This document shows positions 1 to 57,765 of a stretch of 57,765 nt of DNA, piece by piece. The first letter of the stretch is position 1. Each line of letters opens with the position of its first letter. The notes under the pieces are model-generated. The model was not told where the DNA came from, made no database searches, and saw only the letters and a program-made list of their open reading frames with translations. The position numbers and the translations under genes are program-made. Source of the DNA: a virus (taxonomy: Duplodnaviria; Caudoviricetes); IMG/VR virus record IMGVR_UViG_3300020045_003609, positions 1 through 57,765 of that record. One strand, given 5' to 3'.

Positions 1-111
1 TTTGTCGTGATAAACCTAATATACTTGCGACATTACTACGACCTTTTATATCATAGTCTTTATCGTCTAACGTAAATGATAAACATTGACGTTGATTATA
101 TAGTCTTGCTT
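1..111. repeat. Exact inverted copy of 1369-1479 (3' part of GIY-YIG gene)
   Basis: Positions 1-111 are the reverse complement of 1369-1479 (i+j=1480); the match breaks at 112/1368. Confidence 0.95.
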
Positions 112-136
112 GTGTAGTTAAGTGTAACTTTTTCAT
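1..136 (-). CDS. Partial leftward ORF (MKKLHLTTQARLYNQRQ...), possibly chimeric
   Basis: ATG at 136-134, open to the window edge; from codon 10 it is identical to the C-terminus of the 846-1538 protein. Confidence 0.35.
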   Translation of the reverse strand, partial: MKKLHLTTQARLYNQRQCLSFTLDDKDYDIKGRSNVASILGLSRQ

Positions 137-698
137 GATGTGTGTGTATTGCGTACTACGGTCGATTCAAGACATCGTTAGTACAGGTTATATATAGACG
201 CTCTATGCGTTATATTAGTATTGATAGTAGCGGATATACGGTCACGCTTTAATCTCGGCACTGCACGAGAACTACTATAGGAATAACTTCCCAAAACTCT
301 ATCAAAGTGGAATGACAATTCCAATTATAACAAAGCTATGGGGTATATCCCCAAAGTTCGAACAAAGTGGGGTGATGTTTCTTATTAGTCTACGTTCACG
401 ATAAAAATTTTATAAAAAATATTTTTTTACAATAAATTTATACAAAATCAACACATGTTATTATAATTGGTCATCATTGAACACAACTTTCCTATTAGAA
501 TAATGTAATTTCAACCACTTCTTAACTAATCCTAACATCTCTAACTTTTTATCACCCTTTCTTAGATAAAGTCATAGTTTTCACCAGCTAATTCCTAGCT
601 ACCACCATTATTAATGTTATGACATAACTAAGAAATAGCTAAAAATTTTTGTTTCACAAAAATAATTTAAAAAAAATGAAAAATAATTGGTAAAATAC

Positions 699-729
699 TT
701 GCATATGTCATAATAATTTTGTATCTTTG
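699..729 (+). promoter_or_regulatory. Bacteroidota-type promoter (-33 TTGCATAT / -7 TATCTTTG)
   Basis: Matches the TAnnTTTG -7 consensus; 23-nt offset between the two boxes, as in five other sites. Confidence 0.8.
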
Positions 730-845
730 TCTAAGTTTAGAAAACATAACCAAACATACAACGAGTTGGGCTAATAAACGTAAAGGCTTTCTGGGGAAAG
801 GAGTATTATCAAAGAGGAAGCCCCTCTTTAACTAAAGTTTAAATA

Positions 846-1538
846 ATGATAGGAATTTACAATATAATAAATACAGTTAATAATAAAAGATATATAGGAT
901 CTTCTAATAATCTTGAAAGAAGACATTATAGACATTTTTATGATTTAAGAAATGGTAGCCATGCAAATAAACATTTACAAAGTGCTGTAACTAAATATGG
1001 TTTAGATAACTTTATATTTAAAACTATTGAATTATGTGAAATAGAAAATCTTCTTATAATTGAACAAGAACATATAGATAGTTATGACAAGTCTGAATTA
1101 TATAACCTAACTTTTATAACTACAGGTGGTGGATCATATGTTCAAAGACTTCCAACATATTTATTAGATTTAGATGGTAATATAGTTAAAGAATTTGAAT
1201 CAATAGTAACATTAGCCAACTCACTTAACTGTTCAATAAGTAGTCATAAATCTGTAAATAATGGATCAACATTTAAAAGAAAATACAGAGTTGTAACTAA
1301 AAAATTTTACGAACACAATTTAGATGAAATATTATCATGGAAAAATTACACTAGTGAAACTAAAGAAAAAGCAAGACTATATAATCAACGTCAATGTTTA
1401 TCATTTACGTTAGACGATAAAGACTATGATATAAAAGGTCGTAGTAATGTCGCAAGTATATTAGGTTTATCACGACAAAGAGTTGATCAATTATTACAAA
1501 TTGCAGATAATAAATATAATTTAAGATTTAAATTTTAA
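846..1538 (+). CDS. GIY-YIG homing endonuclease with C-terminal NUMOD1/HTH-like DNA-binding segments
   Basis: N-terminal GIY..YIGSS..L.RR..H, HANKHLQ, conserved Glu (IEQ), YNL motif. Confidence 0.9.
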   Translation: MIGIYNIINTVNNKRYIGSSNNLERRHYRHFYDLRNGSHANKHLQSAVTKYGLDNFIFKTIELCEIENLLIIEQEHIDSYDKSELYNLTFITTGGGSYVQRLPTYLLDLDGNIVKEFESIVTLANSLNCSISSHKSVNNGSTFKRKYRVVTKKFYEHNLDEILSWKNYTSETKEKARLYNQRQCLSFTLDDKDYDIKGRSNVASILGLSRQRVDQLLQIADNKYNLRFKF

Positions 1539-1571
1539 AGAGGGAAACCCTTAGTTAATTAATACTATAAT

Positions 1572-1802
1572 ATGGAAGAAGATATAGAAGATAGACTTTG
1601 GCGCTATCAAAAAGAAGATCAACAATTAGAATCCGAGTATCTTAAACAAAAAATGAGATTAGAATTTAATCGATCTTTAGGGCCAATGATTAATCAATTA
1701 CATATGAATGGTCAAATTGAATCAGCTGATTACATGAAATGGATACTTGACCAAACTGGTACATTTATTCCTAAAGTTAACAATAACTTACCTATTAAAT
1801 AA
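1572..1802 (+). CDS. hypothetical protein
   Basis: 76-aa ORF, AT-rich leader, in operon context. Confidence 0.7.
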   Translation: MEEDIEDRLWRYQKEDQQLESEYLKQKMRLEFNRSLGPMINQLHMNGQIESADYMKWILDQTGTFIPKVNNNLPIK

Positions 1803-1803
1803 T

Positions 1804-2010
1804 ATGGAAAATAAAGATTTCGAATGGATTAATCCAGATCACTTAGGGTTTAATAAATGGCTTGGTGGCATACTATGGTATAAAGATTACGTAGTATTAT
1901 TAGATGGTAAGCGTCTATCTAAACAAGGATATATAACTGATAAAGGTTTTAACACTAAAGGTTTTAATCAACTTTTAAAATCAATTTACAATAAAGAAGA
2001 AATAATTTAA
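1804..2010 (+). CDS. hypothetical protein (start revised to MENKDF)
   Basis: In-frame ATG at 1804 directly follows the upstream stop at 1802. Confidence 0.65.
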   Translation: MENKDFEWINPDHLGFNKWLGGILWYKDYVVLLDGKRLSKQGYITDKGFNTKGFNQLLKSIYNKEEII

Positions 2011-2028
2011 AAATAACTTCTAAAAAAT

Positions 2029-2059
2029 TAGGATATATCAAATATATTTCGTACCTTTG
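2029..2059 (+). promoter_or_regulatory. Promoter (TAGGATAT / TACCTTTG)
   Basis: Intergenic; -7 box TAnnTTTG; 23-nt offset. Confidence 0.82.
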
Positions 2060-2079
2060 TACTATAAATAAATAAAGAT

Positions 2080-2343
2080 ATGCATTCTATATATAACGAC
2101 ATAAGACAAGATTTAATAGCTAACCAACAAGATCTAATTAATCTACAATACTATTATACTCATAAATATAGGAGTCAAGATAGATTTACAGATATTCATG
2201 TTGGAATATTTCAAGATAACATTCACTATTCAACAGTTCAAATTTATGTTGCAACTAAAGAAGGTAGAATTAGAGAGAAGTTTAAAATAAATAAAAATGA
2301 TAGAGTTTTATATAGCTCTGATTTAAAAATAATAATTAAATAA
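2080..2343 (+). CDS. hypothetical protein
   Basis: 87-aa ORF directly downstream of a promoter. Confidence 0.7.
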   Translation: MHSIYNDIRQDLIANQQDLINLQYYYTHKYRSQDRFTDIHVGIFQDNIHYSTVQIYVATKEGRIREKFKINKNDRVLYSSDLKIIIK

Positions 2344-2349
2344 ATTACC

Positions 2350-2622
2350 ATGACTGATACTATTATCAATACAAAGTTTACACAAACTTTTTCAACTGCA
2401 AACGGTGTAGTTAGCGAAGATGCTTTACAATTTGCAAAACAAACATTACTTTTTAATGCTGTTAGAAACTTAACTCATTTAGTTAAGCATCGATCAGACT
2501 ATCCTAATAATACAACTACAGATGTTGATTTTAAGTTTGATGCTGTATTAGTAGATACTAAAAGATATAATAAATTATTAGAGTTAGAACAATCATTAAC
2601 ACAATCGGAAACAATTATTTAA
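2350..2622 (+). CDS. hypothetical protein
   Basis: 90-aa ORF, tightly packed. Confidence 0.75.
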   Translation: MTDTIINTKFTQTFSTANGVVSEDALQFAKQTLLFNAVRNLTHLVKHRSDYPNNTTTDVDFKFDAVLVDTKRYNKLLELEQSLTQSETII

Positions 2623-2876
2623 TGAGTACATATAAAAATGGAGCAAGACAAGTTAAACTTGCTGCAAGAACTAAAACTAAACTACATCTTAAAGGGTTCT
2701 ACGGAATCCTTAAAGATATGGATGATATCGCTAATCGATTAGATATTGATGAAGCTGTAGAATATACTGATGATAATATTAATGAACATGTTAAACCTAT
2801 TTATGGTAGAGACTTAGATTCTTTAGAGAAAATATTAGTATTAGGTAAACTAAATAATAAAGTTAAAGATGAGTAA
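2622..2876 (+). CDS. hypothetical protein
   Basis: TAATG stop/start overlap with the upstream gene. Confidence 0.75.
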   Translation: MSTYKNGARQVKLAARTKTKLHLKGFYGILKDMDDIANRLDIDEAVEYTDDNINEHVKPIYGRDLDSLEKILVLGKLNNKVKDE

Positions 2877-3339
2877 AGATATAACACCTCAGAATGTATT
2901 TAATTTTCTTGAAGGTAATATAACTAAAATAATGAGTAATATAGGTTTGTCTGCTAAATGTATAGATGAACAAGTACAATACAGATTACATATATGTAAA
3001 GATGATTGTGTTAAAGCTGGAGCTTGTAAGAAATGTGGATGTAAACTTCCTGGAAGAGCTTACACATCCCAAACCTGTAATATAGATAGGTTTCCAGATT
3101 TTATGAATAATGACGAATGGATAAATTTTAAAATAACAAATAAGTTGAACAATACATATACCGCTGAACATAAAAAATTAACAACACTTCTTAAAGAATT
3201 AGAAGAGTTTATTAATATGATGACTAAGTTTGCAACTACTTCTTCAATACAATATAAGTATGACGTTGTTATCAAACCTAAAGACGAAGGTTGGCAGTCT
3301 ACAACAACAATTACCAATGAAGACACTGATATTAAATAA
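2869..3339 (+). CDS. Cys-rich putative Zn-binding protein
   Basis: CKDDC-x5-CKKCGC-x11-C cluster. Confidence 0.7.
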   Translation: MSKDITPQNVFNFLEGNITKIMSNIGLSAKCIDEQVQYRLHICKDDCVKAGACKKCGCKLPGRAYTSQTCNIDRFPDFMNNDEWINFKITNKLNNTYTAEHKKLTTLLKELEEFINMMTKFATTSSIQYKYDVVIKPKDEGWQSTTTITNEDTDIK

Positions 3340-3631
3340 ATTGAAAGATCAACTGGAACACATGGAGTATTATAATTTAATGGCTCCATTTCCAGTTTAC
3401 GATACAGAATATGTAACACTTATTCTTAAAAAAATAAAAATTATGGAAAATGATAAATCATCAGATTATGACAAAGAACCAGTTGTAGCATGTAAGCATT
3501 GTAAAAGTTTACATATATTAAATGACGAAATTAATAACGATATATGTATGAAATGTGGTAGCGTTAACGATACTATAGAATATACAAATATATACGAATA
3601 TAATAGTTATATATCTAAAAAAAATGAGTAA
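3317..3631 (+). CDS. Zn-ribbon protein (start 3317 or 3443)
   Basis: CKHC...CMKC; similar small Zn-finger genes precede the packaging block in crAss-like phages. Confidence 0.7.
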   Translation: MKTLILNKLKDQLEHMEYYNLMAPFPVYDTEYVTLILKKIKIMENDKSSDYDKEPVVACKHCKSLHILNDEINNDICMKCGSVNDTIEYTNIYEYNSYISKKNE

Positions 3632-4022
3632 TGAAAAAGTAGCAACACTAAATATTAAAATCAAAGATTTATTTACTAGGTGGTTAGATATAACCAGAGC
3701 ATTTCATAAGCTAACTAATCAACAACAACAGGTTTTATCATTATTTTTATACTATCACTATCAATTTAAAAAAGATACTACTAATCCTAAAATATTATGG
3801 AAAATGGTATTTGATTATGATACTAAACTTAAGATTAGAGAAGATGTTATTTTTAAAGATAAAGAAATGAGTAACAACGTTCTTCATAATATTATAACTG
3901 GTTTACGTAAAAAAGGTATTATAGTTGATGGTCAAATATCACCAATGTTTATTCCAGATATTACACCAAATAGTAAATCGTTTAAAGTTATATTTAATTT
4001 TAATATAGTAGATAATGGATAA
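3624..4022 (+). CDS. putative winged-helix DNA-binding protein (RepL-like position in crAss-like phages)
   Basis: Helical core followed by NIITGLRKKGII, a wHTH-like pattern; synteny. Confidence 0.45.
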   Translation: MSNEKVATLNIKIKDLFTRWLDITRAFHKLTNQQQQVLSLFLYYHYQFKKDTTNPKILWKMVFDYDTKLKIREDVIFKDKEMSNNVLHNIITGLRKKGIIVDGQISPMFIPDITPNSKSFKVIFNFNIVDNG

Positions 4023-4317
4023 CATTGATGATACTGCTGTAAAAATGTTAACACATAGAGTTGGTTTAAAATATAACTTACAAGATAGTATTATAAATAA
4101 AATTGTAAACTCACCATATAAGTTTACTAAAGATACTATTGTAAATATGGATACAAGCTTAGTGGAGTCAGAAGAAGATTTTAATAACTTAAAAACAAAC
4201 TTTATATATAAATATATAGGTAAGGTTTATTGCACATACAACGTTCTATGTAATCATAGGAAACGTAGTGAGAGATTCACAGAATATCATAAATTAAATA
4301 AAATTAAAAATGAGTAA
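4015..4317 (+). CDS. hypothetical, possibly HU/IHF-like DNA-binding protein
   Basis: Two N-terminal helices then F.YKYIGK.Y, resembling the HU 'GFG.F' strand; weak. Confidence 0.4.
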   Translation: MDNIDDTAVKMLTHRVGLKYNLQDSIINKIVNSPYKFTKDTIVNMDTSLVESEEDFNNLKTNFIYKYIGKVYCTYNVLCNHRKRSERFTEYHKLNKIKNE

Positions 4318-4666
4318 GAATATTACACAAGATCAAGCATTAGAATTTGCAAAAACATTTCCATTAGTACCATTATTTGGTAAAATTGTTATTACCCTAA
4401 ATAACTTAGGTGTAGACGGTGGATTAGTATTATCAGAAAATGTATTGTCAGATAGACAATATGTTATTGGAATTGGAGCAAATGTTCTATCAGTTAATGA
4501 AGGTGATGAAGTATTAATTGATATTGAGAAATTAATGGTACCAGTTAAAACTGAAACAGTAGACGCATACCAAACACAAATGCAAGTTAAAATTGATCCT
4601 ATCGAATTTGAAGGGTATACATTTGCATTAATTGAAGATAGATTTTTAAAAGCTAAATATAAATAA
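4310..4666 (+). CDS. GroES/Cpn10-like co-chaperonin
   Basis: LVPLFGKIVI...GGLVL (mobile loop)...VIGIG...VNEGDEVL...IEFEGYTFALIEDR follows the GroES pattern, with an insertion. Confidence 0.72.
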   Translation: MSKNITQDQALEFAKTFPLVPLFGKIVITLNNLGVDGGLVLSENVLSDRQYVIGIGANVLSVNEGDEVLIDIEKLMVPVKTETVDAYQTQMQVKIDPIEFEGYTFALIEDRFLKAKYK

Positions 4667-4667
4667 A

Positions 4668-4850
4668 ATGGGAGAAATTACAATTGCACAAGTTATAAGT
4701 GTATTAGAACAAGCTGTTAATGTAGGTGCATCAAAAGGTTCATATGCTATCAAAGATGCCGCACTTATTAATCATGCGTTAGAAATATTAAAAGAATATG
4801 TTAAATCTAAAGGTGATGAAGTAATCATTCCTGAAATTATAAAAGAATAA
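4668..4850 (+). CDS. hypothetical protein
   Basis: 60-aa ORF between tightly packed genes. Confidence 0.7.
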   Translation: MGEITIAQVISVLEQAVNVGASKGSYAIKDAALINHALEILKEYVKSKGDEVIIPEIIKE

Positions 4851-4851
4851 T

Positions 4852-5277
4852 ATGAAAGATACAAATAAATTAGTATTTGGCGTTACAGTTACATTCACTG
4901 TAATATCAGCAATTGCAATATATTTTAATGGGTCAACTATAGTAAGTATACTTAGTTCGTTAGTAGCTGTTGCGTCTTCACTAGCTTATAAATATAAGTG
5001 TGAAAGAGATAATGCAATTGAATTTTCAGATGTTTTACTTACTAAAAAAGATTCTCAAATTGAACGTCTTGAAAAATGTTTAAGTACGGAATATCCAAGT
5101 CAAGAACTTATTATAGATGATTTAAAAAGTCAAGTTAAAAGACATTTAACTACTGTTAGGGAATATGAAATATTATTGCAAAAACTATCGGATGATGAAC
5201 AAATAGCTAAAGATAGATTGACAATTGTTAAAAAACCTAGACAATCTAAAACTAGAGTTAAAACTGAATTAGCATAA
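4852..5277 (+). CDS. membrane protein with two N-terminal TM helices and a coiled-coil C-terminus
   Basis: Hydrophobic LVFGVTVTFTVISAIAIYF and IVSILSSLVAVASSLAY. Confidence 0.7.
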   Translation: MKDTNKLVFGVTVTFTVISAIAIYFNGSTIVSILSSLVAVASSLAYKYKCERDNAIEFSDVLLTKKDSQIERLEKCLSTEYPSQELIIDDLKSQVKRHLTTVREYEILLQKLSDDEQIAKDRLTIVKKPRQSKTRVKTELA

Positions 5278-5792
5278 TGAGTATTGGAATTTATAAAATA
5301 ACTTGCCCGACTGGAAAGATCTATGTCGGGCAAAGTTGTAATATAGAAGAACGATTTAACTCATATAAAAAATTACGTTGTAAAACTCAACCTAAATTAT
5401 TTGAGTCATTATGCATGTATGGTTATATGAATCATATTTTCTCAGTATTAGAATTATGCTCAAAAATTGATTTAAATTACAAAGAACGATATTATCAAGA
5501 ACTATTTGATTCTAACGGTGTAAATGGATTAAACGGTATATTATGTAAAGGTTCAAAAAACCAAAGACAAGTACTGTCTATTGAGCACAAATCTAAAATA
5601 TCAAAATCTTTATTGGGACGACCTGCTATTAATAGAAAACGTGTTCAATGCACAAAAACATTTGTTGTATTTGAAAGTATAAAAGATTGTTCTTTAAAAA
5701 TGGGAATAAATTATAATACATTAAAACATAAATTAAATGGAAGTAATAAAATTCCATCAATATATAAATATTATTTAGATGAAATTATTTGA
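5277..5792 (+). CDS. GIY-YIG homing endonuclease (NUMOD3/NUMOD1-like C-terminus)
   Basis: GIYKITC..GKIYVGQS.NIEERF; ERYYQ; HKSKISKSLLG; FESIKDCS. Confidence 0.9.
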   Translation: MSIGIYKITCPTGKIYVGQSCNIEERFNSYKKLRCKTQPKLFESLCMYGYMNHIFSVLELCSKIDLNYKERYYQELFDSNGVNGLNGILCKGSKNQRQVLSIEHKSKISKSLLGRPAINRKRVQCTKTFVVFESIKDCSLKMGINYNTLKHKLNGSNKIPSIYKYYLDEII

Positions 5793-6345
5793 AATGAAAG
5801 ACTTTAATTTAATTGTAAATGAATTAGCGTGGGGGCTTTTGCCTTTTAAGGCGATTCTTAAACGAGATAAAAGTCGTACGAAAGAAACTGCATTTAAAGA
5901 GATGTTGTTTATATATTACTATGCGGATGTTAGATCAGATTATGTATCACTCACTGACAGCAAGGAAAGAACTAAAGAACTTATAAAAGTTATAGGTTTA
6001 GATCCTACTTGGAAAATAGATGATGTAATGCAAACAGCAATTGATTTTTATAATGATAAAACTGAAACTGTAATATCTAAATTATATAAATCATCTTTAA
6101 TATCAGTAAATGAAACATCTCAGTATTTGAGATCAACTGGAGAGCTATTAGCTGAGAGATCTGCTAATGGTGGTACAGTTACTACATTACCAATGATTGT
6201 AGCTGCTAATAAAGGTTTGCCTGAAATTATGCGCAATTTAAAAGCTGCATATAAAGAGGTAGTTAGTGAACAAAAAGAAATGGAAGGTAGAACTAAAGGT
6301 TCTAAAACAATGGGACTCTTTGAAGATGGTCTTAAATTTGATTAA
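5779..6345 (+). CDS. conserved crAss-like protein upstream of TerL (candidate terminase small subunit)
   Basis: FKAILKRDKS..KE.AFKEM.FIYY..D.RSDY pattern and position; function inferred only. Confidence 0.5.
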   Translation: MKLFEMKDFNLIVNELAWGLLPFKAILKRDKSRTKETAFKEMLFIYYYADVRSDYVSLTDSKERTKELIKVIGLDPTWKIDDVMQTAIDFYNDKTETVISKLYKSSLISVNETSQYLRSTGELLAERSANGGTVTTLPMIVAANKGLPEIMRNLKAAYKEVVSEQKEMEGRTKGSKTMGLFEDGLKFD

Positions 6346-6346
6346 T

Positions 6347-7810
6347 ATGAAAGAAATATATTTTAAAGATGAAGCCAGAGAAAAACTTATAACTGGTATA
6401 AATAAACTTAGAGACGCTGTAGCATCAACTATGGGTCCTAAAGGACGTACAGTTATAATTACAGATGATTATGGTAAATCTACAGTAACTAAAGATGGTG
6501 TTTCAGTAGCTAGAGCTATTTACCTAAAAGATCCTATTGAAAATATAGGTGCTCAAATGGTGAAAGAAGTAGCTGAATTAACTGTTGATAAAGCTGGAGA
6601 CGGAACTACAACTGCAACTGTACTTGCTGCAGCTTTTATAAATAACTTAAAAGAATTTGAATCACATGACGTTAATAAAGCGTTTGATGAAATTATACCT
6701 AAAGTACTAAAACATTTAAAAGATAACTCAAGAGAGTTAAAGAGAGATGAAATTAAATATGTTGCAAGCATATCTGCTAATAATGATATGGCGATTGGGA
6801 ATGTTATTCAGATGGCTTTTAATCATGCTGACGTAGTTAAAGTTGAAGAGGGGACAGGTTCTGAAGATACATTAGATTTAGTTAATGGAATGACTTTACC
6901 AGTATCATACTTTTCTAAACACTTTATTAACACTCCTGAAAGAGCTGAATGTAATTTCACTAACCCACATGTTATTATTATAAGTGGTAAGCTTACTACA
7001 CTCAAACCATTTGAATCAATACTTCAAGAGATTGCTGAAACTAATGGTAATGTAGTTATAATTACAGAACATGTTAATGAATCCACATTACGTATATTAG
7101 AAACTAATGCTGCAAGTAGAAAACTTAATATATGTGTAGTAAAATCACCTGGTTATAGCCAACATAGAGAAGACTTGTTAAAAGATATTTCAGACCTTAC
7201 AGGAGCTACTATAATCAACGATCTTACTAAATCGTATACATTACATTACTTAGGTAAATTGGAATCAATTAAGGTATCTAAAAATAACAGCGTATTAGTT
7301 AAACATTCAGATATAGATATTACACCTTATGTTAATATACTTGGTGATCAATTTATAATGGAGAGTTTAACTCAACATGAAAAAGAATCTATTAAACTTA
7401 GAATGGAAAACTTATCAAGTAAAATAAGTATTATTAAAGTTGGAGCGGTTTCTGAATTAGAAATGAAAGAACGCAAAGATAGATATGATGATGCTGTATT
7501 AGCTGTAGGTTGTGCATTAGAAGAAGGAATTGTTGAAGGTGGTGGTGTTGCATTGTTTAACGCTTGGAATAAGTTATATGATACTGTTTCTAATGATGCA
7601 TTAAATAAAATGTTATATCAAGGAATTTTAGCACCTTATAAACAAATATTTCAAGAAGATACTTTAGGTTTTGGTCAAACAAATATGTTTGATAAAAATA
7701 TTATAGACCCATTTAAAGTTACCAGATGTGCATTAGAAAATGCAGTATCTGTAGCCAAAACAATATTATCAACTAACACAATTATATTACACGAACGACT
7801 ATGGACTTAA
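6347..7810 (+). CDS. groEL: phage-encoded group I chaperonin GroEL (start revised to MKEIYF, 487 aa)
   Basis: TMGPKGRTV, VTKDGVSVA, AGDGTTTATVLA, ISANND, KSPGY, EEGIVEGGG, IIDPFKVTRCALENAVSVA. Confidence 0.97.
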   Translation: MKEIYFKDEAREKLITGINKLRDAVASTMGPKGRTVIITDDYGKSTVTKDGVSVARAIYLKDPIENIGAQMVKEVAELTVDKAGDGTTTATVLAAAFINNLKEFESHDVNKAFDEIIPKVLKHLKDNSRELKRDEIKYVASISANNDMAIGNVIQMAFNHADVVKVEEGTGSEDTLDLVNGMTLPVSYFSKHFINTPERAECNFTNPHVIIISGKLTTLKPFESILQEIAETNGNVVIITEHVNESTLRILETNAASRKLNICVVKSPGYSQHREDLLKDISDLTGATIINDLTKSYTLHYLGKLESIKVSKNNSVLVKHSDIDITPYVNILGDQFIMESLTQHEKESIKLRMENLSSKISIIKVGAVSELEMKERKDRYDDAVLAVGCALEEGIVEGGGVALFNAWNKLYDTVSNDALNKMLYQGILAPYKQIFQEDTLGFGQTNMFDKNIIDPFKVTRCALENAVSVAKTILSTNTIILHERLWT

Positions 7811-10044
7811 GTAATTTAAATAGTTATCAAACTCCATTATCAGTATATAAAGATTTGTTAATTGCTGGAGAACTATCTAAAGAAATATATGATAAAGTAT
7901 TAGAACATTGTAGTACAGTAACATTTATTCAAACTCTTATTGCACCAGAAGTAATAAGAGGTTTTGCTAAAGATAAACCTCGTGAAACAAATTATTATAA
8001 TGATGGTAGAATTGATGTAAATCTAACAGAACCTCATCTACTTGAAGATATGGATTTCTTTAGAGAAAGAGCTATCTTTTATGAAAAGAATGGTAAATAT
8101 ACTAATATAACTCCAAATGCTAATCCAACATCTGATTATGCTCAATTCTGGGTAGAAGAATTACGTAGGTGGAAACACGGTCTAGTTAGAGAATCGGATG
8201 GTGAATGGATTCCAGGACAATTATATTTTTATTGGAATTACTCACCTATTTGGTTAGTAGAAGAAGTTAAGTCTGAAAGTACATCGTCTAAAAGAAAAGG
8301 TGAACGTGTCAGAAAATTTCCAAAACCATGGTTAGGAGATTACTTATTTTATCACTATATGCAACAAGCCAGAGATGGTGGGCTACATGGAAAGTTATTA
8401 AAAACTAGGGGTGTAGGTTTCTCATTTAAGATGGGAGCTATATCACCTTGTAATATGTATGTATATCCTGGATCTGGTAACCCTAACTTTCACTTAGCAT
8501 CGGAGAAAACCTTCCTTGCTGGTGATAAAGGTATATGGGGTAAGGTAGTAGATACTTTAGACTGGATAGCGGAAGCTACACCTATGCCTAGAATTAGAAC
8601 TGTCGATAGAGCTGGTAGTACATTAGAGATACAGTTAGGATACAAAGATGAGTATGGTGTACGTAAGGGACTATTATCCTCTGTACATGGTATATCGCTT
8701 AAAGATAATCCAGATAAAGCAAGGGGTATTAGGGGACCACTTATTCATTATGAAGAAGATGGTTTGTTCCCTAATCTAGAGAAAGCTTGGACGGTAAATT
8801 TAAAAGCGGTAGAAGATGGTGGAACATCATTTGGATTCATGCTTGCAGGTGGAACGGGTGGAGTAGAAGGTGGATCTTTTGAAGGTTCTGAAAAATTATT
8901 CTATACACCACAAGCTTACGAGGTTTATGGTATACCAAATGTATTTGATAGAAATGTTAATGGTGAAACTTTATGTGGATTCTTTTGGGGAGGTTATTTA
9001 AATCGTAACAATTGTTATGATGAATCTATAGGTGAACCAGATGTAATTAAAGCTTTGTTTGAAATTGAGATTGGTAGATATAAAATTAAATATAACTCTC
9101 AAGATCCTAAAGCTATCACACAAAAGAAAGCTGAGGAACCTATTACACCTCAAGATGCAATCATGCGTACTGAAGGTACAGTATTTCCTGTAGCTGATAT
9201 AAAAGAATACTTAGAATCAATTGGTCCTAAGAGAGAGACTTGGTTAGCAGAACATTATTTAGGAGAATTATTATTAGATGCTGAGGGATCAGTTATCTGG
9301 AAATTGAATCCAGATAAAGTTCCACTTAGATCTTACGCATCTTCTGAAGGTGATAAAACTGGAGCATTAGAAATATTTGAAATGCCTCGTAAAAATGCAG
9401 ATGGTGTAATAGTAAGAGGTAGATATATAGCGGGAATTGACCCTATTGATGCGGATACTGGTACATCGTTATTTAGTATAATAGTATTTGATTTGTTTAC
9501 AGATCGCATAGTAGCTGAATATTCAGGTAGACCTAGATTAGCTAATGACGCATATGAAATAGCATTACGAATGTTAAAGTTTTATAATGCTGAAGCAAAT
9601 TATGAAAGTAACCTTAAAGGGTTATTTAGTTATTTTGATGCAAAAAACTGTTTACATTATTTATCAGATGTACCTCAAATTCTTAAAGATATGGATATGG
9701 TGAAAGCTACTAATCTATATGGTAATAAAGCTAAAGGTACTCATGCTAATAAAGAAATAAATAAATGGGGTAGATTGTTACAAGCTCAATGGATGCAAAC
9801 TAAAGCCCATGGGGATGATGATGATGAACGTTTAAACTTACATAGAATCAGATCATTAGCTTATATGGAAGAATGTATAGCTTGGAATCCTGATGGAAAC
9901 TTTGATAGGGTATCTGCCGCAGGTATGTTATTCTTATTAAGAGAAGATAGAGTTAAGCGTACACAAACTGTTAAAGCTAATGGTGGAAAAGTAATACGAA
10001 ATGCAGCTAATGATCCATTCTTTTCAAAAAACTATAAATCATAA
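7801..10044 (+). CDS. terL: terminase large subunit
   Basis: LKTRGVGFS Walker A-like, IHYEEDG Walker B-like, GGTGG coupling motif, nuclease IAGIDP and FDRVSA. Confidence 0.93.
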   Translation: MDLSNLNSYQTPLSVYKDLLIAGELSKEIYDKVLEHCSTVTFIQTLIAPEVIRGFAKDKPRETNYYNDGRIDVNLTEPHLLEDMDFFRERAIFYEKNGKYTNITPNANPTSDYAQFWVEELRRWKHGLVRESDGEWIPGQLYFYWNYSPIWLVEEVKSESTSSKRKGERVRKFPKPWLGDYLFYHYMQQARDGGLHGKLLKTRGVGFSFKMGAISPCNMYVYPGSGNPNFHLASEKTFLAGDKGIWGKVVDTLDWIAEATPMPRIRTVDRAGSTLEIQLGYKDEYGVRKGLLSSVHGISLKDNPDKARGIRGPLIHYEEDGLFPNLEKAWTVNLKAVEDGGTSFGFMLAGGTGGVEGGSFEGSEKLFYTPQAYEVYGIPNVFDRNVNGETLCGFFWGGYLNRNNCYDESIGEPDVIKALFEIEIGRYKIKYNSQDPKAITQKKAEEPITPQDAIMRTEGTVFPVADIKEYLESIGPKRETWLAEHYLGELLLDAEGSVIWKLNPDKVPLRSYASSEGDKTGALEIFEMPRKNADGVIVRGRYIAGIDPIDADTGTSLFSIIVFDLFTDRIVAEYSGRPRLANDAYEIALRMLKFYNAEANYESNLKGLFSYFDAKNCLHYLSDVPQILKDMDMVKATNLYGNKAKGTHANKEINKWGRLLQAQWMQTKAHGDDDDERLNLHRIRSLAYMEECIAWNPDGNFDRVSAAGMLFLLREDRVKRTQTVKANGGKVIRNAANDPFFSKNYKS

Positions 10045-10058
10045 TTAGCTATTACTAT

Positions 10059-10122
10059 AAACAGCTTATTTTAAAATAATTATATAATTAAATTGAATAA
10101 GCTGTTTTATTTAGTATATTTG
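10059..10122 (+). promoter_or_regulatory. Portal promoter (TTGAATAA / TATATTTG) overlapped by a 12-bp inverted repeat
   Basis: -7 box at 10115-10122; arms AAACAGCTTATT 10059-10070 and AATAAGCTGTTT 10096-10107. Confidence 0.7.
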
Positions 10123-10147
10123 TAAGTTAAATAATTTAAAACAAAAT

Positions 10148-12541
10148 ATGGATACAAGACATACTTCAAAGTTACCTAGACAACGTCTACCGTATGCTAA
10201 GAAAAACAAGCAATGGCGAAAAGACTGTATAATGTATGGTGATAACCATTCGTTTTATAATAATGCTGATGTTAGAAAAAGTTTAAAGAATAAAGTAATT
10301 AATCTTAATTTGTATAATGGGAAAGTTGATATTAGAGATCTATCTAATGTAGTTAACCCTAGTCAAATTGAAGCTAGTTATGTTCCTGATAATTTACCTC
10401 ATCACCCAATTATAGTTCCAAAGATTGATTTACTTGTAGGAGAAGAAATAAAACGTAGGTTTGATTATTCACTAGTTGTAACTAATCCAGATGCTATAAC
10501 TATGAAAGAAGAAGATAAAAAGAAATTTTTATTTGAAAAATTAACAGAGTTATATCAAAATGGATATAGTGATAAAGAACTTGAATCTAAATTAAAAGAT
10601 TTAGAAAAGTACATGAAATATAGTTGGCAAGATTTGAGAGAAAAAATGGGTAGTCAAATACTTAAACATTATTCTCAAGAACAACGTTTTGATCAATTAT
10701 TTTCATCTGGGTTTAAAGATGCTTTAATCATGGGTGAAGAAATTTATCAATGTGATATTGTACAAGATGAACCTATATTAACTAAGTTAAACCCACTTAA
10801 AGTATATACGGTTAAAGGTGGTAACTCAGATAGAATAGAAGACGCTACAATTATTATTATTGAAGACCACTGGTCTCCTGGTAAGATTATAGATTACTTC
10901 CATGATGAACTTAAACCTGAAGATATAGATTATATAGTTGATTATGATACCACTGGAACTAGAGGTGAATATTCTGATGATCAAAATAACCATGTATTAT
11001 TTGGAGATAGACTTGGTTCAAATGAAGGTACTTATGAAACTATATTTAATATGGCAGAAATTAATGGTCATATGTTTGGTTCTAATTATACTGATGCTAG
11101 TGGTAATATTAGAGTTCTTAGAATGTATTGGAGATCAGTTAAACTTATTAAAAAAGTAAAATATTATGATGAGTTTGGAGAAGAACAATATAAAATAGCT
11201 TCTGAAGAATATATTGCTGATAAAGATATGGGTGAAGAAGTTAAAGAAATGTGGGTTAATGAATTTTGGGAAGGAACTAAGATAGGAAAAGATATATTCT
11301 TGAACATTAGACCTAGAAAAGTTCAATATAATACATTACTTAATCCATCTAAATGTCATGCTGGTATAGTAGGTCAAATATATAATACTAATCAATCTGA
11401 AGCAATATCATTAGTTGATAGATGTAAAAACTATCAATATATGTATGATGTAATTTGGGATAGACTTAATAAAGCTATTGCTACAAATTACGGTAAAATA
11501 TTTGAATTAGATATAGCTAAAGTTCCTGAAAACTGGGAGATAGATAAATGGATGCATTTTGCAGTAGTAAATAAAATTGCTGTAATAGATTCATTCAAAG
11601 AAGGTAATCAGGGTGCATCTACTGGTAAATTAGCTGGTGCAATGAATACTCAAGGTGGTAGAGTAATGGATATGGAAACTGGAGCTTACATCCAGCAACA
11701 TATACAATTGCTTGAATTCATCAAAATGGAAATGGGTGAAATTGCTGGAGTTTCTGCACAAAGACAGGGTCAAGTTGAAAATAGAGAAACTGTAGGTGGT
11801 GTAGAAAGAGCTGTAAATCAATCCTCTCATATCACAGAGTATTGGTTCATGTCACATGACAACTGTAAAATTAGAGTACTGGAATGTTTTTTAGAAACAG
11901 CTAAGATTGCACTTAAAGGAAAAAATAAGAAAGTTCAAAATATTTTAGATGATCAATCAATTGAGATTCTAAACATGGATGGTGAAACATTTTCAGAATG
12001 TGATTATGGATTAGTTATAACAACTAGTTCTAAAACAGCTGAACTTGAACAAATGATTAAACAGAATGCTCAAGCTTTTATTCAGAATGGTGGAACAATG
12101 TCTACTATTATGGATATATACTTTAGTCCATCATTATCAGATATGAGAAGACGTTTGGAAGATGCTGAAGAACAAGTTCATCAACGTCAACAAGAAGCTT
12201 CACAAGCTGCTAATGAAACTCAACAAGCTGCTAATGCTGATGCAAAAGCTCTTCAAGAGAAACTGATGCAATTACAAGAAGCTAAAGATTTAAGAGAAGA
12301 TGCTACTAAACGATATGTAGCTGAGTTATCTCATGGTGGAGATACTGAATCAGTAGATGATGGTATTGAATCACCTTTAGATCGTGAAAAATTTCAATTA
12401 GATATTGCTAAGCAAAAAGATGATATGATTGTTAAAATGAAAGCTCTTAATCAAGATATGGTTAAACATTCTGATAATGTTGAGTTAAAAAAAGAATCTA
12501 ATGCTATATCTAGAATAGCTAAAAAATCTACAAGTAAATAA
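10148..12541 (+). CDS. portal protein
   Basis: 797 aa after TerL; LPRQRLP..KK.KQW N-terminus, PKIDLLVGEE, GVSAQRQG..E.RETVGGVERA; helical crown. Confidence 0.9.
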   Translation: MDTRHTSKLPRQRLPYAKKNKQWRKDCIMYGDNHSFYNNADVRKSLKNKVINLNLYNGKVDIRDLSNVVNPSQIEASYVPDNLPHHPIIVPKIDLLVGEEIKRRFDYSLVVTNPDAITMKEEDKKKFLFEKLTELYQNGYSDKELESKLKDLEKYMKYSWQDLREKMGSQILKHYSQEQRFDQLFSSGFKDALIMGEEIYQCDIVQDEPILTKLNPLKVYTVKGGNSDRIEDATIIIIEDHWSPGKIIDYFHDELKPEDIDYIVDYDTTGTRGEYSDDQNNHVLFGDRLGSNEGTYETIFNMAEINGHMFGSNYTDASGNIRVLRMYWRSVKLIKKVKYYDEFGEEQYKIASEEYIADKDMGEEVKEMWVNEFWEGTKIGKDIFLNIRPRKVQYNTLLNPSKCHAGIVGQIYNTNQSEAISLVDRCKNYQYMYDVIWDRLNKAIATNYGKIFELDIAKVPENWEIDKWMHFAVVNKIAVIDSFKEGNQGASTGKLAGAMNTQGGRVMDMETGAYIQQHIQLLEFIKMEMGEIAGVSAQRQGQVENRETVGGVERAVNQSSHITEYWFMSHDNCKIRVLECFLETAKIALKGKNKKVQNILDDQSIEILNMDGETFSECDYGLVITTSSKTAELEQMIKQNAQAFIQNGGTMSTIMDIYFSPSLSDMRRRLEDAEEQVHQRQQEASQAANETQQAANADAKALQEKLMQLQEAKDLREDATKRYVAELSHGGDTESVDDGIESPLDREKFQLDIAKQKDDMIVKMKALNQDMVKHSDNVELKKESNAISRIAKKSTSK

Positions 12542-12561
12542 TAAATGCTATTACGCTGTAT

Positions 12562-12621
12562 ATATCCAATATAAATATATTAAAATTATATTGGATATGC
12601 AGTTAAAAAGCCGTACCTTTG
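12562..12621 (+). promoter_or_regulatory. Scaffold/MCP promoter (TTGGATAT / TACCTTTG) overlapped by a 13-bp inverted repeat
   Basis: Boxes at 12591-12598 and 12614-12621; arms ATATCCAATATAA 12562-12574 and TTATATTGGATAT 12586-12598. Confidence 0.8.
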
Positions 12622-12643
12622 TACTTTATAAAATGGAAGAATT

Positions 12644-13741
12644 ATGGAAGATGATTTAAATTTAATGTCGGTATTCAGTGATAATGCTGAAATACATACT
12701 GACGAACCTTTTAACATGGATGATTATATAAACGGAGGTTTAGATGATAATTCAGACGAAGATGATGATAACAATGAGCCAGATGAGCTTGTAGATAAAA
12801 ATAAACCTATTGAGGACGAAAGTTCAGAGATCGTAGATGGGGATGATGACAACGAAGGTGATGATTCTAATGATGATGATTCTTCTTCCAACTTGTATTC
12901 TTCCATCTCAGACGTTCTTATGGAACAAGGAATTATACCTTCGTTAGAATCGTCAGAAGGAATTAAAAACGCAGATGATTTTGTAGGGGTTCTTAAAAAA
13001 GAAATTGAACTACAATCTGCACGACAACTTGAAGAATATATTTCAAACTTAGATCTTGAAAAAATAGCTACTTCTAGACAATCTCAAATACAATTGGATT
13101 CAATTGATGAAGATTATTTAAAAGATAATTTAGAAATTGCTAAAGATATTATTTTAAAAGATTATATTAATCAAGGTTTACCTGAAGATAGAGCTAGACG
13201 ATATCTAAAGAAAACTATTGATCTTGGTTCAGATATGATTGTAGAGGAAGCTTTAGAATCTGCTCAAAGTTTAAAAGAATTTGAAAAGAAAGTTGAAGAA
13301 CAAGAAAAGGTTCGTTATAAACAATCTTTAATTGAATCTCAGATTGAACAAGATAGAATTAACGATTCTATTAAAAATACAATATACAGTGCTAAACCAA
13401 TTATAGATGGAATGGTTACTAATAAAGCTTTACAAGATAGAGTATTCAAAACTATGACAGAGGTTGTAGCAAAAGATCCTACAAGTGGAGAACTTCAAAA
13501 TAAGTTCATGCAAAGTAGATCGGCTAACCCCGTAGAATTTGATACCAAAATGTATTACCTTTATGAGTTAACAAAAGGTTTCACTGATTTAAGCGGTATA
13601 TCTAAAACAGTAACGTCATCTGCTGTAAAAAAACTAGAGACAGTATTACGTAAAACTAAATTTGAAGATGGTGGTGTTCCAGGATATATGCAAGATCCTG
13701 ATAGCTATTCATCTAATTATGGATCAGAGCTAGTATTATAA
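12644..13741 (+). CDS. putative capsid scaffolding protein
   Basis: Highly acidic D/E N-terminus, coiled coil, lies between portal and MCP. Confidence 0.7.
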   Translation: MEDDLNLMSVFSDNAEIHTDEPFNMDDYINGGLDDNSDEDDDNNEPDELVDKNKPIEDESSEIVDGDDDNEGDDSNDDDSSSNLYSSISDVLMEQGIIPSLESSEGIKNADDFVGVLKKEIELQSARQLEEYISNLDLEKIATSRQSQIQLDSIDEDYLKDNLEIAKDIILKDYINQGLPEDRARRYLKKTIDLGSDMIVEEALESAQSLKEFEKKVEEQEKVRYKQSLIESQIEQDRINDSIKNTIYSAKPIIDGMVTNKALQDRVFKTMTEVVAKDPTSGELQNKFMQSRSANPVEFDTKMYYLYELTKGFTDLSGISKTVTSSAVKKLETVLRKTKFEDGGVPGYMQDPDSYSSNYGSELVL

Positions 13742-13772
13742 TACATATAACATATTAACAAAAAATTAAATT

Positions 13773-15287
13773 ATGAGCGTAGGTAAATTTGTAATGACCA
13801 AAGGACAAGCTTGGTCTGGGTTAACATTAAAAAACCATATCGGTCAGTTGTTTGGAGAAAAGCCTGAATTGGTTTCACCTTTAACTACCGTATTGTTACA
13901 GAATTCTGGAATGAAAAATCTTGATACAACTTTATCATTATTTCCAACTAAAACGTTAAGTGCTGGTGCATCTGACTTTGTTTGGAAAGTGGTAGGTAGT
14001 GATGAGCGTAACATTCCTTTAGTAGAAGCTAGATATAATGGAGCAGTAGTTACAAGTGGTACAACTAATGTTGGACAAGCTAGAGCAACTTTCGAAATGG
14101 TATTTGCTGAAAAATGGTTTACTAAAATGCATTTGATTGCAGGTCATAGACCAGACGTATACCAAATGAGAATACTAGAAGAGCCTTATGAAGAAGGTCA
14201 AAACTATGTATACTTATGTGAAGTATGGGGTGGTCAAGAATCATTATCTGGTATTCCTGGTGATGAATTGATTGCTGGAAATAAATTCTCTATCGAGGGT
14301 GCACCAGTTGAAGATGAGTTATCAATCCAAGGTGCTGGAATTCAATTTACTTCCCCTTACTTAATGAGAAATTCAGTTACATCTATTCGTATGGAACACA
14401 AAGTTTCTGGTAAGATGATTGATTGTAAAATTGAACCAGTATATTTTGCTGGAATTGAGACTCGTGATCCAGCCACTGGAAAAGTACATAAATCCGTAAC
14501 ATGGATGCAAGAAGTTTACTGGCAGTTTGAAAAAGCTTTGTCACGTATTAAATCTCGTACTGTCATGTTTGGTAAAACGAATCGTGATGAAAACGGACGT
14601 TATTTAAATAAAGGTAATGCCAATATTGAAATCAAAGCTGGTTCTGGAATTAGAGAGCAAATGGAAGTGTCTAACACTACTACTTACAACAAATTCTCAA
14701 TCATGCTTATTGAAGATTTACTATCTGAATTGTCAGAAGGTAAATTAGATTGGGATCAACGTAAGTTTATGTTGCGTACTGGAGAAAGAGGTGCTGCTCA
14801 ATTTCATAGAGCTGTAACTCAACAAGCTTCAGGATGGCAATCTTTAGGATTTGATAATACAGGAGCTAGTGCAATTAAGCAAACTACTTCTAAATTTCAT
14901 TCTAATGCATTCGTAGCTGGTTTCCAATTCACAGAATGGAAAGCTCCAAATAATATTCATATCATGTTGGAAGTAGATCCAATGTACGATGATAAAGTAA
15001 GAAACAAAGTTCTTCACCCAGATGGTGGTGTAGCTGAATCTTACAGATATGATATCCTTTATATCGGTTCTATGGAAGAGCCTAATATCCAAAAAATTAA
15101 AGTTGCGGGTTCTGATGAATTACGTGGTTATATTGGAGGTATTAGAAATCCTTTCACAGGACGTAGAGGTGGAGATATGCAAACAATGGAAGATTCTGCA
15201 ACTATGACTGCACTTTGCGAAGGGTACGGTGCAATGGTTAAAGATCCTTCAAGAACTGCAACTTTGAAACCATCAATTATTGACTAA
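13773..15287 (+). CDS. major capsid protein
   Basis: 504 aa; WSGLT..NH N-terminus, GSGIREQ, LRTGERG, HPDGG.AESYRYDI, typical of crAss-like MCPs. Confidence 0.9.
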   Translation: MSVGKFVMTKGQAWSGLTLKNHIGQLFGEKPELVSPLTTVLLQNSGMKNLDTTLSLFPTKTLSAGASDFVWKVVGSDERNIPLVEARYNGAVVTSGTTNVGQARATFEMVFAEKWFTKMHLIAGHRPDVYQMRILEEPYEEGQNYVYLCEVWGGQESLSGIPGDELIAGNKFSIEGAPVEDELSIQGAGIQFTSPYLMRNSVTSIRMEHKVSGKMIDCKIEPVYFAGIETRDPATGKVHKSVTWMQEVYWQFEKALSRIKSRTVMFGKTNRDENGRYLNKGNANIEIKAGSGIREQMEVSNTTTYNKFSIMLIEDLLSELSEGKLDWDQRKFMLRTGERGAAQFHRAVTQQASGWQSLGFDNTGASAIKQTTSKFHSNAFVAGFQFTEWKAPNNIHIMLEVDPMYDDKVRNKVLHPDGGVAESYRYDILYIGSMEEPNIQKIKVAGSDELRGYIGGIRNPFTGRRGGDMQTMEDSATMTALCEGYGAMVKDPSRTATLKPSIID

Positions 15288-15297
15288 ATAAATACAT

Positions 15298-15340
15298 AAG
15301 TTTACCTCCTATTAATATTATATTTTTAGGAGGATAACTT
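15298..15340 (+). other. Stem-loop after MCP without a U-tract (mRNA stabiliser or processing site)
   Basis: AAGTTTACCTCCTA ... TAGGAGGATAACTT imperfect inverted repeat; core CCTCCTA/TAGGAGG. Confidence 0.6.
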
Positions 15341-15387
15341 ATAATATTAACACAAAATCTTAGGAAGAGGATTTAATACAGAAGAAT

Positions 15388-16260
15388 ATGAAAGCAGAAA
15401 TTACAGAATTAAAAAACACTTTTACATTACCAAATGAAATATTGATTGTAAAATATATTAATAGACGTAGAGGTATGGCTGCTAATGTTGAAGCCAATCA
15501 CGTTATATCAGGAGGAATGTTATCAAATGCTGTTAGAAAATTTGCAGCACCACTACAAAGAAATGGATCAATTAAAAATGTCTTAACTAATGATGAAAAA
15601 GAATACCTTGAAAAAGCAACGGGTTTAGACTTATCAATATATGGAACATTTTGGCATGACTATTATGTTAGGCTTGGTAAAGATGATGCTGGGAATAGAT
15701 TTGATACTAGTTCACCAATGGATTATATATCAATCAAAATCTTAGAGTCTTTATCAAAAGATGATATCGCCCCATCTTGGGCAGCTCGTAATAACAACCA
15801 AACTTATCAATTTGCAATTACTCGTGAAGATGAAGAAATGCTTGAAAATAAAGGTAAATACGATGCTAAAAAAGAAGCATTTAAATTATATGGTAAGATT
15901 GAAGAAGATCATGATAAATTACTTGGAGTATATAAAATACTTACAAACAAAATTGTGTCTCCAGATTCTAAATTAAGTTGGTTACAACATAAAGTAGAAG
16001 AAATTATCGATCAATCACCTCTTAAATTTGTGTCAGCTGTAAATGATAAAGCTTTCTATACTAAACTATTAATAAACTCAGGTATTGACGCAGGTGTTAT
16101 TTTAAAGATAGGTAATAAATATTCAACTATTGATGGCCTTGATTTATGTAACGCTGGTGAAATAGCATCATTTGATAATGCTATATCTTATTTAGATTCA
16201 GCTAAGAATCAAGAAGTACGTTTAATAATTGAAGCTAAGATAAATAAAGCCAAAAAATAA
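15388..16260 (+). CDS. conserved crAss-like protein downstream of MCP
   Basis: 290 aa; synteny with the crAss capsid block. Confidence 0.65.
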   Translation: MKAEITELKNTFTLPNEILIVKYINRRRGMAANVEANHVISGGMLSNAVRKFAAPLQRNGSIKNVLTNDEKEYLEKATGLDLSIYGTFWHDYYVRLGKDDAGNRFDTSSPMDYISIKILESLSKDDIAPSWAARNNNQTYQFAITREDEEMLENKGKYDAKKEAFKLYGKIEEDHDKLLGVYKILTNKIVSPDSKLSWLQHKVEEIIDQSPLKFVSAVNDKAFYTKLLINSGIDAGVILKIGNKYSTIDGLDLCNAGEIASFDNAISYLDSAKNQEVRLIIEAKINKAKK

Positions 16261-16262
16261 TT

Positions 16263-17009
16263 ATGACTACTCAAGAGTTAAAAAATGAATTTTTAATACA
16301 CTATAATGCAATAGCATCTAACTCCTCTCCAGGATTAGATGATTATGAAATTTCTGTATATCTTACAAAAGCTCAATTAGAGTTAATTAAAGATTATTAT
16401 GACCCTTTAAGTAATCGTAAAAAAACTGGATTTGAAAATACAGAAAAAAGAAGATCCGATTTAAAAGGTTTAATAAAATCTTTTGGAAGAGATGTTTCAA
16501 CTACAAGTAGAGATGGTTTACATCCTTCTTCTAAATTTTTTAATTTAGATTTAGATGTATTTTTAATAATATATGAACAATATGAAGTTGTTTCAACAGA
16601 TTGTAATAATGGTAAACTAATAAAAGTAGTACCCATTACTCATGATGATTATAACATACAAATTCATAATCCTTTTAAAAATCCAGATAGTAATACTGTT
16701 TGGAGATTAGATGTAGCGTATGATCAAGGTGAAACAGTTATAGAATTAATATCTCCATTTAACTTACTAGGTCAACCATATTATTCAGGAAGATATCTCA
16801 AATACCCCACACCAATTATAGTTGGTGATTTAAATACATTATTCCCATCAGACGATCTATCAATAGATGGTTTAACCTCAGTTACTGAATGTGAATTAGG
16901 TGAAGGAATTCATCGAGAAATTATTGACAGAGCTGTAGAATTAGCATTGCGTGATTATAAGCCTCAAGGTTTAGAAGCTTTTATTCAGACAAATACACGT
17001 AATGAATAA
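16263..17009 (+). CDS. putative ring/head-tail connector protein
   Basis: EF.I.YN.I.SNS.PGLDDYEIS.YLTKAQ...H.EII.RAVELA; synteny. Confidence 0.65.
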   Translation: MTTQELKNEFLIHYNAIASNSSPGLDDYEISVYLTKAQLELIKDYYDPLSNRKKTGFENTEKRRSDLKGLIKSFGRDVSTTSRDGLHPSSKFFNLDLDVFLIIYEQYEVVSTDCNNGKLIKVVPITHDDYNIQIHNPFKNPDSNTVWRLDVAYDQGETVIELISPFNLLGQPYYSGRYLKYPTPIIVGDLNTLFPSDDLSIDGLTSVTECELGEGIHREIIDRAVELALRDYKPQGLEAFIQTNTRNE

Positions 17010-17043
17010 ATAAATTATTATTATAAATTAAAACTAAAAAATT

Positions 17044-18051
17044 ATGTTTGCACCGAATCAAGTAGGAGAATTAATTGTAGGAAATGCTGTAGCTACAGAA
17101 ACTACTGTTGCTACATTTGTAGCTACTGCAAGTGATAAAGAAGTAAAGGTATTATCCAAAGACGGTGGCAATGTCGCTGCTGGAAAACCTTTCTACGTAT
17201 TGCAAAAAACAGCTGGTAATGCAGCTAAAGGATTAGATATCGAATTTTCAGATAAAATTGATCCACGTTATATTGACAAAATTACAGTAAAAGAATACGC
17301 TCCAGAAGTGTTGAAAGCTGTAAAAATTGATGGTTTTGCTGTTGGTGGTGTAGCCGCTGCTCAAAGAACTTACACTGCTGAAATTAGAGTTGAAAATCAA
17401 TTGTCTCCTGAAAACTTTGAAGTTATATCAGGTTACTATGTAACAGGTGAACTGTTAGGTTCAGATACTGCAACTACTATTCGTGATGGTGTAATTGTAA
17501 GTTTAAATAAAAATTTACTTCGTAGAGGTAACAGCGAGTTTACAGTTGTTGCAGATGGTACAGGTATTTTAATTACTGAAAAACTTCAAGATAACAAACC
17601 TGGTAGAGTTGATGGTCGTAAACTATTGTTTACAGCTCAAGGAAAAGTTTTTAGTAATATCTCAAATGGATATAACTCAAATCTTGGACTATTAACATCA
17701 GTAGTTACAGTTGAAGGTAGTACCGGTAATGGTACTGGTAAATTTGCAACGAATTTTGAATACTTTGTAAAAGGTGTTAAATATTCACCATCTAGAGATT
17801 TTGAATATCCAGTTGGATTTGATGTACCTTATTACACATCTAAAACAGGTATTTATAATACTATTCAAATTAAATATTTTGCTCCTAGAAATGAAACTAT
17901 TGTTGAGCGTCAATACAAAGTTCTTACAATTCTTGTAGATAAAGTTACAAATGTAGTTGCAAACAATGCTTCTACAAATACTATTCTTGCAAGTCTTAGA
18001 ACAGCTATTGGTACATTAGCAACAGTTCCTGCAGATTTAGCAGTAGTATAA
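17044..18051 (+). CDS. putative auxiliary capsid/structural protein
   Basis: MF..NQV N-terminus, beta-rich, highly biased codons, last gene before a strong terminator. Confidence 0.6.
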   Translation: MFAPNQVGELIVGNAVATETTVATFVATASDKEVKVLSKDGGNVAAGKPFYVLQKTAGNAAKGLDIEFSDKIDPRYIDKITVKEYAPEVLKAVKIDGFAVGGVAAAQRTYTAEIRVENQLSPENFEVISGYYVTGELLGSDTATTIRDGVIVSLNKNLLRRGNSEFTVVADGTGILITEKLQDNKPGRVDGRKLLFTAQGKVFSNISNGYNSNLGLLTSVVTVEGSTGNGTGKFATNFEYFVKGVKYSPSRDFEYPVGFDVPYYTSKTGIYNTIQIKYFAPRNETIVERQYKVLTILVDKVTNVVANNASTNTILASLRTAIGTLATVPADLAVV

Positions 18052-18071
18052 TAAAACTTATAATTAACCTT

Positions 18072-18108
18072 AAAGGGGAGAGAGCAAAAACTTTCTCCCC
18101 TTTTTTTT
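18072..18108 (+). terminator. Rho-independent terminator
   Basis: AAAGGGGAGAGAG-loop-CTTTCTCCCC followed by T8. Confidence 0.9.
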
Positions 18109-18120
18109 ATTCAAATTAAA

Positions 18121-18696
18121 ATGATATTAATAAATAACTTTGAAATAATAAATAACGGATCTCAACTGGCAATTGATGTTGAAACAGATCTTGGATATAA
18201 TATAAGTTCAATATTATTATGGACAATGCCAAACTTTAAAGATTATTCATTAGCTATAAATTTAAATGATTATTTATTAGGTGTAAATAATAAAGAAGTT
18301 TTAATTATAAATGCTGAAGATTTTCAATTATTTAAATTTGAAGATATATGCTTTATAGAGGTGGAAAGTACATTTGTAGATGTTGAAGGTTGCCAAGATT
18401 GTCAATCTCCAGCATTAGGTATTACATATAATCTTTCAACATATTATACGTGTTTACTTAATTATTTAACTGATTTGCAAATTACTCAATGTATAAATTG
18501 TAATAAAGAAGAATCTAATCAAATGGTTATAACTATAAATATGTTAATAGATACAGTAATGAAATCATTAGAAGTTGGATATTATTCACAAGCTATAGAT
18601 ATGATTAATAAGCTTAAAAAATTATGTTCATTAAAAACTTGCGATAATTGCCCAACTATTGAATGCTCAAGTTGTAATAATTTTATACAAACATAA
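18121..18696 (+). CDS. putative tail hub/structural protein with Cys-rich C-terminus
   Basis: CQDC, CINC, C...CDNC....CSSC; start of the tail appendage block. Confidence 0.55.
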   Translation: MILINNFEIINNGSQLAIDVETDLGYNISSILLWTMPNFKDYSLAINLNDYLLGVNNKEVLIINAEDFQLFKFEDICFIEVESTFVDVEGCQDCQSPALGITYNLSTYYTCLLNYLTDLQITQCINCNKEESNQMVITINMLIDTVMKSLEVGYYSQAIDMINKLKKLCSLKTCDNCPTIECSSCNNFIQT

Positions 18697-18697
18697 T

Positions 18698-19639
18698 ATG
18701 ATAGATATAAATGAAAAAACTCACACATCCGTAGTAGTAGGTTCTTTAGATAAAATTTATAATCAATCCAGAGTAACGGGTGTTTTACATTCAAATGATG
18801 TGTATATATTAGATTCTATATATAAATTATTAAGTGGTTGTACAACATCTATTACACATACTCAACGACGTTCATTATTATCTTTATATAACACTATATT
18901 AAATACTTCTAAATATACTTGTAAATCAATTATATTAAGCCAGAATAAAGTTGTATTAAAATCTAAATTTACGCAAGCTGAATATACAGATTGTAATACC
19001 ACTGCTAATTTACAAAAAATATATTATTGGCAAGAACCTAATATAGACATATTATTAAATGATATTATAAATAATGTAAGTGTAAATGGTTATTTACAAA
19101 CTAAATCTTTTGATACCATACCTGTATTTGAAATTGGAAAAACTATATCTTATACAAGTATAGGTTTAATATCTTTTGCTATAACTAATAGTTTAGAAAC
19201 TGATAATTATAGATTATACGATATTATGAATAATGATGTTACAGATGGTTTTACTAGAACATATCTTAATAATAAAACTATATTGTTTGTTTCAAATAAT
19301 ATATATTCACATAGCGATATGTTTATTAAACTTAAAAAATCTACAACACCTTTTATAATTAATATTTTAAAACCTTTCCAAATAAGCACTTATGCCAATG
19401 GAGAAAATGGTTATTTTTTTGGAGGTTGTCCCCCTTTTACTTATCCACCTATTGATAGTACAGCTTATCATAATGGTCAAGGAATTTATCCAGTAATAGG
19501 AGATTATATTTACTTTGATATAGAAGGTATATCTTCTCATAGAAACGGATATTTTATTTTTACTAATAATTCACCTATGGATGTTATGTTTATATCAGCT
19601 GGGATTTCTATCATACTCCCTCCAATATCATGTGAATAA
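18698..19639 (+). CDS. putative tail/structural protein (start revised to MIDINE)
   Basis: ATG at 18698 follows the upstream stop; small Cys-bracketed C-terminal domain. Confidence 0.6.
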   Translation: MIDINEKTHTSVVVGSLDKIYNQSRVTGVLHSNDVYILDSIYKLLSGCTTSITHTQRRSLLSLYNTILNTSKYTCKSIILSQNKVVLKSKFTQAEYTDCNTTANLQKIYYWQEPNIDILLNDIINNVSVNGYLQTKSFDTIPVFEIGKTISYTSIGLISFAITNSLETDNYRLYDIMNNDVTDGFTRTYLNNKTILFVSNNIYSHSDMFIKLKKSTTPFIINILKPFQISTYANGENGYFFGGCPPFTYPPIDSTAYHNGQGIYPVIGDYIYFDIEGISSHRNGYFIFTNNSPMDVMFISAGISIILPPISCE

Positions 19640-19652
19640 ATAAAATAATTAT

Positions 19653-21170
19653 ATGAATTATAATAATATACAATTGGGATTAAACGTTCCTACGCAAATA
19701 CCATTAGATGTTAAACAATATATACAAAGTGAATCAGTACTTTCTAATTTAGGAGTTGATGATAATTTAGCTTTTACATATATTAAAGGTTTAGTTATAT
19801 ATTGCATTAATGAAGATACTAGATGGGAATGGAAACCTAGTTTAGGTTCAGGAGGTTTATTAATTGAAGATTATGTATATCCATCTGGAGTTAATACTTT
19901 TGGTATAGATTATTCCAATCAAGCTTATAACTTTTATCAAGTAGTAAGTTTATCACAAGTTAATTCAGATTGGAATGCTATATCTGGAGTGGAAGAAATA
20001 TTAAACAAACCTACTATAATAACACCCCCTCTAGAAGCATTAGATGAAGGTCAAGGTACTGGTTTTAGAATTAGAGGTAGAAACAATACTTTTTATGGAC
20101 CAATCGGTGATGATGCAGTAGATTTTAGTTATTCTAGTGGAGAATCAGCTACCAATGGTTCTATTGGAACTAACTCATTCTCATCAGGTATAAATATTAA
20201 AACACCAGGTTATTTAGCAAATTCATTTGGTTATCTAATTGACAATCGTGGATCAGGAAGCTTTAACGGAGGTTATAATTTATATAATACAGGTTATACT
20301 AACTCTATATTTGGTACAGGTCATATTGTAAATAGTATGAATACTACTGTAATTGGTCAAGCTGCTAATATAATAACTGAACAAATTACAGATTATAATT
20401 CTACAAATAAACCAATGTTTGTTGTAGGAAATGGTACTATTGCTAATAATGATGATAGTTATAATGTATTAACAAGAAGTGATGCTTTTAAAGTAATGTT
20501 TAATGGGTCAGTTTTAGCACCAAGTTTAACAACTAGTTTAATTACATCTGATGTCACTGGTAGAATATTAATAACTAAAGAGTATTTGACAAGTGTTACA
20601 CCAAATGGTTCAGAAACAAAACTTAATTCTGGAACAAATGTAAGTATAACTGGTGCTGGAACTATACTTTCACCATATGTAATAAATTCTACAGCTTCTG
20701 GAAGTTCTACTATATATTTTGATAATGGTGTTAATACCACTGTTAGTGGTTTTGGAACTTTAGAAGATCCTTATATAATAAATTCTATAGATACTAATAC
20801 AACTTATTCAGCAGGTATAGGATTATCATTAAGTGGAACAACTTTTAATATAGATAATTTACAAAAAGTTATAACATATCCTGCAGATTTTACAGGAACA
20901 AATTATACTTTAATTAATGGGGATAATAATTATGAAATTATTATAGATAATGGTGCTACAGCAGTAACCATCACTGTGCCATCAGGATTAGTTTCTAAAT
21001 TAGGAGTAGGTTTTACACAAAAAGGATCTGGGGATGTAACTTATATAACTTCTGGAACTACTATAAATAACCCAATTGGTTTAAAAATCAAAGGTCAATA
21101 TTATCAAACTTTTTTAAGTCAAGAATTATCAACAAATAATTACTTTTTAGGAGGTAATACTAAAGTATAA
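19653..21170 (+). CDS. tail fibre/spike with YadA-head-like repeats
   Basis: QVNSDWNA..GVEEILNKP, G/S/N-rich 14-aa periodic segment, FVVGNGT...RSDAFKV..NG, tandem GTN.S.TGAGT...PYVINS repeats. Confidence 0.75.
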   Translation: MNYNNIQLGLNVPTQIPLDVKQYIQSESVLSNLGVDDNLAFTYIKGLVIYCINEDTRWEWKPSLGSGGLLIEDYVYPSGVNTFGIDYSNQAYNFYQVVSLSQVNSDWNAISGVEEILNKPTIITPPLEALDEGQGTGFRIRGRNNTFYGPIGDDAVDFSYSSGESATNGSIGTNSFSSGINIKTPGYLANSFGYLIDNRGSGSFNGGYNLYNTGYTNSIFGTGHIVNSMNTTVIGQAANIITEQITDYNSTNKPMFVVGNGTIANNDDSYNVLTRSDAFKVMFNGSVLAPSLTTSLITSDVTGRILITKEYLTSVTPNGSETKLNSGTNVSITGAGTILSPYVINSTASGSSTIYFDNGVNTTVSGFGTLEDPYIINSIDTNTTYSAGIGLSLSGTTFNIDNLQKVITYPADFTGTNYTLINGDNNYEIIIDNGATAVTITVPSGLVSKLGVGFTQKGSGDVTYITSGTTINNPIGLKIKGQYYQTFLSQELSTNNYFLGGNTKV

Positions 21171-21172
21171 AT

Positions 21173-21490
21173 ATGAATAATTTTCAAAAAAATATATATA
21201 AAACATTTAGTGATGATTTAATAGTATCTCCAATTTTAGAATCAGGAGCTTATAGTTCTGTATCAGAACCTTTACCTGATAATAGTTGCGCTTTAACAAT
21301 AGATACTAATTGTTGGATTGATACATTAACTAATGGTATAATTACTTCAGGAGATATAGCTTATACAGATGTTGATGGAACCATACCTATTATAGGTGGT
21401 AATCAATACTATAAAATGTCTTTAGTAAATAGTTATGTAGTATTAATTCAAAATGATGGTACAGTGAGTGTACATACAATATGTGCATAA
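21173..21490 (+). CDS. small Cys-bracketed beta-domain protein (fibre-associated)
   Basis: C...GDIAYTDVDGT.P..GG..YY...I..DG.V....C. Confidence 0.6.
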   Translation: MNNFQKNIYKTFSDDLIVSPILESGAYSSVSEPLPDNSCALTIDTNCWIDTLTNGIITSGDIAYTDVDGTIPIIGGNQYYKMSLVNSYVVLIQNDGTVSVHTICA

Positions 21491-21511
21491 TATAAAAACT
21501 AAATAAATTGT

Positions 21512-21904
21512 ATGATGATGATAGAATGTAACGAAATATCTCAAACTATAAATGAATTACTAATTTCATTTAAAGATTGTAACAAAATAAAAAATGAAGA
21601 TTTAAGAAAAATGGTAGAATTAATATCTACCGTTAATACTTGCCAGAATGGAGGACCAAATTACAATACTTTAGTGGTCAATACATATGAACCAATTGTA
21701 GATGAACTTGTAACCTATCCTATAAATTCATTCCATTCAATAACAATAGTAGTATTAGTAGGAAGTATAGTGTATAATACATTTACATTTCCAGCAGGAT
21801 TAACTCAAAATGTTGAATTTACAACTTTAAATCAAACCCCTATTACGTTTGTAGCTAAAGCTGGATGTAAAGTAATGGTTGAATATATAATAGAAACAGT
21901 ATAA
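21512..21904 (+). CDS. hypothetical structural protein
   Basis: 130-aa ORF coupled (TAATG) to the next fibre gene. Confidence 0.65.
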   Translation: MMMIECNEISQTINELLISFKDCNKIKNEDLRKMVELISTVNTCQNGGPNYNTLVVNTYEPIVDELVTYPINSFHSITIVVLVGSIVYNTFTFPAGLTQNVEFTTLNQTPITFVAKAGCKVMVEYIIETV

Positions 21905-24900
21905 TGGCTAAAATAACAACTATATTATCAAATACAACGGAAGTTGTACATAATAACACTCAAGGTTTAAACGATGGTGATTATATTCACTTAACTCAAC
22001 TTGAAAAAGATAAATTTGATGCTATTCAAGATATAACTCAGTATACAGATGAATTAGCTCAAGATGCTATAGGATCAATACTTACAGATAGTTCAACTAT
22101 TGATATAACATACGATGATGTCACACCAATTATTTTAGCAGATGTGAAGTTAAATTCAATTGACGCAACACATTTATCAGATACTATAGATACTTCTACT
22201 TTTGTAAATGATGGAGATGATGGAATCAACCCATTTATTTCCGCTCAAGAATTATCAGGGTATGTACCTTACACAGGGGCAATAACTAACGTAAATTTAG
22301 GAGAATTTCAACTAAAATCGGGACAAATAGAATTCGATCAAACTCCAACCCAAACACAAGGTATAGCTAAATTAAGATGGAATGATGCTGATGGGACTAT
22401 AGAATTAGGATTAAAAGGTGGAAATGTAACTTTACAGATAGGGCAAGAGCAGGTAATTAGAATTGTAAATAAAACAGGTTTTAACTTATTAGAAGGAAAT
22501 TATCAATGTGTTTATAGTTCTGGCGCACAAGGACAAAGAATGAAAGTAGAATTAGCTCAAGCAAATACTATTAGTAATTCAAATAGAACTATAGGGTTAG
22601 TAACAGAAAACATAAATAATAATCAAGAGGGATTTATAACTACAAGTGGATTAATTAGAGGGGTAAATACTACAGGAAGTTTACAAGGAGAAACTTGGGT
22701 AGATGGTGATATATTATACTTAAGTACAGCTTCAGCAGGGGAATTAACAAATATCTTACCAACAAGTCCTTCTAGAAAAGTAGTAGTAGGATATGTAATA
22801 AGTTCTCATATTACACAAGGAAGTATATTTGTAAGTGTAAATACGGGATTATCTATAGATGAAATACACGATGTTGAAATAACAGGTACAACTTTAAATA
22901 AAGTAATAGGTTCAACTACAGAAGGAATTTGGGAAAATAAAACTATAGATTCCATACTTGGATATACTCCAGAGAATGTTGCTAATAAACAAAACTCGCT
23001 CATAGTAGATGGAACAGGTACAAAATACGCTACTGTTGATGCAGTTAATGGGGGTATTATTCAAAAAAATTACATCCCATCTGTTTTAACGAATTGGAAA
23101 AAAAAGTTATTAACTAGTGCGTCAACTGCTAAAATAATCTTATTAGGTGATAGTACTTCAGATCAAGCAGGTAATTTCTTCCCTGCGGTTGAATCTATTA
23201 CAAATTTTACTAGACAAGGAAGACCATTAGATGGAGTACAAATGTCTAACGTTCCAAATTTCGGAAGCAACGGTAATACGATATCTTCTTTATGGAGTAA
23301 TAAAACACAAGTTAAAGGATTAGACGCTGTAATTGCGCAAAATCCCGATTTGGTTGTTTTTTCCTACGGCATAAACGACATACGCATAAACGCATTGACA
23401 AAAGACCAGTTGAAAACTCATATTATTGATTGTATAAATTATTTAAAAGCGTCTTTACCTAATTGTGATTTTGTATTAAGAATGCCAAACAGTTTTGTTG
23501 CTGGATTGAACCAAGGATATATTTTTCAAGGAAGCTATGCTACTCAGTCGTTAGCGGCGCAAGGGCAAACGGACATCTTGTATAACGCTTATAAAGAATT
23601 AGATAAATATTGGGACGACGTAATTTTATTTAATACTCAGGATAAGATATATGGTAGAATTTGCCCTACTACCACAATCTTAATGACTGACGAAATCCAC
23701 CCAGAATATCTTTCTATGTTAAATGAATTAGTTAAGATAATCGGTGTGGAGGATGATTTTAAGAAAGAAAGAGCAAAAGCGGCAACCGCTATAAATTACC
23801 CTGCTCCGTGGAATGTTTATAACAAATCTTTGGATTTAGACATTAATTTTATAAAAATTTTAGACGGTGTTTCTTTAGGACAAGCATTATCTTATGTTGA
23901 TTTATCTGTAGCTGGAGAAAATATGAATAAATATTCTGTTATACCTGGAGATATTGTAAGTATGGGTGATGATGTAATTTTCAAAGCAAGTGGAGGGAGC
24001 GCTGTAAGCGCTGGACAATTTAGGGTATTTTCTATTGGAAATATACCAACTAATTCAATAACAGGTACAGCTAGCGTTAAAATTTATAGACATAAGTATA
24101 ACAATACGCAAGCACAGGAAATATATTTCATGGATAAAGTAAACTATCCTTACATTCATAGAATTTCAATATCTATTTTAAATGATACTCAATTAATAGT
24201 TAATCAGATAATAGACGACGACTTAATTACTGGTAAAATTCAAGGATTAATTCCTGATAATCTACAATTATCACCAACTGATATTTTACTTGTAGAAGGA
24301 CAGTCTCCGTTAACATTAACAGGTGTGTCAATATCGCCTTTTCAACCTACGAATGCAATAATGTCAATATCAACGGGCGGTTTTAATGCGTTAGGAAGCC
24401 CAACATACGCCTATATAGTAGGAAATCACGGTTATGAAGGTCAGAGAAGTAATTCTCCTGCATTTACAGGAACACCAACAGCACCGACAGCTACTTTAGG
24501 AACAAATTCAACACAACTTGCAAGTACTGCATTTGTTCAATCTACACTTAAATCTAAATCTGGATGGGCAAACTATTCAACAACTACTTACACAAGTGTA
24601 AGTCCATTTAGCATTGCCCCATCAACTACAGTTACTTTGCCTAACGATGCAAACAATTCTATAATAACTGATTTACCATTAGGTGTAACTTCTTTTTACA
24701 ATGGTACAACTAATAAAATAACACCTCCTACAATAGGTGATTCGTATATTATAAATGTTAGGTTTAAAGCAAAAACTACAACTAATAATGATTACTTAAC
24801 ACTTTATATTGATATTGGATCTGGTGATCAAATTAATGCTGAATCAAGACCATTTTTAAAAGGTGCAAATACTGAGCAATCTTTTAATTTTACTTTACCA

Positions 24901-25017
24901 ATTTATACGCTTTCTACATTTGTAACTAATGGTGGTTTAATAAAAATAAATTCTAATCTTGGTACTATTACAATTTATGATATCACTTTTTTTATAACAC
25001 GTAACTATACAAGATAA
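21904..25017 (+). CDS. tail fibre/spike with SGNH(GDSL) hydrolase domain
   Basis: LLGDSTS (block I), NFGSNG (II), YGIND (III), DEIHP (V); SPAFTGTPTAPTA...TQLASTAFV fibre motif. Confidence 0.82.
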   Translation: MAKITTILSNTTEVVHNNTQGLNDGDYIHLTQLEKDKFDAIQDITQYTDELAQDAIGSILTDSSTIDITYDDVTPIILADVKLNSIDATHLSDTIDTSTFVNDGDDGINPFISAQELSGYVPYTGAITNVNLGEFQLKSGQIEFDQTPTQTQGIAKLRWNDADGTIELGLKGGNVTLQIGQEQVIRIVNKTGFNLLEGNYQCVYSSGAQGQRMKVELAQANTISNSNRTIGLVTENINNNQEGFITTSGLIRGVNTTGSLQGETWVDGDILYLSTASAGELTNILPTSPSRKVVVGYVISSHITQGSIFVSVNTGLSIDEIHDVEITGTTLNKVIGSTTEGIWENKTIDSILGYTPENVANKQNSLIVDGTGTKYATVDAVNGGIIQKNYIPSVLTNWKKKLLTSASTAKIILLGDSTSDQAGNFFPAVESITNFTRQGRPLDGVQMSNVPNFGSNGNTISSLWSNKTQVKGLDAVIAQNPDLVVFSYGINDIRINALTKDQLKTHIIDCINYLKASLPNCDFVLRMPNSFVAGLNQGYIFQGSYATQSLAAQGQTDILYNAYKELDKYWDDVILFNTQDKIYGRICPTTTILMTDEIHPEYLSMLNELVKIIGVEDDFKKERAKAATAINYPAPWNVYNKSLDLDINFIKILDGVSLGQALSYVDLSVAGENMNKYSVIPGDIVSMGDDVIFKASGGSAVSAGQFRVFSIGNIPTNSITGTASVKIYRHKYNNTQAQEIYFMDKVNYPYIHRISISILNDTQLIVNQIIDDDLITGKIQGLIPDNLQLSPTDILLVEGQSPLTLTGVSISPFQPTNAIMSISTGGFNALGSPTYAYIVGNHGYEGQRSNSPAFTGTPTAPTATLGTNSTQLASTAFVQSTLKSKSGWANYSTTTYTSVSPFSIAPSTTVTLPNDANNSIITDLPLGVTSFYNGTTNKITPPTIGDSYIINVRFKAKTTTNNDYLTLYIDIGSGDQINAESRPFLKGANTEQSFNFTLPIYTLSTFVTNGGLIKINSNLGTITIYDITFFITRNYTR

Positions 25018-26255
25018 TGAAAATATACTATGATTTATTAGCCCAAAATGTAAACTTTGAAAGTTTGGGTAGATTTTTTGCAAACGGTTCTTTAGAAGCA
25101 ATTGCTGACGGTGAAAATGTTTTTGCAAGATATAAAGGTGGTGATGTAAAAGAAATTTACGAAAACTTTTCTTTAATTCAAAAACAAGATGGTACATCTG
25201 CAGGTGTAAATGTTACAGATGTAGTTAATTATTTAAATAATGAGTTTAATCAGGTAATTTCTACATCTGGAGTAAGTGAAACAACAGCTACAATCCAAGT
25301 TAAAAGACCTTTAAAAACAATTGTAAATAAAAGTTTAGAAGGTGTTGGGAATGTCGTACTACTAAAATCAGATATTAATTTATCAAATGTAGATGATACT
25401 AGTGATTTAAATAAACCAGTTAGCACAGCTACTTTGTTAGTATTAAATAATAAAGCTGATTCTGTACATAATCATTTGATTTCAGATATATCTGGATTAC
25501 AAATATCTTTAGATAATAAATTAGATGAAAATGCAACAATTATAGCTGGTACAAAAACTAAAATTACATATGATAGTAAAGGTTTAGTCACTAGTGGAAC
25601 TAATTCAACGACATCTGATATTGATGAAAGTTTAAATAGGCGATATGTTACAGATATTCAACAAACGATTATTGATAATACTAGTGGTATAAATACAGGT
25701 GATGAAGATATATCTTCTATTCAAACTAAAAGACCTTTAAAGACAATTAATAGTATATCAATAGAAGGATCTGGCAATATAGTTATATCAGGAAGTAGTA
25801 AACCTACATTAACATTAGTAAAATCTAATGCTACAACAATTACAGAAACTGTTATAGCAAGATGGGGAATACCTGCAAGTAGTATAACAAGTTTAAGTTC
25901 AATTCTAGCACGTGCAAGGTTTCAAGCAGGAGGTACAGCTACAAGTATTTGGAGGTTAAGAATTGGAGCTACTGGAACTATAACTGATACTTTATTATCG
26001 CAATGTACTACAAGTGTGGCACAAGTTGCAAACTCACAAGGAAGTGCTGAATTTATAGTAGAATTTCCAACAACAACTAGTGCGATTGGTTCTGGATTTG
26101 CTATAATGCAAAATGCAGTTTTAGGAACAACTACCGGTGTTGGAGCAACCGCTACAATAATTCCAACAGCAATTGTTTATATATCAGTTACAATGCAATT
26201 AAGTGCTATCAATAGTAGTATTACTAAAGCTTGTTTAGCAAGTTGGAATGATTAA
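25017..26255 (+). CDS. tail fibre protein with internal repeat
   Basis: LSNVDDTSDLNKPVSTA, HNH.ISDISGL, KITYDSKGLVTSG; IQ.KRPLKTI...S.EG.GN occurs twice. Confidence 0.75.
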   Translation: MKIYYDLLAQNVNFESLGRFFANGSLEAIADGENVFARYKGGDVKEIYENFSLIQKQDGTSAGVNVTDVVNYLNNEFNQVISTSGVSETTATIQVKRPLKTIVNKSLEGVGNVVLLKSDINLSNVDDTSDLNKPVSTATLLVLNNKADSVHNHLISDISGLQISLDNKLDENATIIAGTKTKITYDSKGLVTSGTNSTTSDIDESLNRRYVTDIQQTIIDNTSGINTGDEDISSIQTKRPLKTINSISIEGSGNIVISGSSKPTLTLVKSNATTITETVIARWGIPASSITSLSSILARARFQAGGTATSIWRLRIGATGTITDTLLSQCTTSVAQVANSQGSAEFIVEFPTTTSAIGSGFAIMQNAVLGTTTGVGATATIIPTAIVYISVTMQLSAINSSITKACLASWND

Positions 26256-26277
26256 TAATTAATAATTAATAAATAAT

Positions 26278-26523
26278 ATGACAAAAAAATTTTTAGCTAA
26301 AGTTACTAGTATTATAATTTTAGTAAGTGCATTTATAGATACAAATTTAGATGTATTACACGGTATAGGATTAGAAGATATATTAATAAACTGGATTAAA
26401 ATGATAGGGTTAGTTATAGCTGCTGTATTACCAGGATTACCATTTACATCTAAACCTAAAATTTCAAGTGAAGATGATGATATTGCAGGAGGTGGTATTA
26501 AAAACCCACCAAAAATTCAATAA
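26278..26523 (+). CDS. small two-TM protein, holin candidate
   Basis: Two hydrophobic segments and a charged tail; in the lysis cluster. Confidence 0.5.
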   Translation: MTKKFLAKVTSIIILVSAFIDTNLDVLHGIGLEDILINWIKMIGLVIAAVLPGLPFTSKPKISSEDDDIAGGGIKNPPKIQ

Positions 26524-26875
26524 AAAATTTATAAAATCTAAATTATATTGGATACCCATAATGATGTTGCTATTTACATTTTTATCTAATTTTACATTAT
26601 TTAATTATGTTTTAATAGGTAATATATTAGGGTATTCAATATTATCTAATATTATATTATATTTTTATTTTAATAATAAACGTTATTGTTGGTTAACTAG
26701 AACTACGCCGATAGCATTAATTATTATAAACATTATAGATATAATAGGATTGTATATGCCACAAATAATTTACTCACAAATCTACAATATAATAACATGT
26801 ATTAGTGTCTTTACACTATTTATTATATTTGAAATAAAAAAAAGAATTAAAAATGATTCAACTTCAAACAACTAA
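26468..26875 (+). CDS. multi-pass membrane protein (start uncertain)
   Basis: About four hydrophobic helices; upstream of the endolysin. Confidence 0.55.
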   Translation: MKMMILQEVVLKTHQKFNKKFIKSKLYWIPIMMLLFTFLSNFTLFNYVLIGNILGYSILSNIILYFYFNNKRYCWLTRTTPIALIIINIIDIIGLYMPQIIYSQIYNIITCISVFTLFIIFEIKKRIKNDSTSNN

Positions 26876-27134
26876 TGATTTACATAGTGTACTTTCAACA
26901 TCAGATGCTACAATAGCTGGCGTATTAATAGCTATTGCAATATCATTTGGTCTTGTAATTAGATATTTGTTTAAAACAAACCAAGACCTTTCAAAAACTT
27001 ATATGGAAAAATTTGAAAGTTTAAATAAAGAATTTGTAGCTGAATTAAAAGCTAATAACGAAGCATTGATTAAAGTTAATAACTTCCAAAATGAATTTGT
27101 TAATAATATGATTGCGTTAAACAAGAATAAATAA
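26853..27134 (+). CDS. single-TM coiled-coil protein, holin/antiholin candidate
   Basis: IAGVLIAIAISFGLVIRYLF followed by heptads. Confidence 0.55.
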   Translation: MIQLQTTNDLHSVLSTSDATIAGVLIAIAISFGLVIRYLFKTNQDLSKTYMEKFESLNKEFVAELKANNEALIKVNNFQNEFVNNMIALNKNK

Positions 27135-27337
27135 TGTGTTCGGAGACAATAGTATGTATAGATAGCAATGTATTTGATGAAATGATATCTGAAATACAAC
27201 ATACTAGAACTCAACTGGAACAATCATTACATAAGTCTGAAAAAATACTTAAAAAACTTTGCCAATTAAAAACAAATTCTACTAAATATTCTAGTAGTGA
27301 TAATTTAAATAATATTATATATGATAAACAAAGTTAA
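27134..27337 (+). CDS. hypothetical coiled-coil protein
   Basis: Coupled to both neighbours. Confidence 0.55.
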   Translation: MCSETIVCIDSNVFDEMISEIQHTRTQLEQSLHKSEKILKKLCQLKTNSTKYSSSDNLNNIIYDKQS

Positions 27338-27896
27338 CTTTTACAAAAAAGTTCGTTCAAGTTTTAGTAAACTCTCTCAACAACAAGTTGAGGGGTTTGA
27401 AGCTATTATAAATGAATGGGAACTTACAAAATATAAAGATATACGTTGGTTGGCGTATATGTTAGCAACAACATGGCATGAAACTGCTAAAACTATGCAA
27501 CCAATCGAAGAATATGGTAAAGGTAAAGCTAGACCTTATGGTAAAAAATTAAAACATTCTAAAGTAGCTTATGTAACTCCTAATAAACTATATTATGGTA
27601 GAGGTTTTGTTCAACTAACTTGGTATGAAAATTATCAACTTTTAGGTAGATTATTAAAAGTTGATTTACTTAATAAACCTGAATTAGCATTAGATTTAAA
27701 AATATCTACTAAAATATTATTTGAAGGTATGACAACAGGATCGTCTTCTATAGGTGATTTTACAGGAAAGTGTTTAGAAATATATTTTAATGATAAAATT
27801 GAAGATCCTATAAATGCTCGTAGAATTATAAATGGTACAGATAAAGCTGAATTAATAGCAATTTATTATAAGTTATTTAAAGAAGCATTAATATAA
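27321..27896 (+). CDS. endolysin, glycoside hydrolase family 19 (lysozyme-like)
   Basis: LAYMLATTWHET..TMQPIEE, YYGRGFVQLTW.ENY, ARRIING. Confidence 0.92.
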   Translation: MINKVNFYKKVRSSFSKLSQQQVEGFEAIINEWELTKYKDIRWLAYMLATTWHETAKTMQPIEEYGKGKARPYGKKLKHSKVAYVTPNKLYYGRGFVQLTWYENYQLLGRLLKVDLLNKPELALDLKISTKILFEGMTTGSSSIGDFTGKCLEIYFNDKIEDPINARRIINGTDKAELIAIYYKLFKEALI

Positions 27897-27902
27897 TTAA
27901 TT

Positions 27903-28532
27903 ATGGAAATTTTAAAAAGTAATATAAAAATTATAATAATAGTAATATTATTAAGTGTAATTTTTATACAAAGAAGTTGTTATAATAACTCTAAACAAAA
28001 AGTTCAATCTACAAACTTACCTATTATAGAAGGTAAATTTGATAAGGTTAAACCTATACCTAATGTTATAGATACAGTGTATTTAGACAGTATTGTATAC
28101 AAAGATAAGGTTGTTAAAGTTGATAGACCTGTAGATAAAAAGTTAGTAGAAGATTATTTAAAAGCTAAAGATAGTATTGCAAAGTTAAACTTATATGTTA
28201 ATTCAGTACAGACTAATACATATACTAAAACTTTCTCAGACGATAAGATTGACATTACAGTTAACGCTGAAACTACTGGCACACTAAATTGGTTAGATTT
28301 AAAATACAAAAGTAAAGCTATTAAAGTTGATTTACCAGTAATAACTAAAACTACTAAATTTGCATTATACGCCGGTGGAGGTTTAAATGTTAATATTGTA
28401 GATATTAAACCTGAATATTTTGTTAATGCAGGTGTTCAAAATAAACGAGGTGATATTATATTAGGTGGATTTGGTTCAAATAAAACTATTCAAGCTACTT
28501 ATGTGTTTAGAATATTGAACATTACAAAATAA
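27903..28532 (+). CDS. putative spanin-like / outer-membrane lysis protein
   Basis: N-terminal hydrophobic stretch ending QRSC (lipobox-like), C-terminal amphipathic beta strands; follows the endolysin. Confidence 0.5.
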   Translation: MEILKSNIKIIIIVILLSVIFIQRSCYNNSKQKVQSTNLPIIEGKFDKVKPIPNVIDTVYLDSIVYKDKVVKVDRPVDKKLVEDYLKAKDSIAKLNLYVNSVQTNTYTKTFSDDKIDITVNAETTGTLNWLDLKYKSKAIKVDLPVITKTTKFALYAGGGLNVNIVDIKPEYFVNAGVQNKRGDIILGGFGSNKTIQATYVFRILNITK

Positions 28533-28555
28533 TTATAAAATAATTCACTAAAAAT

Positions 28556-28586
28556 TAGGATATGTCATTTAAAATGAGTATCTTTG
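28556..28586 (+). promoter_or_regulatory. Promoter (TAGGATAT / TATCTTTG)
   Basis: Same bipartite motif, 23-nt offset. Confidence 0.82.
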
Positions 28587-28605
28587 CTAAAATTAAATTA
28601 TATAT

Positions 28606-29535
28606 ATGAGTAATATTAAAAGTAAAGAATCAATAAAAGAATTTCTAATTAGTAAACCAGGTTATCAAAAATTTGGTAAATATGCTTTAGCTAAAGCTTT
28701 AAACCTTAGTTCAATTGATGAATGTGAAGCTGCTTTAAGAGAAATTAGATTTGAAAACAGGTCTCCTATTACAACTTATAAAGAAGCTGTTAAAGATAAT
28801 AAAAGTCATAAAAATGTATTCATTGATGCTTTTAAATTTAAAGATAAAGTTAAAGTACCTACTCTAGAAATAAGAAAATCTAAAAGTGGTAAAAACGTAT
28901 TAGCAATAGGTGATTTACATTTACCGTTTGGTTTAGAAGGTTATCTAGAACATTGTATTGAAACTTATAATAAATATAAATGTAATGAAGTAGTATTTAT
29001 TGGTGATATTATAGATAATCATGCATCAAGTTATCATGAAACTGATCCAGATGGACATAGTGCTGGACAAGAACTTAGACTAGCTATCAGCCAAGTTAAA
29101 CTTTGGTATGATGCATTTCCAAAAGCTAGCGTAATTATTGGTAATCATGATCGTTTAATTATGAGAAAAGCTTATTCTAGTGGTTTGTCTAAATTATGGA
29201 TAAAAGATTATGCTGAAGTATTAGGTACCCCTAACTGGAAATTTATAGAATCTATTGAAATTGATAATGTATTATACATTCATGGTGAAGGAGGTACAGC
29301 TAGATCTAGAGCACGTAGAGATTTACAATCTATTGTTCAAGGTCATTTACACTCACAAGCTTATATTGAATGGATTGTAGGTAGTAAATTTAAAATTTTT
29401 GGAATGCAATTGGGATGTGGTATTAATGCTAAATCATATGCAATGGCTTATGGTAAAGAAGGTCCTAAACCAGCAATAGCATGTGGTGTAATATTACAAG
29501 GTATTACTCCAATTAATATAATGATGGAACTTTAA
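28606..29535 (+). CDS. calcineurin-like metallophosphoesterase with N-terminal extension
   Basis: GDLH, GDIID, GNHD, HG, GHLH motifs. Confidence 0.92.
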   Translation: MSNIKSKESIKEFLISKPGYQKFGKYALAKALNLSSIDECEAALREIRFENRSPITTYKEAVKDNKSHKNVFIDAFKFKDKVKVPTLEIRKSKSGKNVLAIGDLHLPFGLEGYLEHCIETYNKYKCNEVVFIGDIIDNHASSYHETDPDGHSAGQELRLAISQVKLWYDAFPKASVIIGNHDRLIMRKAYSSGLSKLWIKDYAEVLGTPNWKFIESIEIDNVLYIHGEGGTARSRARRDLQSIVQGHLHSQAYIEWIVGSKFKIFGMQLGCGINAKSYAMAYGKEGPKPAIACGVILQGITPINIMMEL

Positions 29536-29557
29536 CAAACTAAAAAATTATAACCAT

Positions 29558-29595
29558 GGCTCTCACCGATATAACTATTAGTGAGAGCCTTTTTT
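29558..29595 (+). terminator. Rho-independent terminator
   Basis: GGCTCTCAC / GTGAGAGCC 9-bp stem followed by T6. Confidence 0.85.
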
Positions 29596-29608
29596 ATTTA
29601 AAATAACT

Positions 29609-30289
29609 ATGAATTTACAAAAAATTATTTATGATGTTAGAGAGGGTATAAAAGCCTATACTGACGATAATCATATATCTGATAGATATATAACTTATTT
29701 ATATAATATAAAACGAGCTAAATATCTTCGTCAAGAATTAAATGACAGTAGAAAAACTACTGATATATCAGTTACTCAAACATTTTGTTTAGAGTTAGAA
29801 TATGTTCCAATTAGTCAATGTGGTTTAGATATTGAATGTGATAAAATACTTAGAACTAAAAGGCCTATACCTAACCCTTTAGAATTACATACTAAAGTTG
29901 CATTAACAGTTGTCAAACCTACAAATAGAATAGCTTTACCATTTAATTTTGTATCTAAAGAAAAAGCTTTATATAGTAAACATTCACCTTACAGTAGATC
30001 AATATTTGCTTTTTTGGATACAGATAAATATATTTATATACTTAGTGAATCAAATACAGTAGGTATGATGGAAGCTATAAGTATTTCAGGAGTATTTGAA
30101 GATCCATTAGAATTAAGGTCTTATAGCGCATGTTGTGGACAAGTTCAAACTGCATGTTTTGATGATGCTACTACTGATTATCCTTTACAAGCTCATTTAA
30201 TAGATTTAATAAAAGGTGAAATAGTAAATGAATTACTAGGTAAATATAAAATACCTGAAGATAAAAATAATAATTCTGATAATGAATAA
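29609..30289 (+). CDS. putative tail ring protein
   Basis: Q..CLELE.V, GVFEDP, DYPL....ID.I; synteny with the crAss tail block. Confidence 0.6.
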   Translation: MNLQKIIYDVREGIKAYTDDNHISDRYITYLYNIKRAKYLRQELNDSRKTTDISVTQTFCLELEYVPISQCGLDIECDKILRTKRPIPNPLELHTKVALTVVKPTNRIALPFNFVSKEKALYSKHSPYSRSIFAFLDTDKYIYILSESNTVGMMEAISISGVFEDPLELRSYSACCGQVQTACFDDATTDYPLQAHLIDLIKGEIVNELLGKYKIPEDKNNNSDNE

Positions 30290-30797
30290 TATAAGAACTA
30301 AAGGTAAAATAAAGGCTGATTATGGTATTAAAGATTATTATAATTTTTTTAAATTAGATAATCCAGAACTAGATATACCTTATTCAACTTACACAAATAT
30401 AATTGGAACATTTAATAAAGGATTAATAGGCTTAATAATTGAAGATAATATTGAATATTCAATACCCTATCTTGGATCAACATTAAGTATCAAAAAAGAT
30501 AAACGTGTTCCTAAAATAAAAAATGGAAAATTATATAACACATCTCCTGTAGATTGGCCAACAACTAATAAATTATGGTTTGAAGATGCAGAAGCTAAAC
30601 TTAAAAAATTATTAGTTAGATATTTAAATACACATACTTCAAAATATGTATTCAGAATACATTTTAAAAAATATAAATTATATTTTAAAAACAAGTCATT
30701 ATTTTCATTTAAAGTTAATAGAACTTTTGCTAGACAACTTGGTGATAGAATTAATGATGAAAACAAACCGAGATACGACACTCACTTATTATATTAA
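30282..30797 (+). CDS. HU/IHF-like protein of the crAss tail block
   Basis: Basic; IPYLGSTLSIKK, VDW.TT.KLW, FSFKVNR..ARQL. Confidence 0.55.
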   Translation: MNNIRTKGKIKADYGIKDYYNFFKLDNPELDIPYSTYTNIIGTFNKGLIGLIIEDNIEYSIPYLGSTLSIKKDKRVPKIKNGKLYNTSPVDWPTTNKLWFEDAEAKLKKLLVRYLNTHTSKYVFRIHFKKYKLYFKNKSLFSFKVNRTFARQLGDRINDENKPRYDTHLLY

Positions 30798-30802
30798 AAA
30801 CT

Positions 30803-31516
30803 ATGGATGTAATATCATATAAATCAATAGGATCAGTACTTTGGACAGTACTTAGGAATCCTTTAGCCGCAGAACTAACAGCTGATGAAGCTTCTGAGTA
30901 TGCATTAGAGTTCATAAAATTATTAGGTGCTCCAGTAGCTTACGAAGATAAAGTTACACCACCTATTCCACTTACAATGTATAAAGCTGAGTTACCATGT
31001 GATATATTATATTTACAGGGGGTACGCATTGTAGAAGTTGATAAAAATTTAAAAGTTTTATCTGGAACAGCTTTAAGATCTGCAACGGATGTTTATCACA
31101 AAGCTAGTGATGATGGTACAAATGAATATACTTATAGTATTTCTAAAGGTATTATATTTACATCTCAACCTACTGGATATATTCAAGTATCATATAGAGG
31201 CATAGCCACTGATGAAGATGGTTATCCAATGGTTCCTGATAATCAAAAAGTATTACTCGGTATGGAATATTATATATTAAGTAGATATTTAGAACCAATG
31301 TGGCTTATGGGTAAAATTACAGATAAAGCTTTTGAATATATTCAGCAAAAAAGATATTTTTATATGCCATCAGCTTTCACTAGTTTGCAAATGCCAACTA
31401 TTGATAAAATGGAAACGTTAATGAATACTTTGAATAGGTTAATAATAGTTAGCAATAGTCATTCTAATGGTTTTAAAAACTTAGGTGACAAAGAAATTAT
31501 AAAAAAATATCATTAG
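30803..31516 (+). CDS. tail tubular/ring protein
   Basis: AELPCD, IFTS...G.IQVSY.GI.TDEDGYPMVPDN; precedes the muzzle gene. Confidence 0.7.
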   Translation: MDVISYKSIGSVLWTVLRNPLAAELTADEASEYALEFIKLLGAPVAYEDKVTPPIPLTMYKAELPCDILYLQGVRIVEVDKNLKVLSGTALRSATDVYHKASDDGTNEYTYSISKGIIFTSQPTGYIQVSYRGIATDEDGYPMVPDNQKVLLGMEYYILSRYLEPMWLMGKITDKAFEYIQQKRYFYMPSAFTSLQMPTIDKMETLMNTLNRLIIVSNSHSNGFKNLGDKEIIKKYH

Positions 31517-31517
31517 T

Positions 31518-32123
31518 ATGATAGGTATATATAAAATTACAAACCCAAATGGTAAAATATATATTGGACAGAGTATTAATATAGAAAAAAGAATTATTAG
31601 GTATAAAAACTTATATGATTGTAAAAATCAGTCAAAATTATACAATTCATTTATAAAATATGGCATAATCAATCATAACTTTGATATAGTTGAAGAATGT
31701 GAAATTTCTGAACTTAATATTAGAGAGAGATATTATCAAGATTATTATAACGTATTAAATAAAGGTTTAAACTTAAAACTTACTAATTTAACAGATAATA
31801 ATGGACCTTTATCTGAAGAAACTAAATTGAAAATTAAAATAAGTTTAACTGGTCACTCTCCTTCAAAAATTGCAAGATTAAATATGAGTAAAGCTCAAAG
31901 AGGAAAAAAAATGTCTGAAGAATCTAAAATAAAAAATTCAATTTCAAAAAAAGGTGGAAATAATCCTAGAGCTAAAAAAGTAATTTGTACTAAAACGAAT
32001 AAGATTTGGAAATGTATTAGAGAATGTGCTTTAGAATTAAATATTAAGCCATTAACTCTTTGTCGTAATTTAAATGGTACATGTCAAAATAAAACAACAA
32101 TTAGATATTATACAGATGAATAA
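31518..32123 (+). CDS. GIY-YIG homing endonuclease with NUMOD3 repeats
   Basis: GIYKITNPNGKIYIGQSINIEKR; SEETKLKI, MSKAQRGKKMSEESK. Confidence 0.92.
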   Translation: MIGIYKITNPNGKIYIGQSINIEKRIIRYKNLYDCKNQSKLYNSFIKYGIINHNFDIVEECEISELNIRERYYQDYYNVLNKGLNLKLTNLTDNNGPLSEETKLKIKISLTGHSPSKIARLNMSKAQRGKKMSEESKIKNSISKKGGNNPRAKKVICTKTNKIWKCIRECALELNIKPLTLCRNLNGTCQNKTTIRYYTDE

Positions 32124-35100
32124 TAAAACTATTACAATGTCCTATAATGGAATGGTGCAAGATGTTACAAACTCAAAATTTCCAAATAATTATTATTTTG
32201 AAGGAAAAAACATTCGCATTTTAGCAACAGATACTCAATCTTCTGGGTCAGTTACAAATGAAAAAGGTAACCAACTAGTGTTTTCTATACCAGTACCTTT
32301 AATTAATTATGAAACTAATACTATTATTTATGATAGTAAAACTTTATCATATTTAACATCTGAAATTTCAGGAAGTGAACAGAGTTCCACTCAAATTATT
32401 ATTGGTAATACAACTTATAGGGATGGTGCAATATTATTTACAACTGATAATTCAGGTTTTGATTGTATATGGAAATTTAGATTTTCAGATAATGATTTAG
32501 AATTATTATATTTAAGAAATATGAATTTTAGTACATCTAGACCAATTCAAGTTATTAACAACTTTGAAAATGTAAATATAGATAAAGTATATTGGGTAGA
32601 TGGTTTAAATCAATTGAGATTTATTAATATAGAACACTCTATAGTTAATGAAGATTTGGAAGAATTAATAGATGTGCCGTTAAGTGTTATAAATATGGTT
32701 GGTCAATCTACATTAACTCAACCTATTATAACTAGTATATCTGCTGGAGGAATTCATACTTCTGGTAGAATACAATACGCATATAACTTATATAGATTAA
32801 ATTCTTCTCAAACTAAGATAAGTCCTTTTAGTGAATTAGTATCATTAAATAAAGGTTCTCTTGGTGGAGGGGAAGTTAATGAAATAGTAGGTTCAGCACC
32901 AATTGTATTAATTAATAATATAGATACATCTTATACTAATATTAAAATATATGCTATTAAATATACATCATATAATGAAGTACCTAGTATATCATTAATT
33001 GATGATAGAGCTATTCCGTCAACAGGTGTTATTGAAATATTTGATGATGGAAATATAATTAGCACATTATCTTTAGAAGAATTTTTATTTTTAGGTTCAG
33101 ATATAATTATACCAAAGCATATTAATACTAAATTTAATAGATTATTTTTAGCAAACTATAATGAAATAAATTTTAATGTTGATATTGATACTAAAGCTTA
33201 TTCATTTGCACCAAGTGGTGAATCTATAGTTTATAAGGATTTATTTTTAGATGGTGCAGTACCTAATGGTACACCGTTTATTATTGTAAATGATGCTGAT
33301 TATGATAATTTAGAATTAGTAAAACACGATAGTGTAAATTTAAATTATAATGTATATAAATATCAAAAAGATGGAATTACATTAGGTGGTGAAGGTAAAT
33401 ATTTAAAATATGAATTAACTCAAGATACTGTTTATAATAAAAATAATCAATATTTTAAAGATGATGAAATATACAGAATAGGAATTGAATTTTTTAATAA
33501 CTATGGTCAATTTTCACAACCTAAATGGATTGCTGATTTTAGAGCACCTAGTGGTAATTTAACTGGTAACTATAATACATTACAAGTTACTTTAAAACCA
33601 GAATTGTTTACTTGGTTATCTACAAATGTATTTGAATCAGATTATCAAAAACCTACAGGTTATAAAATTATTATAGCTGAACGTACAATTAATGATAGAA
33701 CCATTATAGCTAATGGATTAATTAGTCCAATGATGATTGACGATAAATCTGATGAAGATATACCTATTAATTATTCTAGCGCAAGTGATGTAACTTATGT
33801 TAGAAATAAAGCTAAATCATTACCTAAACTTCCAAATTTTTTAATCAGAAACTGCAATACAATCAGTAATTATGGTTTAATTCAACCTCTTTATAAATCT
33901 AAACATTTAAAAGATATGAATACTGCAAGCATGTCTCCTAATACTGAAATTCAAAGAGCGGTTTTTGGAGATGACGATACAGCTGGTAGATTATATCAAT
34001 TTAATTCAATGATGCAATTATATTCTCCAGAAATATTATTTGGGAATACTATATCATTAACAGATAGTACTAAAGTTAGAATTAAAGGTATATTAAAAAA
34101 TAATATAAACAATTCTTGGAGTAGAGAGTATAAAGCTTCCTTAAGTGAAATAGAAGATGAAGTAAAAGCTTTTGGTGGTTTAACTAAAGCTTATTCAACA
34201 TCTTTTGAAACAATACTTGGTGTACCAGATGAACCTTTAAATAACGGTTTAATATGTCATCCAGCTGGTTCTGATCCAGACAGAGTTACTCATAGTATGT
34301 TTCATAGAGGGTATGGTAATTTAGAACCAGAATTGGGAATAAATGATTTGTTTATACCTTCAATTTCAGAAACTATTTTAGATATTTATGGAAAACCAGA
34401 ATTAACTGAAAAAGGTCAATCTGGTACAAATTATAATAATGATCCAAATTACAGATATATAAATTCATTAAAAGGTGTATTAACTGATGGAAATACTTAT
34501 TTTGGTGATAATGGTAAATTTGGTAGAAAAATTGTTTCAATTAATAGTTACGGTAATAGATGTATCACTTTTGTAGCTGGAGATAATAATCCTGCAACAA
34601 ATCATTGGGTTAGACCTACTTTAGAATCTATATTCTTAAGTACCGGATTAAGTGGTGATAATAATGGTGTAATAGCTGAATTTATAAAAACTGATGAAGA
34701 AATTTATTTAGGAAATATATATGGTGGTAATAGTTATGAAGATAAACTTAGAAGTAATTATATTGAAATTGGAAGTTTTAAAGAATTAAATTCATTAGAT
34801 CCTACTATAAATATATCATCTCCTGGTGATACATATGTTAATACATTTACTTTCGCAAGAATTGTTAGAACAGATGTTGATATAATGGCTGAAGGTACAT
34901 ATGTACTAGAAGAAATTGTTCAATTTATAACTGAAACAACTATAGATTTAAAAAATAGAAATGATTTAAGTTTACAACCTTGGGACGCTAGGTTTCAACC
35001 ATATGATTCAGAATATCATAAATACAACAAAGTTTACTCTCAATTACCAACATTAGCTCAAAGAAGAAGTATAGATTATAATGCTAAACTTTTTAATAAC

Positions 35101-36150
35101 TTTGATACAAATGTAATTGCTACCAAAGTTAAATCTGCTGGTGAAATCATTGATAATTGGACAGATATTCAAACTAATGAGGTAATTACTTTAGATGGTA
35201 AGCATGGTCCAATTAATTCTTTAACTAGTTTTAATGATGAATTATATACTATTCAAGATAAGGCTTTAGCATTTCTTTCAATTAATCCCAGAGTTCAAGT
35301 TCAAGGTCAGGATGGTTTAGCTATTCAATTAGGTAGCGGTAGTGTATTAGATAGATATAAATATATATCTACTGATTCTGGAACATTAAATAAATGGAGT
35401 GTTATAACTAGTCCTCAAAGTATGTATTATTATGACACATTAAACAGTTCGTTAATGTCATTTAAAGGTGGATTAGAGAACTTAACTGATTTCAAAGGTC
35501 TACATACATTCTTTACAAATAATATAGCTTCAGAAGTTCTTAAGATAGATAATCCTTTATTAAATACAGGTGTATCTTCTGGATATGATTATAGTAACAA
35601 TGATTTATTTATGACATTTAATCAAACTGGTAAACCTTCATTTACATTATCATATAATGAACTTAAAAATCAGTTTATATCATATCATGATTACTTACCA
35701 AGTATGTATATTAGTAAAGGTGATTATACATTTACAACTAACCCTTTAAATACATCTATTTATAGACAAGGTGTAGGTGAATATAATACATTTTATGGTG
35801 TAAAATATCCTTCTACAATTACGTTAAATGTTAATCCTGAACCAAATTCAGAATGTATATTTGATAATATAAGTTATAATTCAGAAGTTTACATTAATAA
35901 TGTAGATCAACCATTATCAACTTTAGATCATATTACAGCATATAACGATTATCAAAATTCAGGTAGAGTTCCATTAACTGTAGGGCGTAATAACAACATT
36001 AGACGTAAGTTTAGAACTTGGAATGCTTTAATACCTCGTCAAGGTAGAAATAGAATTAGATCTCCATGGATGAAATTAAAATTAGAGTATTTACCATCTA
36101 ATAATCAAAAACTTATATTACATGACATACAAGTATATTATACATCATAA
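32116..36150 (+). CDS. tail stabilisation / muzzle protein (start revised to MNNKTI)
   Basis: ~1344 aa, beta-rich; GM..D....KFPN..YF...NIRI; C-terminal RRKFRTW...IPR..R.RIR.PW; follows the ring protein. Confidence 0.8.
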   Translation: MNNKTITMSYNGMVQDVTNSKFPNNYYFEGKNIRILATDTQSSGSVTNEKGNQLVFSIPVPLINYETNTIIYDSKTLSYLTSEISGSEQSSTQIIIGNTTYRDGAILFTTDNSGFDCIWKFRFSDNDLELLYLRNMNFSTSRPIQVINNFENVNIDKVYWVDGLNQLRFINIEHSIVNEDLEELIDVPLSVINMVGQSTLTQPIITSISAGGIHTSGRIQYAYNLYRLNSSQTKISPFSELVSLNKGSLGGGEVNEIVGSAPIVLINNIDTSYTNIKIYAIKYTSYNEVPSISLIDDRAIPSTGVIEIFDDGNIISTLSLEEFLFLGSDIIIPKHINTKFNRLFLANYNEINFNVDIDTKAYSFAPSGESIVYKDLFLDGAVPNGTPFIIVNDADYDNLELVKHDSVNLNYNVYKYQKDGITLGGEGKYLKYELTQDTVYNKNNQYFKDDEIYRIGIEFFNNYGQFSQPKWIADFRAPSGNLTGNYNTLQVTLKPELFTWLSTNVFESDYQKPTGYKIIIAERTINDRTIIANGLISPMMIDDKSDEDIPINYSSASDVTYVRNKAKSLPKLPNFLIRNCNTISNYGLIQPLYKSKHLKDMNTASMSPNTEIQRAVFGDDDTAGRLYQFNSMMQLYSPEILFGNTISLTDSTKVRIKGILKNNINNSWSREYKASLSEIEDEVKAFGGLTKAYSTSFETILGVPDEPLNNGLICHPAGSDPDRVTHSMFHRGYGNLEPELGINDLFIPSISETILDIYGKPELTEKGQSGTNYNNDPNYRYINSLKGVLTDGNTYFGDNGKFGRKIVSINSYGNRCITFVAGDNNPATNHWVRPTLESIFLSTGLSGDNNGVIAEFIKTDEEIYLGNIYGGNSYEDKLRSNYIEIGSFKELNSLDPTINISSPGDTYVNTFTFARIVRTDVDIMAEGTYVLEEIVQFITETTIDLKNRNDLSLQPWDARFQPYDSEYHKYNKVYSQLPTLAQRRSIDYNAKLFNNFDTNVIATKVKSAGEIIDNWTDIQTNEVITLDGKHGPINSLTSFNDELYTIQDKALAFLSINPRVQVQGQDGLAIQLGSGSVLDRYKYISTDSGTLNKWSVITSPQSMYYYDTLNSSLMSFKGGLENLTDFKGLHTFFTNNIASEVLKIDNPLLNTGVSSGYDYSNNDLFMTFNQTGKPSFTLSYNELKNQFISYHDYLPSMYISKGDYTFTTNPLNTSIYRQGVGEYNTFYGVKYPSTITLNVNPEPNSECIFDNISYNSEVYINNVDQPLSTLDHITAYNDYQNSGRVPLTVGRNNNIRRKFRTWNALIPRQGRNRIRSPWMKLKLEYLPSNNQKLILHDIQVYYTS

Positions 36151-36182
36151 TAATAAATATTATAAAATATATGTATAATCTT

Positions 36183-36213
36183 TTGGATATATAATAAATA
36201 TTCCGTATATTTG
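36183..36213 (+). promoter_or_regulatory. Promoter (TTGGATAT / TATATTTG)
   Basis: Same bipartite motif, 23-nt offset. Confidence 0.8.
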
Positions 36214-36239
36214 TAATATAAAATTTAACAACCAAATAT

Positions 36240-36272
36240 AAGGGGTAGAATTAAGTTTCTATCCCTTTTTTT
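36240..36272 (+). terminator. Rho-independent terminator/attenuator in the cargo-operon leader
   Basis: AAGGGGTAGAA-TTAAGT-TTCTATCCCTT stem (one G:U) running into a T7 tract. Confidence 0.8.
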
Positions 36273-36294
36273 ATATAAAATTAATTTTAAATAT

Positions 36295-39108
36295 ATGCAA
36301 AACAATAATTTAACTAGATTTGATGAAGGTGGAACTCACGAGCAAAATCCGTTAGGTGGAATACCTCAAGGTGTAGCTCAAGACGGTTCACAAAATAGTG
36401 TTGAACAAGGTGAAACTAAAAGTGGTAATTTTATTTATTCAGATAGGATTACATTGGATTCAGGTAGAGTAAAACAATTTAATTTACCTGGATATGCTGC
36501 AAATAAATCTGTATCAGCAGCTTCTAAAGCTATTGAAGATAAATTTAAAGATAGAAATGATAAATATGCTAATGAAACTAAAAAAGCTTTATTAGATAGA
36601 CTAGCTAATGCTCAAGAGTCAGTTAAAGCTGAACAAGCTCAAACTCAACAAGCCATGCAAACTAATTCTCAACAAGCTCCAGAAGATATGATGCAAGGTC
36701 AAATCCCTGAAGGTATGGAAGAATTCGTTCAACCTCAGCAATCTCAACCTATAGCAGCTTATGGTGGTAATCAAATGAAATATTTTAATGGTGGATATAT
36801 GCAAGGTGATGCTAATTTAGATGGTACAGTCAACCCTTTAGATAAACCTGTAGATGGAGAGTCTACCACACCTAGTGCAGGTTCAATTGTTGGAGGAGTT
36901 GGTACAGCATTAGAATTAGGTCAAACCGCTTTTGGAAAAGCTTCACAAGATACATCTGGTACACAAGCATCTGATAGAGTAGGTGGAGTAGGAATGATAG
37001 GTGGTGCTGGACTTAAGGGAGCTGCTGCTGGAACAGCAATTATGCCAGGTATAGGTACAGCTATTGGAGCTGGTATTGGACTTTTAGCAGGAGGTTTGGG
37101 TTTAGGTAAAGCTAGAAAAGCTGAAGCTTTAAATACACAACGATTTGCTTTAAATACAAATAGAGGTTTATCTGATAATTATGCGGCTTATGGTGGTAAT
37201 TTAAACGTATACAAATATTCTGATGGTGGAATTATAAATCCACCTAATAAATCTTTGGATGTAAGAAAACCTGGTCAAGCTTTACAATTAAACAGTATGT
37301 ATAATTCTGATGAAAAAAATTATATTCCATATACTAAATCATTAGATGGTTTACAAAGTAAAAATTTGAATTCTGTTGAAAAAAACGCTACAACCAATTT
37401 TGTAAATTGGTATTCGGACCCTAAAACAAAAGCTAAAATTGAAAAAGCTGGATGGGATTCTTCTAGAACTACTGATATAATTGCTAAAGGTTTAAGAACA
37501 CCTATTAAACAATATAATGAGTCTGAAGTGCACAAAGTGCCTATGGGGAGTCAATCTAATGCTGAATATAGAAGTCCGTATACAATTAGACAAACTGGAG
37601 ATGACACGCATCCCAATTCAGGATATATAACATATCGTCAACAATCTACACCATCTCAAACTCAAAACGTTTTAGGTCATGAATTAACTCATGCTTCTGG
37701 ATTTGATAATATATTAGCACCTTCATTATATAGAGCTTTAGGTGAAAAGCTTCCTGAAAAAAATCATTCTGGTTTAAATTATATGAGTAGACCTGAAGAA
37801 GTGTATGGTAATTTTCATGAAATGAGACTTAATTTAGGATTAAAACCTGGTGAAAAAGTTGATATTGAATCTTTGAAAAGACGTGTTAAAGAAACTAATA
37901 TACCAAATAACTTTTGGCAAAACTTTAGTCAAAATCCACAAACTGGTCAAGAAGATGACGAACGAATTAATAAAATTGTAAAAGCTGTAAATACTGTAGC
38001 TCAAACAAATGGTGGTACAAATACATTAAATAAAAATTATGCAGCTTATGGTGGTAATTTAAATGTTAAACAATTTGCTGATGGCGGAGAGTTACCAACA
38101 TTTACAACACCTCAATTACAACAAACTATAGGTTTACAACCAGGAACATGGGGTCCAAAAAGTATAGCCGCTTTAAAAACATGGCAAAAGAGTAACGGTT
38201 TAGTTGCAGATGGTGTAGCTGGGCCAGCAACTTACAAACAAGCCGGTTTGATGGATGGTAATGGAAGATATCAATTTAAAAGACCTGACATAGCCGACAC
38301 TTCTAATGAAGTCATAACTACTCCTATTAATAGTATATCATCAGATGTTCCAACTCAAACATTGGCTGGTTTTGAAAAATATGCAGAAGGTAAATTACCT
38401 ACAACAACTAATCAAAAAATAAACAACGCATTAAAATATGTTGGTGAAAATGCGGGTGAAGCTTTGAGATATGCTCCTATAGCTGCTAACTTGCTTCAAA
38501 TGAAGAACTTAAAGAAACCTACAGGAGTTCAGTATCAAACTTTAGGTAATAGATATAAACCATCTTATGTTGATGAAACAACTGGTAGAAATATAGTTGA
38601 TGCTGAAGGTAATAATACTATAGCTGCAATAAGTCAATCTGGAGCATCACAAGGTGCTACACGTAATGCTATATTAGGAGCGGGCCTTAATAAGACTAAA
38701 GCTTTAAGTGATGTATATGCTAATGCTTCTGCTCAAAATAGAGCTCAAGATATGCAAGCTCAACAATTTAATTTAAATGTAGATCAATCTAATGTTGCTA
38801 CGGCTAATAAAGCTATTGATGAAATGAGAATGGATCAAGCAGCTTATGAAGGTGCTAAATCTAAAGGTATAGCTAATATAGGTAATGCTGTGGGTGCGAT
38901 AGGTAAAGAACAAGCTGATGCAAAATTAGCAAAGGCTTTAACTGGTTACACTCGTAAAGGTAATTATGTCTATGATGCAAAAGGTAATCCAGCCAGTGCT
39001 GAAATTACAGCTGCTTTTTTAAGAATGAACCAAGCTTCTACAAATGGTGTTGTAAATCCAACAACAGCGGCTTATGGTGGATATTTAAATACTAGAAAGA
39101 AAAAATAA
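36295..39108 (+). CDS. virion cargo/ejection protein 1: modular (Gly-zipper TM, zincin HExxH, peptidoglycan-binding domain)
   Basis: GGTHEQNP.GG N-terminus; GAGIGLLAGGLGLG; HELTH...E; WGPKS..ALK.WQ..NGL.ADGVAGPAT; AAYGG repeats. Confidence 0.78.
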   Translation: MQNNNLTRFDEGGTHEQNPLGGIPQGVAQDGSQNSVEQGETKSGNFIYSDRITLDSGRVKQFNLPGYAANKSVSAASKAIEDKFKDRNDKYANETKKALLDRLANAQESVKAEQAQTQQAMQTNSQQAPEDMMQGQIPEGMEEFVQPQQSQPIAAYGGNQMKYFNGGYMQGDANLDGTVNPLDKPVDGESTTPSAGSIVGGVGTALELGQTAFGKASQDTSGTQASDRVGGVGMIGGAGLKGAAAGTAIMPGIGTAIGAGIGLLAGGLGLGKARKAEALNTQRFALNTNRGLSDNYAAYGGNLNVYKYSDGGIINPPNKSLDVRKPGQALQLNSMYNSDEKNYIPYTKSLDGLQSKNLNSVEKNATTNFVNWYSDPKTKAKIEKAGWDSSRTTDIIAKGLRTPIKQYNESEVHKVPMGSQSNAEYRSPYTIRQTGDDTHPNSGYITYRQQSTPSQTQNVLGHELTHASGFDNILAPSLYRALGEKLPEKNHSGLNYMSRPEEVYGNFHEMRLNLGLKPGEKVDIESLKRRVKETNIPNNFWQNFSQNPQTGQEDDERINKIVKAVNTVAQTNGGTNTLNKNYAAYGGNLNVKQFADGGELPTFTTPQLQQTIGLQPGTWGPKSIAALKTWQKSNGLVADGVAGPATYKQAGLMDGNGRYQFKRPDIADTSNEVITTPINSISSDVPTQTLAGFEKYAEGKLPTTTNQKINNALKYVGENAGEALRYAPIAANLLQMKNLKKPTGVQYQTLGNRYKPSYVDETTGRNIVDAEGNNTIAAISQSGASQGATRNAILGAGLNKTKALSDVYANASAQNRAQDMQAQQFNLNVDQSNVATANKAIDEMRMDQAAYEGAKSKGIANIGNAVGAIGKEQADAKLAKALTGYTRKGNYVYDAKGNPASAEITAAFLRMNQASTNGVVNPTTAAYGGYLNTRKKK
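37177..38088 (+). repeat. 54-bp imperfect direct repeats (37177-37230, 38035-38088) flanking the zincin module
   Basis: 45/54 nt identical by manual alignment (first 29 nt 28/29); shorter copies at 36754-36771 and 39067-39081. Confidence 0.88.
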
Positions 39109-39110
39109 AT

Positions 39111-40925
39111 ATGAATAGATATAGCAATTTAGAATTAAGTACATATACACCTAGAAGTCTTCAAGAGACTTTAATGGTTCCAGTAATGCGACGACAACAA
39201 CATGATGCTGCTGCAAATCAATTAGATGCTAAAATTTCAGAGTTGGATAAAATTAATCCTTTAAGTCAACACTTTGAAGAAGCTCAGCGTCTTAAAAAAG
39301 AATTAAAATCTACAATTGAATCACAAGCTAATAGATTAGCAACAGAAGGTTTTAATACAAATACTACTAGTAATATTATGCAAACTAACAGAGGTGTAAG
39401 TGATATGTTTTCAGCAACTGGTAGAATTGGTAAAATTAATTCTGCTAAAGCTCAATATGATAAAGAAAAAGAAACTTATTTAGAAGATGCTGTTAAAACA
39501 TCTAAAATAGGTAGAGAACAAGCTTTAAAAAATTGGGAAAAGCATAGTAAAGATAATTATACTGGATATACAAATGATGGAAAAGACATATCTGTTATAA
39601 GTGGATTAGGTGCACCATCTTTTCAAGATTATGAAAAAGATAGAGCAGATTATCATAACTTGTTAGGTAAAACAACAAGTTCAGCTAAAGCTAGTGGATT
39701 TAAAATCGTACCATCTGGTTTAGCAACTGGAGAAATGATGATGGTTGACCAAAAAGGTAATAGAGTTACTTCAGATAACTTAAATCAACTTAATGCTGCA
39801 AAGTTAGGTATGATGAATAAATGGGTATCTGAAAATGGAGAAGGTCGTAGATGGGCTAATGCTGCTGGTTGGGATCCAACTTCTACAGCTAATCGTATAA
39901 ATTTAGACTTCGGTGCAATGAGAGAGCGTTCAGATGTAGATAATACCTATACTGATCATAGTGTAATAAGTGGAACTGGTAATAAAGCAGCTAAAACATC
40001 TGATGTTGAAACTCCTACTGGTACACCTTATGAAACTAAAGAGATTGGAGCTAAAGATTCTGATTATAATGATATTTTAAAAATTGGTTCAAAAAATAAT
40101 GGTTTTGAAAGAGCTGTTACATCTGGATCTACAGCTAGATTTGGTGAAGGTATAGTTACACCTCCTAAACACTTTACACATAATGATATTGCAGACCCAC
40201 TAATGAAAGCTAGATATTTAGCTACATTTGACAAATTATATAAATCTGGAAAAATTCAACATAAAGTTGATAACCCTTATTCTGCAAAATTAGTATTGGC
40301 TGAAATGAAAAAAGATGGACCTATTACATTAAGTTCTAATGTTATAAGAACAGACGCTGAATTAAATAATCTTGGTTTTGCTAACAAATTAGTAGCTAAA
40401 GACGCAAAAGGTAGAGATGCTCAAGTTGTTAGAGAACTTCAACAATCTTTACGTAAGCTAATAGATCCTGAAACGGGTAAACCTACTACCTACAATGAGA
40501 TGGTTAAAAAGGGTTATCAAATGGGTAAAACTCAATATTTTGGATATATGTCACCTCATAATTGGACAGAATCTAATTTTAAAAGTGGAGATATGGCACC
40601 TCATATTATTACTATATATGATAAAGATGGTAATGCATATCCTAGCCAAATGAGTAAAATAGCTGGTGATGAAACTCCTAAAGAAAAAAGAGCTGGTAAA
40701 GTACTTAATGAAACTTATAGAGCTGCTACTGTTTCTCCAAACTCAGAAGTTAAAATTAAATCAGATAGTCCAATATTTAAAGATGTAACTGTATCTTATA
40801 ATACTAGATCTAAAACTGGTCAACAAATTTCTGAACCGTATTGGACAGTTAATGTACCAGGTGAAGGTAAAAGAGATCTTACAGAAAGTGAATATATTAA
40901 ATTTATGAATATAAATATAGAATAA
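39111..40925 (+). CDS. virion cargo/ejection protein
   Basis: 604 aa, Cys-free, within the cargo block. Confidence 0.65.
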   Translation: MNRYSNLELSTYTPRSLQETLMVPVMRRQQHDAAANQLDAKISELDKINPLSQHFEEAQRLKKELKSTIESQANRLATEGFNTNTTSNIMQTNRGVSDMFSATGRIGKINSAKAQYDKEKETYLEDAVKTSKIGREQALKNWEKHSKDNYTGYTNDGKDISVISGLGAPSFQDYEKDRADYHNLLGKTTSSAKASGFKIVPSGLATGEMMMVDQKGNRVTSDNLNQLNAAKLGMMNKWVSENGEGRRWANAAGWDPTSTANRINLDFGAMRERSDVDNTYTDHSVISGTGNKAAKTSDVETPTGTPYETKEIGAKDSDYNDILKIGSKNNGFERAVTSGSTARFGEGIVTPPKHFTHNDIADPLMKARYLATFDKLYKSGKIQHKVDNPYSAKLVLAEMKKDGPITLSSNVIRTDAELNNLGFANKLVAKDAKGRDAQVVRELQQSLRKLIDPETGKPTTYNEMVKKGYQMGKTQYFGYMSPHNWTESNFKSGDMAPHIITIYDKDGNAYPSQMSKIAGDETPKEKRAGKVLNETYRAATVSPNSEVKIKSDSPIFKDVTVSYNTRSKTGQQISEPYWTVNVPGEGKRDLTESEYIKFMNINIE

Positions 40926-40926
40926 A

Positions 40927-43900
40927 ATGGACGAAGAAGAATTAGGATTAAAAGATAAAAAAGCTGGTTCAGATAGTCTATTTAAAAAATATGATGATGT
41001 TAATTCTGGTAAAGTAAAACTTACTGGTAAAGCATCTTTATCTAACCAAATGACTTCTACATATAGAGGTCAAAATACAGGTTTAGGTAAATCTAAATAT
41101 GATAAAAATATTGTATGGGATGCAGATGTCAATCCAGATGATATTCAAGGCTCTATTAATGAACATCGATATAATGAACAGTCTGGAGGAACTCAGTTAT
41201 TAGCTGGAGTTGGTAGAGCTGCTACTAAAGCTTTAGTTGAAGTTGCTAAACTTCCAGGTGTGGTTGCAGGAATAGCTGCATCTCCATTTGTGCCAGATGG
41301 TCAAGGGTATGATATGGCTTTTAATAATCAATGGGTAAAAGCTTTTGATAATATTAATGAAGATATAAAAACTGAGTTTTTACCAGTATATGTTGGTAAA
41401 GCTATTAAAGAAGGTAATCTTTGGGATAATGTAACTTCTACTTCATTTTGGGCAACAGATGGTGCTGATGGATTAGGTTATATGGCTGGAATGATGGCTC
41501 CTGGAATGGCATTTAATTATTTGGGATTAGGTTCAAAATTATTAGGTGGAGCTAGACGAGCTGCTCAAATGGCTGGAATGTCTCAAAAAACTGAAACTGC
41601 TGTAAATGTACTTAAAAGTTTAGGTATGACAGGAAAAGCAATTGATATAGGTCTTGGAGCAACTGCTAATACTGTAATGGAATCAGGAGCTGAAGCTGCT
41701 GGAGTCGGTAACGATATGGATAGTAAAAAAGATCAATATCTTAGAGATTATTCACTTAGATTACAAAATAAACAATTAGCTATTGATAAACGTAGGCAAA
41801 ATGGTGAAATAACCATGGAAGAAGCTAATAGACTTTCTGCTGAAAATATGAAAGTTACTGGTGAAGAATCTTTTGCTGAACAAAGAGCTTTAGCTATGAG
41901 AGATACTTTCAAAGCCAATTTAGCTATACTTATTGTTCCCAATCTATTAATGTCAAAAGCTTTATTTGGTAAACCTGTTGAAAAACTAGTACATCAAGTT
42001 GAAAAAACTGGTATGAAAGCTATAGCTGAACGTGCTGGTAATTCACTTGGAAGATATGGTAAAGCTTTTGCAAGTGAAGGTTTTTTAGAAGAAGGTGGTC
42101 AATCTACAGCTCAAACTATGTTTACTAATAAAGCTATGAAAGGTGAACTTAAAAAAGGTTCAAATTCATATACTGATTTTGTAACAGGTGGTTTATCAGA
42201 TTTTACAATAGGTGATGCTACTAGAGAATATGTAGATATGATATCTTCAAATGAAGGTCATAAAGCTGTATTTTTAGGAGGTATGATTGGTGGACCTATG
42301 ATGTCTTATCAAGGTCGTAAAGAAGACGTAGCTAATCGTAAATCTACCAATTCTATATTAGAAGGTTTAGATGCTGGTATTATGAATTATAATACCATAA
42401 TGGAAAACGATATATATAAAACTGATGATAATGGTGGCTATATATATAAAAAAGATGCAGACGGTAATGAAACTCATGAGCGTGAAATAGATCCAGTTAA
42501 TGCTATCAAAGTTATGAGAGCGTTAAACTATAAAGAAGCTGAATCTAAAGAATTAGAAACCGCTATTAATGAAGGTAACCAACAAGTAGTTGATATTATT
42601 AAACAGCGTGCAATATTTGATTTAATAGCACCTTCTATACAGAATGGTGAAGCTGGTATTGAAGCTTTAAAAGCTAAATTAAATGAATCTACACAATTCC
42701 AAGAAATAATGGAACGTGATTCAAACCCTAAAACAGCTAATGAAAGTAAAGAGTTTGTTAAAAATACTTTAGAAGAAGCTATTCATATTCAAAAGCAAAA
42801 TGAAAAATTTAAAGATTTTGCAAGTGATCTTATCAAATTAGATCATCCTACTGCAACTCCTGCTCAAAAAGAGGCTTACATAGATACTTTAAATACTAGA
42901 TATTTACAAGTGAAACATGAACAGTATAATTCTGAAAAGCAACTAGCTAAGTTACAAGAAAAGCGTCTAAAATTATATGACGAATTAGATATAGACCCAG
43001 ATTATGACATATTTAGTGAATTTCCAATGGCTAAAATGAAAACGGGAACTATTACTGACGCTGATATGGAAGCTAGAGCTAAATCTACTAGAGATGCTCT
43101 TACTAATAATGGATTAGTTAGAGAAGTTGAAGCTGAAATATCTTTCTTAAAAGATGCTATTGCTAAAAATAAATCTGATATTAATGGAGTTTGGTCAGGA
43201 GCTAATGGTATTACTAAATCTTTTAATACATATGTTGAAAATGATGCCATATTAGGTAATATGACTAACCAAGAGAATATTAGAAAGTCACAAGAGATGA
43301 TTGAAAGATTATCAATTGTTAAAACTCAAAATGAATTAGACGCTTTATTAAGAGAATTATCTAAAAATGATACAGAAGAGCTTGTTTTATCTGAAAATCC
43401 GATTATACAAGAAGAAATAGCTAAGAAAGAAGCTGAATTAGCAGCTCTTGCTGAAAAAGAAGCTCAAGAAGCTCTTGAAAAAAAGATTGCTGATGAAATT
43501 GATGAACCAGGCGATGGTGTAGAAACAGACGCTCCAGTAGGTGTACCATCACCTTTAGATCCAGAAAGTGAATCTATTCAATCAGATAAAATTATTGAAG
43601 TTATTGAGAATGAAGATGATATTACAATAAATGAAGATGAAGCTATTCCAGTAGTAGAAGTTGATGTACCTAATGCTGCTCATGGGTCAGCTAGATTAAT
43701 ATCTACAAATAGGGAAACTGGTAAAGCATTGGTTCCAACATTACAATCATTTGTAGATTTTGAAAGAGTACCTCGTGATAAAACTAAAGATAAAGTTTCA
43801 TTTACACTAGGTAATATATATCCTAAAGGTAAAGAGATGTCTATTAAAGAAGCTATGGCGAAAGTTAAAGATGGTAAAACTCTTTCTAAAGAAGAATTAT

Positions 43901-46011
43901 TATTATTAGAAGATTTTCTACCAATATCATCTATAATAAGTGAGGGTGAAAATAAAGGTGTATCATTTTTAGATAGCATGGCTCATCCAAATCCTATAGT
44001 AGTTAAAACTAATACTTTACCGCTTCGTAAAGCTATTGTAAAAGCTCTTATTGATAACAAAGGAAGTTTTGAAGGTATAACTGGTAGGGTACAAAAACAA
44101 GAACCTGGATGGCTTAAAGTTGAAGAACGAGAAGATAATACACCTGTTGCTAAAAATAATATTTTAGAATTAGATGTATTTACAGACATGTCTGAATCTG
44201 ATAAAATTAAATATTTTCAAAAGAATTCAGCATATGTTGATTTCTTTGGAGCATTAAGACATACTGTTAACAACAAGTTAATAGATGCTGAATTTGGTCC
44301 AAAAATGCAAGGTGAAGTATTCTTAAATATACCTAAAGCAAATGGTGAAAAGTTTTGGTTAAAGTTAAATGTTAATCAAATATCAGATGTACAAGCTAAT
44401 GATCTATTTAATTTAATGGTGTTAAAATTTGAACATTTTAATAAAACTAAATCTTCAACTATTACATTAGACGAATTAAATGATATTATTGATACACCAG
44501 GTTTAAAATCTGAATTAAATAATATACTTAGACATAGTAAAAATAATACTGATAAAACAGTTAATACATTAATTGATTTATTAATATATAATGGGAATAG
44601 TAATACTAGAACTGCATTTGGATTATATTTTAAAAATGAAAGTGTAATTGGTAATAATGGTGAAAAGTATAAAGGTAGAAGTGGTGTTAGAGTTGGTTCA
44701 TTATATAATAAATTATCTGGTGGAGATATATTTTTAACTACTATTAATGCTAGTGATATAATCGCAGATCGTGAAGCTTTTAGAGAAAATTTTAAACAAT
44801 TTTTTAAATATAAACGTCATAATGTATTAATTAAACATGGTACATTTAACTTTACTAAACCTGATTATATTAAATATTTGTTAGATCCAACTAATCCTAT
44901 ATTATCAACTAATGCTGTAGTTAATGAACCTACATTTCAAGGTTTTGCTAACATATATTTAAGTCATGATGTTAAAAATGATAGTATACCATTTACACCA
45001 ACTATATCTTTACCAACTGCACCTGTAAAAACTACTATTATACCAGTAAGTGATAAGTTAGTTACTACCGAGAATGAAATCTTAGATGAATATGTTAATA
45101 ATGTTGAAAGTAGACCTGACAATATCCTATTAATAAGTGAACAATCGGGTATTGATAAATATAAAGTAATCAGTGCTGCTAAAAACGCTTCAGAATTATC
45201 AGATAATGTAAATGATACTTTTGGAACAATATTGCAATCCGTAAAAGTTCGAACTTTAAATAATTTAACATCTGGTGAAAAAAGAAGGATTACATTATAT
45301 GATATTGAATTAGCTAAATTAAATAAAGATAAAACTGAAATTAAATTAGTGGAAATTAAACAAGATTCGATATCTGTTAGTAAACAAGATCTTTATGAGG
45401 AAAGAGAACTTTTAAAAGAAAAAATAGCTAATACACCTTTAGTAACTACAAGTATATACTCATCAGATGAAGTAACTAATGGTAATTTAGAAGAAATTAG
45501 AGAAATGCAAGTCAGGTTACGTAAATTAAATTCACTATTAATAGGTTATAAACCTGAAGGTGCAAGTTTAACTGAAGTTATTAAAGTTAAACCAGCTTCT
45601 TTAAAAATCCAGGTTATTAGTAAAGTTGAAGTAATAGATGAAGCTGATCAAACCGAACAGACGTTAAACGCTTTAAAGGCGGAATTAGAAGGTTTAAAAA
45701 AGTTTCATGCAGCAGGTATTAATAAAGCTGATAGAATTAAAGAAGTTGAATCTAAAATTTCTAAAATTAATAATGAAACTCAAGTTACAGCTGAAGTCAA
45801 AGATGTAATAACTCAAGTTAGTGAAGGTAACGTTGATGTAAATTATTTAGAGAATTTAAAAGATAATGATAAACCTAAATTAATGAAAGTTATGAAATAC
45901 TTTATGAAAGAAGGTATATTAACAGCTGCTGATATGAAATCTAGTATGAGTGAAATTGCAAATAAAATTGGATTTAGTACAGTAGCAGATCTTGAAAAAA
46001 ATTGCAAATAA
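40927..46011 (+). CDS. large virion cargo/ejection protein (upstream RNAP partner)
   Basis: 1694 aa; Gly/Ala-rich membrane-like N-terminal segments, SEG.LEEGGQ, FLGGMIGG; single Cys at residue 1693. Confidence 0.72.
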   Translation: MDEEELGLKDKKAGSDSLFKKYDDVNSGKVKLTGKASLSNQMTSTYRGQNTGLGKSKYDKNIVWDADVNPDDIQGSINEHRYNEQSGGTQLLAGVGRAATKALVEVAKLPGVVAGIAASPFVPDGQGYDMAFNNQWVKAFDNINEDIKTEFLPVYVGKAIKEGNLWDNVTSTSFWATDGADGLGYMAGMMAPGMAFNYLGLGSKLLGGARRAAQMAGMSQKTETAVNVLKSLGMTGKAIDIGLGATANTVMESGAEAAGVGNDMDSKKDQYLRDYSLRLQNKQLAIDKRRQNGEITMEEANRLSAENMKVTGEESFAEQRALAMRDTFKANLAILIVPNLLMSKALFGKPVEKLVHQVEKTGMKAIAERAGNSLGRYGKAFASEGFLEEGGQSTAQTMFTNKAMKGELKKGSNSYTDFVTGGLSDFTIGDATREYVDMISSNEGHKAVFLGGMIGGPMMSYQGRKEDVANRKSTNSILEGLDAGIMNYNTIMENDIYKTDDNGGYIYKKDADGNETHEREIDPVNAIKVMRALNYKEAESKELETAINEGNQQVVDIIKQRAIFDLIAPSIQNGEAGIEALKAKLNESTQFQEIMERDSNPKTANESKEFVKNTLEEAIHIQKQNEKFKDFASDLIKLDHPTATPAQKEAYIDTLNTRYLQVKHEQYNSEKQLAKLQEKRLKLYDELDIDPDYDIFSEFPMAKMKTGTITDADMEARAKSTRDALTNNGLVREVEAEISFLKDAIAKNKSDINGVWSGANGITKSFNTYVENDAILGNMTNQENIRKSQEMIERLSIVKTQNELDALLRELSKNDTEELVLSENPIIQEEIAKKEAELAALAEKEAQEALEKKIADEIDEPGDGVETDAPVGVPSPLDPESESIQSDKIIEVIENEDDITINEDEAIPVVEVDVPNAAHGSARLISTNRETGKALVPTLQSFVDFERVPRDKTKDKVSFTLGNIYPKGKEMSIKEAMAKVKDGKTLSKEELLLLEDFLPISSIISEGENKGVSFLDSMAHPNPIVVKTNTLPLRKAIVKALIDNKGSFEGITGRVQKQEPGWLKVEEREDNTPVAKNNILELDVFTDMSESDKIKYFQKNSAYVDFFGALRHTVNNKLIDAEFGPKMQGEVFLNIPKANGEKFWLKLNVNQISDVQANDLFNLMVLKFEHFNKTKSSTITLDELNDIIDTPGLKSELNNILRHSKNNTDKTVNTLIDLLIYNGNSNTRTAFGLYFKNESVIGNNGEKYKGRSGVRVGSLYNKLSGGDIFLTTINASDIIADREAFRENFKQFFKYKRHNVLIKHGTFNFTKPDYIKYLLDPTNPILSTNAVVNEPTFQGFANIYLSHDVKNDSIPFTPTISLPTAPVKTTIIPVSDKLVTTENEILDEYVNNVESRPDNILLISEQSGIDKYKVISAAKNASELSDNVNDTFGTILQSVKVRTLNNLTSGEKRRITLYDIELAKLNKDKTEIKLVEIKQDSISVSKQDLYEERELLKEKIANTPLVTTSIYSSDEVTNGNLEEIREMQVRLRKLNSLLIGYKPEGASLTEVIKVKPASLKIQVISKVEVIDEADQTEQTLNALKAELEGLKKFHAAGINKADRIKEVESKISKINNETQVTAEVKDVITQVSEGNVDVNYLENLKDNDKPKLMKVMKYFMKEGILTAADMKSSMSEIANKIGFSTVADLEKNCK

Positions 46012-46014
46012 AAT

Positions 46015-46045
46015 TAGGATATGTGGAAATAATTCACTATCTTTG
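46015..46045 (+). promoter_or_regulatory. Promoter of the virion RNAP gene (TAGGATAT / TATCTTTG)
   Basis: Same bipartite motif, 23-nt offset. Confidence 0.82.
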
Positions 46046-46060
46046 TAAAAAAAATAACAT

Positions 46061-49000
46061 ATGAGTTGTGAAATTAAAATTTTAAATGGTGAAACTGAGT
46101 CTCAACTGGCTAAGTATTTAACCACTAACATAAATGACGGTGATATGAATGTCACTGCCGAACAAATTAAGTACTTTAGAAGTCCAGCATTTATAAAAGA
46201 ATTTGGAGACTATACTGCGGCTACTAAAGCTCAATTTGAAGGTGAATATGCTGAGATGGTATCAAGAGTTGATGAGAATGGAGAACCATTACTACAATAT
46301 AATGATACGGCTCAAAAATATTATTTTTTAGACAGTCGCAACCAGCAAGTTTATTTCCCTTTGCAAAAGAAAGGTTTAAGAGGTATTTTAACTTATCAAG
46401 AAATTGATAAGTTAGTATCTCGTTTTGCTTTGCAATATTTTAAAGCTTCTGGTATTAACTTTAATAATATTAACTTTAAGGAAAGTAAGGCTTTACCAAA
46501 CCTTAAAGAAGCTATTACAAAGCTTATAACTGATAAAACTAATGAGCTTGAGTCAAGTGATGACTTTGAAGTTCAAATGTCAGCAAATACAGTTGATGTA
46601 TTAAACGATCACGTTGATGAACTTGAATCTAGAGTTAGAGATTACTTTACTAGGATGTCTATTAAGCTTGTAGAAGATGATAATACTACTAGTGCTGATG
46701 AAATAAGTGAATCTACAAGAGATGGTTTAGGATTACAGAGTTCAGCAGAACGTGATTCTAAAGATAGTGTTAGTACAAACGTTAAACTTAAGTTATCTTT
46801 ATTAGAAGACATTAAATATATTTTAGATGGTAATGGTAATCCTAAGTTAAATGGACTTGGAAAACCAATCATAGATCCTAAGTCTATAGATCCAATATGG
46901 AACGAACCCTCTTATGCTGAATTTAGTGATGTATATAGTACATTACTTTCTATATTTAGCGATAGTACGGATTTACATGGTGAAGATATTTGGCAAATAT
47001 ATAAAGATAGAATTGCCGCTACTAAAGATAAAAAACCATTTTTAGTAGAGTTAGAAAGACAAATTAATGATGAAAGTTTTACTAAAGAAAATATTAATGA
47101 GTTAGTTCAAGCTTTCCGATTAAACAAGAATAACCATATGCAATCAGATGTAAGTGTAACTTATGTTACTACTGAACAGACTGATGAAAACGGTAATCTA
47201 ATTAGAGATCCTGAGACAGGTAAGATTGTAAAAGATGAAGTTATTGCTCATAAAAACTATAGTGTATCAGATGCTGGTTCTAAAACTCAATTAGTTAAAG
47301 AATCTTGGTTTAATAACTTTAAATCTAATTTTTTAACTGATACTAACAAACCTAATAAAGAGGCGTCAGCTAAAGCCGATAAGTTTGTACAAGCTTTTAC
47401 TCAAATTAGAACTTTAATTAATAAAGCTCATGAGAAAGAAAGTTATGAACCTTCTGATTTAGACGATCATATTACAAGGTTATTAACTGGTTTAGGAGCT
47501 CTTGGTATTAAAGTTTCTGCAGAAGGTATATCTAATTATCTTGATGATAATGGTAAAAATTTAAGTGATTCATATAGAGTTGAAAAACTTAAAGAGTTAG
47601 TAGATGCAACTATTTCAGCTTCTACTAATATTTCTACGGCAATGAAATCCAAATATGCTTATACTCCAAATAAATTCTTTGGATCATCTTTAGCGTTCTT
47701 AGATCTTGCTAAAAGTGAAGCATTTTTTATGTCAGATGGATCTGATGCAAACGTTAGACAAGGTGGTAAGAATTTGTATATATATTCATACCCATCATAT
47801 TTATCAACTAAATTTGCTCAGTGGAAAAAAAGTTCAAAACAAGAGCTTGAGAGAATGAAAAATGGTTCAGAAGTTAAATATATTGGTACAACTTTAATAG
47901 ATAAGTTACTTAGTAGTTCACCTTACTTAAAAGGATCTTTTACTTTAAGATATTTATCTGGAGAAATAGACATGAGTGGAGAAGTAATTGATTACTTTGG
48001 AGAAGATGTATATGAAGAATCTTTACTTAAACTTATTGAATCTAACAAACGTTTAGATAACTTTAATCTAGGTATGTTTAACCAAATGAGTAAAGGTAGC
48101 GCTTTTAAATCTACTACAGATTTGACATACAAAGATTACCTTGCAGATGATGTTCAAAAAACTTTAAAAAATGGTTTTACAAGAACTATTACACCTGCTG
48201 ATAAAACTACTGAATATGGTATTGAAACTGGTATCCAAATTGAAGGTGTTGATTTTGTAGATAACAAAGCTGTGATTAGTAGTGCTGTTAAAAAAATGCA
48301 ATTTAATTATTTTGCATCAGAGTATAACAGAATGATTGATGCTGGTAATGATATTGCTAGAAGTATTCAATCAGGTATGAATGGTACAGATTTAGATTCT
48401 CATTATCATTATAATTATGCTGCTGCAACAAAAGATGGTATTAGTTCTGAAGAAAAAACTAAACGACTATTAAATAGAAGTGGTAATGCTTTTAAATCTC
48501 AATATTATGATAGACTTAGTCCTGGTACTAAAGATCTAACTGAACAAGAGCAACTAATACATGATAAGCTTTATAAAAACGGCTTACCATCTTTAGAAAT
48601 ATTAAAATATGGTGCAGATGCTGAATTAACAGATATGATAGAGCAGTATATAAGCTCTGAAATGTCAAAAAATATTAGAACCACATTTGATGCATTAGTA
48701 GATTCAGATATTATTAAAGTAACTGAAGAAGGGGCTTATGAAATTCAAGGTATTGACACAAATATTGCAGAAAGTTATAAAGCTAATTACGGTCATTATA
48801 GTAAAGCTTCTGCAGCAATGGCATTAGCTACTGATTATTATGTTAATGCTGTTCATAATCATATTGAATATTCTAAAATGTTTACAGGTGATGTAGCTTA
48901 TTATAAGAATCCTGTCGATTTTAAGAAAAGGGTTCCAGCTACATATACTGACGGTTTACAACTTAGAGTTGAACCTGGTCAAGAGTATTTTAAAATTGCA

Positions 49001-52000
49001 ACTATAGAAGGTGTATATAGAGCTTCACCATTCTTAGATAAACTTAAATCTATTTTAAATGGTGTAGATATATTAGGTGACGTTGCTGATGAATATAGTA
49101 ATATTAACAGCTCCGATGCTCAAGCTTGGATTACTCCTAAACGTTGGAAGTTTTTAATTGAAGGTTTAGGTAAATGGTCTACAGGTAAAGATAGTTATGA
49201 AAGTGTGTATAAGAAGATGATGTCAAATACACCTGTTGAATATAGTGAAAAAGAATTAAAACTTGCTGCCCAACCTCTCAAAGGTGTATACTTTGGTAGA
49301 GATAATAGAAGTAAGCCAGTTTTTCTTAAATATTCACAAGCTGTATTAAGTAAACAAATGGTTGCAGGTTCTGATTTAGAGATCTTATTTGATAAGATGG
49401 ATAAGAATGGTATAGATGAAACTATTACTTTTGATGGAATTAAAGTTGGATCAATAACTCCTACTAAAATTCATGATAAAGATGGTAGAATATTACCTGA
49501 CTTTGAATTAAATGAAATGACTCTTAATAATAAAGAATGGAAACTTCAACAAGACTTACCTACTAAAACATATAAAGATACAGATGTTGGATCTCAAATT
49601 CAAAAGAATATATTTGCTGGACTTATTCATAATAAAGATAATGAAGAATTTTTACTAGATGGTAATTATGTTTCAGGACAATATGTTATGGATGAGATAG
49701 TTAAAACTGTAACTGGTATGACTGAAGCGGGTCTTGCTAAAGTTAAAAAAGAGTTTAAAATTGATGATAATTATAATATGACCGATGTTAAAGGTTTTTA
49801 TAAAACTTTAATTGGTGAACTCGAATCAAGAGGTGGTTCTAGTAATATTATAGATGCTTTAAAAGCTGAAATAGCTTTACCAGGAATACCACAAGCTGGA
49901 AGTAAATTAATCAATATGTTTACTTCTATAATGAATGATAGACTTATTAAAATTAAAACTAATGGTGGTTCATTCATTCAAATGTCAAACTTTGGTATGA
50001 ATAAGACTATGGGTAACTCCATAGGTGTAATGTGGGCACCATATGCTGATAGTACAGTAAATGAGCCATATCCATATAAAGACCCAGAAACTGGTAAAAC
50101 TAAGATTAAACTTGGTGGAGTATTAGTATCTCCAACTATGATATCTAAATACTTACCAAATTGGAGGTCTTTAACTGAAGAAGAATTATTTGGTACGTAT
50201 GAAGAAGTTAAAGATGAAAATGGCGTTGTAATCGATCACAAATTAATAACACCTGGAGCATTAGATCCTAAAATACTAGATAATATAATAGGTTATAGGA
50301 TTCCTAATCAAGGGTTAGCTTCAAATGATGCTTTAAGAATTGTAGGTATATTACCTGAATCAAGTGGAGATACAGTTGTAGCTTACACAGGTATTACTAC
50401 TAAGACTGGTTCGGATTTTGATATTGATAAGATGTATATGATGTTTCCATCTATTAAAGCTGTATATACTGATCCAATTGATATATATAATAGATCTATT
50501 GAATTTATTGAAAAGAATGATATTTCAAGAAAAGAAATGATTTCTCAACTAGAAGATGAAGGTCTTTATCAAGATTTTAATAAACTTAGTATAAAACAAC
50601 TTATAGATTTATATATTACAGATGTTTTAATAAATGGAGAAGTTGGTGATTACGGTGATCATTTTAGATCATTAAATGATGTTCATCTTAAAAAAGTTCA
50701 AAGTATTGAATATGTAGATTCAGTTGGTAATACTTCTGCAGCAATGTCTAATAGACTAATTGAATTATATAAATCAGTTTTAACAAATCCTGTTGTATAT
50801 CCAAAAGTAATGACACCTATTGATATGCCTTTTATTAGTGATGAAATTAATTCAATTAGTCCTGATATAAAAAGTAATAATGTACTTATGACATTTGACC
50901 CAATTGAAGATATCAAATTAAGATATTCATTTTTAGGAGGGAAAGCTGGAGTAGGTATGGAAGCTAACGCTTTAGTTGATATTAGTAGACCTGGTATATT
51001 ATCACTTAATGATAGATATATAGGATGGGGTCACAAAGATGACTATGGTAATACAGTATTTGATAGAGAGTATTCAGAATCGTTAAGTGAAAAAGACTTA
51101 AACTATTATGTTGAAGTAATGCGTAAAGAAAAAGGTAAAGACTTTGATGAAGTTAAATTTAGAAAGTCAATTACTAAAGTTGCAATTGGGGATTCTCTTA
51201 CAGCTATTTTGAATGCGTTTGTGGATATTGCAAAAGATCCATATATTACTAAGGGTAACTGGACAACAAGTACTACTAATGTAGGTAATTTATTATTACG
51301 TTCAGGAATGCATCCAATACAAGTTGTTAACTTTATGGCTCAACCTATTTTAATACAATATACAGCTTTTGAGAATAACTTAAAAAGTTTAGGTGATGAA
51401 GATGGGGCAGATGTAATGTATTTATTTAAAAAAGAACAAGTTATGAATGCGTTACAGGATATTAATCCTGAATATAAACGTATATACAGAGAATCACCAA
51501 TGATATCAAGTTTAATTTCAAGACGAGATAGTTTAGGTGAAGATCTTCAATTTAAGCAAATATCTGAAGAAGATTATAATAATGGTATAAAAACTATAGA
51601 TAAACAACTTAATAGAATTAAAAAGAAAGCGGGTAATATTTTGAAACGTGAAGGAATGTCTGTTGAAGAAATTGCAGCAATAGCTGATGAAGCTATTAAT
51701 ATCATTGCTATAAATCATAAAGAAATATATTATCCTGAAAATAGATCAGTTAATGAAAGTTTAGAATTTTATAGAACTCAAATTACAGACAAATCTAGTA
51801 GAGATAATGGATTTCAAACCGCAGTTCTTTTTAAATTTCAAGAGTTACAAAAAACTAGTCAAATATTAGGTGCCGCAATTAGAGTTGCTAAATCTGATAC
51901 TAGCGGATTGGGTAAGAACATAAATTCATTATATGCACTTTCAAATGCATATGACTCTATTATTAATAAGCAAAATGATGAGGGTGAACTTGTTGGGTTT

Positions 52001-53167
52001 GAAAGTAAATTTGATAATACCCCATTAGCTGCTTATTTTGGTTCACTTATGGAAGTTAAAAAGATTGTAGATGCAAATCCAAACTTATTTCCTCAAGGTA
52101 GTGCTAAAGCTCAGAATATGTTTAATGTTATATCTAATGACTTAAAAGGTACTGATGCAATGAACTCAGAGTTAATGGATAGTTTAGAAATAGATTATAA
52201 TAGTTATTTGATATCTAATCTATTTAATATGCAACCCGCAGAAGTTATTGATATAATTACTAAATTTCCATTAAGATATTCTAATTTTAGAAAAGAAAAT
52301 GAAGGTAAATATTTCTTATTAGAAGATTTAATATCTAAATCACCTTTGGCTATTACAAATGCGGACGGTTCTGCAGGAATGGAAATAAGAACCATAGGTT
52401 TAAACAATAGAAAGAAAGATAAGTTTTATGAAAAAGCTTTTACTGATTCATGGGAAGATTTAGCTGAAGATAATCCTAAGATGGCTGAAGATTTAGTTAA
52501 GTATGCGTTTGTAACATCTGGTTTTAAGATGTCAGCCACTCAATTCTTTACTTACATACCTTATACTTATTTTGTTAAAAAGAATATTAATAATCATGTT
52601 AATAACTTTGCTAAACAATCACAAGATGATTTTATAGATTTGTATTATAGAAATAATTTTGAAAAAATTGTTAAACCTCTTAAAAAAGGTACTCAATTTG
52701 ATACAATAGCTAGTGTTGATTCTGAAGATGGTACTACATTTGTACAAGCTTTTCGTATACCAAATGTTAGTAATTCTAAATTTTATGTATCATATGGTGG
52801 AACAACTTATAAACTTCAAGGTTATACATCTTTATCAAATAATGGTATTGCTGAAACTCCAATATATGTAGCTGTTAATAAAGCTACCCTTACTGTAAAT
52901 AATAAAGAACTTGTTAATTACAGTCCATATAAAGTTGCTGGATTACATGATAAGATTATATCTCAAGATAGTTTAAGAAAAGCTAATGATTTAGTAAATT
53001 ATAATAGACGTGGAGAATTAATTGAAACTAGAGAAGATAATGCTTTAGCAGATATATTATCAGTAGTTACTCCAAAAGTTTCTGCAGTTAATAAATCTGA
53101 AATTATTGAAACTGTAAATCAACCAGATGGTATGCCTGCAATAAAAATTACTGATCCTAAATGTTAA
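46061..53167 (+). CDS. virion-packaged single-chain two-barrel RNA polymerase (phi14:2 gp66-like)
   Basis: Catalytic GSDFDIDK (nt 50414-50431), GYRIPNQ, DAQ, QPLKG, LKYS, AFVDIAKDP. Confidence 0.93.
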   Translation: MSCEIKILNGETESQLAKYLTTNINDGDMNVTAEQIKYFRSPAFIKEFGDYTAATKAQFEGEYAEMVSRVDENGEPLLQYNDTAQKYYFLDSRNQQVYFPLQKKGLRGILTYQEIDKLVSRFALQYFKASGINFNNINFKESKALPNLKEAITKLITDKTNELESSDDFEVQMSANTVDVLNDHVDELESRVRDYFTRMSIKLVEDDNTTSADEISESTRDGLGLQSSAERDSKDSVSTNVKLKLSLLEDIKYILDGNGNPKLNGLGKPIIDPKSIDPIWNEPSYAEFSDVYSTLLSIFSDSTDLHGEDIWQIYKDRIAATKDKKPFLVELERQINDESFTKENINELVQAFRLNKNNHMQSDVSVTYVTTEQTDENGNLIRDPETGKIVKDEVIAHKNYSVSDAGSKTQLVKESWFNNFKSNFLTDTNKPNKEASAKADKFVQAFTQIRTLINKAHEKESYEPSDLDDHITRLLTGLGALGIKVSAEGISNYLDDNGKNLSDSYRVEKLKELVDATISASTNISTAMKSKYAYTPNKFFGSSLAFLDLAKSEAFFMSDGSDANVRQGGKNLYIYSYPSYLSTKFAQWKKSSKQELERMKNGSEVKYIGTTLIDKLLSSSPYLKGSFTLRYLSGEIDMSGEVIDYFGEDVYEESLLKLIESNKRLDNFNLGMFNQMSKGSAFKSTTDLTYKDYLADDVQKTLKNGFTRTITPADKTTEYGIETGIQIEGVDFVDNKAVISSAVKKMQFNYFASEYNRMIDAGNDIARSIQSGMNGTDLDSHYHYNYAAATKDGISSEEKTKRLLNRSGNAFKSQYYDRLSPGTKDLTEQEQLIHDKLYKNGLPSLEILKYGADAELTDMIEQYISSEMSKNIRTTFDALVDSDIIKVTEEGAYEIQGIDTNIAESYKANYGHYSKASAAMALATDYYVNAVHNHIEYSKMFTGDVAYYKNPVDFKKRVPATYTDGLQLRVEPGQEYFKIATIEGVYRASPFLDKLKSILNGVDILGDVADEYSNINSSDAQAWITPKRWKFLIEGLGKWSTGKDSYESVYKKMMSNTPVEYSEKELKLAAQPLKGVYFGRDNRSKPVFLKYSQAVLSKQMVAGSDLEILFDKMDKNGIDETITFDGIKVGSITPTKIHDKDGRILPDFELNEMTLNNKEWKLQQDLPTKTYKDTDVGSQIQKNIFAGLIHNKDNEEFLLDGNYVSGQYVMDEIVKTVTGMTEAGLAKVKKEFKIDDNYNMTDVKGFYKTLIGELESRGGSSNIIDALKAEIALPGIPQAGSKLINMFTSIMNDRLIKIKTNGGSFIQMSNFGMNKTMGNSIGVMWAPYADSTVNEPYPYKDPETGKTKIKLGGVLVSPTMISKYLPNWRSLTEEELFGTYEEVKDENGVVIDHKLITPGALDPKILDNIIGYRIPNQGLASNDALRIVGILPESSGDTVVAYTGITTKTGSDFDIDKMYMMFPSIKAVYTDPIDIYNRSIEFIEKNDISRKEMISQLEDEGLYQDFNKLSIKQLIDLYITDVLINGEVGDYGDHFRSLNDVHLKKVQSIEYVDSVGNTSAAMSNRLIELYKSVLTNPVVYPKVMTPIDMPFISDEINSISPDIKSNNVLMTFDPIEDIKLRYSFLGGKAGVGMEANALVDISRPGILSLNDRYIGWGHKDDYGNTVFDREYSESLSEKDLNYYVEVMRKEKGKDFDEVKFRKSITKVAIGDSLTAILNAFVDIAKDPYITKGNWTTSTTNVGNLLLRSGMHPIQVVNFMAQPILIQYTAFENNLKSLGDEDGADVMYLFKKEQVMNALQDINPEYKRIYRESPMISSLISRRDSLGEDLQFKQISEEDYNNGIKTIDKQLNRIKKKAGNILKREGMSVEEIAAIADEAINIIAINHKEIYYPENRSVNESLEFYRTQITDKSSRDNGFQTAVLFKFQELQKTSQILGAAIRVAKSDTSGLGKNINSLYALSNAYDSIINKQNDEGELVGFESKFDNTPLAAYFGSLMEVKKIVDANPNLFPQGSAKAQNMFNVISNDLKGTDAMNSELMDSLEIDYNSYLISNLFNMQPAEVIDIITKFPLRYSNFRKENEGKYFLLEDLISKSPLAITNADGSAGMEIRTIGLNNRKKDKFYEKAFTDSWEDLAEDNPKMAEDLVKYAFVTSGFKMSATQFFTYIPYTYFVKKNINNHVNNFAKQSQDDFIDLYYRNNFEKIVKPLKKGTQFDTIASVDSEDGTTFVQAFRIPNVSNSKFYVSYGGTTYKLQGYTSLSNNGIAETPIYVAVNKATLTVNNKELVNYSPYKVAGLHDKIISQDSLRKANDLVNYNRRGELIETREDNALADILSVVTPKVSAVNKSEIIETVNQPDGMPAIKITDPKC

Positions 53168-53183
53168 TAAAATAATATAATAT

Positions 53184-56100
53184 ATGGCGTGTCCAATTAA
53201 AATAAAAAATGCTTTAACTGAAAAAGTTGAAGAATTAACTATAGAAGGACTTGATTTAACTTTAGAAGCTGCTAATGAAGTGGCTTCTACGGTTAATGAT
53301 ATGTTTAAAGAAAATGTAGTTAGCTTTACTAAAGATGAAAATTCTGAAACTATAATTAGAAATATTGAAATTCCACAATCATTAGTTGATATATTTTTTG
53401 AACATCAAACTAAGATGGAAGAAGCTGCTAAATTAGCTAATGCTTCCTCTCCATCAATGGAAGAAATGTTTGAAAAATGGAATAATCTTCAAGATGAAAA
53501 TGCTGAACCTCTAGCATCTGAGCCAAAGGTTAATAGACGTGTTGAAACTGATTCGGAATTTACTACAATTGATGATTCATTAACTAACTTTATAAAGAAA
53601 GCTCTTGATAAATTAGAAGCTGTTAGAAAAAGAACTCAGGCGGCTTTAAATCATGAACATACTGTTGATAGAGAGTTATATTTAGCTAATACAAAAGCTT
53701 TAATTGATGAAATAGCATCTCATGAATATGGTAATAGATGGAAAGCTATTATTGGATATACATCTTCTTTTGCAAAAACAATTAATCATGTTAACAAATT
53801 ACTTAATGAGTTATCAAATACTTATAATTTACAAGAAGATGATGTTACAGAACTTGTAGAAAAGTATTCAGATTATTTAAAAGCTTATGATATGCTAGGT
53901 GATATTCAACAAATTGCAAGTAAAACTAGTTTAAATAAACTTGATTTATCAGAAGAAGAGCTTGAAGATTTTAAAAGTATACAGACTTTCTTAGATTCAT
54001 TTACAACAGGTCATCAAACTATTACTGATAAATTTTTAGAAATAAAACGTCAACAAGCTATTAGAATATTTTCAGATCCTAAATATAATACAGAAGTTGA
54101 AACTAAACATCGTAAAAGATTAGAACTTGAATACAAATCTTTAGAAGATAAAGATGGTATGTCTAAGAATGAATTCATATCTAAAATGCTTAATACACGT
54201 GACGCTGATGATTTTAAAGCTGATTTAAAGGCTTCTGCTGAAAAAAGAGCATTTGATCCATCCATGGATATTACATCTGCTTCAGGGTTACTTTCTGATA
54301 ATATTAATACTAATAATAGAATAATGCAAATTATTAATAATGTATTATCTGAAGCTAGAGGTAAAGTTGTAGAATTATTTATGAATAATGATAAAGTTAT
54401 GTTTAACTTACATAAAGCTCTTGTAGCTGAAAAAGGTAATCTTAAACCATCTGAGTTATATAAAAACTTTTTTGAATCTGATTCAAATGGAAAAAGATGG
54501 TTGAAAGGTAGATTCAGTGTTAAGTTTAAAGAAGAACTTGAAGCTATTAAAAAAGAAGTTAGAAATGATCATGACACCACATTTAAAGTATTAGAAGTTC
54601 AAGAAAATAACTTATCTTCTATTAAAAAAGGTAACAAAACTATATCTTTACGTTCTACAGGTTCTCACAATATTGCTGAAAATGATACCACAGTGGTTAC
54701 TGTAAATAATATCAAAACTGGTCTTAAAGTTAGAGTAAATAGTGTAACTACATATCAAAATTTTAATGAATTATCTGACCAAAAGAAAGATGATTTTGCA
54801 AGAGCTGTTGGTAATTATGAAGACTTTGCAGATTTCTTAAAATCTAATGATTATGCTGATATTAATACAGAGAAAGCTCAAAATTACCCAGAAATTTATA
54901 ATTTTATTAATGGGTCGGGTTCAATGGATATTATATCTTATGAAAAAGTTGGAAATGATTTAACTGAATATAAAAAATTTAGTAAAGCTAATGGTAAATT
55001 TAACAAGTGGATGAAAGAAAACACTGTTAGAGTTGTACGTAATGGTAAAAAAGTTAGAGAACCTGCTTCTAAGTTTGCTAATCAACCTTTAAGTAAAGCT
55101 GAACAAAAATTATTAAATGCTTTTATAAAAATAAACAGAGATAATGATATAAACTTTAAAGGTCAAGGATCTTTAGTTACCAAAAGAATGGGTGCAGAAT
55201 ATTACGAACTTCCATCTATTTCTAAAAGTGATTTAGAAAGAAGAATTGAGGGTGATATAAAAGGGTTATTAAAAGATAAGTGGACTGATTTTACTGAAAT
55301 TAAAAGTGATGATGTAGGTATACAAGGTAGACAAGAGGCTGTAGATTCTAAAGGTCAAGTAATTAGAGATATAAAAGTTCATTATAGAGGTGCTATTGAA
55401 GCTGATCAACAGTCTTTAGATTTAACTACTATGTATAGAAAAGAATACTTTAATGGTATAAACTATGCTAGCAAACGTGAAATGAAACCTAAACTAACTG
55501 TTATTGCAGACGTAGTTAAAGGTTCACAATTTTACAAAAGAGGTTCATTTGGAGAAAGACTTAAAAATAAATTTGCAGAAAGATCTCCTGAAGTTACCGT
55601 AAGTGGTGAATCTAGTGAAATACATAAAAGAATAGTAGGATTAATAGATCGTACATTATATGATACATTTAGTTCTTACGGTGGTACATTATTAGGTAAA
55701 GATATTAATAAAATTACATCTACTATTAATGGTTATGCTGCAGGAATAGCAATGTCATTCAACTTAGCATCGGGTGTAGCAAATGCAGCTAATGGGTTTA
55801 CTCAATTATTTATTGAATCTGTAGGTAATGATAAAATCAAAAAAGGTTTGGTGTCAAAAGCTGAAGCTAAATACGGTAGAGCATTACTTGATGGAAGTTT
55901 ATTAAAAGACTTAACTAATCCTACTAAAAGTTCTTATTTTAATCAGTTACTTGAAAAGTTTGATGTTATGGGTGGATTAGATCCTACTGATCAAGAATCT
56001 ATTAGAAATACATTTATTCGTAAATTTGGTTCTACTAAAATGATGAATGTATTAAATCAAGGTGGTGAGCATATGATGCATTCTATTCTTACTGAAGCTA

Positions 56101-57068
56101 TATTAGATGGTATTAAAGTGATGAACTCACAAAGTCAATATATAGATAAAGATGGAAATATTACTACTCAAGATAAAGCTGCATCTTTAATAGATATGAT
56201 GTATATGAATCAAGATGGTGTATTAACAATAAGTGATAAAGTTATATATTCAGACTTTAATTTATCAACTCCGTTTCATGAAGGTGGTAAAACTCATATA
56301 GACCTATTAATAAAAAAGAAGACATTTGATATATTTGGTGTATATGATGTTAAATTTAAGAATGAAATGTCTAAACATTGGTTAGGTAAAATGGCAATGA
56401 TGTTTAAGAATTTCTTTATATCTGGTGCTCAGTATAGATATACTGGTTTTGGCAAAGTCAATAAAGACTCTTCAGACCTAACAGATGATGATATGTTTTA
56501 TAATTCAGCTGAAAAAGAATATATTGAAGGTACATATACTACATTAGGTAGATTTTTAATAAATACAGTTATACCAAATTTAAAAAGTTTGAAATTAATG
56601 TATATGAAAGAAAATTATGAAAATTTATCTGATTATGAAAAATCTAATCTTAAAAAAGCTACTATGGAAATAGCTTTAACTATGGTAATATTACCATCAG
56701 TTGGATATTTATTAGGAGCGTTAGCAGCCGCAGGTGATGACGATGATGATGCATTATGGTTTGCAATTTATGTTAATAGAAGACTTATTCAAGAACTTTC
56801 TCAATTTAGAAATCCTATAGAAGCTGGTAAACTAATTAATAATCCAGTTGCTGGATCTAGATTTGTTAATAATTTATTAGATTTTACATATGATATTGCT
56901 ACACCTATTAATATCGTTCCACAGAAAAATGAAAGTTTTATAGGTTATCTTGATGAAAATTCAAAAGGTGAAAATAAAATGGTAAAACATGGTAAAAAGT
57001 TAATCCCTATATGGGCACAACTTGGTAAAGATTACCAACAACTTTACGGATTGCAATTTGGCAAATAA
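53184..57068 (+). CDS. large virion cargo/ejection protein (downstream RNAP partner) with inserted ASCH-like domain
   Basis: 1294 aa helical; C-terminal hydrophobic segment + DDDDD, G.MAMMFKNF...G; single Cys at residue 3. Confidence 0.72.
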   Translation: MACPIKIKNALTEKVEELTIEGLDLTLEAANEVASTVNDMFKENVVSFTKDENSETIIRNIEIPQSLVDIFFEHQTKMEEAAKLANASSPSMEEMFEKWNNLQDENAEPLASEPKVNRRVETDSEFTTIDDSLTNFIKKALDKLEAVRKRTQAALNHEHTVDRELYLANTKALIDEIASHEYGNRWKAIIGYTSSFAKTINHVNKLLNELSNTYNLQEDDVTELVEKYSDYLKAYDMLGDIQQIASKTSLNKLDLSEEELEDFKSIQTFLDSFTTGHQTITDKFLEIKRQQAIRIFSDPKYNTEVETKHRKRLELEYKSLEDKDGMSKNEFISKMLNTRDADDFKADLKASAEKRAFDPSMDITSASGLLSDNINTNNRIMQIINNVLSEARGKVVELFMNNDKVMFNLHKALVAEKGNLKPSELYKNFFESDSNGKRWLKGRFSVKFKEELEAIKKEVRNDHDTTFKVLEVQENNLSSIKKGNKTISLRSTGSHNIAENDTTVVTVNNIKTGLKVRVNSVTTYQNFNELSDQKKDDFARAVGNYEDFADFLKSNDYADINTEKAQNYPEIYNFINGSGSMDIISYEKVGNDLTEYKKFSKANGKFNKWMKENTVRVVRNGKKVREPASKFANQPLSKAEQKLLNAFIKINRDNDINFKGQGSLVTKRMGAEYYELPSISKSDLERRIEGDIKGLLKDKWTDFTEIKSDDVGIQGRQEAVDSKGQVIRDIKVHYRGAIEADQQSLDLTTMYRKEYFNGINYASKREMKPKLTVIADVVKGSQFYKRGSFGERLKNKFAERSPEVTVSGESSEIHKRIVGLIDRTLYDTFSSYGGTLLGKDINKITSTINGYAAGIAMSFNLASGVANAANGFTQLFIESVGNDKIKKGLVSKAEAKYGRALLDGSLLKDLTNPTKSSYFNQLLEKFDVMGGLDPTDQESIRNTFIRKFGSTKMMNVLNQGGEHMMHSILTEAILDGIKVMNSQSQYIDKDGNITTQDKAASLIDMMYMNQDGVLTISDKVIYSDFNLSTPFHEGGKTHIDLLIKKKTFDIFGVYDVKFKNEMSKHWLGKMAMMFKNFFISGAQYRYTGFGKVNKDSSDLTDDDMFYNSAEKEYIEGTYTTLGRFLINTVIPNLKSLKLMYMKENYENLSDYEKSNLKKATMEIALTMVILPSVGYLLGALAAAGDDDDDALWFAIYVNRRLIQELSQFRNPIEAGKLINNPVAGSRFVNNLLDFTYDIATPINIVPQKNESFIGYLDENSKGENKMVKHGKKLIPIWAQLGKDYQQLYGLQFGK

Positions 57069-57083
57069 ATTATAGCGAAGCCC

Positions 57084-57135
57084 AAAAAAAAGCCCTAACT
57101 ATATCTCAATTAAGAGGTACGGTTAGGGCTTTTTT
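57084..57135. terminator. Bidirectional Rho-independent terminator between convergent genome arms
   Basis: A8-GCCCTAAC...GTTAGGGC-T6. Confidence 0.9.
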
Positions 57136-57146
57136 ACGTTTAATAA

Positions 57147-57362
57147 TTATTCAATATTTATGTGAAATGATTTTAATAATTTACCAGTTTCATCAATTTC
57201 TAATTCAACTTCTTCAATCATTCCATCATCATAATAATTATCAATTTCATCTTCTGATTCTAAATTTAATGATTTTAACGCTTCTTCTTTAGTGTTATTT
57301 AATTCAATTGTATTAGAACCATCTCCACAATCCCAAGCTGATAACCATAACTTTATTTTCAT
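57147..57362 (-). CDS. small acidic hypothetical protein
   Basis: 71 aa, last gene of the convergent operon. Confidence 0.75.
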   Translation of the reverse strand: MKIKLWLSAWDCGDGSNTIELNNTKEEALKSLNLESEDEIDNYYDDGMIEEVELEIDETGKLLKSFHINIE

Positions 57363-57637
57363 TATTTTTTAATTTTAGGCTTTTCAAAGTATTTCATAGC
57401 AACATAATGCATACTAATACTTCCAATTACAGCTCCTACTAAATAGGTAACCATTAAAATCCAATTATCAAAGTTTGTAACAACTTGTCTAATTACAAGT
57501 AACCAAATACCATTAGATAGCACTGAGGCTATTGTATGATATAGAATACTATTACTATTTCTTGCTCTACTTACTAAAGTAAAACTTGCATTTTGAAGGA
57601 TGGTTAATCCTAACATAATTAATATCTCGTAAATCAT
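57362..57637 (-). CDS. small three-TM membrane protein
   Basis: Three hydrophobic helices; YLVGAVIGS. Confidence 0.75.
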   Translation of the reverse strand: MIYEILIMLGLTILQNASFTLVSRARNSNSILYHTIASVLSNGIWLLVIRQVVTNFDNWILMVTYLVGAVIGSISMHYVAMKYFEKPKIKK

Positions 57638-57765
57638 TTATTGCTTTAATAGGTCAGTGATGTGAACTTCGATAGTTTCATCATTAATTGTAACTGTTCC
57701 AACTTCTGGTTTAACAGCTTCTACAGCTTCTTTAATAAAAGTAGCGTAATCTTCTTCAGTTTCAA
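57638..57765 (-). CDS. partial hypothetical protein (C-terminus ...ETEEDYATFIKEAV...ITDLLKQ)
   Basis: Open frame from the window edge to TAA adjacent to the next ATG. Confidence 0.7.
   Translation of the reverse strand, partial: ETEEDYATFIKEAVEAVKPEVGTVTINDETIEVHITDLLKQ

What the first reader, a model, noticed from the sequence alone, without database searches (positions are those of the whole stretch)
46003..53192. Terminal-cysteine 'daisy chain' linking the three giant ejection proteins, including the virion RNAP
Seen: scanning the five cargo ORFs (937+604+1694+2368+1294 = 6,897 aa) by eye finds only four Cys. They are residue 1693 of the 1694-aa protein (...LEKNCK, nt 46003), residues 3 and 2368 of the RNAP (MSCEIKI, nt 46067; ...DPKC, nt 53162) and residue 3 of the 1294-aa protein (MACPIKI, nt 53190). 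Each C-terminal Cys faces an N-terminal Cys of the next gene product, the two N-termini share M-[SA]-C-x-I-K-I, and the outer ends of the trio have no Cys. Established: N4 virion RNAP is Cys-free, and crAss-like cargo proteins are thought to be ejected unfolded through the tail. Inference: head-to-tail disulfides (or shared metal sites) join the three proteins into one ~5,350-aa thread. That would fix order and 1:1:1 stoichiometry during ejection, and the reducing cytoplasm would release (perhaps activate) the RNAP. I am not aware of this having been described.
Basis: partly seen in the sequence, partly recalled or inferred. Interest (0 to 1): 0.92.

Follow-up and report, generated by a model that had tools for sequence, protein, structure and literature searches.

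The report
Cysteine links between crassvirus ejection proteins
Three giant proteins that a crAss-like phage injects into its host, one of them its RNA polymerase, carry cysteines only at the ends that face each other; this pattern holds across the phage order and is best explained by end-to-end disulfide bonds that chain the proteins together.

Summary
The five cargo ORFs (6,897 aa) hold four Cys, at residue 1693/1694 of protein U, residues 3 and 2368/2368 of the virion RNA polymerase R, and residue 3 of protein D. The pattern is order-wide. In 73 non-redundant IMG/VR loci, both Cys are present at 34 of 36 U|R boundaries and 70 of 70 R|D boundaries. Cys occur at 1 of 57 outer N-ends and 1 of 64 outer C-ends, and both of those cases are extra gene splits with a matching partner. 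A second set of 27 p-crAssphage-like clusters has the architecture U|RD, with the pair at 24 of 27 boundaries (27 of 27 if an in-frame Met start is allowed). Where genes are fused the pair is gone, including a 5,642-aa triple fusion with no Cys at all; the fused/split states need at least 7 changes on the tree. crAss001, DAC15, phi14:2, crAss002, a Carjivirus and FpV4 obey the rule, even when the U gene is inverted. Cryo-EM of cyanophage A4 shows the same signature as a real disulfide, gp27 Cys1715 to gp26 Cys5. Best reading: a disulfide-linked U-R-D chain in the virion. This is untested biochemically, and I found no description of it for crassviruses.

The parts
40927..46011 (+). Protein U (1694 aa), the first giant ejection protein of the chain and the counterpart of phi14:2 gp078 and crAss001 gp47. 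Its only Cys is residue 1693, codon 46003-46005.
   Evidence: blastp and jackhmmer relatives. In alignment A5 (16 C-terminal tails) the Cys is the only invariant column.
46061..53167 (+). Protein R (2368 aa), the virion RNA polymerase. DFDID is at residue 1452 (nt 50414-50428). Cys occur only at residue 3 (46067-46069) and at residue 2368, the last residue (53162-53164).
   Evidence: phmmer to PDB 6vr4_A, 'DNA-dependent RNA polymerase', E 4.7e-193. tblastn to phi14:2 at 29% identity over 90% of the query. In alignment A2 (11 C-terminal tails) the Cys is the only invariant column. Cys3 is invariant in A4.
53184..57068 (+). Protein D (1294 aa), the last giant ejection protein and the counterpart of phi14:2 gp076 and crAss001 gp49. 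Its only Cys is residue 3, codon 53190-53192.
   Evidence: In alignment A3 (11 N-terminal heads) only Met1 and Cys3 are invariant.
36295..39108 (+). Cargo protein 1 (937 aa), Cys-free. It is upstream of the chain and carries no terminal Cys.
   Evidence: Pfam crAss_CARG1 PF25725, E 1.3e-21. Cys count.
39111..40925 (+). Cargo protein 2-like (604 aa), Cys-free.
   Evidence: blastp relatives sit in the same position in related loci. No family hit.
32074..36150 (+). Muzzle protein (1358 aa, 5 Cys). It is context only: it marks the end of the tail genes just before the cargo block.
   Evidence: Pfam crAss_MUZ PF25731, E 6.7e-208. Cys count.

Best explanation
In the virion, the three giant ejection proteins U, R (the virion RNA polymerase) and D are joined head to tail by two intermolecular disulfide bonds. 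One links the C-terminal Cys of U to Cys3 of R. The other links the C-terminal Cys of R to Cys3 of D. Together they make one covalent U-S-S-R-S-S-D chain of about 5,350 residues.

In evolution this bond is interchangeable with a peptide bond. Lineages that fuse two of the genes lose that Cys pair, and lineages that split a gene gain a new pair.

The following parts are inferred, not shown. A non-covalent docking of tail and head places the two thiols next to each other. The bond closes once the particle leaves the reducing cytoplasm. The link keeps the three proteins together in fixed order and number during packaging and ejection. Because the Cys lie within about 7 residues of the chain ends, the joint is nearly as thin as a continuous polypeptide. 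The host's reducing cytoplasm can then open it.
For: Window: there are 4 Cys in 6,897 aa, all at the two junctions. P = 2.9e-10 for the placement and 3.5e-22 for the depletion.

Conservation despite 23-36% identity: both Cys are present at 34 of 36 U|R boundaries and 70 of 70 R|D boundaries in 73 non-redundant loci. In a second, p-crAssphage-like set they are present at 24 of 27 U|RD boundaries, and the other 3 have an in-frame Met-x-Cys start.

Pairing rather than an end effect: only 1 of 57 outer N-ends and 1 of 64 outer C-ends carry a Cys. Both cases (L078, L047) are extra gene splits whose neighbour carries the matching Cys. In set 2, 0 of 7 outer N-ends and 0 of 26 outer C-ends carry one.

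Fusion test: 26 U+R fusion clusters have no N-terminal Cys, and 12 of them have no Cys apart from the C-terminal one or none at all. L082 is a U+R+D fusion of 5,642 aa with 0 Cys, and L078 is an R+D fusion without a junction pair.

Independent events: on a 101-row RNAP-core tree the U|R state needs 7 changes (at least 5 forced by well-supported branches) and the R|D state needs 2.

The pair is not a gene-junction signal. In crAss001 and DAC15 the U gene lies on the other strand, yet the pairs are kept. In L020 three Cys-rich ORFs lie between R and D and the pair is kept.

In alignments of the tails and heads, the Cys is the only invariant column in A2 and A5, and the only one besides Met1 in A3.

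A break of the RNAP with no Cys pair (L015) is a group I intron-like insert, not a protein boundary.

Chemistry is plausible. Cryo-EM of PhiCrAss001 shows inter-subunit disulfides in tail and portal-vertex proteins (PMC10172136, passages).

Structural precedent: in cyanopodophage A4, the C-terminal helix of gp27 is disulfide-bonded through Cys1715 to Cys5 of gp26 in the pre-ejectosome (PMC12002296, passages). In the A-4L record these are the single Cys of a 1717-aa protein and of a 1114-aa protein encoded by adjacent genes.
Against: There is no biochemical or structural observation of the bond in any crassvirus. The cargo proteins are unresolved in the PhiCrAss001 maps.

Assembly takes place in a reducing cytoplasm, and gut phages live without oxygen, so when and whether the bond closes is unknown.

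Exceptions exist. In L025 and L053 the sole Cys of U lies 32 and 18 residues from the end, not within 10. In L006/L044 the RNAP is broken into three ORFs: the 871-aa piece has Cys3, but the ORF before it has no C-terminal Cys, and Pfam does not explain this. In L041 the RNAP is broken after a poly-Lys run with no Cys on either side. That could be a frameshift, or it could be a true boundary without a pair.

The Cys-free interior is not universal. The p-crAssphage-like set has 424 internal Cys in 176,291 aa (0.24%), against 0.023% in the first set. This weakens the argument that internal Cys must be avoided for threading.

The Cys-free fused forms show that being separable is not required for function.

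The loci are the best 80 of 534 and the best 80 of 196 confirmed stretches, so the most distant lineages were not sampled.

A4 gp26-29 show no detectable sequence relation to U, R or D (0 hits), so the precedent is an analogy.
Confidence: 0.7

Rival explanations
1. The facing Cys do pair, but through a shared metal ion (a small intermolecular metal site) rather than a disulfide.
For: The comparative data show pairing but not chemistry. A metal bridge would not need oxidation, which would suit anaerobic hosts.
Against: Each partner offers only one Cys. No His, Cys, Asp or Glu column besides the Cys is invariant in the tails or heads. Known inter-chain zinc sites such as the Rad50 hook use two Cys per chain (recalled). 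The one solved case of the signature is a disulfide.
Confidence: 0.08
2. The disulfides exist, but their role is to staple a folded core complex inside the capsid, as in the A4 pre-ejectosome. On this view they do not make a linear thread for ejection, and reduction after entry has no regulatory meaning.
For: In A4 the bond stabilises a helix inserted in a cleft of a folded, five-fold assembly. The PhiCrAss001 cargo proteins are predicted to be folded helical proteins. Internal Cys are tolerated in gut lineages.
Against: The Cys lie within 1-7 residues of the chain ends in nearly all cases. A staple would not need that, but a thin in-line joint would. Fusions replace the bond with a plain peptide link in the same N-to-C order.
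Confidence: 0.15
3. Each terminal Cys acts on its own, for example in homodimers, attachment to another virion part, or an end modification, and there is no U-R or R-D link.
For: None specific. In some lineages other cargo-block proteins also carry a Cys near an end with no obvious partner: CrAssphage LMMB 861-aa protein at -2, crAss002 gp30 at -8, FpV4 gp30 at position 5.
Against: The Cys appear and disappear as facing pairs: 104 of 106 boundaries in set 1 carry both Cys. The free ends of the chain lack them (1 of 57 and 1 of 64, both explained by extra splits). Fusion removes both at once at least 7 times. A heterotypic bond is seen in A4.
Confidence: 0.05
4. The pattern is chance or a neutral leftover of shared ancestry.
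For: Relatives share ancestry, so raw counts overstate independence.
Against: The Cys is the only invariant residue in tails that are otherwise 21-25% identical. It is gained at new splits (L047, L078) and lost at fusions on several branches. Window-level P = 2.9e-10.
Confidence: 0.02

Closest known systems
Cyanopodophage A4 pre-ejectosome: disulfide between gp27 Cys1715 and gp26 Cys5 (PMC12002296)
   Same: Two large ejection proteins are encoded by adjacent genes. Each has a single Cys: three residues from the C-end of the upstream protein (1715 of 1717) and at residue 5 of the downstream protein. Cryo-EM shows these bonded inside the capsid.
   Different: Only one bond between two proteins, and no RNA polymerase is involved. 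There is no detectable sequence relation to U, R or D (0 hits). In the passages I read, the authors treat it as a local stabilising contact; a conserved rule, or a link to gene fusion, is not discussed there.
PhiCrAss001 cargo proteins gp47, gp50 and gp49 (PMC10172136), and phi14:2 gp078/gp077/gp076, where gp077 is the virion RNAP called gp66 in the 2020 preprint, PDB 6VR4
   Same: These are orthologues of U, R and D. They were detected in virions by mass spectrometry and are thought to pass the tail partly unfolded. They carry the same terminal Cys. The RNAP match is E 4.7e-193.
   Different: 'Cysteine' occurs 0 times in both papers. 'Disulfide' occurs only for tail and portal-vertex proteins in PMC10172136, and 0 times in the 2020 preprint of the phi14:2 RNAP paper. 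The published Nature version is not held.
Fused 'polyprotein' forms of the three proteins in some crAss-like phages (noted in 10.1101/2020.03.07.982082)
   Same: The same three modules occur in the same order. I found U+R, R+D and U+R+D fusions.
   Different: The preprint supposes that the polyprotein is cleaved. Here the fusions lack the Cys pair exactly at the fused junction, which suggests that peptide bond and disulfide do the same job.
Ejection proteins of N4 (gp50, gp51, gp52) and T7 (gp14, gp15, gp16)
   Same: They are Cys-free or nearly so. N4 has 0 Cys in 3,500 + 644 + 150 aa. T7 gp15 and gp16 have 0, and gp14 has one at residue 2.
   Different: They have no facing terminal Cys pairs, so no covalent chain is expected.

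Membership tests
Crassvirales structural and cargo module | Crassvirus major capsid, muzzle and cargo protein 1 families, in this gene order | tested here: met
   PF23898 Crass_capsid E 3.9e-169. PF25731 crAss_MUZ E 6.7e-208 and PF25725 crAss_CARG1 E 1.3e-21.
crAss-like virion RNA polymerase (phi14:2 gp66 type) | Sequence relation to the solved enzyme, and the catalytic DFDxD motif | tested here: met
   6vr4_A E 4.7e-193. DFDID at residue 1452. The motif is invariant in alignment A1.
crAss-like virion RNA polymerase (phi14:2 gp66 type) | Packaged in the virion and ejected into the host | not testable with these tools
   Reported for phi14:2 and PhiCrAss001 orthologues. Not testable for this window.
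Head-to-tail disulfide-linked ejection proteins (A4 gp27-gp26 type) | Upstream protein with its Cys within a few residues of the C-end, and downstream protein with its Cys within the first few residues | tested here: met
   U Cys1693 of 1694 faces R Cys3. R Cys2368 of 2368 faces D Cys3. For comparison, A-4L has gp27 Cys1715 of 1717 and gp26 Cys5.
Head-to-tail disulfide-linked ejection proteins (A4 gp27-gp26 type) | The two Cys are bonded in the particle | not testable with these tools
   This needs non-reducing gels, disulfide-mapping mass spectrometry or a structure. Only comparative evidence is available here.
Head-to-tail disulfide-linked ejection proteins (A4 gp27-gp26 type) | Sequence homology to A4 gp26 or gp27 | tested here: not met
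   jackhmmer of A-4L gp26-29 against all ORFs of at least 400 aa in my loci gave 0 hits. U and D profiles against A-4L gp26-29 gave no hit at E up to 10. So this works like the A4 pair but is not a sequence relative of it.
Inter-chain zinc hook or clasp | Two or more metal ligands per chain (such as CxxC) at the contact | tested here: not met
   There is one Cys per end. No other invariant ligand column appears in A2, A3 or A5. The definition of the family is recalled.
Split intein / protein trans-splicing | Intein halves at the two ends that are joined | tested here: not met
   The Cys lie 1-3 residues from the ends, which leaves no room for an intein half. Pfam finds no Hint or intein domain in U, R or D.

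The most novel reading that the evidence does not exclude
Head-to-tail disulfides may be a general way for short-tailed phages to build an 'ejection train', and one that arose more than once. Separate giant proteins would be strung into one linear polymer. Its joints would be thin enough to pass the tail channel, would be interchangeable with peptide bonds in evolution, and would be cut by the host's own reducing cytoplasm. In crassviruses that cut would free the virion RNA polymerase from its two partners, making arrival in the cytoplasm the redox trigger for early transcription.
Probability: 0.25. Interest if true: 0.9.

Novelty: new variant of a known kind. Interest (0 to 1): 0.8.

Why it matters
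Crassviruses are among the most abundant viruses of the human gut. How they pack and eject more than 0.6 MDa of cargo, including their RNA polymerase, is an open question: the cargo is invisible in the only virion structure.

A rule this strict gives a concrete and cheap hypothesis. It holds at 104 of 106 boundaries in one set and 24-27 of 27 in another. It is lost at every fusion, gained at new splits, and independent of gene order. Culturable phages (phi14:2, PhiCrAss001, DAC15, FpV4) could test it with non-reducing gels, disulfide mapping and Cys-to-Ser mutants. Reduced and unreduced mass-spectrometry runs of PhiCrAss001 virions already exist.

It also shows an unusual evolutionary equivalence between a peptide bond and a disulfide at module boundaries. 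It offers a practical rule for calling start codons and true protein boundaries in these hard-to-annotate genes: crAss002 gp33 and three IMG/VR loci look over-extended, and intron breaks carry no pair. Finally, it links crassviruses to the one solved example in cyanophage A4.

Tried and rejected
Complex prediction: I folded the first 250 residues of R (alignment A4, 16 rows) with the last 150 residues of U (alignment A5, 16 rows). The runs scored 0.20, 0.32 and 0.28; the median of 0.28 is below the mark of 0.32. The verdict was 'no answer', so this is neither support nor evidence against. The R|D junction was not tried because the cap is one job.

Gene-junction or RNA-signal reading: rejected. 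The pairs persist when the U gene is inverted (crAss001, DAC15) and when other genes lie between R and D (L020).

Split-intein reading: rejected. There is no room for an intein half and no domain hit.

Homology between A4 gp26-29 and the crassvirus chain: sought, not found.

Pfam for the odd ORFs of L006 and L041 gave only sub-threshold hits, so these exceptions stay unexplained.

PHROGs and Pfam give no family for U, R or D of the window beyond a weak ASCH hit in D.

I judged by eye, from the coordinates, that the 14 U+R fusion clusters with 1-8 internal Cys have no Cys pair at the inferred junction. This was not tested with alignments.

I noted that R tails and D heads seem to fall into matching sequence classes. 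I did not test this against phylogeny, so I make no claim from it.

Rows dropped:
- For some searches, one locus per cluster at 90% or more core identity was kept: 69 clusters of 87 loci. L002, L015, L033, L008 and L010 were added; L062 was dropped as a broken near-copy of L060/L061.
- L012 and L013 (crAss001) and L094-L099 were analysed separately from the tallies.
- In one search, 4 of the 80 loci had no intact motif ORF and were left out.
- 11 loci with U outside the locus were left uncounted for the U|R state.

Supplements of papers were closed and were not seen. Extended Data Tables 2 and 3 of PMC10172136 (the disulfide list and the mass-spectrometry coverage) may bear on the claim.

The first literature search returned only unrelated 'crassa' and 'Crassostrea' papers.
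Full report
**1. What the window is.** The window is part of a crAss-like phage genome of 29% G+C. It encodes a P22-like portal, the crassvirus major capsid protein (PF23898, E 3.9e-169), the muzzle protein (PF25731, E 6.7e-208) and cargo protein 1 (PF25725, E 1.3e-21). After these come a 604-aa protein and three giant proteins, which I call U (1694 aa), R (2368 aa) and D (1294 aa). R is the virion RNA polymerase. It matches the solved phi14:2 enzyme (6vr4_A, E 4.7e-193) and has DFDID at residue 1452. The closest cultured relative by R is Cellulophaga phage phi14:2, at 29% identity.

**2. The observation.** The five cargo ORFs total 6,897 aa and hold four Cys: U residue 1693 of 1694, R residues 3 and 2368 of 2368, and D residue 3. 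The other 25 ORFs of at least 150 aa hold 90 Cys in 9,918 aa. The depletion (P = 3.5e-22) and the placement (P = 2.9e-10 for all four lying within 3 residues of an end) are far beyond chance.

**3. Conservation, first set.** I collected relatives of R from IMG/VR: 10 loci with the whole protein and the best 80 of 534 confirmed stretches with an alignment of the catalytic core. Seventeen loci gave only fragments under table 11 and gave giant ORFs when TAG was read as Gln, a recoding already described for crAss-like phages (PMC7886860, passages). After clustering at 90% core identity I kept 73 loci. Using 10-residue end windows:
- 34 of 36 U|R boundaries and 70 of 70 R|D boundaries carry a Cys on both sides.
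- The N-side Cys is most often at residue 3 (range 2-7). The C-side Cys is most often 1-4 residues from the end (range 1-9).
- The free ends of the chain carry a Cys in 1 of 57 N-ends and 1 of 64 C-ends.
- Both of those cases are extra gene splits. In L078, U is cut in two; in L047, D is cut in two. In each, the neighbour carries the facing Cys.
- The interiors hold 90 Cys in 385,164 aa (0.023%).
- In the two U|R misses (L025, L053), R has its N-terminal Cys, and the single Cys of U sits 32 or 18 residues from the end.

**4. Conservation, second set and named phages.** The first set lacked p-crAssphage-like genomes, so I ran a second scan with their RNAP core. It returned the best 80 of 196 stretches, which fell into 27 clusters. 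All 27 have the architecture U|RD. U ends with a Cys 1-2 residues from its end in 27 of 27. RD has a Cys at residues 3-6 in 24 of 27. In the other three, an in-frame Met lies two residues before the first Cys, the same situation as the annotated start of crAss002 gp33. No complete RD C-end (0 of 26) and no complete U N-end (0 of 7) has a Cys. Interiors are less clean here, at 0.24% Cys. Named phages follow the rule:
- phi14:2: gp078 Cys1797 of 1797; gp077 Cys3 and Cys2179 of 2180; gp076 Cys3.
- crAss001: gp47 Cys2339 of 2341; gp50 Cys5, Cys1334 and Cys2404 of 2412; gp49 Cys5.
- DAC15, crAss002, CrAssphage LMMB (a Carjivirus), cr3_1, cr1_1 and FpV4.

**5. The fusion test.** Twenty-six clusters have U and R in one ORF of about 3,500-5,600 aa. 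Direct U and R matches lie within the same ORF. None has an N-terminal Cys. Twelve have no Cys apart from the C-terminal one, or none at all. L082 is a 5,642-aa ORF that holds the R core at 2664-3407 and the D profile at 4416-5628, and it has no Cys at all. L078 and the whole second set fuse R and D and lack that junction's pair. On a tree of the RNAP core (101 rows, quick search), the U|R state needs 7 changes, of which at least 5 are forced by well-supported branches, and the R|D state needs 2. A 74-row tree gave 5 changes for U|R. So the pair was gained or lost together with splitting or fusing several times, not once.

**6. What the pattern excludes.**
- It is not a signal at the DNA or mRNA junction. 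In crAss001 and DAC15 the U gene is on the opposite strand, away from R. In L020 three Cys-rich ORFs separate R and D. Gaps of 350-1,200 nt occur elsewhere. The Cys are kept in all these cases.
- It is not a general property of protein ends, because the free ends of the chain lack Cys.
- Of the possible pairings among four Cys, only head-to-tail pairing fits all the architectures: U|R|D, UR|D, U|RD, URD, and the extra splits.
- The tails and heads are otherwise poorly conserved (21-25% mean column identity). The Cys is the only invariant column in A2 and A5, and the only one besides Met1 in A3.
- Breaks of R inside the DFDID motif (L002, L015, L033) have no Cys. In L015 the break holds group I intron-like matches (RF00028, 33.5 and 25.2 bits, below the gathering score of 50) around a 214-aa ORF. 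It is therefore not a protein boundary.

**7. Chemistry and precedent.** The PhiCrAss001 virion contains inter-subunit disulfides in the portal-vertex and tail proteins, so such bonds do form in crassvirus particles. Its cargo proteins gp45, gp46, gp47, gp49 and gp50 are detected by mass spectrometry but not resolved, and are thought to pass the tail partly unfolded (PMC10172136, passages). A literature search for ejection proteins and disulfides led to the cryo-EM study of cyanopodophage A4. [quoted passage not shown] In the A-4L record, gp27 (1717 aa) and gp26 (1114 aa) each have exactly one Cys, at those positions, and their genes are adjacent. The sequence signature seen here has therefore been observed as a real bond once, in proteins with no detectable sequence relation to U, R or D. 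N4 and T7 ejection proteins are Cys-free or nearly so but have no facing pairs. Cys avoidance is thus common to ejected proteins, while the terminal pairs are special.

**8. Mechanism: what is shown and what is inferred.** Shown by comparison: the facing Cys are under strong selection as pairs, and they are exchangeable with a peptide bond. Inferred from the A4 structure and from the disulfides in PhiCrAss001: the pair is a disulfide. Also inferred:
- The bond closes after assembly, once the particle is outside the reducing cytoplasm.
- It holds U, R and D together in order and number.
- The position of the Cys within a few residues of the ends keeps the joint thin enough to follow the chain through the tail.
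- The host cytoplasm reduces the bond.

The existence of Cys-free fusions argues that the link matters for packaging or ejection rather than for later separation. I therefore put less weight on the idea that reduction activates the RNAP.

**9. Weak points.**
- There is no direct evidence of the bond in any crassvirus.
- The exceptions L006/L044, L041, L025 and L053 remain.
- Internal Cys occur in the gut lineages.
- Sampling was limited to the best-scoring 80 loci per scan.
- The trees used a quick search only.
- The first-ATG start rule is a simplification.

**10. Novelty.** I found no mention of cysteines or disulfides in the cargo or RNAP proteins of crassviruses. The term look-ups were in PMC10172136, the phi14:2 RNAP preprint, the Crassvirales review PMC10136315, PMC7886860 and the N4 paper PMC13434306. 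Only passages were read, and supplements were closed. The kind of bond is known from A4. What is new here is the order-wide rule, the three-protein chain that includes the polymerase, and the swap between disulfide and peptide bond.

Noticed in passing
window 846-1538, 5277-5792, 31518-32123: Three ORFs with a GIY-YIG nuclease domain (E 2.3e-08, 6.8e-07, 4.1e-05; the third also has a weak NUMOD3 hit) are scattered among the structural genes. They are probably homing endonucleases.
   Followed up: partly
window 18121-18696 and 2869-3339: Two small Cys-rich ORFs with no Pfam family: 191 aa with 11 Cys, several spaced as CxxC, and 156 aa with 7 Cys. The first lies inside the structural block.
   Followed up: partly
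L015 11584-12527; also L002 14002-14933 and L033 11635-12582: The RNA polymerase gene is interrupted exactly inside the catalytic DFDID motif by about 930-946 nt. In L015 the insert has group I intron-like matches (below Rfam's gathering score) around a 214-aa ORF.
   Followed up: partly
L060-L062, L067-L069, L071, L074, L076, L081, L085-L087, L089-L092: These 17 loci give only fragments under table 11, but give ORFs of 4,000-5,000 aa when TAG is read as Gln.
   Followed up: yes
L094 13100-25837 (crAss002 gp33); L122, L124, L152: The annotated or first-ATG starts put the first Cys at residue 17-35. An in-frame Met two residues before that Cys would restore the usual M-x-C head, so the starts are probably called too far upstream.
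   Followed up: partly
L096 1858-4443 (CrAssphage LMMB 861-aa protein); L094 2405-4078 (crAss002 gp30); L095 2051-3847 (FpV4 gp30): In these phages a smaller protein of the cargo block also has its single Cys near an end (-2, -8, and residue 5). No facing partner was seen.
   Followed up: no
L006 7592-19586 (same contig as L044): The RNAP is in three ORFs of 1943, 1161 and 871 aa. The 871-aa piece has Cys3 and a C-terminal Cys, but the ORF before it has no C-terminal Cys, and the 1161-aa ORF has no family. This is an unexplained exception to the rule.
   Followed up: partly
Set 1 (L001-L093) against set 2 (L103-L182): Internal Cys are ten times more frequent in the p-crAssphage-like, mostly gut-derived set (0.24%) than in the set around the window (0.023%). 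This may be linked to oxygen exposure of the particles.
   Followed up: no
window 53184-57068 against D-type ORFs of other loci: HExxH, the zincin-type motif reported for the phi14:2 partner protein, occurs in 42 of 66 D-type ORFs, usually near residue 120-260. It is absent from the window's own D.
   Followed up: no
L009 5435-14638, L010 5459-15112: R is about 3,100-3,200 aa and its catalytic core lies about 600 residues further from the N-end than in the window, while U is short (1311 aa in L009). The U|R boundary may lie at a different place, and it still carries the Cys pair.
   Followed up: no
L101 1729-2319 (T7 gene 14): T7 gp14 has a single Cys at residue 2, while gp15 and gp16 have none. 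No facing C-terminal Cys was seen in gp13.
   Followed up: no
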